From Moniliella sp. 'wahieum' (Eukaryota), in assembly GCA_003971905.1 (NCBI GenBank), contig RSEE01000073.1, forward strand, positions 1-64,000: a DNA stretch of 64,000 nucleotides, read 5' to 3'. The notes beneath the pieces are model-generated. The model searched no databases, was not told the origin of the DNA, and saw only the letters and a list, made by a program, of their open reading frames with translations. This document shows positions 1 to 64,000 of the stretch, piece by piece; the first letter of the stretch is position 1; each line of letters starts with the position of its first letter. Position numbers and translations under genes: made by a program.

Positions 1-17
1 CCCTAACCTAACCCTAG
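1..17. repeat. Telomeric repeat remnant (CCCTAA-type, C-rich strand, left chromosome end)
   Basis: The window begins CCCTAA-CCTAA-CCCTAG. That is only about 3 units, but it sits at position 1 in the orientation expected for a left end. Confidence 0.7.
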
Positions 18-33
18 GGGAGGGCCGAGGGTA

Positions 34-447
34 GATAGCGAGCTACCCGAAGGGGAGAGAGTTATGCCGAGGCGATAGCTCGCTACCCGAAGGGGAGAGA
101 GTTATGCCGAGGCGATAGCTCGCTACCCGAAGGGGAGAGAGGAGAGAGAGTTATGCCGAGGCGATAGCTCGCTACCCGAAGGGGAGAGAGTTATGCCGAG
201 GCGATAGCGAGCTACCCGAAGGGGAGAGAGTTATGCCGAGGCGATAGCGAGCTACCCGAAGGGGAGAGAGTTATGCCGAGGCGATAGCGAGCTACCCGAA
301 GGGGAGAGAGTTATGCCGAGGCGATAGCTCGCTACCCGAAGGGAGAGAGGAGAGAGTTATGCCGAGGCGATAGCTCGCTACCCGAAGGGGAGGGAGTTAT
401 GCCGAGGCGATAGCTCGCTACCCGAAGGGGAGGGAGTTATGCCGAGG
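34..447. repeat. Subtelomeric 40-bp tandem minisatellite (~10.5 copies)
   Basis: Unit GTTATGCCGAGGCGATAGC(TC/GA)GCTACCCGAAGGGGAGAGA repeated head-to-tail. Two copies carry short GA-rich expansions. Confidence 0.95.
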
Positions 448-751
448 AAAGATCGGGATCGGGATGGAAAGCAGGAGGATACAGGAGGATGGACGGACGT
501 GCAGGTGCAGATGCAGGTGCAGATGGCGCAGGTGAAGCACCACCACCAGTAGCGAGATGTAGAGGTAGATGTAGAGGTAGAGGTAGAGGTAGAATAAGGG
601 ACCGATGCACACAAGTACTGGCAGTAGTGCTCTTGGGGGAGGGTAGCAATACCGCACTCTCCCGTCCCCTCCTTCTCCTTCTGCCCCTCCTTCTCCTTCG
701 GCGCCTACGCCTTCCGCTGACCCAGACCCTGACCCTGCCCCCGTCCCGGAC

Positions 752-2740
752 CTAGTGAGGAGGCAACGACGCAACGACACGCGGTACGCTGCGCTTGGAG
801 GACACCCTGCGCGTCGGAGCAGCATCGGTACCACACGTCGTCGGGTCCGGTGTCGTTGTCGTTGTCGGGTCCGGTGTCGTTGTCGTTGTCGGGTCCGGTG
901 TCGTTGTCGTTGTCGGGTCCGGTGTCGTTGTCGTTGTCGTCTTCGTGGCGGTGGCGGCGGTAGCTGTGGCGCTGGCACTGGCAGTGGCGGCGGTAGCTGT
1001 GGCAGTGGTAGTGGCGGTGACGGCATTGGTGGTCGCATGAGTGAGAGTGGGAGGGACGGTGGTCGTGGTAGGAAGAGGTAGGCCGCGAGACTGACGGTGA
1101 TGATGGTGGAAAGAAGTTGTTGACCGTGAAGTTGAGGGGGACCTAGAGGGTGAAGGTGAAGGTAATGAGGGTGAGGGTGCTGTGGAAGTTGAGGTTGACC
1201 GGGGCGAAGCGCGCGGCGGAGGGATTCCGGCAGCCGACGGAGGTGGAGCCGAAGTAAGTGGAGCCGGAGTAGGTGGTGGAGCGGGAAGAGAAGCAGTGGG
1301 GAGACCAACCAAATGAGCTTGGTGGGTAATGAGAAACTCGACGACGGTCCGTGCCAAGCGTTGTTCGTAGCTCGAGTGTACCCACGAGGCAGAGTAAGCG
1401 TCCGACACAGTGTCGGGCGGATGATGTGAATTCGAATGCGACTGCGACTGCGATTGCGAATGCGAATGCGATTGCGAATGCGAAGGGGAATGCGAAGGGG
1501 AAAACAGTCCCGGTTGGAAAATCACCGCAAGATCTGTCCAGAGGCCCGAGGGGGGGGGAGAGAGTTAGTTGGGGCCAACAGGGGGAGGGACGAGGAGGGA
1601 ACGGGAGGGAAGAAGGATAGGGGGGGGGGACGTACTAGCCGCGGTCATTCGGTTGAGATGACTGTTATTGGCAAACAGAGCGAGCAAGTCCAATACATAG
1701 AGGAGCAAGTAGCGATTCGCCGGGGGGAAAGTAGGAAGGAGCCGTTGACAAGCTTCAAGTTGTTGATGTTCGTCAGTGACGAGTGCGACCGAGGTGCGAA
1801 ACGCGGTGTACAGCTCGAGCGGCACAATAGGGTGCGGCAACTGGTTCAAGTACCGTCGAAACACGGACGCTGCATCGTGTACCCCAAACGGTTCTTTTTC
1901 CCATACCAAGTACCGCCCGTACGTCGGAGGCGTCTCAAACAACCGCTGTAATTCCCGCATGCGCTTTTGCGACCCACCAATCCGAAACACCCCTTCCACC
2001 CCTACCGCATTCTCTTTGAGAAAGTTGCCGATCTTGGCCACCACCGCTGGCACTTGGCCCCACGGATCGCCCGCTCCCGTCGACGCATGCAGCACACGGA
2101 TCTCAACACTGCAATAGGCCAAGGCTTCCACCAACGGTGCACCAAACACACGCCCCTCGTCCTTCCCACGGGGGGAGGGCGCATCGGACGTGTTGGCGGT
2201 AAGCGGCGGCTGCACCCAGCGGCGCAGCGCATGCCATGCCCTGCGCGCGCCCGCGGGCGTGCGGGATTTGGTGCTAGGCGGACTGGTTGGACTAATAGTT
2301 GGGCTGGTCAGACTGGTCGGGACGACGGGGCTGATGGGGCTAATGGGGCTGGTGGGGGTGAGGGGAGGGAGGGGCAGGTGGGGGCTGGGCAGACGGCCAG
2401 GACGGGTGGATGTGGTGGTGTGTTTGCTGGCAGTGCGGCCGAGGGACGAAGGGTGGGAAGGCGAGCGCGGGGGAGGCTGTGCTGCGGACGCAGCTGGAGG
2501 AGGAGGGCGGGGGAGCAGGGGCTGGAGCAGGGCAGGGAAGGGACGGAGGTTGCGTCGCGAGCGGGACCAGGAGGAGGGCGGCGGGAGCGGGGGCGGGGAG
2601 GAGCGGTGGCGGGTGTGGGAATGGGAATGGGAATGGGAGTGGGAGTGGGAAGGGGGCGGGGCAGGGGTGGAGGCGGTGGGCTGGGCGGCCGTGTCGAGGG
2701 ACGGGGCGCGGCGATGGGGCCGGCGGGTTGAGGCGGGCAT
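752..2740 (-). CDS. Rho GTPase-activating protein (Sac7/Bag7/Rga5-like), 2 exons (2740-1636, 1533-752)
   Basis: RhoGAP motifs VFGAPL...VPAVVAKIGNFLKENAVGVEGVFRIGGSQKRMRELQ...VHDAASVFRRYLNQLPHPIVP...NRM. A GTACGT..CTAAC..CAG intron at 1635-1534 restores MTAAN-LAVIFQPGL. Both termini are low-complexity. Confidence 0.9.
840..938. repeat. 24-bp tandem repeat x4 inside the RhoGAP 3' exon (PDPTTTTT)n
   Basis: GTCGGGTCCGGTGTCGTTGTCGTT repeated four times. Confidence 0.9.
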
Positions 2741-5700
2741 CGCTCCTGTGTGGGTGCGGATGGCGGGCGGAGGGGGCGCGCAGAGGGGCCAGCGGCCATC
2801 AGCGCCCGTGGAGCGGCATGGCGCGCAGCGGCGCCGAGGGAGGAGAGAGGGATGGGATGGGGTTGGATGGGAAACAGAATAGAAAGCAAAACGGAGATGC
2901 GAAAGGAGGCGACGGACAGTAGTGGGCTGGGACAGAACAGAACCGAACAACGGACGACGCATCTGCTCTGCTCTACTCTGCTCTGCTCTGCTGGGCCACA
3001 CTGCCCCCCGGGGATGGGCTGGTGCAGGCGGGCGATGTGCGAGCGGCTGGGCAGTGGGATGGGTGCGTTCGGCCGGGCGGGGAGGGCAGTGAGTATGAGT
3101 ATGAGGTAGGTGACTGTCCCTGGCCGTCTGCTGGCTGCTCCTACCCTACCCTACCCTCCCCCTGACGATTCGAGACGAGACGAGGAACACGAGCGGCGCG
3201 CACAGCAGCGCACAGCAGTGCTCCGGACAGCCAGCCGAAGAAACGAGGGTGGTCCATGCGCGCTTCCCTCCCAGATCGATGGTCGCTACTGAATATCGCA
3301 ATGCCCCGCCCAGCCAAAGTGCGATCGCCTCAACGTTCAAGTTGAACCCTGAACCGTCCCCACACTGGCGCCGTGCCCGCCTGTTCGCCCCTGCGTGCGA
3401 TCGGCAGTCGAGGGGGGCTGATCCCACACTGGCCCCCCGCTCGCATTCCCCGGCAGTGCCCCCGTGCGGCCTGCCAAGCCGGGGCGCTGGATCGAGGGCG
3501 TCATCGATCAGCGATGTCGATCATCCTGGGATAACATTAACATCGCTACTAGTATCGCTAACTGCTGGCCACCCGGATACAACCGGTAACCGGAAACACG
3601 TATTCCTTCCTCTGCTGTGCTGCCCAGCCGCATCGGACATGCTCTGTGTACTGCTGGCTGCGGCAAGCACATGGCCAGTGCACACCGCCATCGCTGCTCG
3701 TCACCAACGCCCGTCCGCCATCGACATCACCCTCAGGCCTCTCCCCCCCCCCCCTGTGCGGCCTGGTGCTGCCCCAGGCTGCCCCCGCGCCCATCGAGCA
3801 CCCATGCATCATGAATACCGCATCAGCGATGGTCGACCATCGATGGCCGATGTCCGAAACAGACGAACGCCTTGCCTCTTCCGGCAACCCCCGGAGCAGC
3901 AACGCACAGCACAGCACCGCTGATCTGCAACAGGATATGGCATCCCCCACATCACTCACACATCACGCTCTGCCGCTGCACACTCCCCTCCTCCCTCTCC
4001 ACCATCGATGTGTAACACCATTCCTTAGTAACCATTTGAATGGTTGTCACGCCCTTTTGGCCCGAATGCTGGGCATATTGCGTACGCCGTTTCCTACAAC
4101 CCATCGCCGTCACAACCCCTCATATCACATCACTCGCACTCCACCACAGCAGTCCAACCGTTCGCACAGTTCTTCCGAAGCAGAGAACCTGACGCAAAAA
4201 CCAAAATAGCAGATGCCACTTTCGAACGTCATCGTACTTGGTACCCTGCAGTACCCCATCCCTTCTCGCCTGCGTGATACGACAGAATCCCGATGCCAAT
4301 TCCAAACGGCAATCAAGATCAGAAGAGCAAAAGAGGCCAGATGATCGATGCAGACTGGCTGAGTGTTACTGTGGTGAGCCAAAGTAGAGATGTTATAGTG
4401 AATGGAGAGGGACTCGCCATTCGGAGTGCAACTGATGTGAGGCAGTGAGATGTAGCAAGACAGGCAAGACAAAGGCAACGCAGAAAAGGAGACGCGTCAT
4501 CTGACATGTCAGCTGTCAGCCTTTCCCCCAAGCGATCAAACCAGCGGGTGCATTGCATCAGAACACAAGGCACTGACATAACAGAACACGCCTAAGGCCT
4601 AAACTCAGGAGGCGAGAAACGATGTGGACGAATGGGCACGTATAGACAACAACCAAGGCCCTGTCCCCATGTTCAGGTCGGATAAGCGCTCTGCAGTGCA
4701 ATGTCTCCCTCCGTGGCACTTACACATCCACTTGTGCATCATCTTCTATAATGGTACCTGGTGCTTACAGATCCCCTTCTTCTGTGCTGACCATTGAAGC
4801 GGAACCGTGTGCCAGCTCGTCCCGGAATTGGATCCGAACGTCGTGGACTGTGTTGTCTGTTATATTGTTTGGCTAATCTCGCTCCCAATTCCAATTTCTT
4901 CTCGTCACGAGCATCTCGCACCTTCCCTGGGGAAGGTTCTTCCGCTTCGCACCAAGTCCTCTGCCCTTTTGCTTCTTCCCCACGATCGATTGTTACATCC
5001 GCTGGCCTAGTCCCCACAGTCTGGTCTCCCTCACCTTCGCCCCGACTGTGATAGTGCCCTGCTCTTGCTCTGCGGTTCCATGAGCTGCGACATACCCACT
5101 CTCGCCGCTCACCTGAGTCGATTGTGCGCCCATGGTATTAAGAGTGCAGATCGAAGGTCGCGTCACGAGTGTAAATGGGGACTTGTACACTGGGTATATC
5201 GTCCCCGTCACTAGTTTCACTGTCGATGTTGGATGCAATTAGTATCTAATGTCTTCGGAGGGGATGGTTCAGTGGTCTCACTTCTTCGAACGATATCGCC
5301 GTACGACCGTACGACCACAACAGCGAAAGCTTATTGGGTATTGAACCAACTAACTTCGGACCATCTGTACCTTTTTGCGCCTTGCTACAGAGACCTCATT
5401 GCAATCTAATCATCACGGCAATGCGGAGTGAAGCTGGGAACGTATTGTCGGGCTACTGAAGAGGGAGAGGGGCGGAAAAGAGACGGACGGAATAGGGGGC
5501 TACAGGGAATACAGTGGCAATACACATCCGTGCAATTTGTTCGTGCGGATCCCGAACCCATGTACGCCCACTGGGCGTCTTTGTCCTCCTTTCGAAACGG
5601 GGCGGAGGGTAGCAACCTGCACGTCCCCCACTACGGTGCGCTGCGGCAGAGGTGAAGAAAGCCCGAAGGCAAGTCTCACGAACAGTTCGTTTCAGCTGTA

Positions 5701-6687
5701 GGTGCCCCATGAAGACCTTTTGCCCTTCTCTTTGCACCTCGCCTCTCAAGTCGGCTTCTTTCTCTTTTTCAACCTCTCTTTTGTCTCGGCTTCCAACAAG
5801 GCTGATCTGACAAAATTGAGTCGGTTCCAACACCTCTAGTCTGCCAACCCCCCCTATACACACGCTACTCCAGATCCATTTTTGAGGTCTGAGACTTCAC
5901 CCACCGGCATAGTACCCCTGATCTCGCTGGTATCAACACCCGTACTTGATGAGATCCATGGTATCAAGACGTACCTTGCCGGTGCGTACCTGGGTCTCAT
6001 GTTTAATGAGGAGATTCCCGTGACATCAATGGGCTTCTTGGCGTGAACGACAAACGGAAGAGTAGCAGCCTCACCGTCCCCGAAGATACAGGGAGAATGT
6101 GTCGCTGTTCAGGGGGAGATCCGTTGCCCTAGTTCGTACATACCCTTGCCTGTCCTATGTCGCTCATAGCAGATTTTAGAGAAAAAGGTGAAAGTAGAAC
6201 AGAGTGTGTTACGGGCTGCGTTGGATCTGAGATGGTCTGATCCAAGCTCAGGCTCGCCTGTGCTCTCTACACATGCCTATTTGAGCGCACTCCGAAATCT
6301 CCAACCAAGGTTGATGCATGTTGATGAGGGTTGGTTACATCATGTACGGTGGCCCGAGTGGCTGTGGATCCCCACGACAATAGACGCCCCCGCCCAAGGC
6401 CAAGTCTAAGTCGGAGAGCCAAAATGAGGCCGCCAAGTTTAATTTCCGGTACCTTTGCGACGACTGTTGCCCTGTTTCGTCTCGTCCACACTTACTTTTC
6501 CTTTCTCGGTTGCTCCCGCTACAACCAACCCCTGGTTTGACATGTCTCCTTTTTCCTTTCTGCATCCCTATTGTACCCGCTTTCCCTTTTGATCTATAGC
6601 CTGTACCTCTGATTAAGGCCTGATTGGTGGGGATCCTTTTCCTCCTTTCCCGCATTTCCTGTCCAAATCCTACCCGTTTTCCAGCCA

Positions 6688-7177
6688 ATTGATTTAGTAC
6701 AGGTAACTCGTTCTGCTCTTGGTTCCCTTTCTACTCCTCCCAACATGGTTCACCAGCTCCCGTCCTGAGTGCTCAGTTCCTCAGTCCACCCAGTCGGCGT
6801 GTGCCTCCCACGTGCCACGTGCAAGTCCAGCCCAGTTCAGCCGCGTGAGATCATGATCCCGCCTACACTCATGCCGCCCTCAGTCCCAGTCCGGGCTCCA
6901 GTCCAGCAACGTGAGTCCTCCTAGCCTCCTCTCATCCCTCCTGAAGAACTACGAAAGCTTCAGATGCGTTACTCCGCCCAAGCCGGTGCTACGCAGCCTT
7001 GCCACACACGTGCAGCCGCCCCGGCTTCACGCTCAAAGGTTTCTCCTTGGCCCTGATATGACTCCGCTCGGATCCGCCTACTAGCCCAAGCCCGACCACC
7101 AGTTCTACTGGAACGTCTCCGCAGGGATTGTACCCACAACCCTGGGTAAGCCCCCTGGGGGGACCCCCCTCGTGACT
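6688..7177 (-). mobile_element. Degenerate LTR-like sequence, probably the head of a decayed retroelement extending to ~4.5 kb
   Basis: The minus strand begins AGTCACGAGGGGGGTCCCCCC and shows patchy collinear similarity by eye to 54020-54519 (GGAGA(A/G)ACC.., GGG(C/T)GGCTGC..). Both are followed by TGGCTG. Downstream minus-strand frames are broken by stops. Confidence 0.35.
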
Positions 7178-7309
7178 AATAAGGCTAATAAAAAGCGCCA
7201 ACGATGACTATACTGTTTTTATACTGGCCCAACAGTGAGAGGCTTATATGGACAGACAGTAGTGGGTTATTGCTCGGTGACGTGGTAATGTGCGGCCGGA
7301 ATTGTTACA

Positions 7310-7334
7310 GGGGGGGGGGGGGGGGGGGGGGGGG
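7310..7334 (+). repeat. G25 homopolymer
   Basis: Uninterrupted G run. A second G15 run lies at 8504-8518. Confidence 0.9.
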
Positions 7335-8479
7335 TAAAGCCCACGGCTCAGTCGACGAGGCAACCACGAAGGAGGAAATGGGAGAACGGACACTCCATCC
7401 AAGTTCATGAGTGAAGCTACATGCTTGTGCTTCTGATAACTTAGGACGAAGGGAAGACCTCGGGAGTTTGTTACAATAAGGCAAAAAGGTCTCCTACGAA
7501 GCCCAACAACTGCCCGTCGTCCAACAAAACGAGCAGCTGTATGCAGGGCATCAAGAAGAAATGGAAATTTGGTCGGGACCGTGATAGCGGTGGGGCATGC
7601 AATGATTTAACTCCCACGTTGATTGATCCTCACGTGGTTGCCACGTTCCGGAAGACGAGGTGACGGTGCTTGTTGGATGGCCACTTACCGACAGGGTCAA
7701 CTAAACAGTATACTCATTTGGTGAAACGCAAATGCACCTGCCAGATTCTGCTGAAGTAGCTTATATTGTGCAGCTAACTGGGGAATGGAGGTGGTAAAAT
7801 CATAACATTCACTGCAGAGCTCCCACGAGAGCTATGCTCCCATCCGCAGGTAGGAAGAAAAAGAAGAAAAATAAGAACACTTAGTACTGCTGCAATGCCA
7901 CTGGTCGCATGTCACGGCAGTGTAGCACGCAATTCATCCACACAACAGCTTACTTCTCGGGCAGTCAAGCTTGGAGTTGGCGGAACCTGTGCGAGCCGAA
8001 CCGTTTCACCTGATGGAGGAAGAAAATCCGACCAACTTGAGGGCCGTGCATCAGAACCTTAGTGCTACCCTCTTAGAGTCGCAACACGCACCCTCAGAAC
8101 ATACTGTAACATGCAACTGCTACTACGCCGCAATACACCACAACATACCGCAACCCTCCAAAAATTCCGAGAAGCCGACTGCCATTGCAGATTCAGATTC
8201 ATTGCACCAACTGCCGCGCAACTACGAATTACAAATAGAGTGAAGGCAAGAGAAACGGACATATGAGAAAAAAATACATCGCTTCCCACTTACTGTCAAA
8301 TATTGTTTACTCAAACAAGAGGATAGTTGGATCACCAGCAGCACTATTATATGGCTATCATAACCTCCAATAGCATCATAGAATGGACACTCAAGTCGAC
8401 GTCCACATCCACACCTCATATCCTGCTGCCCTTAACCTCCAATAGCACCATAGGAATGGACACTCACGTCGACGTTCAC

Positions 8480-9110
8480 ATAGTACGTCCCAGTGGTTTC
8501 TGTGGGGGGGGGGGGGGGATATGGGGCTCAGGCGGGGCGTTTAGAGGTATGTTTCCTTGATGAGAGCAAGGTGGACTCACAGCAACATGGTCAAGCTTGC
8601 GCTGATGGGTGTGGATTATAACGGGGCCCCGGACATTTATCATGCTATAGTTGCAGATGGTTCCAATACGTGTTGGCGAGTTCATTCTGAGCGATTGAAA
8701 GACAAACTGCCTGAGGCGAATTGCTTATGGAAGTAACTCACTTTTTTTTCTGAATTGATTGTACATCCCTAAGGAATGCCCAATAACACTAAAATATGCT
8801 ATACTTGTATGGTTACCTTCAATACATTCGAATTTTTGTTGCTCATCCGCCGATATCATCTTTACCTCATGATTCGGCGGTCGGTCACATGAATGCAATT
8901 CCACCTCAAGTATGATGGTTGAATTCAATACGTACATACCTCTATGATTCCCGAAGATCATACAGAGCATATATCATGCCGCGCTGTATCAACGTATAAC
9001 CTGCCTGAACAATGTCATCCTCTGGGGGTACTTCGAAAGGAGACCAATTCTGCAAGTCACAACTGCTGGGGCAACCCAGAATCTGTGGTGTTTCAATCCC
9101 TTGGAATTAT
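8480..9110 (-). pseudogene. Degenerate lipase / alpha-beta hydrolase fragment
   Basis: The minus frame gives ...IAYFSVIGHSLG (GxSxG nucleophile elbow) at ~8770-8800. An upstream segment LIQRGMIYALYDLRE resembles the class-3 lipase VHxGFxxAY motif. A GTATGT donor is present, but no continuous ORF. Confidence 0.35.
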
Positions 9111-10929
9111 CTGTAGAATATTCCTTGGCAAAGGCCAAGGGGCCAAACCCTGTCAGAAAAACTAGAGTGGCCTCTTGTTTACCTTGCAGGCAAAATGTTG
9201 ATCAGTCGCAAAACCTTTCGACGGGAGATTATGTGCGGCATTGACAGTTTTGATTCAAAACGTCACGCCGCCAGTAAGTTCAGTCGCCGTCCTCACGTCA
9301 CAACTGCATACCCAAAAGCTAATCGGCGACGGCGGTGAAACTATTCTCTGGCTCTCAACAGTTGCATCTGTCAGTACCGGCTGTGGACACACGTCCCAGG
9401 ATCGGGCGAACCCTTGGTCAAGTGAGTGAGGAATTTCCTCCTTTCTGGCTTTTGCCGATTTTCTCGACGTTTCAGCCAAAGTTGCATCTTTGCCTAATAT
9501 CGTTCAGAATGATAGTAGTGGGGTGGTTGCCCTCACAAATGCTTGCAAACGGTTTCGCATGTGTGCATCTCTAAGATCAGCTCTGGCCATACTGGTCACG
9601 CGCTATGGCCCGTTTAAGTTGTGATTATTCCGTCGAGCCTGTTCCCTGTCGGGGAAATAAATATCGTCAAACTGTCCACATATTATGCTCTAAGTAACAC
9701 TCCAAAACGAAATGGGTTTGGACGTAGTTCACCAAAGATCTGATTCGTTTGTTCCACGATTTTAAGCCCTTGCTGAAAGGAAAGGGCAGCGGTTCATCAC
9801 GTGCGAAAGCTTTGAAGACCATATTTTGGGGATTACACTGTGCAAAAAGCTTTGGATATCTACATGCAACAGTACCAGTACTACTTTCAAGGACAAGAAA
9901 AGGCATTTGGATCGGATATCAAACATACAAAAGGATAAGAAGGGCCAGTGGAATCGTGATCGACGTTGCCACCCAGTATCAGCATGATCGTCGGGATGGC
10001 AACTCGATTACCGCGTTATCGAATCCGTGGCACATTAGCGGGCAAGCATCCAATTTGCGACACATTCCTACTGAGTGTATGTATTGTTCACAGACCACCG
10101 GGCAATGGTGAACGAATACGATACACGATCATAGGCCTTATCGTAACCGCAGACGCGATTTCACTTATAATATCGCAGTTGGTAATTTCGCGGCCTGTAA
10201 GATAAAGGCGGGGATCTGTAGCTCGTTTATGGGGTTAGTGAAGATAAGAACCACCTAGTCAACACGCGTCCTTCCTATACGCGCTCACGTTAGCTGGTCT
10301 GTGGAAGGGAGATTGCTTCGGATGCCGACAGGTATTCATTCATGCTGCATGGAATGGCGCCTTATATACCAGAGGAGAAGGAGATGCTATCACACTCTAG
10401 ACCACGCGTGATGAGGGGAAAGAGACACAAAAGGGGGCAAGGAAGATCTATAACAAGGATCATACTCACATCCTGTGGGAATGTGTGTGTGATCCGTCAT
10501 GGCCAAGGGCAGGGAATCAGCTCTACGGGGACATGCGTATTCAGATTTGTCAGGGGAACATCTGCAGTTGGTGTGGCCAAGATTTAACGGCAGGTACTAA
10601 ACGGAACCTCTCATTCCATATGGACCAAACGGTAGGCCATGCGGGACAGCAGTATGCCCACTGATAGGGGTTTGGCTCATCAGGCGTCCATCCTGCGGGA
10701 TTGCACTGCATTCGATTGTTGACATCCGTCCTAGGACCGCGCGGACCCTGAGTCACGTGAGTCAGTTTTCATTCCTTCCGAGCTCGCACCAGTCTTCTGG
10801 ACGAGTCAGTCGCAGAAGCTTCTTAGTCGAATACGACGTTCAGTGCTCACATTCTGTGGTAGTAGCGAGGCCGACAGAGTTACATCTTCATCTGCTCATC
10901 CCTGAGCTGGCCAAAACTACACCACAACC

Positions 10930-12176
10930 ATGGGCGCCAACGCTAACACCGATCTCTCGGTCAGCGACACCACAATGGTGAACAAGCGCGAATACTGGAC
11001 ACCAACCGGTCGCGATCCGCCACCGATTGGCACCGACAACGAGGAACTCATGATGCTCTGCGCCGAAGCGCACCTGTGGTTCAAGAAGACGAACGACATC
11101 GATGTCGTCAAAGAGAAGATCAACAGCGCTATGCACGACAGAGCCGAGTGGCTTGGATGGAAGGAAGCACCTACGTCTATCACGGTAAACTGGGTTTGAC
11201 GGGCTACGAACTTTGTGGTGCAAAACATCCACCAAATGGAAACTCAGCCCAACGCGACTTTGGGGGCACCTACCGGTGCACTCTCGCGACCCGAGTACGA
11301 CCTTTACAGATCACTACGCGAGTCTCCCACCAAGAATATCAAGTGGCCTGATCTAAACAAAGACCCGTCCGCCTACAGCGCTTGGGAAGACGAATTTCTC
11401 TTCGCGATAACGGATGCCCACCCCCACGCAAGCGACGTCGTCCAGAATGGTCGCAGCTCCCGCTACTTCACCGAGGACCTCGACAGACGCTTGCACAACC
11501 TTCTTAGGGAGGCCATGCCGTCAACCCTCTTCCGGACGATCCGTACCCACCACGAAATATCGTGCACCCAGGACACGCTGAACATGCTGCGTCAGCGGTA
11601 TGGATATACGCCGACCGCAAACAGAGGGCCTCTACTCATTCGCTACTTTTCGGCCGACCAAGGAAATCGATCGGGTCGAGACTACCTCGACTACATGGAA
11701 GAGATCAGTGCAAGCCTGACACGAGCGGGCATCCCACTTACGGAAGAGCGGGAACGCACTGGGATCCTACTCGGCTTACGCGACATGAGCATTCGCCAGC
11801 GCGAAGAGCGCTCGAACCTCGGCAAGTTACGGCAGGCCGTGATGGACATACCAGGCGCCACGTACCCCGGTGGAGAAAGGAAGAGGAACGGAGACAAGCC
11901 GGTCAACGGAGGAACGCCTTGGAATCGACCCGACAGCGGGGGACGACCCACCAGCGGGGGAAAAAACTCCAGCGGGGGCAAAGCCGGCGACGAAACCCCG
12001 TGGACACAAAGACCAAGGGGCAAGACCGCACCAACCAACCCTGGCGCAGCGCGACGTCTGAAAAACCCGTTGTTCCTCCACGCAACCCAGGCCGAGCCAA
12101 CGCTCACGTCGCTCAGAGAGCGAGCTCTCCCGAGTCTGAAGTGATTGACGTTGATGCAGGCACAGCCGACTACTAG
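10930..12176 (+). CDS. Copia gag (frameshifted pieces 10930-11199, 11215-12144, ending in the 11562-12176 frame)
   Basis: YSAWEDEFLFAI...TLNMLRQRYG...DYLDYMEEISASLTRAGIPLTEE...ILLGL is a UBN2-like gag pattern. RANAHVAQ precedes the protease. Confidence 0.75.
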
Positions 12177-12436
12177 GAACTCGGGGGCGAAATGCGAATC
12201 ATCCGGGCACTATATGACAGTGGGGCATTCCCATCCATTTGGAAAGACAAATCCGTCTTCACATCCATGACCCCTTGCGACGACGAGATAGAGGTTGCTA
12301 ACGGGACACATGTAAAGGCGGAAGGACGAGGCACGGCCACAATCCGTATCCGATGCTTAGGAGGACACCAAATGGAGATAAAACTCCCCAACAGCTTATA
12401 CATGCCCCGTTTCAGCCGAAATCTCGTCAGTGTAGC
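12177..12436 (+). CDS. Copia aspartic protease (5' part of pol, cut by the gypsy insertion)
   Basis: ALYDSGA...IEVANGTHVKAEGRGT...LPNSLYMPRFSRNLVSVA. Confidence 0.9.
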
Positions 12437-12616
12437 TGTAACAGTCGGGGCTAAACGAGGGAGACCAAGGTCCTGTCAGAGGCGGGGGAAAGGCAAGATC
12501 GTCGTGGGAGGAAACAGAAGGCATCAGGCAGAGAACAGAAGCAAAAGGGAAGGGAAAGAGCGAGAGACACAGGATGCGGAATTGGAAATTGGAGCGAGCT
12601 TAGTCATTCGGTGACA
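12437..12616 (-). repeat. 3' LTR of the gypsy element (180 bp)
   Basis: TGTAACAGTCGGGG...CATTCGGTGACA. Matches 17901-18082 except for 2 single-base indels and 1 substitution. Confidence 0.97.
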
Positions 12617-12628
12617 TTGCCCCCTTTC
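12617..12628 (-). promoter_or_regulatory. Polypurine tract (plus-strand primer)
   Basis: Element-sense GAAAGGGGGCAA immediately before the 3' LTR, overlapping the pol stop codon. Confidence 0.85.
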
Positions 12629-15600
12629 AGACCTCACCTCCCCGGCTTCGGAGGAGGCGGGCAAGGGCAATGCGACGGGAGCGGGAAACAGGCTTGTCGG
12701 GGTACATCGCATGGAAACGAACCACCGCGTCGGCGTCGTGGGACATGTCCGCGGCTGGCACCCACTCCCGCTCGTGGACCGGGTAGCCTCGGAAATGGAC
12801 AAAGTACTCGAGACGTCCACCGCGACCCTTACGGCGGGAGTCAAGAACCTCTTGGACCTCGTGATGAACCGCCCCATCGTCGGCATACTCGGGAAGGGGG
12901 GGAGGGGGCTCGACCAAGCGGTTAGAGACCTCGTCGCCTGGGCTATAGGCGCGCAACCGGGAGACGTGGAACACATCGTGAATGTGAAGCCAATCAGGCA
13001 AGCGAACCTGGTACGCAGCACGTCCGACAGCACGGACAATGGGAAAGGGACCAAGGTAGCGATAATCCAACCCGTCGGAGGGACGTTGGGTGGATAAGTA
13101 GCCATCGCGCCGAACCAAAACCGGTTGATCAACTTCAAAGGTGTCGGCCTCGGTGCGATGCTGATCAGCGTAGTGCCGATACCGCTCCTGGGCAGCGGCC
13201 AGCGTCTTCCGAGCTACGGCCTGGGCCGAACGGAGGCCCTCGAGGTACGATGCAGCGTCCGGCACGGCCGACGACGCAGCCGCCAACTCACCGCGGGGCG
13301 AGTAGCCATACGTAAGGAAAAAGGGGGACGCGCCTGTGCTGGAGTGGGGAGAAGAGTTGTAAGCAAACTCGGCCGTGGGAAGAAGATCAATCCAGTTTGA
13401 CTGCTGCTCATCCAGGTAGCAACGAAGGTACTGCTCGAGCACCTGGTTCACTCTCTCCGTCTGCCCGTCCGATTGGGGGTGAGACGCCGTGCTGAGGCTC
13501 GAGTGGATGCCCAAGTCACTGCACAGGGCCCTCCAAAAGTGGCTCGTAAAGGTAGGACCACGGTCGCTGACCAAGTCGCGCGGCAACCCATGGTAGCGGA
13601 AAACGTGGTGAACAAACTGGTGGGCAAGCCGCGGCGCCGTGTCCGTTGTGTGGGCAGGAATGAAATGCGCCATCTTAGTGAACCTGTCCACCACGACCAA
13701 GATGGCATCGAACCCCTTCGAGGGTGGAAGCTGGGTGATGTGATCCATCGTTAAATGAGTCCACGGGCCTTGAGGTGGGGCCAAGGGTTGAAGCAAGCCA
13801 GCGGGAGGACGCCGCGGCACTTTGGTCCGCTGACAACGGTCGCAAGAGCGCACATATGCCCACACGTCGGCCGACAGGCGGGGCCACCAATACTGCGACC
13901 GCACACGCAACCGAGTCTTGTCCCGCCCTTCGTGTCCTGCCAGCGCGGAGTCGTGGGCCTGGAAAAGGACAGCCGCGCGGAGGGGGGCATCGGGGGGACA
14001 TAGATCTGCTCACCATGCCACAGGAGGCCATCGCGAACGGTAAGAGCATGACGGGGGGGTCGCGGGGAGGTCGCAACGGCCCAACGGGGGTCGCGGGGGC
14101 ACCAAATCGCGGATGCGCTGCTGGATATCGTCGGCCGACAAGCGCGCACCAACGGCGCGTCGGGTGAGTGGACATGAGCTCGAGCACGCAGCCGAACGCT
14201 CAGAGACAGGCTCCAGCAGGGTCTGGGGGGCAGCCTCGGCAGGGCGAGAGCCGATGGAAAGATCGGGGCGACGGGACAAGCCATCAGCGGCAGCATTCTT
14301 CGTCCCGGAGCGAAACACCATGAGTAGCCGGTAGGGCGACAAGGTCTGACGCCACCGGCCCTGCCGGCGGTTCAGGAGGCGCGGCCGGCGGAAGGTAGCG
14401 ATCGCCTCGTGGTCCGTAAGCACCTGGACCGTATCGACGCTCTCAACATAGTGGCGCCACACTTCGACGGCCGCCACAATGGCAAGCACCTCCTTCTCAG
14501 ACGTGGTATAGTGAGTTCGGCTGCGACAAGCTTGCGGGAATGGAAGGCGACAGGCCGCCAACGACCATGTTCGTCCTGCTGGGCCAGCACGGCACCCAAG
14601 GCGGCATCCGATGCGTCAGTCTCAATGCGGAGTGGCCGACTGGGGTCAAAATGGCAAATGACATGGGGAGAAGCGAAGGCCCTCTTGAGGTCGTCGAAGG
14701 CGCTTTGGCAGGCAGGCGTCCAATCAAACCGCTGTGTCTTGCGGGTGAGGTCGGAAAGGGGTGCCGAAATGCGGGCATAGGAGCGAATGAAGTGGCGATA
14801 GTAATTGGCAAACCCAAGGAACACCTGAACTTGGCGACTGGTCTTGGGCGTCGGCCATGCTTTGATCGCTTCCACCTTAGCAGGATCCATTCCGATCCCC
14901 GTGGGCGCGAAACGACATAGCCCAAATACTCAGTCTGGGATGTGTGGAACTGGCACTTGTCCGGATTAAGGTAAAGCCTTGCGCGCTGCAGACGCCGCAA
15001 CACCTCGGCAACATGCTCCTCGTGTGCCTTCTCGTCCGACGAGAATACCAAGATATCGTCCAAATATGCCAGCACCGAGACGTCGAGGAGGTCCCGGAGG
15101 AGATCATTATGGCTTGGAAAGTGGCGGGCGCGTTACAGAGACCGAACGGCATGACGAGCGACTCAAAGTGACCATACCGGGTACGAAAAGCCGTCTTGTA
15201 CTCATCGCCCTCCTTGACCCTCAAAAGGTTGTACGCCCCACGGAGGTCAAGCTTGGTAAAAACGCGAGCCCCGGACAAGCGATCGAGCGAGTCACTAATC
15301 AAGGGGAGGGCCATACGATTCTTGATGGTAATGGAGTTGAGGGCACGATAGTCTACACACAGTCGGAGCGAGCCATCCTTCTTCTTAACAAAGAGAACAC
15401 CCGCCCCAAACGGCGATTTAGACGGGCGAATGAACCCAGAGGCCAAATTTTCGTCAATCCAACGGCCCAGGGCATCCATCTCGCCCGTAGAGAGGGGATA
15501 GAGACGAGTGAAGGTGGGAGTAGCGCCGGGCACGAGGTCGATCGAATGGTCGGCCGCACGATGGGTGGGAAGCGTCTTGGCGCCAGACTTGGAGAAGGGC

Positions 15601-16500
15601 ATCAAGATAGGCATGGTAGCGGGTAGGCACCGTTTTCCGGACGTGGTCGACATACTCCGGGGTGTCAAACTCGTCAGGGAACACTGGCTCTGGACCCTCT
15701 GCAACGGAAACAGACGAAATGACCAAAGCTGGGTCACTGGGACGGGCAACGCATACCTCGGTGTTGGGATCGGCGGCCACCTCTCCTTCAAACTGTTCCA
15801 AGGAAAGGAGGTCAATCGGCACGCTAGGGGGAAGGGAGGACTGGGGAGGGGTGGTGGTACCGGAGGGTGAGGAGCGAAGACGCGTACCTTGGGGAGGGGG
15901 GGACTGGTTTGAAGGTGGAGGCACAGACTGGTACGGAAGCTGAGAGGGGGACTGCGGCGGATGTGGGGAAGGGGAGAACTGGTTGGGGAGATGCTGGTGC
16001 TGGTACTGGTGCTGGTGCTGGGCGGGTGCTGGTGCTGGTGCTGGTGCTGGTGCTGGTGCTGGGGTTGGGGTTGGCAATGCTCGCGGCACTGCGGATTGTC
16101 GAAATGCAAAGTGTGCGAGGGGTAGTCGGTGGAAGGGTTGTGGGCCTCGAGAAAGGGGAGACCAAGAATCAAGGGATGGTGGAGGGAGGTGAGGAAAAAT
16201 TCCTCGGTCGACACATGCGAGCCGACCGCGACGGATGCCTCCACCGCCCGGGTCACCAGACCCGAAGAGATGGGGCGTCCGTCAACTACGCGGACTGACA
16301 AGGGCGACTCCAGCGGATGGGCAAGCAGGCCGTGTCGGTGGGCGAAGACACGATCCATAAAGACGCTGTTGGCACCAGAGTCAATCAGGGCAAGAACCGG
16401 GATCGGAGCTGGGGACGGGGACGAGGACGAAGAACCAGGGCGCAAGTGAACAAGTACCGTGAAAGAACCAGGCGAAGGCCGACTGGGCCCGACGGCCGCC
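12627..16500 (-). CDS. Gypsy pol polyprotein (PR, RT, RNase H, IN, chromodomain), split by several frameshifts
   Basis: ALIDSGA (PR). [21 protein letters not shown] and YLDDIL (RT). ETDASD (RH). [27 protein letters not shown] and YLGPF (IN). [26 protein letters not shown] (chromodomain). Confidence 0.95.
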
Positions 16501-17779
16501 TCAGACAGCACCAGCCGTGGAGGAGTCGGACTGTTGAGGCGGGGGCGAGCTGGCAAGCGGGCAGCGGGCAATGCGGTGGTCACGGGAGCCGCAACAGTAG
16601 CAGGATCCTTCCGCCCTGCGCTCCCGATATCGTGCTGCTCTCGCTGTGGCCTGCGCCTCGGCTGCGCTAAGGTCCATGGGCTCGGGTTCGGCCGGCGAGG
16701 GCCGAAAAAACTGGCTCCCGCTCGGAGCCTGAGAAGCCCTACTAACGCCGCGCATACCCAACGTCTGGGACTCGTCGATATCGATGGCCGCAGTGCGCAG
16801 CTGCTCAAACGACAGCCGATTGACGTGTGTAGACTCACCACGAGCAGCAAGACCGTCCCGCACCTTGGGTTTCAGCCCATACAGAAAGTCCCAATAGTAC
16901 TGCTCATGAGGGGCATTGGGGCTCCAGCATCGCAGCAGACGCACAAATTGAGCGGCATAGTCGGCAGCCGACCCGGTCTGAGTGAGCGCCCGATACTCCA
17001 CATACGCTGACTGCTGCGGGTTACGTTCACCCCATTCGGTCAAAAACGCAGTCCGAAAGGCAGGCCACGACTGGAGGTCAGGGGAGGTGCGCTGAGCCAA
17101 CGGCAGTTCGGGCTCCGACCCGTACTGCCGGAGCCACCGAAGCGCCTCGCCTTGCATCAATCCCATGAACCGGTCAATCTTCTCCGCATCGTCGACGTGG
17201 CGACCGAGGGCGACGCGGGCGTAGATCTCAAAGGAAGTAACGACCTCTTCAGCCGAGATGCGGTCACTTGCTGTGGGTGAGCACTGGAGGACGGACGGAA
17301 ATGGACAGGCTCGAACATCTTGAGGTCGCGAGACGCGGGTGCCGGCTGGGACGGGGCGCTCTCGGAGGCGGAAAGGGCGGGGCCTTGCACGTTGGCGGAA
17401 CCACCGCTAGCAGCAGCGCGCGCTTGCTCTGCCGTCTGTGAGAGCTGCAGCATCTCAACAGCCGCTGCAGCCTCCGCCCGTTTCTCCTCCAGCATGGCCT
17501 CCCGCCGGAACTGAGTGTGGGCGCGATCGACTCGAATCTTCTCGGCCTCGTGGGCATTGTCGTCGCGAATCTTCTCGGCCTCGTAGGCCCGTTCCTCGCG
17601 GAGCTCTCCGCCTGCAGCCGACGAGCCGCGCGAGCATCATTCAACTCGTCCAGCGCGATTGCAGAAGCGGGGGGTCCAGCCATGGAAGATGGGTCTTGGG
17701 CCATCGGAGCGGCGGGGGTGTACCATTCTGCCTCCTCGCCACCGCCAGCACCGCCGCCATCGCCGCCATCACGAGGCAT
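16501..17779 (-). CDS. Gypsy gag (frameshifted)
   Basis: [57 protein letters not shown] zinc knuckle. Confidence 0.9.
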
Positions 17780-17889
17780 CCAATGCGTAACGGCCACTGC
17801 GGCGCACGGGGGGGTTACTGGTAGGGTTGCTGAGATTCTGCTGGTCGGGGGTCGCGGACATCTTGGTCGGGCTCGTCTGATTGGCGTTG

Positions 17890-17898
17890 ACGAACGAT
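17890..17898 (-). promoter_or_regulatory. Self-priming (non-tRNA) primer-binding site
   Basis: There is no TGG after the 5' LTR. Instead, element-sense ATCGTTCGT is the exact complement of ACGAACGAT inside the 5' LTR (17970-17962). Confidence 0.8.
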
Positions 17899-17900
17899 AA

Positions 17901-18082
17901 TGTAACAGTCGGGGCTAAACGAGGGAGACCAAGGTCCTGTCAGAGGCGGGGGAAAGGCAAGATCGTTCGTGGGAGGAAACAGAAGGCATCAGGCAGAGAA
18001 CAGAAGCAAAAGGGAAGGGGGAAGAGCGAGAGACACAGGATGCGGAATTGGAAATTGGAGCGAGCTTAGTCATTCGGTGACA
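17901..18082 (-). repeat. 5' LTR of the gypsy element (182 bp)
   Basis: Direct repeat of 12437-12616, followed by the TSD GTAGC. Confidence 0.97.
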
Positions 18083-19210
18083 GTAGCACACCTGTCGAAC
18101 ACCGGAATCGCATCATACTTCGCCCCACACCAGAAGGGTATCTGGCTTGGTAACCCTGGATCCACCCTACGAAAAGTAACCGGCAGTGACTATCAATTCA
18201 CGATCTTACACAACCCGCGTACGCCACCCACACCCCTGCGGGCCATGGCGACCAAACCAATCAAACCGGCCGACCCACCCTCAACTCCAAACCCCCTCGC
18301 AGCATCCTGGCCCTGGACCACGTCTTAAAGCCCACAAACGCTGGAACCACGCGGCCATCGACCTCCTTCCCTGGCTCACACGATCGGAAACCGCAGGCCT
18401 CCGCGTCACAGCCAAGCATATCTCCCTCTGTCGCTCAGAGTGGGATTGCCCAACATGCGCGGTGGCGTTAGCGACAGCATCGCCCATCCGAGCCGGGATC
18501 GCCTCCGATCCAAAAGACCTTTCGAGGTCCTCCACGTCGACGTAGTAGACCTCCCCCGGGTAACCGGCATGGGGCACGGATACGCCCTCGTCGCCGTTGA
18601 TGACTTCACGCGGTACGTCTTCACCACAGCGATCCCGACAAAGGGCGCTGCAACGAAGGAACTGCGGAACCTCATATTGCGGGAGCAACGCTACGGCCCG
18701 GACAGACTGCTGCGGGACTTTGCGCACGGACAACGCCCCCGAATTGACAAGCGCACTGCAACCCTTCCTGGACGAGCAAGGCATCACGTCAGAACGGACA
18801 ATCCCGGGGCAGAGTGCTAGCAACGGTGTGGCTGAGCGTGCCATCCGAACCTTAACGACTCGTGCAAGGCAGTTACTCTTGGGTACAGGTCTTCCGACGT
18901 CGGATGGGAACACAGCCTCCACGCTGCGTGCTTCACCCAAAACCAAATGCCACTCAAAACATCCGGGGAGGACAACAAATCGCGATTTGAGCGATACAAA
19001 GCCACGCATACTCGTTACCGATGCAACCCTTTGGCCGCGTTGCATACCTCCACCTGCCCGAGTCACGCCGCGAGCACAAGCTTAGCGCGCGGGCAGAGGA
19101 AGGTATGCTGGTAGGATACCACCATCAGCGCGGATCAAAGGGATGGCTCTTCGCCACATACCAACCATCCCTGGGTACCTTCACCTACCGCTGGAGCGAG
19201 GCGACATCGA
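18083..19210 (+). CDS. Copia pol continuation: GAG-pre-integrase, integrase, SH3-like domain (frameshifted, truncated)
   Basis: HKRWNH..CPTCAVA; PFEVLHVDVV..YALVAVDDFTRY; LRTDNAPE..FLDEQGI..SNGVAERAIRTL; PFGRVAYLHLP..KLSARAEEGMLVGY. Confidence 0.92.
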
Positions 19211-20482
19211 TGGTGCTAGAAGGTAGTAGTAAAATGTAATACCATAGTAACCAGGGAGAGCGAGCATAGGAGGATGAGATTCGTCAGATACGTCGGCCAT
19301 GGGCACGTCAATGACGTTTCTGACGTTCAAGGGGGTGACGTCGGCGATATAACTGACCTGCAGGGGGATGACATCGAGGACATATCTGACGTTCAGGGTG
19401 GTGACATCGACGACGTCACTGACCGCAGCGCGCTGACAGAATTGCCTCACCCGCGACAAATTACTCCTCTGACATTTTTGAAGGTATTTTATATCATAAA
19501 CATAAAAGATGTCTTTTCGTGATCCGCTGTGTACTCACGTGAGTTTCCACGGGTAACGGCAACCTTGCTTAATGGTGCCGAAGGGTAGGAGGTCAATCTT
19601 CTAGTTCGTCAAGGGAACGAAAAACAGAAGCGCGAGCTTCGTACCAAACAGCTGTGGTCCCTTTGCTTTACTAGCGGTTTTACTCTTCGAACTGGGGTTC
19701 TAGCGAGGCCGATGTTTGAAGAGGAGGTCGTAGAACAAGCCGATTAGCCATTTGCCTCCAATGAATTCCTAGTCAATGCGGACAGAGCTAGTAGTCTTTG
19801 TATAGGCTGGCAATGGCCCGCGAGCTACTATGCAATAGGTAGCGGCCAAGAGATGGTCTGTTGCGAGACCTAGTTAGGGTTACTACTGGAAGCGAACAGG
19901 GTGCCATAAGCGTCAGCGATGCCAACCGGTAACGTTTCCAGTAACTAGTAACTCCTGTCCATCGCGCTGAGACAATCCACGGCCAACTTTTTGGGGATGG
20001 AAAGGCATTCTCTGGGAGCTACGGAGGAGGGCTACAGCCCCAGGGAATAGAACTAGCTCTGGAAAGCTCCGTCGGAGTCCGTCAAAACTCTCTCAACTCT
20101 TAATTTGGGCTGTGGGCATCCTCTTAATTTAGGCTGTGGGCATCATGTCCTTAAAACAGAGGGGTCCGTAATGACCGTCAACAGATGTATATTATGGTGT
20201 AGCCCCGATCAGTGCTACCATAGGTATAGTGGAATGCCCATGAGGACATAGTATACCAAAAAAAACTCACATGTGATTGAAAGCAATCAGCTGGCGAATC
20301 AACACACTCGCGCAGTTACAAGTGGCACAGGGAAGGAAAACGGGGATGAAACAAGTAAGTGAATCAAAGATGACGGAACAAATACCGAGAAACCCACCAG
20401 CCCAACATATTCATACTCATGTGGTATGGGATATGAGGTAGGGTGTCTTCACCCATCTTCCCAACCTCCCAACCTCCCTCCA

Positions 20483-23402
20483 TCACGACCGGTTGGTGCT
20501 ACCGTTGGTGATCCGCGGCACACACCACCCAGTATTAGTCAATGGAAATTTGGCATCCACACCCGCGCACACTGTCCCATTGGGTGTCGGGGCAAATGGG
20601 ACTGGGCCGATCGTACCTTCGATATAGGTCAGATTCCCCCATTTTTGTCGTGTGTTGCTGTTGAGTGGTGACCCATCAATATATCCATTCATGGCGTCGT
20701 TAGCGAAGCCTTGATCCTGCCAGATGGCCATAACGATCACGCAAGTGATAGATGAGCCGAGTGACAGCGCTCCAGAAAGGGTATACTTCATCCTGTAGTG
20801 ACATAGTACAGAGGGGAGAAGAAGTGAGTCTTGTGGCAAGAACAACCGAGCCAGGAGCGTGGGGATACGTACGAGAGCCAATAGTTGTGTTGCCGCGCAC
20901 GACTAAAACAGCAGAAAAAGAGTAGACCAAAGAAAACCCAGGATGTGTAGCTAATCGACTTGTTGGAGGTCCAATCAGAGATGCACCCAAAAATCACCGG
21001 CACAACGATCCAGGCTGGTGTAAAACGGTAAATCACCGCCGCCAGAGTGATAGGGCATAGACAGGGAGGGGAAGGAAGGCACCAACCAGGAACCCATACA
21101 AGGTCCAAGAGTAAAGTTGCAGGAAGCCAACGTAAGACCCCACCCCGCCCCAGTATTATATCGTTTTGGTATGCACCCGAATTGGACGCAGTATAAGAGT
21201 TGGTTGACAAGGGTTGAGTGATGATTCCTGCTGGGGCGGAAGTGACTCCTAGCGCGTCACTGGATCCATTCTCTTCGGCTGTGCCTTGTTTGATCCAAAA
21301 CACAGCATGAACCAAGCCACAGGCAATCTGCACGCCAACTTGGGTAAGAAAATTGACACGCGGTGGAATCTTGAAGTAATGGCACAGTTTGGATCCACCA
21401 GCAAATAATGCGGCCTGATGGATGACGTTGTTACTGAACAGGCTGAACAAAACGAGGCTGGTGGTGTTGTGCTCAAAAGAAGTCCTGCAACGAGGCATGA
21501 AAAGTGACGAAGGGAGACTTGGACCCCCGTGATGGCCTGGACCAGGCAGATCGGAACGACAAAAACAGAGGCTATAAGAAGAGCGACGAACAAGCCCCAC
21601 ACCGGGAACCCTGTCTGGTACGCGTGCACTGCCGGAATACAAACAGCAATGCTTACGCAGAAGAGCCCAAGGCTCCACCCAATGGGCACTTGCTTGTAGT
21701 TAGTAAGGATGGCCCGTGTGTGGGGGTCGTACGCGCTAGCTGGCTTTTGCTGTAACCAATTGCGAATATCCGCCCCATGGAAAAGCCCGACATGCACCAA
21801 CACGGACGATACTGCAATAAAGGAAAAGAAGATGGCCACAACACCCATGGCGGACAGATATGGAAACGAGTATGAGTTGTACTCATTGGAATCAAACCGA
21901 AAAGGTTCCTCTAGAGAACGGTTGCTGGCGTGTAGACTGAGATACAGGTACTCCGCTGCCATGAAATCGAATGGGCTTGTAGTCGAGAAGGGAATATGGC
22001 CCATGTGGTGGATGTTGGTACACATGAGAGCTACGCCGATTACGCATCCTCCCAAAATGATCCCGACCAACACGCACACCAAGACGTACGGTGGCACAAT
22101 TAAGGGAGATAACCCTTTCGCCGTCACAACCTCGTACCAATCGAATGTGAGCATATGTAGGCCCAGTCCGCTGTCGCCGCCAAAGATGAGGTTGATGGCA
22201 AACGAATCTGGCGCTATCCAAGGTAAGAAGCTGAATGTTCGCATTGGCGTGAAAAACAACCGTGGTACCAATTCCCATACCGCGATGAGCACCAGCACGC
22301 CCCAGAACACGTATCGCATATGCCAATGGGTGGCGCGGATCCCATGCAGAGCAGTCAGCACAGCCGAAGTCTCCAGCTGCACGGGCCAGACCAGCGGCTC
22401 AGGCCACAGACCAGCACCTTGTGGGCCAGATTGGCCAGAGGAAAGCCGAGGAGGGGGGCACCAATGGAGAGAAGAAAGATGAACCCTCGTTTCCAAAGTG
22501 TCAACTCTCCGGGGAGGGAATCATAATCTGAGGTTACATAATTTGCGTTCACTAAAGCGGTAAGCATGAAGAGGGTCTGGTTGGGGCCAGTGGTGATGCC
22601 CGCAATAACGGTAAGCAGCCTGCGAGAGACCAAAGTTAGAGCAGCTGTGGAATAACAGAGAAATATGGTGAGGGCGTCAGGATGATCCCAAACGTACGCA
22701 TGCTCCTTGCAGTTGAAAGGCCCGGGATTGAAGAAATGTTTGAAGGGCCAGTGGTCGGGGGTACGGCACCTTGGACAAAAGGGTACCCAGCCCATAAGCA
22801 AACGGCTGAATAAAGACGGACCCTATCAATGTCGAAGCGTCGCCAAGAGAAAAGACAACATCCAACTCAAAGTACAAGACCGAGAGGCCGACAGTGATCA
22901 AGGATCCCATGAACCAAACACGTACCGTGTTAATTGGTAAGGAAGGATCGTCCTGATTGGGGACTGTGGCGCGAACTTCAGGTAGAGAAGATATGGATTG
23001 GTTAAAATTGGCGTCATCATCATCGGCCGTGGAGATAGAAGTGTCGCGGAGGGAGATGTTTTTGCATTGGATACTGTCCTTGTTCATATCCATATCGTTG
23101 TCAGGACGGCGATGGAACATCTCCAACAGGTGCAATCTGTCATCAGGATTGATGGTGGCATCCTCCGGCATGTGTCCAAGCAAATATGTCCGCAAGTAGT
23201 TGCTCGTGTCGAAGGATCCGGGACGGATAGAGTCCTGGCGGCGGTTGGATGTGGGATCGTCATCAGCGGGAGGAGCATCAATGGCACCTTCTAATGATTC
23301 TCGATCAAAGTCTTCAGAATCGGAGAGTCCCTCCGGCGGGTTCGGCATGGACAATAACGATAATGGGCCGGTGGCCTCGGCGTCGACCTTGGTACTCCAC
23401 AT
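20483..23402 (-). pseudogene. OPT-family oligopeptide transporter, copy 1. At least 5 frameshifts (pseudogene or assembly indels); introns 22697-22620 and 20872-20793
   Basis: PEVRATVPNQDDPSLPINTVRVWFMG; NPGPFNCKEH; LGLHMLTFDW; SPLIVP; DPHTRAILTNYKQVP; KLCHYFKIPPR. Frame changes at ~22760, ~22410, ~21470, ~21157 and ~21030. Confidence 0.88.
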
Positions 23403-24791
23403 CTTAGGAGGAGTAAGCGGCTCGAGGACAATGATGAAAGAAAGGGAGATAGTGGAGGCGGTAAGCACGAAGAGGGGTCCGGTGAGCTGGGCTCTGTTCT
23501 GTACCTAGCCAGCCTCTGTTCTTTTTATCGCCCCTGTATCTTTGGTCTACTCCTGGTAGGGGTGCGTCTGGGCTCTGGTTTGTCGGGACGTTGAACAAAC
23601 CCATGCACTCTGTTGTGTCTTAATAGCGGAGTATATCCCCATCGATCCTTGCAACTAAGATCCGGTCCCTTCCGCACGATCGAGGAGATCAATGGTGGGA
23701 GAGTAGGGTCCCTAACCGTATCCGGCTTCACTTATTTGGTCTTTGGGATCAGACCCTTGTAAGCTCTAAGTTTTGAGCTGTCGGATCTGAACGTCAATTT
23801 TCCATCTGGGGGCGTCATTCTCGCTGTGATATTTTCTCGTCCTTATACGTTACACGCCTTGCCTGTTTCTGTAGATAAGAGCGGGTACCCAGTGGCCTTG
23901 TTACTTAGAGCGTTTTTCATGCTTGACTGTTTCCATTCCCGACTGAGTATGGGAACCATTCCCTATAGTTTTGATCTGTGATCCGTTTTTACAGTCCTGT
24001 CGATCAGTCGCCATTATTCCGTATTCTTTCTTTGTTACATGCCAATTCCTTAACGCTCCTGTGGTTGTATATAGCCTTTAAGTCGTTCTTTAGTTTGTTA
24101 TTCACCCCTAACGAATCATTTCGGCTTCTCTTCATTTCGTCTTAAGTCATTTGATCTTTCATCTTTGTAACAGCATCCTTTTCAAATCCATCCTTGACCC
24201 ATTACAGGCAACTCCCACGGCGACCCTACAAGAGTGTAGTTGTACTTTGGCGCGGCCTGTCCGACCCTCTCTTTGCCTACGCCAATCTCGCGGCCAACCC
24301 TTCTCAGTACCACGAACTGACAGCACCGCGAAGCCTTTGGAACGCCGGGAGAAGGATGAGCTGCTTCGCCTGCTGGAACAAACAGAATGCGACAAGAACG
24401 CCAAGTATCAGGGACGCACTCAAGATCCGTTTTCCCCCTGGTTGTGACGACACGATGATACTACGGCACGAACTGACATCGGGCAAGATGCTGGCGCAGT
24501 CGAAGGATTTGACTAATATTAGATCCGGCGCGATCCATCACCCTGTGACAGATGGGGCGCATATACTATGTTTTGTAGAGAAGACGCTCCCGCAGTGTTT
24601 AGTATACAGTGTCCCAGTCGTGGATTAGGTGAAAATGCAGACAAAGAAGTTCTCAACACCCAGGATACACTTGCACTTGCGATACGGGCTCGGGACGGCA
24701 CCACACAGAGTTAAAAAGGTCAACTGGATCTGCTTCAAGGTGACCACTTTACCTTATGAATGTTTCACGCGTGCCCGTGTGTAGCCGTATG

Positions 24792-24888
24792 GGCGAGATA
24801 GCGAAGTGGTCTAACGCGCTGTGTTAAGGATGATCGTTGTCCGTAACCGCAGTCCTCCGGGGCGTGGGTTCGAATCCCACTCTCGTCA
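24792..24888 (+). tRNA. tRNA-Leu(AAG) with a 17-nt canonical intron (24830-24846)
   Basis: Acceptor stem GGCGAGA/TCTCGTC+A. D-loop AAGTGGTCTAA. Anticodon stem CTGTG/CGCAG with AAG at 24826-24828. Variable arm, GTTCGAATCC T-loop, and a downstream T-run terminator. Confidence 0.93.
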
Positions 24889-25750
24889 TTGCTTTTCTTT
24901 TGTTGCGCTATTGATAATTCCGAGCCAATTTTTGCGCACAACAAGCCTTTGAAGGCTGCGTGCCGTACAGTGTCGAACCGGACTCGGCGCCTGTGTACAG
25001 TTGGGGTCCTGATGAATGGCTGAGTAGGGAAGGAGATGGCGCGCGCATCCGGCTTCTCTTCTCTCACAGGCCCGGGCCCCTTCCTTGTTCGGCGAATTGC
25101 CCAAGTCGGCTATGAACCTTTTCTCTGAACTGTGCTCTTCTGCCATATGTATATGTTGTCGCTCCGAGACTCTTCCACGCGACTCCAATCTGTTGCTCTG
25201 TGTGGCTCTATCCACCATACACGTCAGTATATGCAGAACAGAGGAGATGTAATACTCCGGCCAACAAGGAACAGAGTTTTAGTACTACTTATCCGCATAT
25301 ATATCAACCCACAGAAGATATACGGGCCTACATTTGCCCTTCAATTAACTCTTCAAGTAATGATTCGTTCAATAGAGGCAACCTCAGCTACTCGTCCTAT
25401 CCCTAACCGGTGGATCGACCGAGGAAAGTATAACTAATGGCTGAGAGGACTGCTCATGTACGCCAAATAGTATGGCTTTTGTACCGTCCCCATTACTATA
25501 CGCCACCGGATATTGTGGGCATTCTTAATCTGGCAGACGCAGTGTTCAACGCTGCGGCGTTATGTATGCGTGTTCTCCCTTAAAGCTGTGCGCAAAGCCA
25601 ATACCCCCCCCCCCTCCTTGCTTGTACTGATAACGCCGCCACCACTACGTTTCTCGCGCCACCACCACTACCACCACTGTTACATCCGTACCCATCACAC
25701 TCTCTACCGTGGATCGACGATAGCCCTGAAGAGGCTGGTCAGAGTACGAT

Positions 25751-27403
25751 ATGGACTTGCCCCCTCGCTCTCAACACCAAACATTGGCATCGCCCGAGGA
25801 TGACGCAGAAGCACCCCTGTTACCCAACTATCAATCTCGATTTCCATGTTCAACACTCCCATCCACAACTTCCCGCCTGTTACATGGCATCCGCTGTTCT
25901 CTGTCCCTATGCACATCCGACCGCCGTCTTTCTTTGCTTTACGCGCTTCAACCACCAAGAGCAACAACAAAAAGGACATCGACCCCATTCCCTTATTGCC
26001 CCGCGGAGAAATTTCCCAGCAAAGGGACAGGCAGAGCAACCAGTCCGCACACATCGCTGAGATTGCTGGATTGCCCTGCTTGCATAATAAGCAAGTCGGG
26101 CCAACAACAAAACGCCTCTCCAGCATGGCCAGCATAATGGCAAACAAGATGTTGGGGCCCCTGGTGAACAAAAGTCCTCCCGGCGGAGAGGAGAACTCTG
26201 AAAGGGCTGGTTGGCATCCTTCGGGCCTCTTTCTATCTACCCTCATTAGATTGCCAGTGAAACGGAGTCGTGCGTCTGCTTCTACAGCAGCAAGAAGAGA
26301 AACTCCAGCATCTTCTTTCGTGTTGACCTCCAGCGCTACGTCCGATTCCGGTAGGAGGAATGAGATGTTGGAATATCGCAGCAGCATCCTTCTCATACCA
26401 ATAAATGCTCCCTGAGCATACCGGTACCAGATGTCCGTTCGGGCGCACCTTTCTTATCTACCCGTGGGTCTGTTCTCGATACTCATCAAAACAATGGGCA
26501 AGATGATGCCAGCTCAACCATCAAAAGCAACATGGTTGGTCCGAATCCGCGTGAGGAACTGCCCCCAGAATTGACAGCCGGGATGGAACCAAATACGGCT
26601 AAGCTTCGGGCCAAACCAGGGCTCCAATTAATGGGGAAAAGCCCTCCGGCATCTGTACGGCCAACAAATGAAGGCGTTGGGAGCACCCAGCCGTTACTGT
26701 TGATTTTGGCAAAGCAGTCTTTGGCATCACAGGACAATCCCGACTCCCTAATGGAAATGGTAGATTTACCTTCGCCCCCCTTCTTTTTTGCGGCAAGGAG
26801 AATGCAGTCCACAACACCTGGAAGCAAGACAGGGTCTTGGGTATAATTCAACATGCGGGAGTCGGCATGGTGGATCGTGACCCCCACATGGTACCAGGCA
26901 AGCAAGAGGGAAGACGAAAACATTTTGGCGGTGTGCCCTCTATGTCCGCCGATTTGGACACGCACAAGGGGTCAGACGTACCTCGAATCCATTCTTCGAG
27001 TTCGACGGAGGCCACCTGTGTGGGGAACGCTAGCGACCATGGCCGAATCCATCATCCGAGTCATGGATGGAGTTTTTCAACGGCTGGAAATCATTTCAGC
27101 ACAGCAGGTCCCGGTGATGTCAACAAGGTCCCAGACCTGAACCCACTCCATACTATTTCGCCTGCGCCACGTTCGGGCAATAGTCCTGTAAAAAAGTCTC
27201 CTATGGCGGCGGAAGGTTACTCGGTCAATCATAACGACCTTTTGGCCACCCTCGGCGCTCAATATCCTGGATTGATCCCGCCCTTGGATTTGGATGGAAC
27301 TCAAGATGGCAAGGCAACAACGGCACAGCGGCGGGTCATTATCATCCAAGCACGGAAAGACGCTCTTTCAAAATTGGTTGGACAACATCAGCGCACTGAT
27401 TGA
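25751..27403 (+). CDS. Hypothetical low-complexity protein, fragmented over consecutive ORFs
   Basis: A chain of same-strand ORFs (25751-26137, 25846-26415, 26532-26846, 26837-27403) with S/P/T-rich, protein-like composition. No recognisable domain. Confidence 0.3.
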
Positions 27404-28886
27404 TGTTCCATGTAGACACACTCCCGCCTGACTCCTCCATTCACGGAATCTCAGTTAGCATGGAACGGCACCATAAACTTTTTGTTCACATTTGCATGGT
27501 CGGCCCGTTTACTCCCTGTCTAGCAGAAAAAAAGCTGTGGGCGGTACCTGAAAATAAAAGGGGATTATCACAGGATGCACCCCAGTCAGCGCGAGGACAT
27601 TTTCACTCTTTCTATCGTCTCTATCTCTTCGTACCATGCCGTTATCGTCATTTCCACTGGGGAGGCTCTCCTAGCAAACGATAACCAAGGGCTTTTCCCT
27701 CCGTTGGCCATCCTTATCGCTAGATTCTTTTATTCCCTCGTCACACGGTTCTACTCCCACCATCCTGCGCTGGTCTTGTCCGTTTGGTTTGTACAGTCTG
27801 GTTTGTACAGTCTGGTTTGTACATCGCGCATCGTGGATGATGGGGGGTCAGCCGTCACCATGTCGATTCCAATCTCGCTCGTTACACTTCCCCCATCCGC
27901 ATCAACCTGGTTGCCTCCCATGACCATCGTTACATCGTTCGCGTATATGTCACCGACTCCGCCGACTATGTCTTATCTTTGTCAAGCGTTCACAAGGCGT
28001 TTCTCGGTTTACTAGAAACATGGGGAAATTATGAGGCCTGTGTATAGTCACATGTTTTCTCTGCCCCCCTTTCTGGGATGTGTACCCTCTATTCACCAAT
28101 GTCTGAAAAAAGTCGGTCCGTCTCTGGTCTCTCTTTTGGGATGGATATATGCATGTGTAACTGTTCTTTCCGTCGCTCTTAAGGGAGAGTGTAACCTCTC
28201 TTTCTTTTTCCGCCTACATGCAACACCCACACATTCTTTTCTTGCGCATTACTGGTCCACCGCCGTCGTTGTGTCGCTTTCTTGCACAGTGTGTCAGGCT
28301 CAATTCAAGCATCAACACTTGAAGTCTTGGGATATAGTTTTTCAGCATGCCCGATATATATGGAAGTCTGCCAGCTGAGGTAAAAAAAAGACACCGCAAC
28401 ACGCAGGCGAGCAGAGGTCTCACAGCCAATCTGTTCGGCCAAGCACTCTGCATTTTGCAGAACCGAACCGCCGCACCGACACAGCAGCGATGCCAGCCAG
28501 CAACACGGAGGAGGTGCTCGGCGTTCTCCTGCTGGCGTTGGTGAGCAACTGCCAGACCCCCGTTCTCGGGTGTTGTTCGTGCGTATCTGCTGGCCGAGCC
28601 ACTGATGGGGCTCAGCTGAGCGCTCCGCGGCTGGGCCCCGCCTGCCGCCGCCAGTTGAAATTGCAACTGGGCTTCCACGTGGCCCCGCGCTTGGCAGCCG
28701 CGTGTCCGCCTGCGCGCTGCTGTGCTGGCGCGCGTGACACTGGCCCACTGCCGCGACGGCAAGTGCGCCTACTCGGGGTTCTGGCCGTCCCTACCACCTC
28801 CACCCCCCCTTCACCCCCACCACCTCCACCCCCACCCCCACCAGCCGCTTCCCCCGCACCCACTCCATCCACATCCCGCCGTCATC

Positions 28887-29742
<856 letters not shown>

Positions 29743-31717
29743 AAAGCTCTGCTCTATCCTCCTTTCTACGCCATTTGCTCCACCTCTTGATGTGCCTCCC
29801 CCCCTCCCCCCAACCACCACCACCGCTACCCTTCCGCTTCTGTGTTGTCTCCACTCCCACATGGCATTTCACACATACCTGATGGCCCACCTAGGCCTCG
29901 CCACTCCTGCTCTACTCCGAACCTGGTGCTCTCGCCCTGTCTCTGCAGGGGGTTTGTGTCCTCTTTGTGTGCGTATGGGAAGGGGAAGGGAGGACGAATC
30001 CCGCTTCACATCAGCCGCTTGGACAAGTTCCAACCCCCCCCCTCCCACATCTTTCTCCCGGCTTTCACACCTCCCATTTACACCCCATGGGCAATTGACT
30101 GTGGTACAAGCAAATGAACGAGACGAATGCGCTGGGTCTGGATATGGAATCGCAGATAGCGACAGGAGCAATGCGCAGTGTACTGGGACACGAAGTCGGC
30201 GGGGATTAGGATTCGTTTGGGTAGGGCATCGGATAGGTTAACTGCACCTTGGCTGGGGCAGTGTAGGTGGGGTGCTGGGGTGAAATGAGAAACGCCCGGT
30301 TATGGGAGGAGAGTGGACAGACCCAAAAGAAGGATTGGACACTTGGTCCCGCATATTGATGGTGACGTTGGTGCCACGCGGAACGTTGATGACGTTGAGG
30401 TTCTACGGGCGTCGGTTTGGCAACGATGGTGGCGACACATCACGTGACCGCGCACGCTCACCTGTGCTGTGGCTGCCAACGTCCCGATGGCCCTTGACTT
30501 CCATGGAGATGGTGGGGTTATCACATCGTCATCAACGCCAGCAAACGGCATCTATAGGAGAACCAAGTGATGGGGTGGGGCCCCAACCACGCCATCCTAT
30601 TCCCTGTGGCTTCCTCGTTCTCCTCAGAACCGGATCCTCTATTCACCTCCTCCGTTATTAGTCAGTGCAAACCACAGGCTTGGCTGCGGAAAATGAAAAC
30701 GGCTTCAACTTCAACTTCACACACTGCAGGCAGAAAGGACCTTGACACAAACGCACAGACCACTCTGTGGCTCGACCCCAGCGCCGTTTCGGGTGGGGGG
30801 ACTCGAGGCTGTATACGAGAGGTATTTTACGGAGATATGGATGCGTACGGACATATGGATGAGAGGCCGGGTACTAGGAATATGTGAATGGCCGCCCTCT
30901 CCTAGCGGGCTCTCCGATCTCATATGCAGATTTCTTATCGCCTCTTAGATCTCGTGTCTAGAGAGAGCCCCCCCCCCGCATGTGTGGCTTTTAGCTCTGG
31001 TACAGAGCGAATATAGCGCTCGGACAAGCTCGGACTACTTGGATGGGACAGCGGCGTACTTTTGCCCGGCCTCAGCTGTTCTCCCCAAAGAACTCTCGTC
31101 CCCGTTCCTATGCGCTCTGGCTGCGAGCGGAAATTGGCCCCTCTTGTCCCCACCCGCAATTGCCGCTTGCTCATTGCACGGAGCCAACCTGCGTAATGAT
31201 TAGTTTGTGTGGGCACACATCCAAGTCCGAACGTACAGCGTACTAACCCCGCTGGAGCAGCGCGCAGTTGGGTGTCGGCGTGCTTAATGCCTGCTGAGTG
31301 ACAGCCCAGTTGCTGTCCGGGCGGAGACATACGTGCCTTCGGCCTTAGGCCTTGGGTTTGGCCACCGGCTGCCCGGTCAGGCGTTTGGCGCTTGACGTAA
31401 TATGTTTACCCCGCATGGCTGCTGCGCTAACCCCACCACGGCCATCTATTTGCGCGGGTGTGTGAAGCTGCTTGTTGTCCCTCCCTCGCTTGTCGCAACT
31501 TGTGGGGCTCCTCCATCCTATTCTCCCAACCAAAAAGACTATAGTTCGTGAGAGATGCGGCGAGCATTCAGGGATGCTGCTAAGCGTTGGACGTTGATTC
31601 GCGACGCTCCACAATAAGAACAGTCTTTTGCCCCAACCAAAATAAAGTCTCTCGCTCCCTTCTTCCACACCTCCCTCCCCCAGTCTCACCAACTCTCTGC
31701 CCCTTGCTTGCTCCCCC

Positions 31718-33596
31718 ATGGCCGCCCTTTCCCCCCAGATCCTGCGTTCGCCTCTGGAGCTGCCGCCCCTGCCCGAAGGAAATTTGGTGCACCTGCTCCG
31801 CTCCGGTCGGGACGAGATAGCCCCTGACGCGCCCGTGTTCACCACTCTCGATGGCCGCCAGACATTGCAGTACGGGCAAGTGATCGCCTTGGCCGATCAG
31901 CTGGCCCATGCTCTGCGGCACACCCTGGGTCTTGCTCCCGGCGAGACAATTGCGATCGTATGCGACAACTCGATCTGGTATCCCGTTCTGATCCACGCCT
32001 GTCTCGTTGCTGGTGTCGTCCCTGTCCCCCTTGGCACTGCATTAGTCGCCGACGAGCTTAGCCACCCTTTCGCTGATGCCAAGGTCAAGTACGTTGTTGC
32101 TTCTCCTGCGAGCCAGGGTGTAGAACGCGTCCGGACTGCGTTGGAGACGGCAAAGCACCCCCAGGCCACGGAGAGCCAAACGGTCTGGCTGTTATCGGAC
32201 GAGGAAGCGATGGCATCGGGACCCCAAGGGGAGAAGGACTTGCGCACGTTGCTGGACCCAACGAAAGTGCTACCGGTTCATCCAGTTCCCTCTCCCGAGA
32301 CCACTGCGGCCGCGATCATTTACTCGTCGGGCACCACAGGGCGCATGAAGGGTACACTGCTTTCCCACCGCAACATAAGTGCTGCCTTGGTCATGACTGA
32401 CTCGGGGGCTCCCCTAGGGGAGGAGAGGTATCTATGCAACTTGCCCATGTACCACGGTTATGCGTTGATCATGTTCGTCTTTCGTGCGTTCCTTGCTGGT
32501 TCCCCCACCGTTGTCGGTCGTCAGTTTGACTTGGTACAGATGGGGAAGGCGATTGAGCAGCACAAAATTACTTTCATTGCTGCCGTTCCACCCGTCATGG
32601 TGCTGCTGGCCAAGAGCCCCTTGTTGGACCAGTTTGATCTATCTTCTCTCAAGTTCATTCTCTGTGGGGCGGCACCTCTGTCGGGGGAGCTAGCGAATCA
32701 AGTGCGGTCTCGTCTGGGGGTCAAGGTAGGCCAGGGGTATGCACTGAGCGAGTCATCGGTCGCCCTGAGCAAGACGTCGTTTGGTCCCGATATGAAGGAG
32801 AATCCGGCGTGCTCTGGTACTCTTCTCCCTGGCATCGAGCTTCGCTTGGTTGAACTCGACAGTGGGAAGGATGTGGGATTCACAGAGGGAGAAGGAGTGA
32901 ATGGGGCCACGCTGGAAGGGGAGATTTGGATTCGTGGGCCCAATGTGTTTATGGGCTACTTGAACAGTCCTGAAGCTACGCGCGATGCCTTCCATGATGG
33001 GTGGTTCCGTACAGGAGACTTGGGCTATGTCAAAGAGGGAGAGGTGTACCTGTCGGGGAGATCAAAGGATCTCATCAAGGTGGGAGGCCGACAGTACGTT
33101 TCCTTTTTCCTCGTGTCACATTTTGCCCTTGCACGCCTGTGTTGAGAGAATGTGTGGGGGGAAATCTGCTCTCTGTGGATGCTAACCTTTCTTGATTCAG
33201 AGTGGCTCCTGCCGAGCTCGAAGCAATCATCCTCAGTTTCCACAAGGTGGCTGACTGTGCCGTTGTCCCCCTAGTGGTGGAGGAGAAGGCAACCGAGTAT
33301 CCTCTGGCATTCATTGTACCCAAACCCGAGTTCAAGGACGAAATGTTCCTGGGCCTGGAGACGCGTATGTTCGTCGATCGCAAGGTGGCGCACTACAAGC
33401 GTCTTCAAGGTGGAGTCAAGATCATAGAAGCAATCCCAAAGAGGTACGTCTTTTGTGTTCCATTGGCTGGGGTGAGGCGAATACGGGCGGGGACTGACTC
33501 GCGGTTGTCTTGGCTTGCTGTAGCCCCTCGGGCAAGATCCTGCATCGTGTTTTGCGTGACCGTCTCAAGGCGGAGGCTCAAAAAGCGAAGCTTTGA
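31718..33596 (+). CDS. 4-coumarate-CoA-ligase-like AMP-dependent acyl-CoA synthetase, peroxisomal; exons 31718-33093, 33201-33443, 33524-33596
   Basis: YSSGTTGRMKG, GQGYALSE, GEIWIRG, DGWFRTGD, KDLIKVGGRQ|VAPAELE, IPKS|PSGKILHR. The spliced C-terminus ends -AKL (PTS1). Confidence 0.92.
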
Positions 33597-33945
33597 TTGT
33601 GGCTCTCTGTTTCCAGAACTTAAGGTATGATGAATGTATTAGAATGGGCCCATATGTACGCCGGCACAAACGGTGGAGGGTGTGGGGAGAGGAGAGGGCC
33701 AAGATGTCCGAGGCGAGTCGCTAAAATGGTGTCGGCGGTGGCCTGCGTTGACTTGGATGACTGAGCACAGACAGGGTAAATAAGACAGGCGCGACTAAAA
33801 CTGGAGGTAAACTGATAGAAATGTCAATTGGTGAGTGTGTTTTTTTCTTTTTTTTTTTTTGGCAGCCGGCAGAAAACAACAACACTTGCCGACTTGACTT
33901 TTTCAGTCCGCCTCCTGGCACTGCCGTCTCCCGCGTCTTCTCATC

Positions 33946-36900
33946 ATGGCTGCGGCTCCCGAGTACGTTGTGGCGGTGCATTCGCTGCTCGGCCAGACTC
34001 TCCAGCCCGACACTGCCACAGTCAAGGCGGCGGAGGAGGGACTGGCCGCGCTAGCCAGCGACCCTGCCTTGGTACCTGTGTTGTACCAGATCCTGATCGA
34101 GGCTCCCGAAGATGGTGTGCGGCAAAGTGCAGCGTTGGGGCTACAGAAACGCGTGCCCGAAGCATGGTCCACATTGTCTTCCGATATGCGGGAGGGCATG
34201 AAAGTCAGGCTACTTCGTCTGGCTGTGGAAGAAGCGTCTCTGCCTTCGAATTTGCGCTCGTCGGTGGCCCAGGTGGTCGGGGCGATTGCCTCTGTTGAGC
34301 TGGCGGAAGGTGCGTGGCCCCAGCTGGTCCCAAGCTTGGTTCAGCACATTGAACAGGGTAGCCAGGAACAGAAGACTTCAGCTCTGGGTCTTCTTTATGT
34401 TCTTCTGGAGCTGCTTCCTGTCGACGAGGGATGGGGCGTGACGGAGGTGCAGGTGGCAAGCTTGTTGACCGCTACCCTCTCGGATCCCACCAGTCTGGAC
34501 GTGCGTATCCTCTCTGTTCGCGACTTGGGCAAGCTGGAAGAAACGGCGGATTCGGTAACGGAGCATGTTTACTCCCTCTTCCCGCTCATGGTCCAGGTCC
34601 TGTACCAAGCGCTGGAGCAGTCGCATGAGCAAGGCGTCAAACAGGTTCTGGAGGTATTTGATGTCTTCTTCTTGAGCCCTGCCTCGACTTTGACACAGTA
34701 CCTTCCTGACCTACTCGACTTTTACCTCTCCACTGCGGCACGGTCCGACGTGGAGGAAGATCTGCGGGAAGCATTCCTCAACTCGGCCATTTGGACAGTG
34801 GCGCACAAGAGCTCGCGCATCCAGCACCTCGAACTTGCGCCTCGTCTGTTGGTACAGGCCATGACCATCGTTACCACAGACGAGTTTGATGAAGATGCAT
34901 CGAACCCAGCCATGAGCTCTCTCAGTCTAATTGCCACCTTGGCGCGCGACCTGGCGCCGAGCCAAGTATGGCCCACGCTCAATGCGCAGCTCCAAAAGTT
35001 TGCCTCGAGTCTTGATCCAGCGTTCCGTTGTGCGGGGCTGTTGACCCTGGGCGCATGTGCGGATGGTATGTCGGTGACGTTGCATGAGCACCTGGACTTG
35101 GTGTGGGCTGTGCTCGAGGCTGGCATTGTGGATGGAGAGCCTACGGTGCAGCAAGCCGGGTTGGCTTGTTTGTCAGACCTATGTGAGGAAATGGGGGAAG
35201 ACTTGTCAGCGTACCACGAGACGATTATGCCTGCGCTCATGACGCTAATTGGGCAGCCCAAGACACAAATGCAGGCGGCGCGGGCGCTGGACCAGTACCT
35301 CGAGTACATGGACACTGACATCTCCATCTACCTCCGTCTGGTGATGGAGACCTTGGCCGAATACGTGGACAGTGTCCAACTGCCCGTTCGTAAGGCGCTC
35401 ATTGCAGCCATTGGTTCGGCGGCCTATGCGGCGCGAGACGAGTTTGAGCCCTACCTGCCCGCTGTGATGGAAAAGTTGACTCCCTACCTCGCCAACACCA
35501 ACGAGACGGACGAAGAGCAAGTCGAGTTCCGTGCTGTGACTCAAGATGTGATTGGAACGCTAGCTGAAGCAGTGGGGTCAGACACGTTCCGCCCTTACTT
35601 TGCCACGACGATGGAGATGGCCTACAGCGGATTGAGTATGGACCACCCTATGGTGAGGGAAAGTTCGTACCTCTTCTTTGGGACGATGGCCAAAGTGTAC
35701 GAAACCGATTTTGCTTCGTTTTTGCCCAAGATTGTGCCCAAGTTGATCGAGGCGCTGAAGCGGCGGGAGGGAGAGTCGTCGGCAGACCAAAAGGAGGACG
35801 AAGACGAGGAATCCGACAGAGACTGGGACGAGTTGCCGAACGAGACGGCTTCGCCTCTGGTAGCGGAAAAGCGGGCGGCGGTGGAGGCGGTGAGCGATCT
35901 CTTTCAAGCGACCCGAGCTGCTTATCTACCCTACCTACAAACGTCAGTCGAGGCGCTGATCCCGCTTCTGACGCATCCTTCCCCCGACCTACGCAAAACG
36001 ACAATCCAATCCCTCTTCTCGGCGGTGGATACGTTGTACCAAATTAGCGACCTGCCCCCTTGGACAGCTGGAGTTGGCATCTCAGTTCCTGTTCCGGATG
36101 AGGTGAACCAACTGGTGGATGCCGTTATGGCCAACGTGGTTAATATTTGGGGCGACGAAGCCAACGAGTGAGTGTTCCAGTTGAGTTTTTGTGCCAACAG
36201 TTGTGCTGACGACCGGTCCGGTATGATACCCAGACTCGTCACGATGCAAGTATGCCAATCGTTGGCCGATTCCCTCGAAGTGGTGGGCCCGGTGCTGATC
36301 CACCGGTACCTGGACGATGTCAACACCATTGCCAAGAGTGTGCTGACCAAAACATCCTTGCCTCAAACCGTCCTAGCGGGTGAGGAGGCGGAACCCGAGG
36401 AGCAGGACGAGGACAGTACCCAGCTAGGCACTCTCTACATCAAGTCAGCCCTGGACCTAGTTGTGGCCATGGCCAATGCCTTGGGCTCTGACTTTGCTCC
36501 CTACTTCCAGTCGCTACTTCCTGAGGTGGCCAAGTTCTCCGAGGCAGGAAGAAGCAACTCGGAACGCAAGGCGGCCCTGACCACTTTGGGCGAGGTAGTG
36601 GCAGCAATGAAGGCCAGCATCACCCCATTTACCCCTGACTTGTTTATTGTTCTGGCTCGCGGGCTGCTGGACCAAGATGCGCCGAGTCGCACGGCCGCCA
36701 TCTATGCAGTGGGGGTCTTGATCCAGGTGGCCGAACGCGACTTGAGCGCATACTATGAAACGGTGCTCCAAGTCCTGACCACTTCACTCTCCCTGGCCAA
36801 CGTGGAGGAACAACCTGCGGACCTACGAGCGCAGAGAGACAATGCAGCGGGGTGCCTGGCCCGCATGGTCCGAAAGCATCCCCATCAACTCCCCTTGTCC

Positions 36901-37191
36901 CAAACATTATCCCTCATCTTTGGGGCGTTGCCCATGCTGGAGGACACGGCCGAGTGGGCGCCCGTGACGCAGATGTGCCTCTCACTCCTGGCCGCAGGCG
37001 ACGCCGAGGCCCAGCAGCATGTCGATGGTATGCTCTGTATCTTTGCCGATGTCCTCGCCTTGGCTTCGGATGAAGACCAGTCCCCTCTGGACGAAGAGTT
37101 GCACGCTGAGCTCCTCCGCTGCATCCAGACACTCCATACCCAGATTCCAACTCAAGTCCAAGCGGCAGGCCTCGAAGCCTATCTGGCGTAA
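33946..37191 (+). CDS. KAP123: Importin beta-family karyopherin (importin-4/Kap123-like), ~1060 aa; intron 36168-36233
   Basis: LQPDTATVKAAE..VRQSAALGLQKR..WPQLVP..VRESSYLFFGTMAKVY..EKRAAVEAVSDLF..RDNAAGCLARM..LPMLEDTAEW. Acidic HEAT-repeat composition. A GTGAGT..CTGAC..CAG intron joins the two ORFs in frame. Confidence 0.85.
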
Positions 37192-37476
37192 GACTCCCCA
37201 CTACCACAGGCACTGATCTATCATTTTTGGCGGTGACGCAGGTCAACCTGAACCTGGAATACCATGTCGGATCTTATATGACTTTCACGAGACTGGACAG
37301 CGCGGTCAACCCAAGCTTCAACAAAGGGAGCTTGGCTTGACTGCGCAGAAGGACCAAAGTAAGGAAATGGAATGAAGAGAGAGGGAGAATGAACTCTTGT
37401 AAGTATGGGTGAACCAGAGGAGAGGCGTAAAGCTTGGAAGCTTGAAAGAGGAAAGTTGTATTTTGAAACCGCGATC

Positions 37477-38597
37477 CTACTCGTCTTCTTCGTCATCATC
37501 TTCCTCCTCCATGAGTTGGCGCGCACGCTTGAGAGCATCGGCCTCATGACCATAATGGCCCCTTCGTTTGGCCTCAAAGAGATCTTGCGCCGCTCCTCAG
37601 GTGAAAGGGCGGGGGGCTCCTCATCCGAACTCTCCTCGCCATATTCCGAACTGACGGCGGAGCTGCTACCACCATTCACGGCCCGGAGTGCGGCGGCATC
37701 CAGTCCCACTGCTGCCGAGCTGGCACTGCTCCTCCTTCGCCCAACAGAGGCACGTCGTCCATTCGGGAGGCTGAAGCTAGGAGACCGCTGGAACGGCTTC
37801 GCTCGCTGCCTGCTTGCGAGCTACGCGATTCCCACTCGTCGGACGCGCTGTAGGAGGGACGAGATCCGTGAGGAGGATGGCCAAGACGAGCGTTGGCCTC
37901 GGTGTTGAGCCGTGTTCGTTCGGCATCGGTCGCGGGATCAGGCAGGGACGGGGCCGGGGCCTCATTCGCACCAGATGCGTCGAGTGAAAATCCTGGAGAC
38001 GGATAATTAAAAGAAAAAGAAGTCAGTGTGGGCAAGGGGAGCAGTGGCGCCGCAGGATGCCGGCTTACCCTCGTCTACGAGGTCCATGTCCATTGGGTCC
38101 TCGGCACCCTTGACAAAGGGCGTTTTGGGCTCATCGACCTTCATGCGCGGGGCAGTATGCTCTTTCCACCACTCATTGGAAGCCAGATTCGACTCGTCCC
38201 AATGCAGGCTAGCAAGGCAAAACAGGGCAGGGCAAGGCAAGGAAGGGCAGCGTTAGTTGCACAAGGGCCGTAACAGAGGAACGGGAGCGGCCTGGACAGA
38301 GTACTCACCGGCCGTCAGCGCCGCGGTAGGGCACAGCGTCGGCAGCAAGGTAGGATGCCGTTCAGCTGGCTGCGGTTCTGCACCGGGCGTCGTTCCAGCC
38401 ATGTCGATGTCGGCCGCGGGCTCGCCAGGGGCGGTCGACGGCGCGTCGGCGCTGGCCTGCGCTGGCACGGGGCGGTCGGGCTGGCTGGGGCGGCGGGGGT
38501 GCTTGAGGATGCCACGGAGCGGAGGCGCCGCAGAACCATACGACGGCGGCGGCGTGTGGGTCGAAGACGCGGCAGGCAGGGGGTCCGTTGCGCTCAT
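37477..38597 (-). CDS. GLC8: Protein phosphatase 1 inhibitor-2 (Glc8/IPP2-like); introns 38308-38209 and 38068-37993; 3 apparent frameshifts
   Basis: RGILK, LHWDESNL, MKVDEPKTPF, and FEAKRRGHY..EEEDDDEEDE* motifs occur in order, but need frame corrections at ~38350, ~37788 and ~37582. Confidence 0.85.
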
Positions 38598-39817
38598 GCC
38601 GACGAATCGCAGCGGTGGTCGTCGGCTGGATTGGGGGCCCCCGCCTTTCCCAACGCTTTCCCAGCCCCATCCGTGATCCGAGCGGGCCCGCCACGTACTT
38701 CCGCCCCAGGGCGGAGTTGCGTGCCCCGCCCCCTGCCCCGATTTAAACTTTCAACTGCCCGGGCGCCCACTCTCTCCGACTCCCGGCACATTCGACAGCT
38801 TCTATCATCAACTCGACCGCCGTCGTACAAAATTAACGACGGACCACGGTAACCATGTGGCAAACGAGGCTATATTACTCTTTGAATGCACGTCTTCATG
38901 TTCAATTAATTTGTGCATCAGTGCTAGGAGAGAGAAGCACTCCATACTCCGCCGGCCAGGCTCGCTTGACCCAGCTTATCGCGCCCCTCAAAGTTGGAGC
39001 AGGAGGTCCATGGTGGTGGTAGCAGTATAGTAGTCCAGGACCTTCTTCTCTCCTCCCACGTCATACGCACTCTTCTCTATAATTCAGACCAAAAACAACG
39101 GGGTGTAATAGCAAAGGTGGATATGGAAAGAGTAGTAGAAGAATATCATGTGCGTGTGGGCGATGAACATTGAATCAACATTCTATAAGACCCCCCTCTT
39201 TCGCCAGTTGGTTCTTTCCAATAAGACTGAACATGACAGATCTGTTTGGCAGTCATAGTGGCATGTACTGCGCAAGGTACTACTTGACTGGGTACACCTC
39301 ATATTAGTGAGTTGAGTATATCTCTCTCTTTTGCCCAGCTTGTTACGGGCTAGTGCGGCTGTGACATATGTGAGCCCGCAAAGCCCCCTAATTGTCCTAT
39401 CTCCATAAAAGGAGAGGTTGGGTTCGCACCGCCGGTATTATAAGTGGTAACGGAAGGACAGAGGGACTTGCGATTGATACGACTTTTGATTCGCAACCCG
39501 ACGTCCGATAGAAGGAAAGACTCGGGTGTGCGATCAAGAATGGCTCGGATTGGTGACTTGACGATCAATGCATGAATGAAGGAGAGGGGTGTGCCAATAA
39601 GCAACGAGTTGAGCCCATGGCTTTTTGGTGGAGCAGACAATTAAAGGGTCTTCGTGACCCGACGGTTCGTTTAGCAACGGGTGAAACGAGGAGCGTACCA
39701 AACTCACGCGATGGGTTTCTCAACGATAGGCAGAACGGGCGATGCTCGATGCAGGTGCTTCGGGTCATTCATTATGTCAAGGGTCGACCTCCACCCAGTC
39801 CGTGGCCAAGAGGCTAA

Positions 39818-42800
39818 GGGGGTGTAACGTGGGTGACGTGTATAACGCGCAACGCGTCATGAGTAGTTAACTAGTAACACGTACCCGCACCCTCTCTTCG
39901 TTTTCTCGCATCGCTAGCTAGCTCCTTCTCGCTCTCAAATTGTATCGAACTTAAGTACTCCACCGCTTCTCGTCAACTTTCTCGGCTTAATCCGTACGCG
40001 ACGCGTGTTTGAACCACGCAGATTGCTCAGGCTGTGAGGGGACTGGTCGCTGAGCGTCAGCGCTTAGCTCTCTATAGCGCTGCGGTTACCGGTTAGTGCC
40101 ACTACTAAGCCAATGGTAAGATTGTGAAAGCCTTTGCCCTTGGCTTGAGGCTTGAAGCGTGAAGCGTGAAGCTCGTGAAGTTTGAAGCTTGAAGATGGCT
40201 TGGTTACGGATCTACAGAAGAATTAAGCGGGGGGAAAACGTGTTGCCAGGGTGCAATGGTGGCGACAATGGCGGATCGGCCCACTTTTATTGAGGTGCCT
40301 TTTCGCGTCTGGCGTACGTCGTACACGCGTACACAAATCCATTTATCGTGCGAGTACTGTGTGTTGTTTTCTAGACCAACCTTCAACCTATGCCCATGCT
40401 TACAGCTTAACTGCGCTTAGCGTTAGCGCCTACCATGCATCAAGCCCTGTAAGCGTAAAGCCCTGACATGCCTGACATAAGTACAAGTGTAGATGTCTCG
40501 ATGAGACTGGCGGTCAAAACTGGGTCAACGCGTCAACGAAAAGAGGCTTTGCTCATGCGCTCATGCATGGGCTTTAGAGGGTATATACCACTGGCACCAG
40601 GCGAGGTATACCGCGCGAGATACCGGAAAAACGGTTTCCCCTCTTCCCCTCTAAAAAGATCTGAAGTCTGAAAAGATCTCTGTGGCGCACGATAGCCCCA
40701 CACAGACAACAGGAAGGAAGTATGTCGATGATCGATGCTTATTGATCGGTTACGCTTATACCGTGTATTGCGCAGCATACACCATCGCAAGTGGTGCAAC
40801 ACCAACAAGCAACAGTGGTGCAAAAAAAGGCTGCGCCCTTCGTGCCTCTTGCTTCTTCTCCCTTCAAGCTTCATCTCCATCGTGCTCCCCCCCCCCATAG
40901 TCGCCCCACTCCACCACTCCCGCGGCCTCCCCCTCTTCAAGCGTCAAGCTTCAAGCTTCAGTATCCAGCCAAGCCACTTGTTACCGCGTAGCATGCACAC
41001 ACTCCTCCTTTCCTCGCCCCCCCCTTTTAACGTTTCTTTCCTTTGCCTTTTCTCGTCTGTCAGATATGCATGTCAGATCCAGATCTGAGTCTCTCACACG
41101 TCACACGTCACAGATCACAGGGTCATGCATCAGGTCTCAGGATCTCCGGCACACGTGCTCACAGGGCCCCAATCAGTAGGGCTTTGAAATTTGATCGATG
41201 ATCAATATTCGATGATCGATGGTCGATGATCGATGATCCCCTATCGGCTCGAGAAGGCAGGGCAGAGAGCAGGGCCCCACAGCAAAAGCCTCGAGATCGA
41301 CTGATGCATGATGCATCATCCTTTTTGTGGCCACTGGCTAGAATCTCACGGACGCCCCCCGGGTAATCGAAGTAACTGGCCTCACACAGCCTGAGGCTGC
41401 TGCGCCTATGGAGTGGGATGATGCTGATGTTGACGGCGCTGGTGAAAAGGGGAGCTGGTGTATGATGGCGAGAGTTGAAATTTGAGGCCGGGGAGGCCTG
41501 AGGATGCTGAGATGCAAAAGCACATTGAAGCTTGCGTGAAGCTGCTTTCAGCTCTCAATACCCAATACTCAATCCACTGCCGTTACTATATACATTGTCT
41601 CTATTTTCTTGAAACCCACCCCCCTTATTCAATCTTTTGGATTTGGAAGAGTCGGGGGGTGTCAAGCAGGCCCGAGTGTTAAGGGAGACAGCCAGATTGG
41701 CGTTACGCGCTACGCAGCACGCATGGTACGACGGCCATCGGCCATCGACTATCGACCATGATCACATTTACGGTACCAACCAACGCGTTAGTAACGCGCA
41801 ACGCGTATCGTTTTGCTTATACGAACGCGTCCCGCAGGCCGCAGGGCTGACGCGTGACGCTGATCTCAGCTCTCCCTGGGATCCGACGCTTGAAGCTTGA
41901 AGCTAGCTTGAAGCTTGAAGAGCTTGAAGAGCTTGAAGGATCTCAGATCTCAGATCTCAGACCTCAGAGATCTCAAGCTTCCAGGGTCATCGAGTTATCG
42001 ATCATCGGTCAGGCCGGTCACTAGCTTCACTAAGCGCTAAGCCCTAGGTCACCGATCACCGGTCACCAGTCACCGGTCACTTGCTTCACTCTTAGTCACT
42101 AGCCGCTAGCCTGAAGCAGGTGTCTGATTCTGAGGTCTCACCCTCAGGCGGGGCCTCCGGCCTCACCGGTCAGGCCGGTCTGGCCCCTCAGTACCTCAGT
42201 ACCCTCAGTACTCAGTGACTAGTGAGGCCTCAGGCTCAGGTCCGAAAAAATCGGATCGGTACCAACAGACTGCACCCGTGCTGTCCGCAGCCCAATTTCC
42301 GCTCGATCGATCGTAGCGCTTAAGGAGGCACACCGGCAGAACTCAGACTCAGACAACCGATCTCAGATCTCAGATCTCAGATCTCAGATCTCAGATCTCA
42401 GATCTCAGATCTCAGAAGCGTATCTTGAAGCTTGAAGCTTGAAGCGTGACCCAATTTGGTGCCTGGTGACCAGTGACCGGTGACCCCGGTGACCGGCAGA
42501 TCTCAGAACCAGATCGATCATCGATCTTGAAGCTTGAAGCGTAAAGCTTAAGCTTAACCATTGATCATCGGTGTTCAGATGATCGATGATCCATGGTTGG
42601 TGAACGCGTCGACTGGTCAGCATATCCACGTATCCGAGCGGAGGCTGGTGGCGCGGGAGAGCGAGGTATGCGAGGGAAGCGATGGAAGCGAGGGTGGCGA
42701 GGGAGGCGACGGTGGCTGGGAGGCGAGGCCCGAGGGAGGCTTCAAGGGTGGGGGGGTAAATTTGATGAACTCTTACCTTGTTGATGGCATCCAAGTTCCT

Positions 42801-43307
42801 CCGTGTGTTCCGGGGTTTGAGCACGTAAGATCCCCAGGGATGCATTCTTTTTCATCTTGGAAGTATCTTCCAGCTTCACTCCCGTTACGCGTTACGCGTT
42901 ATGCTTCCGGCTTCAAGCTTCAAGTAAAACATTAGTTTCAACCTAGGGCGCCGGTAGGTGCAAATGTCCCCAAGTTTCCGGCCTTAGGCCGGCCTCAGGC
43001 CTCAGGCCTCAGGCCTAATGCGAAGGCGGCTCAATAAGCGGAGCGCTCAGGCCGAGCCGCTGAGCAGTTGGGCCGGAAATAGAATCTAGCCGAAAACGGA
43101 CGCTGTATCTGGAACAAGAATAGCATTGGACGTTTCGGACCGGGCCGTCCCCGAATTCGGCAATCGGCAATCGCGGGAACGGGGCGTGGAGAGAGTGGCA
43201 AAAGCGCCAAGCGTCGGGTTTGAGACGGTCACCCTCTGCGGTGAAATCCGCTTACATGTTTGCGTTACGTTACACACCACGGTACACACGTTTCATGTTA
43301 CACTCCC
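39818..43307. mobile_element. Possible decayed TIR DNA transposon (PIF/Harbinger-like ends)
   Basis: Left end TAA|GGGGGTGTAACGTGGGTGACGTGTATAACG versus the reverse complement of the right end GGGAGTGTAACATGAAACGTGTGTACCG (12/14 terminal matches). The TSD is not matched (TAA vs TTG) and no transposase is visible. Confidence 0.35.
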
Positions 43308-46300
43308 TTGCCCTTTACCGGTTACCGACGGCCGGTTACCGGTTACCTCGCGTCCCAGAACGTTATGTTGGTAGCTTCCAACTTCAAACGTCAACGCGTC
43401 AACGCATCAACGCGTCAACTCAACGGTCAACGTCGTCTGGTAAACAAAATAATCGATAATCCAAGCGGGGTAAGAAGAAACGGGGAAGAGCCTGCGCGCA
43501 ACAACCCAAAACGGCTCCCAAACGACACCCCTTTTGCAGCGCCATAGCAGATATGGATCGCCTAGCCAGGAAGGCTCAGTCCGGTCCCTTAAGTCCTGTA
43601 AATCAGGTACCACGTTAAACGTTAAACGTTAAAACGTTAACCGGGTTAACCGGGTTAACCGCTTACCGGGGTACTCGTTATACAGTCCAAATGGGAAGAT
43701 CCGGATCGTAAATCGATTCCAGTAACGCGTAACAACGTACTAACCCAGATGTGGGGCAGATTCCACTCGAACAAGGCGACACCGTCAAGGTGAAAAGACA
43801 AATGGGAAAGGGGCCAGAGAGGGGGGGGGCAAAGGGCGACAGAACCGATCGTAAAGAAAGGGAGAAGAAACAAAGAGGGAGAGAGAGAAACGTCACAGAG
43901 AAAAGTAGAGTACAACACGGTCCGAACACACCCATACAAAACAGTACAACAGTCCGACACCAGAAAGTGCAACAGTACACACGGTATACAAACAAGACTC
44001 GTAGAGAGAGGAGACGAGACGAGACGAGACGAGAGAAGGCACGTTCAACGCTGACCCCTTCGCCATGCCCTCCGCACTTGGAGGCCGCTTCCCACGAGCA
44101 AACCCTGCGCGGCGCACCGCTACCGAGGGAGAGGCAGGCAGGGTCCGAACCCAAGCTCATCGACGATGAGCGGGACGACAAGGAAGCGAAGCAGGACCGG
44201 CTGGTCGACTGTGTCCCACATGTCCACGCCGACGAGGCACTCGAGAAGGAGAAGGTGGATAGATGACCACCATACGACGTCGAAGGCGACGAAGGTTCCG
44301 ACGACAACGAACGGTGCGTGCGGCGCAACCGTACCTGAGCCATGTCAGAACTAACCCCCGCGCCTACAGTGGGCGGTTGTTCGTCGAATACGGACTCGGG
44401 CTCGAGCTCGAGCTCGGGCTCGGGCCTGGGAGGAGAATGGCGGTGGGTGGAAATGTCCGCATCCACAGCAAGATCGGCGGTACGGGTGGCGCTCCCAGTG
44501 GTGGCGGTGGGGATGGGGCCATTGATGACTTGGGTGGGAGCAGACGAGGGAGAGGCGTAGTCATCGGGAAGAACAAGGGACTCGCGACCGCGACGAGTGG
44601 CACCCAATGGAACGGCATGCAACTCTTCCTCCTTCTGGGGCGGAGTGGCCATCAAGGAAGGGAAGGACCCTGGCCACTCGGCAGCGGTGGCAGGCAGAAC
44701 AGGGGACGAGCAGCAGGTTGAAAAGGCGAGCGGGGCGGGCAAGCGGGCGCGGATGGAGGCGTGGGCAGGCCGCTTACGCGGCTCGGGTAACGCAGGGGGC
44801 AACAAGGCTGCGCCGAAAGGAGGCGAATCAAGTGCCAGATCGATGGCAGGCCGATCCAGTCGGCGGTAGGCGTAGGCGTAGGCGCTGGCCGGGCCGATCC
44901 GAGGAGGGAAGTCGGCGTCGACATGGAGGCCAAGCACGTTGCCTCTGGGCAGAGGAGGCGCGCACAGGTCGACAGGGCTCGAGGTGTGCATCGCAGGGGC
45001 GGAGGAAGAGGGGAGGGGCGCAGGTGGTGCAAGGAAGGCAAGGCAGAGGGGAGGGAGGGGGTTAGGGCCCGATGGGGCCGAGGGAGGGGTGCTGATATAA
45101 ATAGAGGACGGGGCAGCGCACTGCACCGTAGCGCACCGTAGCGTGACCGCGTGTCTGCTCGCTCCCGCAGCCCAGGCGGCTTCAAGGCAAGGATCGATGA
45201 GATCTGAGATGATTGATGGTCGATGATCGATTATTGATGATTTCGATGATTGATGATGGATCGATGATGCATGTCGATGATGCAGACGAGGATCGATGAT
45301 TGATGACTCCATCATGGGTGATCTGTGATGTGTGATGTATGTTAATCTGTGATGGGGTGTGATGTGTGATGCGTGGCTAGAAGTGCATGTGGCAAAGGCC
45401 ATCAGCCACCGCTGCCACGCCCCGCGGACGTATCGGATGGGCAGCTCGCCGGGGGGCCACAGCGCCGAAGGAGGTGGGCATGTGGCCAGTGACAGTCACC
45501 GACTACTGAGCACATACTGAGTACTGCGTATGAGTCTCAGATCTCAGGCCGACTAGCGACTGCCCTGAGTTGACCCTGGCAGACCCCACGCCGCAAAGCG
45601 CAGGCCATCCGTCACATGCACATGTCACACCATCATCCTGATTTGCCCTTGTGAGATCTGGGATCTGGGATCTTGATACGATTGATATCAGACGCAGCCA
45701 GCTGTGGCGCTATGCTGCGCTCAGGTAGTCAGACACTCTGTGCCCAGGGCCTGAGTACCAAGCATCAGGCTGAGGCGCTGTGCAGCGCTGAGCTGAGCCC
45801 TTCTGCCTGACCTGTGCTTGGCTGAGCGCTTGAGCCTGTTTTGATTCATGCGTTGCAGCAGCCGGGTATTCTATAGTGTCATCTATCATCAATCATCGAT
45901 CATCACAGGCACCCCCATATTCTTTCCGGCGCCACCACTCCAGGGCCCCGTGGGTAGACCGGGCACTGGGAACGCGGGGACGCGGGGACGGGGGGCCAAG
46001 CTTCAAGTCGGTTACCGCGATCAGCTCGATCAGCCCAAAATCAACGTAACACAACAACGCGTCGACGTTCACCGGGTTCACCGTTAACCCGAACACTCAA
46101 TCATCCAAGATTTGTGTCTCCCGCTCCGCCCTACCTGTGTGTGGGGTTAGATCTTAGAAGCTGTGGGTCGGCACAGATATGAAGTGCACGAAGTTCTCGT
46201 TTGCGGTTTGTCGTTTGTCTGTTGTTGTTTGACGTTTGTCTGTTGTCAGTGATCGAGTCTTCGATGTTCATTTTTTCGAAGATCCCCCCAGACCGCAGCT

Positions 46301-48460
46301 CCGTTGGTATCCTGAGGCCCGAGACCCCCAACAGAAATAAGCGAGACCGATTCTTTAATAACCGTGTGTCCAACTGGATCGCTCTGATGGACTGATCTCA
46401 CACCCATTTTTCCCTCAACGTTCAACGACCAACCCCACCGAGAAGCTGACCCTTGAGTTCAAGTTGAACGTGTTGAGAACGTTGAACGTTGACGCGTTGA
46501 CGTGCCAAGCAAGCATGGAGGGACACGGCGTACAGTAGTGTCTTTTAGAACCGGAAGCAGTGGGTTGGAATAAAGTTAATAAAGACTTGGATTTTGCAGA
46601 GCTTCAAGCTGGAACCTTGAAGCTGGAACATTTAAGCTTGAACCCCAGTGACTTATACTGCTGTAGTTACCTAGTTACCAGTTAGTACAAGTTACTTATT
46701 AGTTAGCGATCGGCCCAAGCTTATTTCCACCTGACTAATGACTAGTGACTGTAGGTTTTTGACAGGCACTATATCTCACGTGCCCACTGAACCATGTGTC
46801 AAGCGTGTCGCACCCGGTAGGAAATGAATATCAATACGTTTTGTCATTTCGCTGGTATCTGCGTCCCGATTCGCACACCTGAGGGAAGGTCTTCAAGCTT
46901 GAAGCTTGAAGCTGGAAGCTCTTGAACAAGGTTAAAGCTTAAAGCGCTAAAGCTAAAGGCCACTAACGCTCGACAGGCCCAAGGCCTAAGGCCTAAGGCC
47001 TAATCGATAATCGATAATCGACCTGATCGATGAGCTCGATGAGCGCTGAGCTTGAGCCGCTCAGGCTGAGATCGATCATCGATCATGCATCATGCACACA
47101 GTCGGCCATCCAGAGGGCGGCAAAGGATGGCCAAAGTGCGTGTGGGGGAAATACCCGCGTTAATATCTTGCCAGATCTTGCCTTGAGTGCGTAGATCCGA
47201 GGCTTCCCCTTCCTGTGTCTTGCCACTGCCCTGCCCCGGAAGCCGGAACAAGCCTGCCGACTACACGCACACGTGGCGATGCTTCCAACTTCACGTACAT
47301 CATGCATCACATATCACACACTGAGTATACTCTCAGAAAAGAAAACCCCCATGGAACCCTTCCAGGAAAGACAGACCCTACGTAGTCGTCTATTGTTGGC
47401 CCAGTTGCGAAGTTGCTAATAGCTTCATTGCATTACTTGTGAGTTACTTGTTACCGAGTTACTAGTTACGCGTTACGCGTTACGGGTTACGGGTTACCAA
47501 CTTCCTTTGGGGGTCTATATGTCCCTAGCTCTTTGCGTGAAGCTTCAAGCTTCAAGCTCACCAAACTCATCAAGTGACTTATACATGTAGACACTAGCAT
47601 CCACACCCTGCGAAGTGCAATCGATGTGTCGAAAGCCACAGCTACACGCATCAATCGGCAGTTCTCAATTCAACTTGACCAGGGCGCTACGCGCTACAAT
47701 ACGATGGGTTTGTTTGTATAGATGGTGTAACATGTCACTAATCACTCACGCATGATATATCGAACATTGATAAGATCTAAAATTGCTAATCGAAAGTCGA
47801 TAAGATTCTCGATCCTTTAGCGTTACAGAACGAAGATATCTGAGAACCAAAGGTTATGGCACCGGCCATCGCGTTGCCCCATTTCCTCCCATCGAGCATC
47901 CCAGACCAGATCGACCATCGACCATCGACCATCGGCCATCGACCATCGACCATCGACCATCGACCATCGACCATCGACCATCGACCATCGACCATCGACC
48001 ATCGACCATCTCTCTCCATCGATCCCATCGAATATCCCCCATCGACCGACCATCCGAACCGTCCACTCTGCGTTGCAGGTAAGAAGACTGAGTACTGACA
48101 GATGGTCCGACGCTCATCGGACGATCATCCATGATCATCACACAAGCCATGCGACCACCGGTCACTAGTCACTATAGTCACTAATCACGAGCTAGTCACT
48201 GGCCCTGCCAGAAGCGTCGCGCGTCGCCCTCACACACCACTGACTGGGCCCAGGGTGGATCGATGGATCAAGCGTCCAAATTCACGCTTCAAGCATCCAG
48301 CTTCCGGTCCGGAGATCGAGCCTCGAGCTGTCCATAAGCTTTTTGCGGTAGTGAAGTGATTAATGATTGTCTCCAGTGGCTATTAATAGTGACTAGTAGT
48401 GAAAGGGACGAGTGTGATCTCAGAGCCCGAGGGCCCAGGCGCTCAGGCCTCAGTCGACCT
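39840..48460. repeat. Field of period-7 palindromic micro-repeats (A-NNNN-T palindrome + 1 nt)
   Basis: Examples: (GATCTCA)x8 at 42359-42414, (ATCGACC)x14 at 47910-48007, AAGCTTG/C, AGGCCTC/A, AACGTTA/G, ACGCGTT, ACCGGTC/T, ATCGATG/A, ATGCATG/C, ACTAGTC and AGCGCTN clusters. Confidence 0.9.
44045..44991 (-). CDS. Hypothetical Ser/Pro-rich protein (~315 aa)
   Basis: GC-rich open frame from ATG 44991 (MHTSSPVDLC..), with a TATTTATAT box and pyrimidine tract upstream and (CTCGT)n plus T-rich sequence downstream. The 3' end is uncertain: TGA at 44045 needs one frame shift, otherwise the frame runs to 43678. Confidence 0.5.
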
Positions 48461-48522
48461 AGCGTATTGAGGAAAGAGAGAAAAAAGAGAGAAAAAAGAG
48501 AGAAGAGGTGAGACGCCAATTG

Positions 48523-49030
48523 CTGTAGTGGCGCCCATAGCCCGGAGCCTGGAACCTTCGGATTCCTTGCACTGAATATTCCTTCTTGGCCGGCAGGACT
48601 ATTCTCTAGTCTCTGTAGCTCATGTGTGCAACGTAATACACCATCATCGATCGTCTGCCTGCTCTCTGGCCTTTCAAAAGAGAAGAAAGAAGAAAGACAC
48701 GCACAACCGGGATCTATAAATCATGCCACATAAGATCTAAGATCTACGGTGGTACAACGTTCCACGGTTGAGTATTGACATGGCAGAGCTGTGGGAAGAT
48801 AGTATGATGTAAAACTGGTATATATGCCTGTGAGGCTTGAGGAGAGATACCGTGGTGGCACACCCAGTGGAAGACCACAGAGAGGAACGAGATAGATTGG
48901 TATTGCATTGCACATGAGTTTCTTCACCGAAGCTAGATCCTAGTCCTGTCATCCAGGAAGGAATAATATCGCAAAGAATGTAGCAAAGAAGGGACCCCGA
49001 GTTTGGGGCTCTACTGTGGCGCCACTACTA
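48523..49030. mobile_element. Degenerate Tc1/mariner-type MITE (~510 bp)
   Basis: Inverted termini GTAGTGGCGCC (48525-48535) / GGCGCCACTAC (49018-49028) with further patchy pairing. Flanks are TG and TA, consistent with a decayed TA TSD. The interior is non-coding. Confidence 0.55.
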
Positions 49031-50762
49031 TACATGACGCATGATATGTGATACTCCATTCGGAATACACACACTCTCTTTACGTGTACCTCCCTCGTTC
49101 CTCACATGTCACACCATCGTATTAATTATACGTCTTGGGCCTATGCCGCCTTTTTGGATCGTGCCGTTTCTCCACCATCACAGTGTGTTCAGGACGTTCA
49201 GGCCAGGAGGCGAGCATTGATGGCTGACCTCGGTCTCATTACGCTGACATTCCCGCAGATCATGGATTTATTCATTCATCAAAGTCTGACGTTGGATGCA
49301 GCCACCGCGTTCTGCCTGTCCCACCTGCTCTTCCAACTCATCCTGCGCCAGATGCTTCGCCTCACCCGCTCTCGCACTGTCCTGAGCTTTGGTCATCTTG
49401 ACCCCTGACGAGTCACCTTCACAGATTCATCCGACATCCTCCGTCTCGCGCTCGTATAACCTGCAAAAGTATACACATGGATCGACTGGGTCTCTCGTCT
49501 CGTTCCTCACCTCGGTTCCGGTTTGCCCTTGACCCTCGCCTCGTTTCTGGCCTCGTATCTTTCGTTATTAGCACTCAGTTCTCCCTCTTGACCCGCTTCC
49601 CCTTTACACTGCAGGCCTATGGTATTTCCTCTGCTCCCCTTCACTTCTAATATGAAACCTGCCTGCTCTTATACATCCAATTATGATGGCACGTCGCCCA
49701 CCACTCCTTTCCCCTCGCTCCTTGTTCCAGTCACTCCACTTGGCACTCCACTCGAGAAGAACTGCCCTTTCAATCGGCTCTCTTCTCCTTCCTCCCCAGC
49801 CCATCGGAGCTCCCTCCCGCTTTCACGGCTGGCCACTGATGTGAAACATCCTTCTTGGACGCTACCTGGCTCTGCCCGACGAATGGCAAGGGACTATGAC
49901 TCGCGAACCGCCTACTAACGTTCACGCCTGTATTCTTTTTGGACCTTGGATCTGAACGCGTTCAGTCCTCCGTGAGTCTTGTCTCCGATGGGGGAAGGTC
50001 TCCTCCGGGAAGCCGGCAAACCCGTCACAGTCCCCCCGTCAGAACAGGGCATCTGACTATAGCCATGGCAGCAGCCTATGAAACGTATCGGCATGTGCAT
50101 CACCACATAGGGAGCTCTCAGTAGTCTTGACTATTTCTTTACAATCCCTGTACCGTGGCAGGCAACGAGAGATACACATAAGGCCTATAAAAAACACACA
50201 TGCTCCCGTTTCCCAATCACCGCTATATTCGTATACATGAGACACTGTCCAGGTAATCCATCTCCTCTCTAGCGGTCCGTACTGACTAATAAGGAAAGAG
50301 CATGTTTGGCATCAACATCGTTACAGCGCGTTTCTCATATTCACCGGATGGAAGAAGTCGTGGGGGACGTGGTATGGTAATGAGTGCCAAAATGTGGTTT
50401 ACAGGGTCTCATTCCTGTTGGGTTTGAGCCCCAATTGTCCCACCTGAAAAACGAAAACGGGGCAACGCAGAGGCAAGGGGGTTGGGTATATACAAACTGA
50501 CCCTGGATGCTCAATAAAGAGGGAAGAACGCACAGAGACTCGACAGATAGGAGGACAACTCTGATGCCATCGCGATTAGATGGGCAGATAGAAATAAAGG
50601 CAGAAGGGGGGGAAAGGGATTCCGTCGTTGACGCTGAGATCTGCCGACGGACTCCGGCTGGATTTGCAAGGGGACAACTAGGAAATGCCGGGAGGCGCGT
50701 TCCTGTTGGGAAAAAATGTGTCGTTCCAGACCAGAAGTTTTTCCATGGTATCGCCGTAATGA

Positions 50763-53534
50763 TTATTGGGCCCAAGGTTGTTCAGGTGATCGAAGAAGCG
50801 GGGTAAAGCGGGTATCAGTGCCATCTGTAGCATATTCCATGGCCGCGATGATGGCTGAACAAAGCGAACTTCCCACAGCAGCGGCGGCAGAGAGGATGTA
50901 ATTCATCCTGTCGACAACCAATCCAGAGATTTTGTTAGAGAATAGAGTTAGCCTCATGCATCCCGTGAACAAAATACAAAGGGAAGATAAGGCAATGGAC
51001 GTACGCAATCCAATAATTCAACTGTCTACGAGGGAGAACAGTAGGTGAGTGACAACCCCCCAGAAAAACCAGGAGGTCCAGCAACCCGCTACATAAAATG
51101 CGAATTGCGATGTACCACCAAAGAAGAGCGGCCAATGGATCGAGCGGAGGTGAGCAAAGTGATTCACTGGGACGAAACCCGTCCGGCAAGGTACAAGAGC
51201 AGTGGCGCGACTGCACCAATAAGGAAAAAGTACAGAGTCCACTGGTATTGCTGTAGGAAGCCGTTCTTGTGAAGTCCGACGCCAGTCCAATATATGGGAT
51301 CGTACAATCCTGTAACCCGCGGTTTGGCTCCAGGGCTGATCTTCAGTGTATCGGAACTCCACCCCATCCAGATTCCACTTTGCAAGATTGAGCAGGCTAA
51401 TTGGGTTCCCACGAGTACAAAGAAGGTGATCCGTGGCGGGATCTTAAAGTAGACTGTCAGTTTGGAGCAGCCACAGTAGAGCATCGCCTGTTGGATGGTC
51501 CCCGGGCAGCATATCTGAAAGAGCGGTAGGATCGTCGTGTGCCCAGGCAGAGAAGCACTAGCAATCAACGTCGCCAAGTGCTCCACACACTTCAGCTCCA
51601 CCGATGTCAGGCCCACGACAATGCCCACTGGAACAATGAAGATTGCAGCCAGCGCGAGGGCAAGCACAATCGCCCAAACCGGTACCGAAGTGTGGTACAC
51701 GTGCACCATGGGGATGGCAAAGACAAAGGCAACCAGTAGCAAGCACAGGTACCACCAGGTGGGAACAGCCGGGTAGCGGGCGAGTTGGGCGTGGGGGTCA
51801 GGCGAATCAGCCACATTGGAAACCTTCCACCAGCGACGTAGGTCGCCGCCATGGAAAAGCGGGGTGTGTACGAGTAAGGCAGTGCAAGCAGCATAGGAAA
51901 ACGCCCAGGTCATGACGGTTGTGACAGAAAAGTATCCCTGGGGTGGATGAGGCGAATCAAATTGGGGGAGATCTAGATACATGTCTTGGGGCAATGGGTT
52001 GATATGCATGTCGGTGGCATTCAGCTCTGGGTCCCAGACTATGTCGAGAACGCCATAGGGAACGCAGGCGGCTTGGTTCCGGTTGGTAAAAAAGATCGGC
52101 AGGGCAATGACCCACATCGCAACGGCGAAGCCACAAAATACATTGACCAGCGCGCCCCATGGGACGATCAACGGCGAACCCAACGCTGGGATCACTAAAT
52201 TCCAGTCCAGGCACCAAAAAGACCAGCCCATGCCACCCAGTGAATCAAACAATAGATTGACCATAAAGCTGGACGGCGCAATCCACGTTGGCCACTGGAA
52301 CCATCCCAGAGGTCGGTAGAAGAAGTCTGGGATCCAGTGCCAGACGAACATGGCCGTCGCCACAATCCAAAAAACGCGGCGACGGTTCCAGTTGCCACGG
52401 CGAACCCCGTGTAAAGCCGTCAATATTGCACTGGTCTGAAGCTGCTGAGGATAAACCAGCTCACCAGGCCAAATGAGAAGACGTGTGGCAAGACCTGCCA
52501 AGGCAAATCCAAAGAATGGGGTCGAGAGATAGATGAGAAAGAGGAAGCCTGGTGGGAATGTTTCTCTTTTTTTGTGCCACTCTCCGTCAATAGAGACATT
52601 CCGGCCAAGTATTGCAAGGTTAAGTTGGGCCCCATGGCAACCGCAGCAACGATGGTGCAGATCCTGCGCGAAACAATCACACATGTCAGACAGAGGTCTC
52701 CTTACCTGGGACCTCAACGTCTCGGAAGTGGGGACGCACGTATGTTCCTTGAGGTTGAAAGGGCCAGGGTTGATGAACCAAGCCAGGGGCCAGTGCGATG
52801 GGTACGGTATTTTCGATAGCGCGAAACCCAAACAGTAGGTGAATGGCTGTACCAATACCGCACTTGTAGACACAAATACCTGTGGGTTGGCCCAGTATCC
52901 TCGGGTCTCCATAGCAACAAGGGCGGTGGTGAGGCCGAGGGCCAGTACAATGGAAAGCAGCCAGGTGCGGAACGTGTTGTATGGCATATCTGGGTCGTCT
53001 TCGTTAGGCACGACTGCGCGCACATGCGCATCAGCCAAGTCGGGACCCTTCTCTTCATGCGTCGTTTTCATCCCCATTGTTGGCGCCTTCACCCCACTGG
53101 TCCGATCCCCGGTTTTCGTTCTTCGCGGGTCCTGTCCCAGAGGGTTCATCATGTCGACCAAGCAGTGGATCGTTGTGATGGAGCGCGTCTTCCAAGAGCG
53201 ACTCTGATTCCATCCCATTCTCGTTGTCGTCCTCGACTGTGTTTGTGAACGAAAATGCGGCAGTATTCTTGTACGTCGCACGGTTTGTTGATGTTATGCT
53301 ATCAGTTGTGAGAGGCCGAAGAGAGTCGATGGCATCATCGGACGTGGACGGAAGGCCCGAGCTTTTGGAAAGTATGTGGGTCCGTTCCTCTTCATCTGCT
53401 TCGTTCAGCCCGCTTGAGGGAGGAGTCGGCATGACGTTAGTTTTTTGGCTTGCTTGTGGTGTTGGTGTTAGTGCTCGGTGTTGTTGTTGTTGTTGGTCGT
53501 GGTGGATTACAGTCATTGTGAGTTGAGCTTGCAT
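50763..53534 (-). pseudogene. OPT-family oligopeptide transporter, copy 2. At least 4 frameshifts (pseudogene or assembly indels); introns 52739-52664 and ~51004-50908
   Basis: VRAVVPNEDDPDMPYNTFRTW; FINPGPFNLKEH; LIWPGELVYP; LGSPLIVPW; DPHAQLARYPAVPTWWY; KLTVYFKIPPR; RMNYILSAA. Both intron positions match copy 1. The 3' end is uncertain. Confidence 0.88.
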
Positions 53535-54019
53535 TTATACTACCAGAGGTCGTCGTCCCATCTCCGTTCCAACTCGTAACCCTTCCTCGCACTCCCACTC
53601 ATATCATGCTCTTGTGTGCGCTCGAGCCTGGAGGCAATTAACTTCCCAGCTGCGCCAAAGGGATGCAACACCTAGTCGCAGAAGCGCAAAACCCAACCAA
53701 AGCATATTTTGGTACGGTCGCCCCTCCTCACCTACTACTATTATCCACGCCTCCCCACCTATACGGGTTAGCCTTGTCGACCACATAAGCCCCCTGTTGC
53801 ATCGATTCCGACCAACGTGAATTTGAACCCCCCTTCAAGGTGATACCGTACACCTCCAAAACGTATAGGCATAAATCGCAGTTGTGTGCGTTGTGTATAC
53901 TACGCGGCCTGGAGGCCCGAGATATATAAACCCTTCTCAATTAAACGGAACGGCGGGAGTAACATTGTGACTACCAACAGACTCGCTTACCCAACTTCTG
54001 GCTGCCGCTCTAGCTGACC

Positions 54020-54519
54020 TGTCATGGGGGGGGGTCATGGGACCCCCCCTGTAGTCTAGGGGTATAAACCCTTGGACAGATCAATCGGTGATTCGTACGT
54101 TAGGCCCTGCTCCAGATCCTGGTTGAACCGAGGGGTGTAGAGGCGAGGGAGAGACCCTCTATTAGTTTGGGTGGCTGCCTGCATGCCACAAAGGTCGCAG
54201 TCCAGACCCTCCGAGGTAGGAGCCGCGTACATAGGTCGTTAGACCAGCTGAAGGTGTCCAGGAGCCCCGAAGTTATCCTCTGTTCCTCGCAGCGTTACCA
54301 CACTCGGTACGCTGTAGTTGGCGGGAACAGACAGAGTCCTAAATAAGAGCAAGCACTACTGATGAGAGTAACCGCGGCTTGTAGTGCACTCGACGTAAGT
54401 CGTAAATTCGTAAGCGTAAGGTGGTAGAAGGTGGAAGGGCGAGAGAGGAACTGGTAGTCGGGGAGACCAAAGGTAAGACAAGATGGTCGACAAGGACCAC
54501 AGCTAGCAAGCCTTAGACA
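54020..54519 (+). mobile_element. LTR-like sequence (degenerate)
   Basis: Starts TGTCA, ends AGACA followed by TGGCTG, and has an internal TATAAA. Resembles 6688-7177 (minus strand). No TSD found. Confidence 0.35.
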
Positions 54520-55292
54520 TGGCTGCTTATATACAGCAGAAGGAACCGGGCCTCAAGTGCCTCATATTTTTTTTCGGTATAGACAGAATGCGGGGCACTT
54601 CCCACAGAGAGGTAAAGACTAATGCACCTCCCTTGCTTTCCAAGGTGCTGACGCTGCCTAGTCGAGGGCTGACGCTGCGTAGTCGCGCGCAGCAGGAAGG
54701 GTTCTGACAAGACTGGACGCAATGGGCACAAAGCATCGTACCGTCGATACGCCCATAAGCCCATGCGACCATGGCGGGCCGCGGATGATATCCGCAGCAA
54801 GGATAAGGTGTCGACCGGCTCTCTCTCGCTAGTCTAACCGGACTGACGCGTGTTTTGGGCTGAGATGTCTACGACGTGCGGGGCTCAGCTTCCGGAGATA
54901 ACCGGAGCGCCCCGTAACATGACCGGGCCGTAGGCCCGGTGGTCTCCTCGTTTTCATTACAAGGGGTGACTTGACCGTGAGAGAGGAACAAGCGAGTGAC
55001 ACCAAGAACACTACGGCTGGGTACTGGGTGCTGCGAAGGGGGTGATGGATACCATTCGTTGACATCATGACATGAATTATATTCAAGCTGTTGGGGAAAA
55101 GGGGAAGCGAGCTGTACTATAAACGTTAAACACCGATCGGGGTAAGGACAATCCGGCATCGAGGATCCGTGCGTGCGGGAGCCTGGGGTGGGGTGAGATC
55201 GATAAACGGGACGGTTGACGCATACGAGAACCAGGCGCACGCCTGAACCAGAGGAAGACGCCCGCCGCAAAGGAACAAGTGGGTCAAGACGC

Positions 55293-57224
55293 TTACTGAA
55301 CCTGTGCCGAGGACGGATATACAGCCTCGTACGCCGACAAGGTCCGTCGAAGTGCACGAGGGGGCTGTGGCAACGCTCGAGTGGAGCTCAGGCGTAGTTG
55401 ATCGCGATCTTCAGCCTGATCTGAAGAATGGCGAGATGGGATGGGGTCATTCAAACGTGCTAGGGTGGTCTCGTTCCTACTTCCAACGTCGTGGGCAGCA
55501 AGGGCAAGCTTACCCACCAGCACCTCTGTTCCATTTGGTTTGGGCGCGTCGGGGGAACCACCCTTTGGATCATGAGGGAGTCGGTCTTGCAGTCTATTGT
55601 ACCACCCACTGCCCTTGCGTCCCAGTTGGCGCTCGGCCAAGCCCGGGGAGTAGAGGGGGGAGTAAGGCAAGCTACTGTCGGAAGTGCGTGCCACCCCGTC
55701 GGGTGTGCGTGCAGGCTCAGTCATGGGGATACGGCGTGTGCCCAGGGCAGGGGCGGTGGAAGGTTCCTGGACCCAAGGTGACGTGGGTCGTGCCGAGGAA
55801 AGAGAGGAGGAACGAGCGATGCCTTGGAGATAAGGATACGACACGGCTGACACAATGGACGGACTGGCCTGACGATGAACGGTGGTAGTTGGATGAAGCA
55901 AGAACGAAGACGATCGTTCAGCCAAGTTCTCCCGCGACGGTTCTTCCAGTACAGGGAAGGAAACGTCGTGCGGGACAAACCGCCGATCCCGGGCCAACAT
56001 AGGTGGGGGCGACCCCGCCCCGTGCATGTCCGAATCAAGAGCTGTCCCGCAGTCTCCAACAGGAATGGACATTCCCACTGTGGTAGTCAACCGTGCGGTC
56101 TCGATTTCGCGCTTGGCCTGGGCCCGGGCGCGGAAGACGCGCAAGTGGCGGATTGAAGCCGGATTGCCACCAGGCATGTACTTGCCCTTTCTCTGGCGTG
56201 GTCAACCCCGGACCCATTTTCTCATGGCTGAGAAGAAGACTAGAGCGGAAAGAGCGAGACACGACGGCAGCTAAGCTGGCCGCACGGGAGGTACTCGCGC
56301 CACTGTGCCCCGAAGCAATACTGGAGTACCCTGACATGGGTCGCTCCGGAGAGACGTGTGGCTCCCTAAGCAGGAGAGCCGGTTGGGGTTCGGGGGTGGT
56401 GGTGGTAAAGTGCAGCTGGGGCCAGCTGAGGTGAGCAAGGGAGGTGTCGTGCCCATCGCTGGGGTAGGAGAGGATGCCGCTGTGATGGTCGAGGGTGCCC
56501 ATGCCACTGTTGGAGTGGCCGCTTGAGCTCATGGGCTCGTTGGCCTTGTCTTTCACTTCCCAGTGGGTTTCAATCGTTGAAGAGCTGTCGAGAGGAAGTC
56601 GGCGGCGGGCGACCGCCGTGCGCGGAAGAACCTCAGCAGCTTGGCCCCGCTCCCGGCTGGATCGGGGGCCGAAAACTGATTCGGCACGGGATCGTTTGCG
56701 GCGGCAGTACAGCCAGATGGCCAGCATGGCCAGCATCCAAAGGATCACGGCCAAAGCGACGCTAAGAGTGGGTGCCAAGATGGAGGCTAGATAACGTCGA
56801 TGGGAGGCACTTTGCTCATGGCTATCCGCAATCTCGTTGGCTGGCCGGCCGATCCAAGTGGCGTTAGGAGTGCCTGCGATGAGATTGCCGGGCGTGGAAG
56901 ATGCTGAATGAAGTGTTGAAAAAGAAGAAGTCAGATGTATGGGCATCGATCATGCGAAGAAGGATGTCTCTTTACCTTGAAGGCTCTGGGGCCAGGTCGA
57001 GGTGGTGGCCGGTTGCTTCCAGAGTGACTGGTGGGCAGGGGGCAGCGGGCGCCTGATCCTGTCCCTCCAAGACGCCGGTCGGAGCCATTAGGCGAGCAAG
57101 GGGGGAAGAAGGTGGCTGTGGGGACAAGCCCAGGGGTGGAGGAAAGGGGAAGGGGGAGAGTGACCGTGTCGGGTCGAATAGCTGCGTCGGTCGGCCCATC
57201 CAACCGAGACGGGAGGGCGGGCAT
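55293..57224 (-). CDS. Hypothetical single-pass membrane protein with S/T/P-rich ectodomain and disordered tail (fragmented)
   Basis: Hydrophobic span LASILAPTLSVALAVILWMLAMLAIWLYC followed by a basic RRKRSR stop-transfer signal. Consecutive minus-strand ORFs 57224-56931, 56946-56035 and 56177-55293. Confidence 0.55.
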
Positions 57225-58291
57225 TGTTGGTTGTGCGATCTGAGGACGAGAAGAACAGAATGCGTGTGGGCACAAGGAGACCCGCTCCTTGATGTCCAGC
57301 ACGACTGGCAGAGAGATGGGGAGGCGGGGGAAGCGAGGGAAACAGGGGAAACTGAGGAAACGGAGGAACCGGGGAGGCAGCCAGGCCTCCGGCGAGGGAT
57401 GGGGGATGGGGGACGGGGGATGGGGGATGGGGGATGGGGCGTGACGAGGACCAACGGCCACAAGACCAGCAGGGACCGAGGCGGGCAGAAGCCAGAGACC
57501 AGCTCGAGCGCTGCGGAGGAGAAGAGGATGTGGGGGGGTGGGGCAGGCTTAGCCGGTGCCATCGGCTTCTGATCGGCTGGCTGGCCGATGATCCGCTTCG
57601 ATATACGATAGCAGGCGGCAGAGACATAGATATAGACACTGTTCCAACCCCCCCTTCCTGCTTGAACGTTTCAACTCCACAGCACAGGGCACTGGACCAG
57701 TCTCCTCTCATTGCTGCGGCTCAATTTAACGTTTTAACGTTTAAAATTTAGCCCTGCTCCCCCGTATATCAATCGCCGCGACGTCGCCGGTTCCACCAGT
57801 TGGACCTAACCAGATCTAAATGACAGGCGCTGTTTCGGACTCGACCTAGTAGGTTCGGCGGTGGGCTCAATCTTCCATCCGAGTGCCATCTGTGATCATG
57901 CAGACAACGTGTGGGTCCCGGTCACCAGCAGAACTTGCCCCCTGGGGCTCTGAGGCACAAAGCTTGAAGCTTGAAGCCGCCTGGCTATGTGAGGACTGAA
58001 TTAAGTTCTGAAGGTCTGAGCGCGAGGGCGAAAAAAAAGGCATCTGGTTCGACAGGAACTAGTTGTCAACATGCAAAAAAGGGTATTCTTGGCAGCGGAG
58101 GAGGTGACGAGCTGATTGGGGCGAAGCAAGGTGGATGTGTTCCAACCCGTCACACTAAGCGAAGCATAAGCATAGAACCCCGGTGGGTGGGGGGAAAGGG
58201 AGAGTGTGGACTTTTGCCCGCAATGGGGCGAGGCATCAGACATCAGACATCAGACATCAGGCCTCAGGCCTCAGGCATCAGGCCTCAGGCA

Positions 58292-60723
58292 TCAAAAGTC
58301 CCAACCGGGTACATGAAAGAGCTGAGCATAAGCAAAGTACTTTTGCATCAAGCGCAAGATGGGTTTGGGTGGGTCGAGAGCAACGAGGGTGTAGGAGACC
58401 TTTGCCAACCCCTCATTTTGAACGAGGGCAAAGATTGCCTTGCTCACAGCGCCTGGGTAGACGCTCTCTGCGTACCAACGGTGATGGAAGCAAGTCAACT
58501 TGACCGCCAACCAGATCGCTCTGCGTACATCGCCCTCTTCAGTGTACATTTCCATCAGGGCCTGATGTGCTTTGGCGCTGAACCGATGACACTGCTGGTT
58601 CTTGAGCACCACGGTCGAGGAAGAAGGCAGGTTGGCTGTGCTCTTCCCTGGCCTACCCAACCCAGCCGACCAATTGCCTGGGGAGCCAATACCGTTCGGC
58701 GCTGAGCCCGAAACGTCGAGGCAGCGCAGATAGGCCTCCTTGGCTTCGTTGGGGTGACTGAGACGTAAGGCCAGGTCCCCCAAGATTTCCCATTCAAGGG
58801 AAGTCTTGATGTAGGGTTTGCGCATGTTCATAAAGTGTTCCATTTCCGCGCGCCAGATGGTGTAGATTCGCAGATCCTCATACAGGACCATAAATAAGTT
58901 GTCTAGCCAGCGTTCACACAATCGTCGGGTACCAATGGCCGCCTGGCTCTCCGCTTCCTCGTCCTTCCCTTCAGGTGTAGTTGTCCTACTGGTCGCCTGG
59001 GTTGATATGGCTGGCTCGCTTTCATAGTCGCCAGCCTTGCTGCCATTCTCGACTTCGGTGACCAAGTCCCAGTCCTCACCACTCGTACGCTCATGAGGTA
59101 GCGTTTCAGGCCGGGAAAGGTCAGGTGTACTAACGTCAAACGAGCCTCCGTACTCTTTCTCTGACTCGCCTGCGTCTGACCCGGGGGAGATCTTGATAGT
59201 GGGGATTGGCGGGCGAGAAGGGTGACGGTCACCATTGGCAGTGGGCGCCAAGTTGGCCTCTTTGCCTGATTCGCTCGACTGTTGCTGAAGTGTGGGGTTA
59301 GGGAATTCACCTTCCCCTGTATAACCAACTTTGTTAGCATCTTGCTTGGCCTTGTGTGAACGAAACTCCTCTTCCATGAAGAACACATTGCTCCTTCGAC
59401 GTAGGAGATCGTCCCAGCCAATCTTGGAGACGAGTTGCGTTAATAGTCGGTAGGCATGAGCAAATGTGCCGCGTAGTGCTGGGGCCGGCAAACGAAGGAG
59501 CGCGACATCAGCATCGGTAGGACCAGCGGTTGCGATCCCTTCTGCTCCCGCGACGGAAATGGAGAGCGGGCCTTGAAGCCCGGCGGGCTGGGCAAGGGGG
59601 TTAGAAGAAGCATCCTCCGCCAAGACACCGGATTCAAGGATGAATTGTTGGACGGGAAAGTGAGTTCGTGCAGGAGGGGGCATACGATGGAGGTCCCGTG
59701 CTTCAAAGGTGAACATGGGACAAGAGTTGAGAGTAGAAAGTGCGTCTTCCCATTGGCCTAGTTCGATGTAGCTCTGAGTAAGTTTGGCCCAAACCGTAAA
59801 CTCGCTCGGAGCACATTTGACAGCGGCCAAAGTCAAATCGCGAGCCCACTCGACCTCTCCCCTTTGACGCAAGAATTCGGTCTGGATATGGAGAAGAGCA
59901 TACGATTCGGAAGAGAGGTGGGGTTGGGAGGTTCCCCTCAACGCCGTGTGCATGACATTGATCGCTTTGGTTTCCTCGTTCATGCCCAAATAGGCATCAG
60001 CGAGCAGCGCAGCGCATTCCGGTTCGCGCGCATAGAGTTTCTCAAACAAATTGACGGCCACTTCCAGGCGATTGGCGTGACCAAAGTACTTGAGGATGCC
60101 CTGAGCAAGGTGATTCTTAACAACCGTAGCCACTTGAATTTCGGGATCGCTGCCAAGCTGCCAGCCCTTGAAAAACAGGTTCTCGGCAGCCTCGAGGAAC
60201 CGATTCTCATCCTCTGGGGTCGAAAGAGCGTCCAGCTTGCGATAGCCGGCTAAGCGATAGTGGGGGTCATCAGCGTAGTGGATGCTGCGGAGAAGGGCAG
60301 AGAGATAGACTTCCTGCCAGATCTCGGGCGACAGGGCATGGCGTTCGCCGCGCAGATCGACAAAGTAAGCATCGACGCCGCCTGGAATGGAGACTTGGAC
60401 ACGGACGTCGATGCGGGAGAAGGCGTTGAAGCAGCAGTGCGTTCCGCTGACAACGGACCACGGCGTGGTGAGCCAGGAGGTGGCGCGTGGGAGCTGGTAG
60501 TTGAGCGAGTTGATGTAGGCGGCGAGGGAGGCAGACGAAGAGGCGTCGGCGCCCGACACGTAGTGGTACGAGCTGAGCTCCGAGCGGCCAGAGCGCTTGA
60601 CAACCTGACACAGATCGGGCGGACCCAGCTCGCGGAAGGTGGCGAGTGATTCGGTCCGGGCGGCCAGCGCCTCGCCGGGGAGTGGTCTCGAAAACTCGGG
60701 CAGCGCCACAAACGCGTCGCCAT
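58292..60723 (-). CDS. ChAPs family exomer cargo adaptor (Bch1/Bud7-like)
   Basis: ARTESLATFRELGPPDLC, DASSSASLAAYINSL, CCFNAFSRIDVRV, LNSCPMFT, IGWDDLLRRRSNVFFMEEE, RRLCERWLDNLFMVLYEDLR, EWEILGDLALRL. The ATG at 60723 needs a 1-nt correction. Confidence 0.93.
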
Positions 60724-61064
60724 GCCGGGGAAGAGGAGATGGAGGGGAAGGCGGCGGCGGCGGCAAAGACGCGACCGTGGGGGCTTGGTTACTTGCCCGG
60801 CTACTAACCTAGCCGACTTGGCAACTCAGCAATGCATAATGCGGCGTGCTTGGGCGCTTGGCCATGTGGCGCCACACTGCCCCTGTGCGCTTACCCCCCC
60901 GCCCGCGACGGGCGGAACACCCGGTGGAATTTCCGCCGCCGCGCCCGTTTGCGTTCGCTTCGTCTTCTGACTTCTGAGGTGTGGGCGGCGTCGGAGCAGG
61001 CCCGACGCCCGGCTCTGTCAGCGGTCTGTGCTCGCGCCTCCACCATCGCCCATCGCTGCCTACG

Positions 61065-63122
61065 ATGCCGACTGTGACTGTGGACAAGCAGCGCTTCTTC
61101 CAGGCGATCGGAGCCGCGCCCGGCTACACGTCGCAAGAGTTCGACGAGCTTTGCTTCCAGTTCGGCATTGAGCTCGACGAGGACACTGAGCTCGAGGCGG
61201 CCAAGGCTGGCCAGAAGTTGCCGCCCGGCACGCGGCCCGAGCTCAAGATCGACATCCCGGCCAACCGGTACGACATGCTGTGCCACGAAGGCATTTCGCG
61301 TGCTCTCAATGTGTACCTTGGCCGTGCTGAGCCGCCGCAGTACCGGCTTGCCACCCCAAAGACAAGCGATGGCCAGCCGCTCGAGATCCACGTGACGCCC
61401 AACCCGTCCCAGGTGCGGCCTTACATCCAGGGCGCTGTCCTGCGTGGCATCAAGTTCACGCCGGAAAACTATGCCAGCTTCATTGATCTGCAGGACAAGT
61501 TGCACCAGAACCTGGCTCGTCGCCGCACGCTCGTTTCCATGGGCACCCACGACCTCGACACCATCACCGGTCCGTTCACCTACGATGCCAAGCCGCCGAA
61601 GGACATCAAGTTTGTCCCGTTGAACCAGACCCAGGCTGTGGATGGAAACGAGCTGATGGCGCTGTACGAGCACGATAGTCACCTCAAGCCCTACCTTCCC
61701 ATCATTCGTGACAAGCCCGTCTACCCCGTCGTGCTCGACTCCAAGGGCACGGTGTGCTCCTTGCCCCCCATCATCAACTCGGAGCATTCCAAGATCACGC
61801 TCAATACAACCGACGTCTTTATTGAGATTACAGCCATTGACGAAACACGTCTGGCATTTGCGATGAACATTCTTGTCACGATGTTTTCCGAGTACTGTGC
61901 TGAGCCGTTTGCCATCGAGCCGGTCAAGGTTGTTTATCCCGATGGCAAGACCCACATCACGCCGGACCTGTCTTCGCGCAAGACGAGTGTCAAGACGTCC
62001 TATGTCAATGGTACCGGTACCGGTCTGCAGCTCACCCCTGAGGAATTGGCCGCGCTGCTGGTTAAGATGGGTCACCAGACGCGGGTGCCGCAAGGCACCC
62101 AGGCTGGGCCTGAGGGTGAGGTCGAGGTTGACATTCCGTGCACCCGGCCCGACGTGCTGGCTGCGTGTGACTTGTTGGAAGATGCGGCGGTGGCATATGG
62201 GTTCGATAACTTGAAGCGCCGTTTCCCGGATGTAGGGGGCGTGGGCAAGCCGCTGCCGATCAACAAGTTGGGGGATGTGGTCCGTACCGAACTTGCGCTA
62301 GCCGGATGGATCGAAGTCTTGTCGCTCATCCTGTGTTCGGAGGAGGAAAACTTTGCTGCGCTGCGCAAGAAGGATGATGATTCGGCTGTCAAGTTGGAGA
62401 ATCCCAAGACGAACGAGTTTGGGGTGGTGCGTACCTCGCTCCTGCCTGGTCTGCTCAAGACGGTACGGGAGAACAGGAAACATGCGCTTCCTCTGCGCTT
62501 GTTTGAAGTGCAGGACATTGTGACCAAGACAACTGCTGCTGAGGCCGATCCTTCCTCGCCTCTTTTCCTCCCTGATGCGGTGGATGTCGGATCGAAGAAT
62601 CAGCGCCACGCGGCCGTGCTCTATTCCAACCGGACAGCCAACTTTGAGATTGTGCACGGAGCTTTGGACCAACTGATGCGCAAACTGGAGGTGCCTCGAA
62701 TCCACTCGCAGGATGCTCAGGCGGACCAGGGGTGGTACCTCGAGCAATCGGACGAGCCTACGTTCTGGCCTGTGCAGTGCGCCTCGATTGTCTACCGCCC
62801 TGCCTCCCAGTCTGAGGAAGGGAAGCAGGCTTCAACTTCGAGCGGTACGTCGGCCCTTGAGACGCTTGGCACCAAGTTGGCTGCTGCCCTTCCGGGCCAG
62901 ATGGAGAATGCTACGGAGATCACGGGGGGGCCGGAGGAATTTGTCAACCGCACCTCGGCGTCCGTCTCGCTGCGCCGGAAGCCCAAGGCCACCAACCCAA
63001 AAGCCACGAGCCGGGACCGGGTCATTGGTCACATTGGCGTCCTCCATCCCGAAGTGCTGCAGAACTTCTCGATCGACTATCCTTGCTCGGCATTCGAGTT
63101 GGACATTGAGGCGTTCTTGTAA
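61065..63122 (+). CDS. FRS1: Phenylalanine-tRNA ligase beta subunit (cytoplasmic), intronless
   Basis: MPTVTVDK..EFDELCFQFGIELDEDT..KIDIPANRYDMLC..YASFIDLQDKLHQNLARRRTLVSMGTHDLD..SLPPIINSEHSKI..VRTSLLPGLLKT..GVLHPEVL. Confidence 0.96.
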   Translation: MPTVTVDKQRFFQAIGAAPGYTSQEFDELCFQFGIELDEDTELEAAKAGQKLPPGTRPELKIDIPANRYDMLCHEGISRALNVYLGRAEPPQYRLATPKTSDGQPLEIHVTPNPSQVRPYIQGAVLRGIKFTPENYASFIDLQDKLHQNLARRRTLVSMGTHDLDTITGPFTYDAKPPKDIKFVPLNQTQAVDGNELMALYEHDSHLKPYLPIIRDKPVYPVVLDSKGTVCSLPPIINSEHSKITLNTTDVFIEITAIDETRLAFAMNILVTMFSEYCAEPFAIEPVKVVYPDGKTHITPDLSSRKTSVKTSYVNGTGTGLQLTPEELAALLVKMGHQTRVPQGTQAGPEGEVEVDIPCTRPDVLAACDLLEDAAVAYGFDNLKRRFPDVGGVGKPLPINKLGDVVRTELALAGWIEVLSLILCSEEENFAALRKKDDDSAVKLENPKTNEFGVVRTSLLPGLLKTVRENRKHALPLRLFEVQDIVTKTTAAEADPSSPLFLPDAVDVGSKNQRHAAVLYSNRTANFEIVHGALDQLMRKLEVPRIHSQDAQADQGWYLEQSDEPTFWPVQCASIVYRPASQSEEGKQASTSSGTSALETLGTKLAAALPGQMENATEITGGPEEFVNRTSASVSLRRKPKATNPKATSRDRVIGHIGVLHPEVLQNFSIDYPCSAFELDIEAFL

Positions 63123-63412
63123 TGGGCTGTGGGCTCGCCATACTAGGTTTGGGGGATTGCATGCCAGCACGCTTCATCCTTCTTTGTTCGCCATACGTCC
63201 CATAGGTGGTGGGCTTTCCGTAGAGATGCAAAGGTACACGCGCCTGCTTATTGCGCTAATGTAAAGAGGCCTCTCCAAAGAGGATCACCCTATTAAGTTT
63301 CAGACGAGTGAAAAAAAGCTTCTTTGAGGAGCGTGCATCATCGATCATCCAAAAAAGCCCGCCCCCGCATAATTTTCGCAACTGCTACCTACCTACCACC
63401 TACTCTTCCACC

Positions 63413-64000
63413 ATGCATCCCGGACGGATGGTCGCAGCCCCGACGATGGGCATGCGTACTGGGCTTCTTCGCCGCGCAGGTCTGATCATCCATCCTTTTC
63501 TGCTGGCCAGCCAAGGCCAGCGGAAGACCAGCACTTCCTCCGTCAGAACATCGCCCAGCGCTACGAGTGCCAACCCGCCACCTCCCACCACAGAGCACAA
63601 GGGCGAAACAAAACAAGGGGGAACAGGCCAGCCAACGATGAAGGGGAGGGGAAACAACCGCCTTGCGAAAAAGGGAACCCCAAGATGAGCAAGTGGGTTC
63701 AGGAACGTTCCCATGAGCTGGGCAAGCAAGTGGCTCGTTCGGACTTGAACCAGGGACTTCTGCATAAATCTGAGGGATGGCAGCCCAAGGTTCAACCCGC
63801 CGGGCAGCTTGCCCGTGCCCCACTTTCTGGGGATAGAGGCGATACGCGGAAGCACAAGTGCGCTGTGGTCGTGGGCTATGCGGGGACAGGATACAAAGGT
63901 TCCCAGGTCAACATGGGCGTAGAGACGATTGAAGGGGATGTGTTTGCTGCGATGGCCGCGGCTGGTGCTGTGTCCGAGTCCAATGCTGTCAACCCTGCCA
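63413..64000 (+). CDS. PUS1: tRNA pseudouridine synthase (Pus1/TruA-like), 5' part, runs off the window
   Basis: RKHKCAVVVGYAGTGYKGSQVNMGVETIEGDVFAAMAAAGAVSESNAVNP at 63847-64000. The in-frame ATG is at 63685; ATG 63413 (Arg-rich, presequence-like) would need a frameshift. Confidence 0.8.

Follow-up and report, generated by a model that had tools for sequence, protein, structure and literature searches.

A field of heptameric repeats in the intergenic DNA of the window, the whole 64,000-nucleotide stretch analysed here, probably consists of stacked empty donor sites, left by repeated insertion and excision of a DNA transposon whose flanks were rejoined with V(D)J-like P nucleotides and later lengthened by slippage. 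The duplicated unit is the heptamer nnTNAnn. At least 81 such events would be recorded (81 strict scar events, 600 bases, against 0–1 in each of 20 Markov sequences), whereby counts within one array are not independent and slippage inflates both this number and the excess of re-used sites (15 against 6.7 expected). A previous sequence-only reading of this DNA had proposed that a transposase is the likely source and that the pattern arose by mutation and not from coding sequence, which we judge to be right. Its term 'undescribed mutator' is an overstatement, since this type of scar is known from hAT, Mutator and V(D)J.

A field of TNA-bounded palindromes in non-coding DNA

Between positions 39840 and 48460 we counted 85 cores composed of a TNA, a 4-bp palindrome and a second TNA, compared to a mean of 1.3 (maximum 3) in 30 dinucleotide shuffles, and the same test with ANT, GNC and CNG as centres returned 0, 3 and 3 cores, respectively. 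Hexamer palindromes of the A..T class followed by one base and the identical hexamer occur 23 times in this interval against 0.0 in 30 dinucleotide shuffles, while the C..G, G..C and T..A classes gave 0 each, which bears out the suspected enrichment of A..T palindromes with period 7 over other classes and shuffles. All 25 arrays listed in that reading carry the hexamer assigned to them, at the positions stated. It had also described freely varying inner tetramers of about 12 kinds; the variety is real and the number too low, as 14 of the 16 palindromic tetramers are present and only ATAT and TATA are absent. A TNA is repeated at +7 for 27% of the TNAs in the field and for 5% of those outside, and no excess above background is apparent at +3 to +5. 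Among the 153 A..T hexamer palindromes of the field, 85 have a TNA on both sides, 44 on one side and 24 on neither; as the last number is close to the chance expectation of 25.8, the A..T excess is entirely linked to TNA. The statement that every junction is T-N-A thus holds for the excess and not for each palindrome. The spacer is unchanged across 74 of the 85 cores, complemented in 5 and otherwise changed in 6. Spacer flips, quoted at 46891 and 41303 and confirmed there, had been taken as an argument against slippage alone; they do exist, but with 5 of 11 changed spacers they are not enriched over one third (p = 0.29).

The field extends past 48460 to approximately 49200 and is interrupted by a scar-free stretch (43750–45150, 0 junctions among 24 TNA, p = 0.04; Table 1). 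Its scar load of about 9 events per kb, very high for a transposon, compares with 1 event in 7.3 kb of other non-coding DNA and with eight host coding stretches, none of whose 542 TNA carries a junction. Scoring of decayed loci gave 63 perfect loci, 68 with one mismatch (null 4) and 93 with two (null 34). ORFs of at least 62 aa in the left cluster showed no Pfam match above cut-off, and no homologue of the ORF inside the field was found among 8000 candidates of 240–765 aa. CpG depletion marks neither the field nor its surroundings. Heptamer ends carry G/C in 74 of 106 cases, a strong preference compared to outside DNA; it was dropped as a target feature because it is modest relative to unhit field sites and reaches one base past the heptamer. 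A metagenome search with PheRS-beta yielded 64 loci, none of them a close relative for comparison, and these served as background control only.

Table 1. Coordinates of scar clusters, individual joints and scar-free segments
Feature	Position	Strand	Remark
Left scar cluster, non-coding	39840..43749	.	52 strict junctions among 283 TNA
Right scar cluster, non-coding	45151..48460	.	32 strict junctions among 238 TNA
Continuation of the field past the previously given end	48461..49210	.	Scars at 48731, 49102 and 49187
Low-complexity scar-free ORF splitting the field, candidate gene	43681..44991	-	437 aa from Met; no Pfam match
Non-palindromic heptamer used three times, three joints	42186..42216	.	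+8 (1 P base), +9 (2 P bases), +7
Stack at a palindromic heptamer	41889..41938	.	+7, +11 (2 P bases from each side), +7, +9, +9
Switch site, left-type and right-type +7 scar flanking one original TNA	41183..41203	.
Switch site with spacer flip	42214..42234	.
Switch site joining two period-7 arrays	46981..47021	.
Switch site	47071..47096	.
Switch site, then decaying array	47457..47497	.
Duplication of a complete non-palindromic heptamer with 2 P bases, followed by right-type +7 scar	47029..47051	.
Period-7 array leading into two +9 joints	43612..43661	.	Non-palindromic heptamer
Pair of isolated +9 scars, each with two heptamers around 2 P bases	46019..46082	.	At 46019 and 46067
Longest pure palindromic array, 7 successive cores	42359..42416	.	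Slippage or repeated clean ligation
Heptamer array, 14.4 copies, TNA lost	47910..48010	.	Grown by slippage alone
Scar-free non-coding margin adjoining left minus-strand ORFs, sharp left border	38750..39839	.	0 junctions among 66 TNA, p = 1.4e-4 at field rate
Outlying scars directly downstream of the ChAPs gene	57963..58290	.

The duplicated unit and the geometry of its joints

Models of duplication length and hairpin type were compared on 289 TNA pairs lying 7–13 bases apart, with swapped flanks as the null. A 7-bp duplication with flush hairpins accounts for 94 of these pairs at 49 sites (null 13.6), whereas flush models of 3, 5, 9 and 11 bp account for 0, 10, 22 and 5, respectively, and an odd, hAT-type 7-bp model for 3–4 against 2.7 by chance. 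Twelve pairs fit the 9-bp and not the 7-bp flush model, and by eye these are mostly arrays decayed at one base or shifted registers. Among pairs with the same spacer, the 7-bp flush model fits 71 of 116 at distance 7 (null 11.8; the remaining 45 fail strictly), 5 of 18 at distance 8 (null 0.2) and 14 of 31 at distance 9 (null 0.1), ten of the latter at non-palindromic heptamers. With +7 joints alone, a duplication of 7 bp is indistinguishable from an asymmetric one of 5 bp; the evidence for 7 bp comes from the approximately 20 longer joints. The cut is accordingly placed two bases outside the TNA on each side and not at the TNA itself, and the previous parse, which had assumed breakage there, was shifted by two bases.

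Where exact nnTNAnn repeats are separated by two bases, this filler mirrors the heptamer end in 14 of 15 cases (chance 0.16), and one-base fillers are of this P type in 5 of 5 (chance 0.45); among longer fillers the figures are 0 of 2 for three bases and 1 of 2 for four. In 17 of 21 such joints, one or both borders of the direct repeat lie exactly 2 bases from the TNA. The earlier proposal of hairpin-derived, P-nucleotide-like inverted copies with subsequent slippage is judged to be right. At all five sites where one array switches to another, both outer flanks are as the 7-bp model predicts. Of 66 arrays, 52 run on into a flank and 14 fail the strict fit; the 41 one-sided continuations comprise 16 to the left and 25 to the right, compatible with symmetry (p = 0.21). 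Ten sites bear two or more joint classes.

A proposed path from insertion to heptamer array

These features would be explained by an element whose insertion into L2 L1 T x A R1 R2 involves a 7-base stagger and thereby duplicates the heptamer; the length and centre of this unit can be read from the DNA, and the element is its putative agent. Excision would then occur flush at the element ends, each flank being sealed as a hairpin lacking an unpaired tip base. The even symmetry of the joints is observed, and such a hairpin is its presumed source. A host nuclease may open the hairpins about 2 bases off the tip, leaving the 4-base 3' overhangs R1 R2 R2' R1' and L1' L2' L2 L1. Nearly all joints hold at most 2 mirror bases per end, as such a candidate enzyme would leave them, and hairpin opening mainly 2 nt 3' of the tip with 4-nt overhangs is documented for V(D)J recombination (PMC2175297), which the field joints resemble; a nuclease of this +2 specificity in the present fungus is putative. 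End joining that retains one overhang whole together with 0, 1, 2 or 4 bases of the other would produce +7, +8, +9 and +11 joints. All four classes are observed, and +7, of left or right type, is the commonest. A +7 joint may also be guided by the next mirror base, T, pairing within the TNA. Each +7 joint would turn one TNA copy palindromic and render the two overhangs complementary, so that later visits would add clean 7-base units, which slippage lengthens. Together, these steps would generate the period-7 A-NNNN-T grammar with any tetramer.

Alternative explanations

The same chemistry could operate with no resident element, if nnTNAnn were cut at a 7-base stagger by a host nuclease or by a RAG-like transposase, either domesticated or abortive, and the ends were rejoined after fill-in, hairpin formation or fold-back. 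The window without an element, the very high local density and the re-use of sites speak for this possibility, which we nevertheless regard as unlikely: the +8 and +9 joints would require a complete double-stranded heptamer on both flanks before hairpin formation, as integration and gap repair supply, and if a 7-base overhang were folded directly into a hairpin, the result would be a 7-base loop with nothing duplicated. A tyrosine recombinase acting with a 7-base overlap was dropped by similar reasoning, as it would leave a looped hairpin and no duplication. It is improbable that the field arose without any nuclease, through template switching during replication at short quasi-palindromes and later slippage, and the template-switch repair entertained previously is disfavoured. 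Inverted repeats and inverted spacers are known products of such switching (PMC5453318), spacer flips do occur in small number, and slippage is plain at 42359 and 47910. However, the joints would need a return point upstream of the point of departure, a class that PMC5453318 reports to be absent from its human–chimp and human–human data; moreover, 5–7 bases are re-copied, and the joints have a constant offset of 2 and TNA as their constant centre, with ANT, GNC and CNG near background, while the four-point model of short-range switching expects no fixed sequence anchor, and the lack of flip enrichment argues in the same direction.

A PIF/Harbinger-type transposase, whose duplication is a 3-bp TWA/TNA (PMC12730594), had been offered as a candidate, and it draws support from the invariant TNA and from a hairpin model with a TNA loop that fits 52 pairs (null 7.7). 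Of these, 46 are common to the 7-bp flush model and 6 are specific to the TNA loop, compared to 48 pairs that fit the 7-bp model alone, and the flush 3-bp model fits none; the flat TNA frequency at +3 to +5 also counts against it, and non-palindromic +9 joints largely refute it. Such elements generally excise precisely (PMC4561436), whereas the field joints are dominated by P bases, precise events being invisible here. This candidate is very improbable. Equally remote is the idea that TNA half-sites at spacing 7 form a code under selection, for protein binding or of a centromere-like kind: the sharp regional concentration and the position of the field 5' of two minus-strand ORFs would suit it, but adjacent bases template the filler, for which 14 of the 16 values occur, +8, +9 and +11 joints break the spacing, and the marks decay. 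We give hardly any credence to a sequencing or assembly artefact in view of the intact, junction-free long host ORFs, the substitution decay series and the strict rule that the joints follow.

Comparison with known systems and search for the element

Returning to transposon excision, the field shares both hallmarks of the general class of flank-hairpin footprints, a target duplication of fixed length and P-nucleotide filler. The RAG flank hairpin is flush and even, a geometry matched by the even symmetry of the pairs fitting the 7-bp model. V(D)J coding joints, formed from RAG hairpins and Artemis:DNA-PKcs, likewise contain even palindromic P nucleotides; most of them lose P bases, whereas in the field one end almost always keeps them. 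The likeliest source is an enzyme of the CACTA/EnSpm–Transib (CMCT) clade, with Mutator-like and Kyakuja elements as alternatives. Flank hairpins are formed by hAT, Transib, RAG and Muta1 (PMC5499845), and EnSpm, Transib and RAG1 have common motifs in the catalytic region (PMC12730594). The duplications differ, since EnSpm duplicates 2–3 bp and Transib and RAG 5 bp at GC-rich sites (PMC1131882), compared to 7 bp centred on TNA in the field. CNIRT6 and CNEST, EnSpm/CACTA elements of Cryptococcus neoformans, demonstrate active cut-and-paste transposition of the CMC clade in a basidiomycete, with 3-bp and 2-bp TA duplications instead of 7 bp; PMC12810828 makes no use of the word 'footprint', and no joint geometry for CACTA emerged from passages of PMC6379663. 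Ac/Ds (hAT) resembles the field in its flank hairpin and short P insertions, and in Candida the P insertions of hAT footprints rarely exceed 2 bases (PMC5873905). Ac/Ds palindromes are odd and centred on the complement of the element-adjacent base, whereas those of the field are even. The hAT7 elements of rust fungi share the 7-bp duplication (PMC12730594), and the odd centre, which the field lacks, derives from Ac/Ds and may not hold for hAT7. The flank hairpin of Muta1 measures 43+43 nt, which would agree with flush symmetry, but the element duplicates 8–9 bp and excises precisely in >90% of cases in yeast (PMC5499845); MULEs in general, with duplications of 8–10 bp and long TIRs, differ from a field in which the 9-bp flush model falls far behind the 7-bp one. 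Kyakuja (KDZ) of Laccaria shares the 7-bp duplication in a basidiomycete (PMC12730594) and has CA..TG ends without TIRs and a KDZ transposase.

No DNA transposase was matched by Pfam in 118 + 82 stop-to-stop ORFs of the window above 62–110 aa, a threshold that short or spliced remnants may escape. The CMCT clade is characterised by a DDE transposase with C(2)C and H(3-4)H motifs and by CAC-type termini; no transposase family was matched in the 200 window ORFs, and the element may sit elsewhere; a KDZ protein was not matched among the window ORFs either. Self-BLAST and a scan for CAC-type ends found no paired element ends in the window, and a whole-window search for heptamer, inverted ends and heptamer returned array pairs only. 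These negative results count against the transposon reading, as does the very high scar load. Dada-like elements are of the small-RNA-targeting type. Such targeting was rejected locally, as ARAGORN found 0 genes and Rfam one tRNA, 15 kb away.

Implications

The literature searched held no description of this pattern in target, geometry and density; the scar class itself is already known. As a tentative extension, which we hold to be possible rather than probable, a transposase of RAG/Transib type (EnSpm clade) whose 7-bp nnTNAnn target is shifted may have become a leading intergenic mutator of this smut-related lineage. It would have visited at least 1 in 8 TNA sites in hot regions, the hairpins being opened at a constant +2, as happens in V(D)J joining of vertebrates, and each visit would prime a heptamer microsatellite. 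If the main transposon reading is right, one could deduce from empty sites alone how long the target of an unseen transposase is, where it cuts and at what offset its hairpins are opened, and a fungal cut-and-paste family would combine an unusual TNA-centred 7-bp target with RAG-like flush hairpins. It would also reveal a self-priming path from excision scar to microsatellite and provide many natural fungal end-joining products to compare with V(D)J joints. On the tentative extension, this path would be a new route of microsatellite birth, and the genome a natural library of thousands of coding-joint-like repairs. Nothing suggests a host function for the scars.

Single outlying scars also occur at 4593, 19942, 55120 and 63338.

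Reality and density of the arrays

The field, a non-coding region of period-7 arrays at 39840-48460 with a tail to about 49200, had been described in a sequence-only reading as built from A-NNNN-T palindromes meeting at TNA (T, any base as spacer, A), and all 25 of the arrays named there are present at their positions. Cores of T-N-A, a 4-bp palindrome and T-N-A occur 85 times in 39840-48460 against 1.3 in 30 dinucleotide shuffles, and the control linkers ANT, GNC and CNG gave 0, 3 and 3, which bears out the claimed excess of TNA-linked palindromes; 14 of the 16 palindromic tetramers are used. The array field is strongly non-random and real. The strict mark reaches a density of 90.5 per 10 kb in the field, 5.8 to its right, 0.5 to its left and 0.13 in a background control of 64 unrelated PheRS loci (698,733 bases, partly redundant and mostly gene-dense). 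The spacer flips of the same reading do exist, but without enrichment (complement changes make up 5 of 11, p=0.29), and its pair of dyad axes, spaced by 3.5 bases, is an outcome of the proposed mechanism rather than its cause.

Structure of the repeat unit

Had the arrays arisen by tandem copying of a palindromic heptamer already in place, the period should continue in both flanks. Among 66 arrays, it continues for at least two bases on both sides in 11, on the left only in 16, on the right only in 25 and on neither side in 14. Because of this mostly one-sided flank continuation, we take the elementary change at a site L2 L1 T x A R1 R2 to be T x A R1 R2 R2' R1' T x A R1 R2 or its mirror. At all five TNA shared by two different arrays, the outer flank on either side matches this rule.

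The arrays of period 8, 9 and 11, left aside in the earlier reading, hold the decisive information. They contain the whole heptamer nnTNAnn twice, usually in non-palindromic form, with a filler between the copies that mirrors the heptamer end. Fillers of two bases are of this mirror type in 14 of 15 cases (chance 0.16), the one miss being a fitting site with its register shifted, and those of one base in 5 of 5 (chance 0.45); among longer fillers the count is 0 of 2 for three bases and 1 of 2 for four. In 17 of the 21 joints that carry the whole heptamer twice, at least one border of the direct repeat lies exactly two bases off the TNA. The sequence itself shows a TNA-centred 7-bp duplication with even mirror symmetry at its borders, in both orientations and at re-used sites; in nearly all joints, each end keeps no more than two mirror bases.

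Models of duplication length and hairpin geometry

We compared models on all 289 TNA pairs that lie 7-13 bases from each other and have identical or complementary spacers, using swapped flanks as the null. A 7-bp duplication with flush hairpins fits 94 pairs, spread over 49 sites, against a null of 13.6. Flush models of other lengths fit 0 (3 bp), 10 (5 bp), 22 (9 bp) and 5 pairs (11 bp), and hAT-type models, in which the tip base is unpaired, fit 0 pairs at 5 bp (null 1.2), 3 at 7 bp (2.7), 14 at 9 bp (2.3) and 8 at 11 bp (1.3). If TNA forms the hairpin loop, a 3-bp model accounts for 52 pairs, of which 46 also fit the 7-bp flush model and 6 are its own, while 48 pairs fit the 7-bp flush model and not the TNA-loop model. 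The 9-bp flush model alone fits 12 pairs, which by eye are mostly one-base-decayed arrays or shifted registers; these weigh against a perfectly clean 7-bp fit.

Under a tighter rule of two 4-base overhangs, applied to same-spacer TNA pairs, the fits number 71 of the 116 pairs at distance 7 (null 11.8), 5 of 18 at distance 8 (0.2), 14 of 31 at distance 9 (0.1), 0 of 12 at distance 10 and 1 of 19 at distance 11. On non-palindromic heptamers, the distance-7 fits (n=44) include 37 in which one overhang is complete and the other absent, and five plain tandem heptamers.

Proposed mechanism and known systems

The arrays are probably stacked excision scars of a DNA transposon with a 7-bp target and flush hairpins, lengthened by slippage. 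The transposon would have made the 7-bp duplication and then left through hairpins on the flanks, a host nuclease would have opened these two bases off the tip, and end joining would have retained one overhang and trimmed the other, with a T as the next mirror base possibly helping. A +7 joint (named by the bases added) would leave one palindromic heptamer with two complementary overhangs, so that period-7 repeats grow there.

Published systems offer several comparisons. Flank hairpins are described for hAT, Transib, RAG and the MULE Muta1 (PMC5499845), and Artemis:DNA-PKcs is described as cutting hairpins for the most part 2 nt 3' of the tip, leaving 4-nt overhangs (PMC2175297). In Ac/Ds joints, unlike those of the field, the complement of the adjacent base forms the centre (PMC5873905). 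For PIF/Harbinger elements, the candidate of the sequence-only reading, precise excision is given as general (PMC4561436), and the human data of PMC5453318 showed no template switches in which upstream bases are copied again. Fungal hAT7 and Kyakuja make 7-bp duplications (PMC12730594), which agree with the field in length. In contrast, the duplication is 5 bp in Transib and RAG (PMC1131882), and in Cryptococcus 3 bp for CNIRT6 and TA for CNEST (PMC12810828). By this comparison, the field scars would work like RAG/Transib-type excision, a likeness at the level of mechanism. No published description of such a scar field was found in the open-access papers searched.

Event load, decay and slippage

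Strict scars in the field were undone one by one, with 20 Markov sequences as control. This yielded 81 events (63 of +7, 12 of +9, 5 of +8 and 1 of +11; controls 0-1), which added 600 bases, or 7% of the field, and hit 54 of 430 ancestral TNA sites. Fifteen sites were hit at least twice against 6.7 expected, an excess inflated by slippage. Ten sites carry different joint classes, a mixture that slippage does not yield; eight of them mix lengths or left and right types (the flank mirrored). The pure arrays at 42359 and the 14-copy TNA-less array at 47910 indicate slippage at work after scar formation.

Besides 63 perfect marks, there are 68 with one mismatch (null 4) and 93 with two (null 34), some of these near misses being +8 and +9 joints; the decay series suggests long activity. 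Junctions were absent among 542 TNA in eight stretches of host coding DNA and among 66 TNA in the 1.1 kb that border the field on its left. The non-coding stretch 3150-10500 holds one perfect and nine one-mismatch marks (null 1.1), mainly decayed, unlike the fresh marks of the field; the scar process touched this stretch, but far less or longer ago.

Genomic setting

The analysis covered this window together with control sequences and published papers. The DNA of the window is fungal: the closest named match of its PheRS beta subunit is Tilletiaria anomala (57%), followed by other Ustilaginomycotina, and two nearer relatives stand at 87% and 81%. Ordinary genes include RhoGAP, two OPT transporters, Arf, an AMP-binding enzyme, importin and ChAPs. 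Nested LTR retroelements are present; the Ty3/chromovirus-type element, with 180-bp LTRs 98% identical and a 5-bp target duplication, sits inside a Ty1/copia-like remnant at about 10600-19300 and holds no scars among its 144 TNA.

Further features of the window
Feature	Position	Strand	Remarks
40-bp minisatellite	24-447		10 copies, variable purine-rich insert; start of window
Ty3/chromovirus-type LTR retroelement	12437-18082		Gag, protease, RT, integrase, chromo domain; interrupted frames
OPT-family oligopeptide transporter genes (two)	20788-23504 and 51164-53534		same strand, 30 kb apart
tRNA gene, 97 bases	24792-24888	+	probably intron-containing; Rfam, missed by ARAGORN
Unannotated ORFs adjoining field	37224-38750	-	
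Orphan low-complexity ORF within field	43681-44991	-	scar-free; TATA-like stretch near 45095; no Pfam match, no homologue found

One of the unannotated ORFs carries an RGILK stretch reminiscent of a PP1-docking motif.
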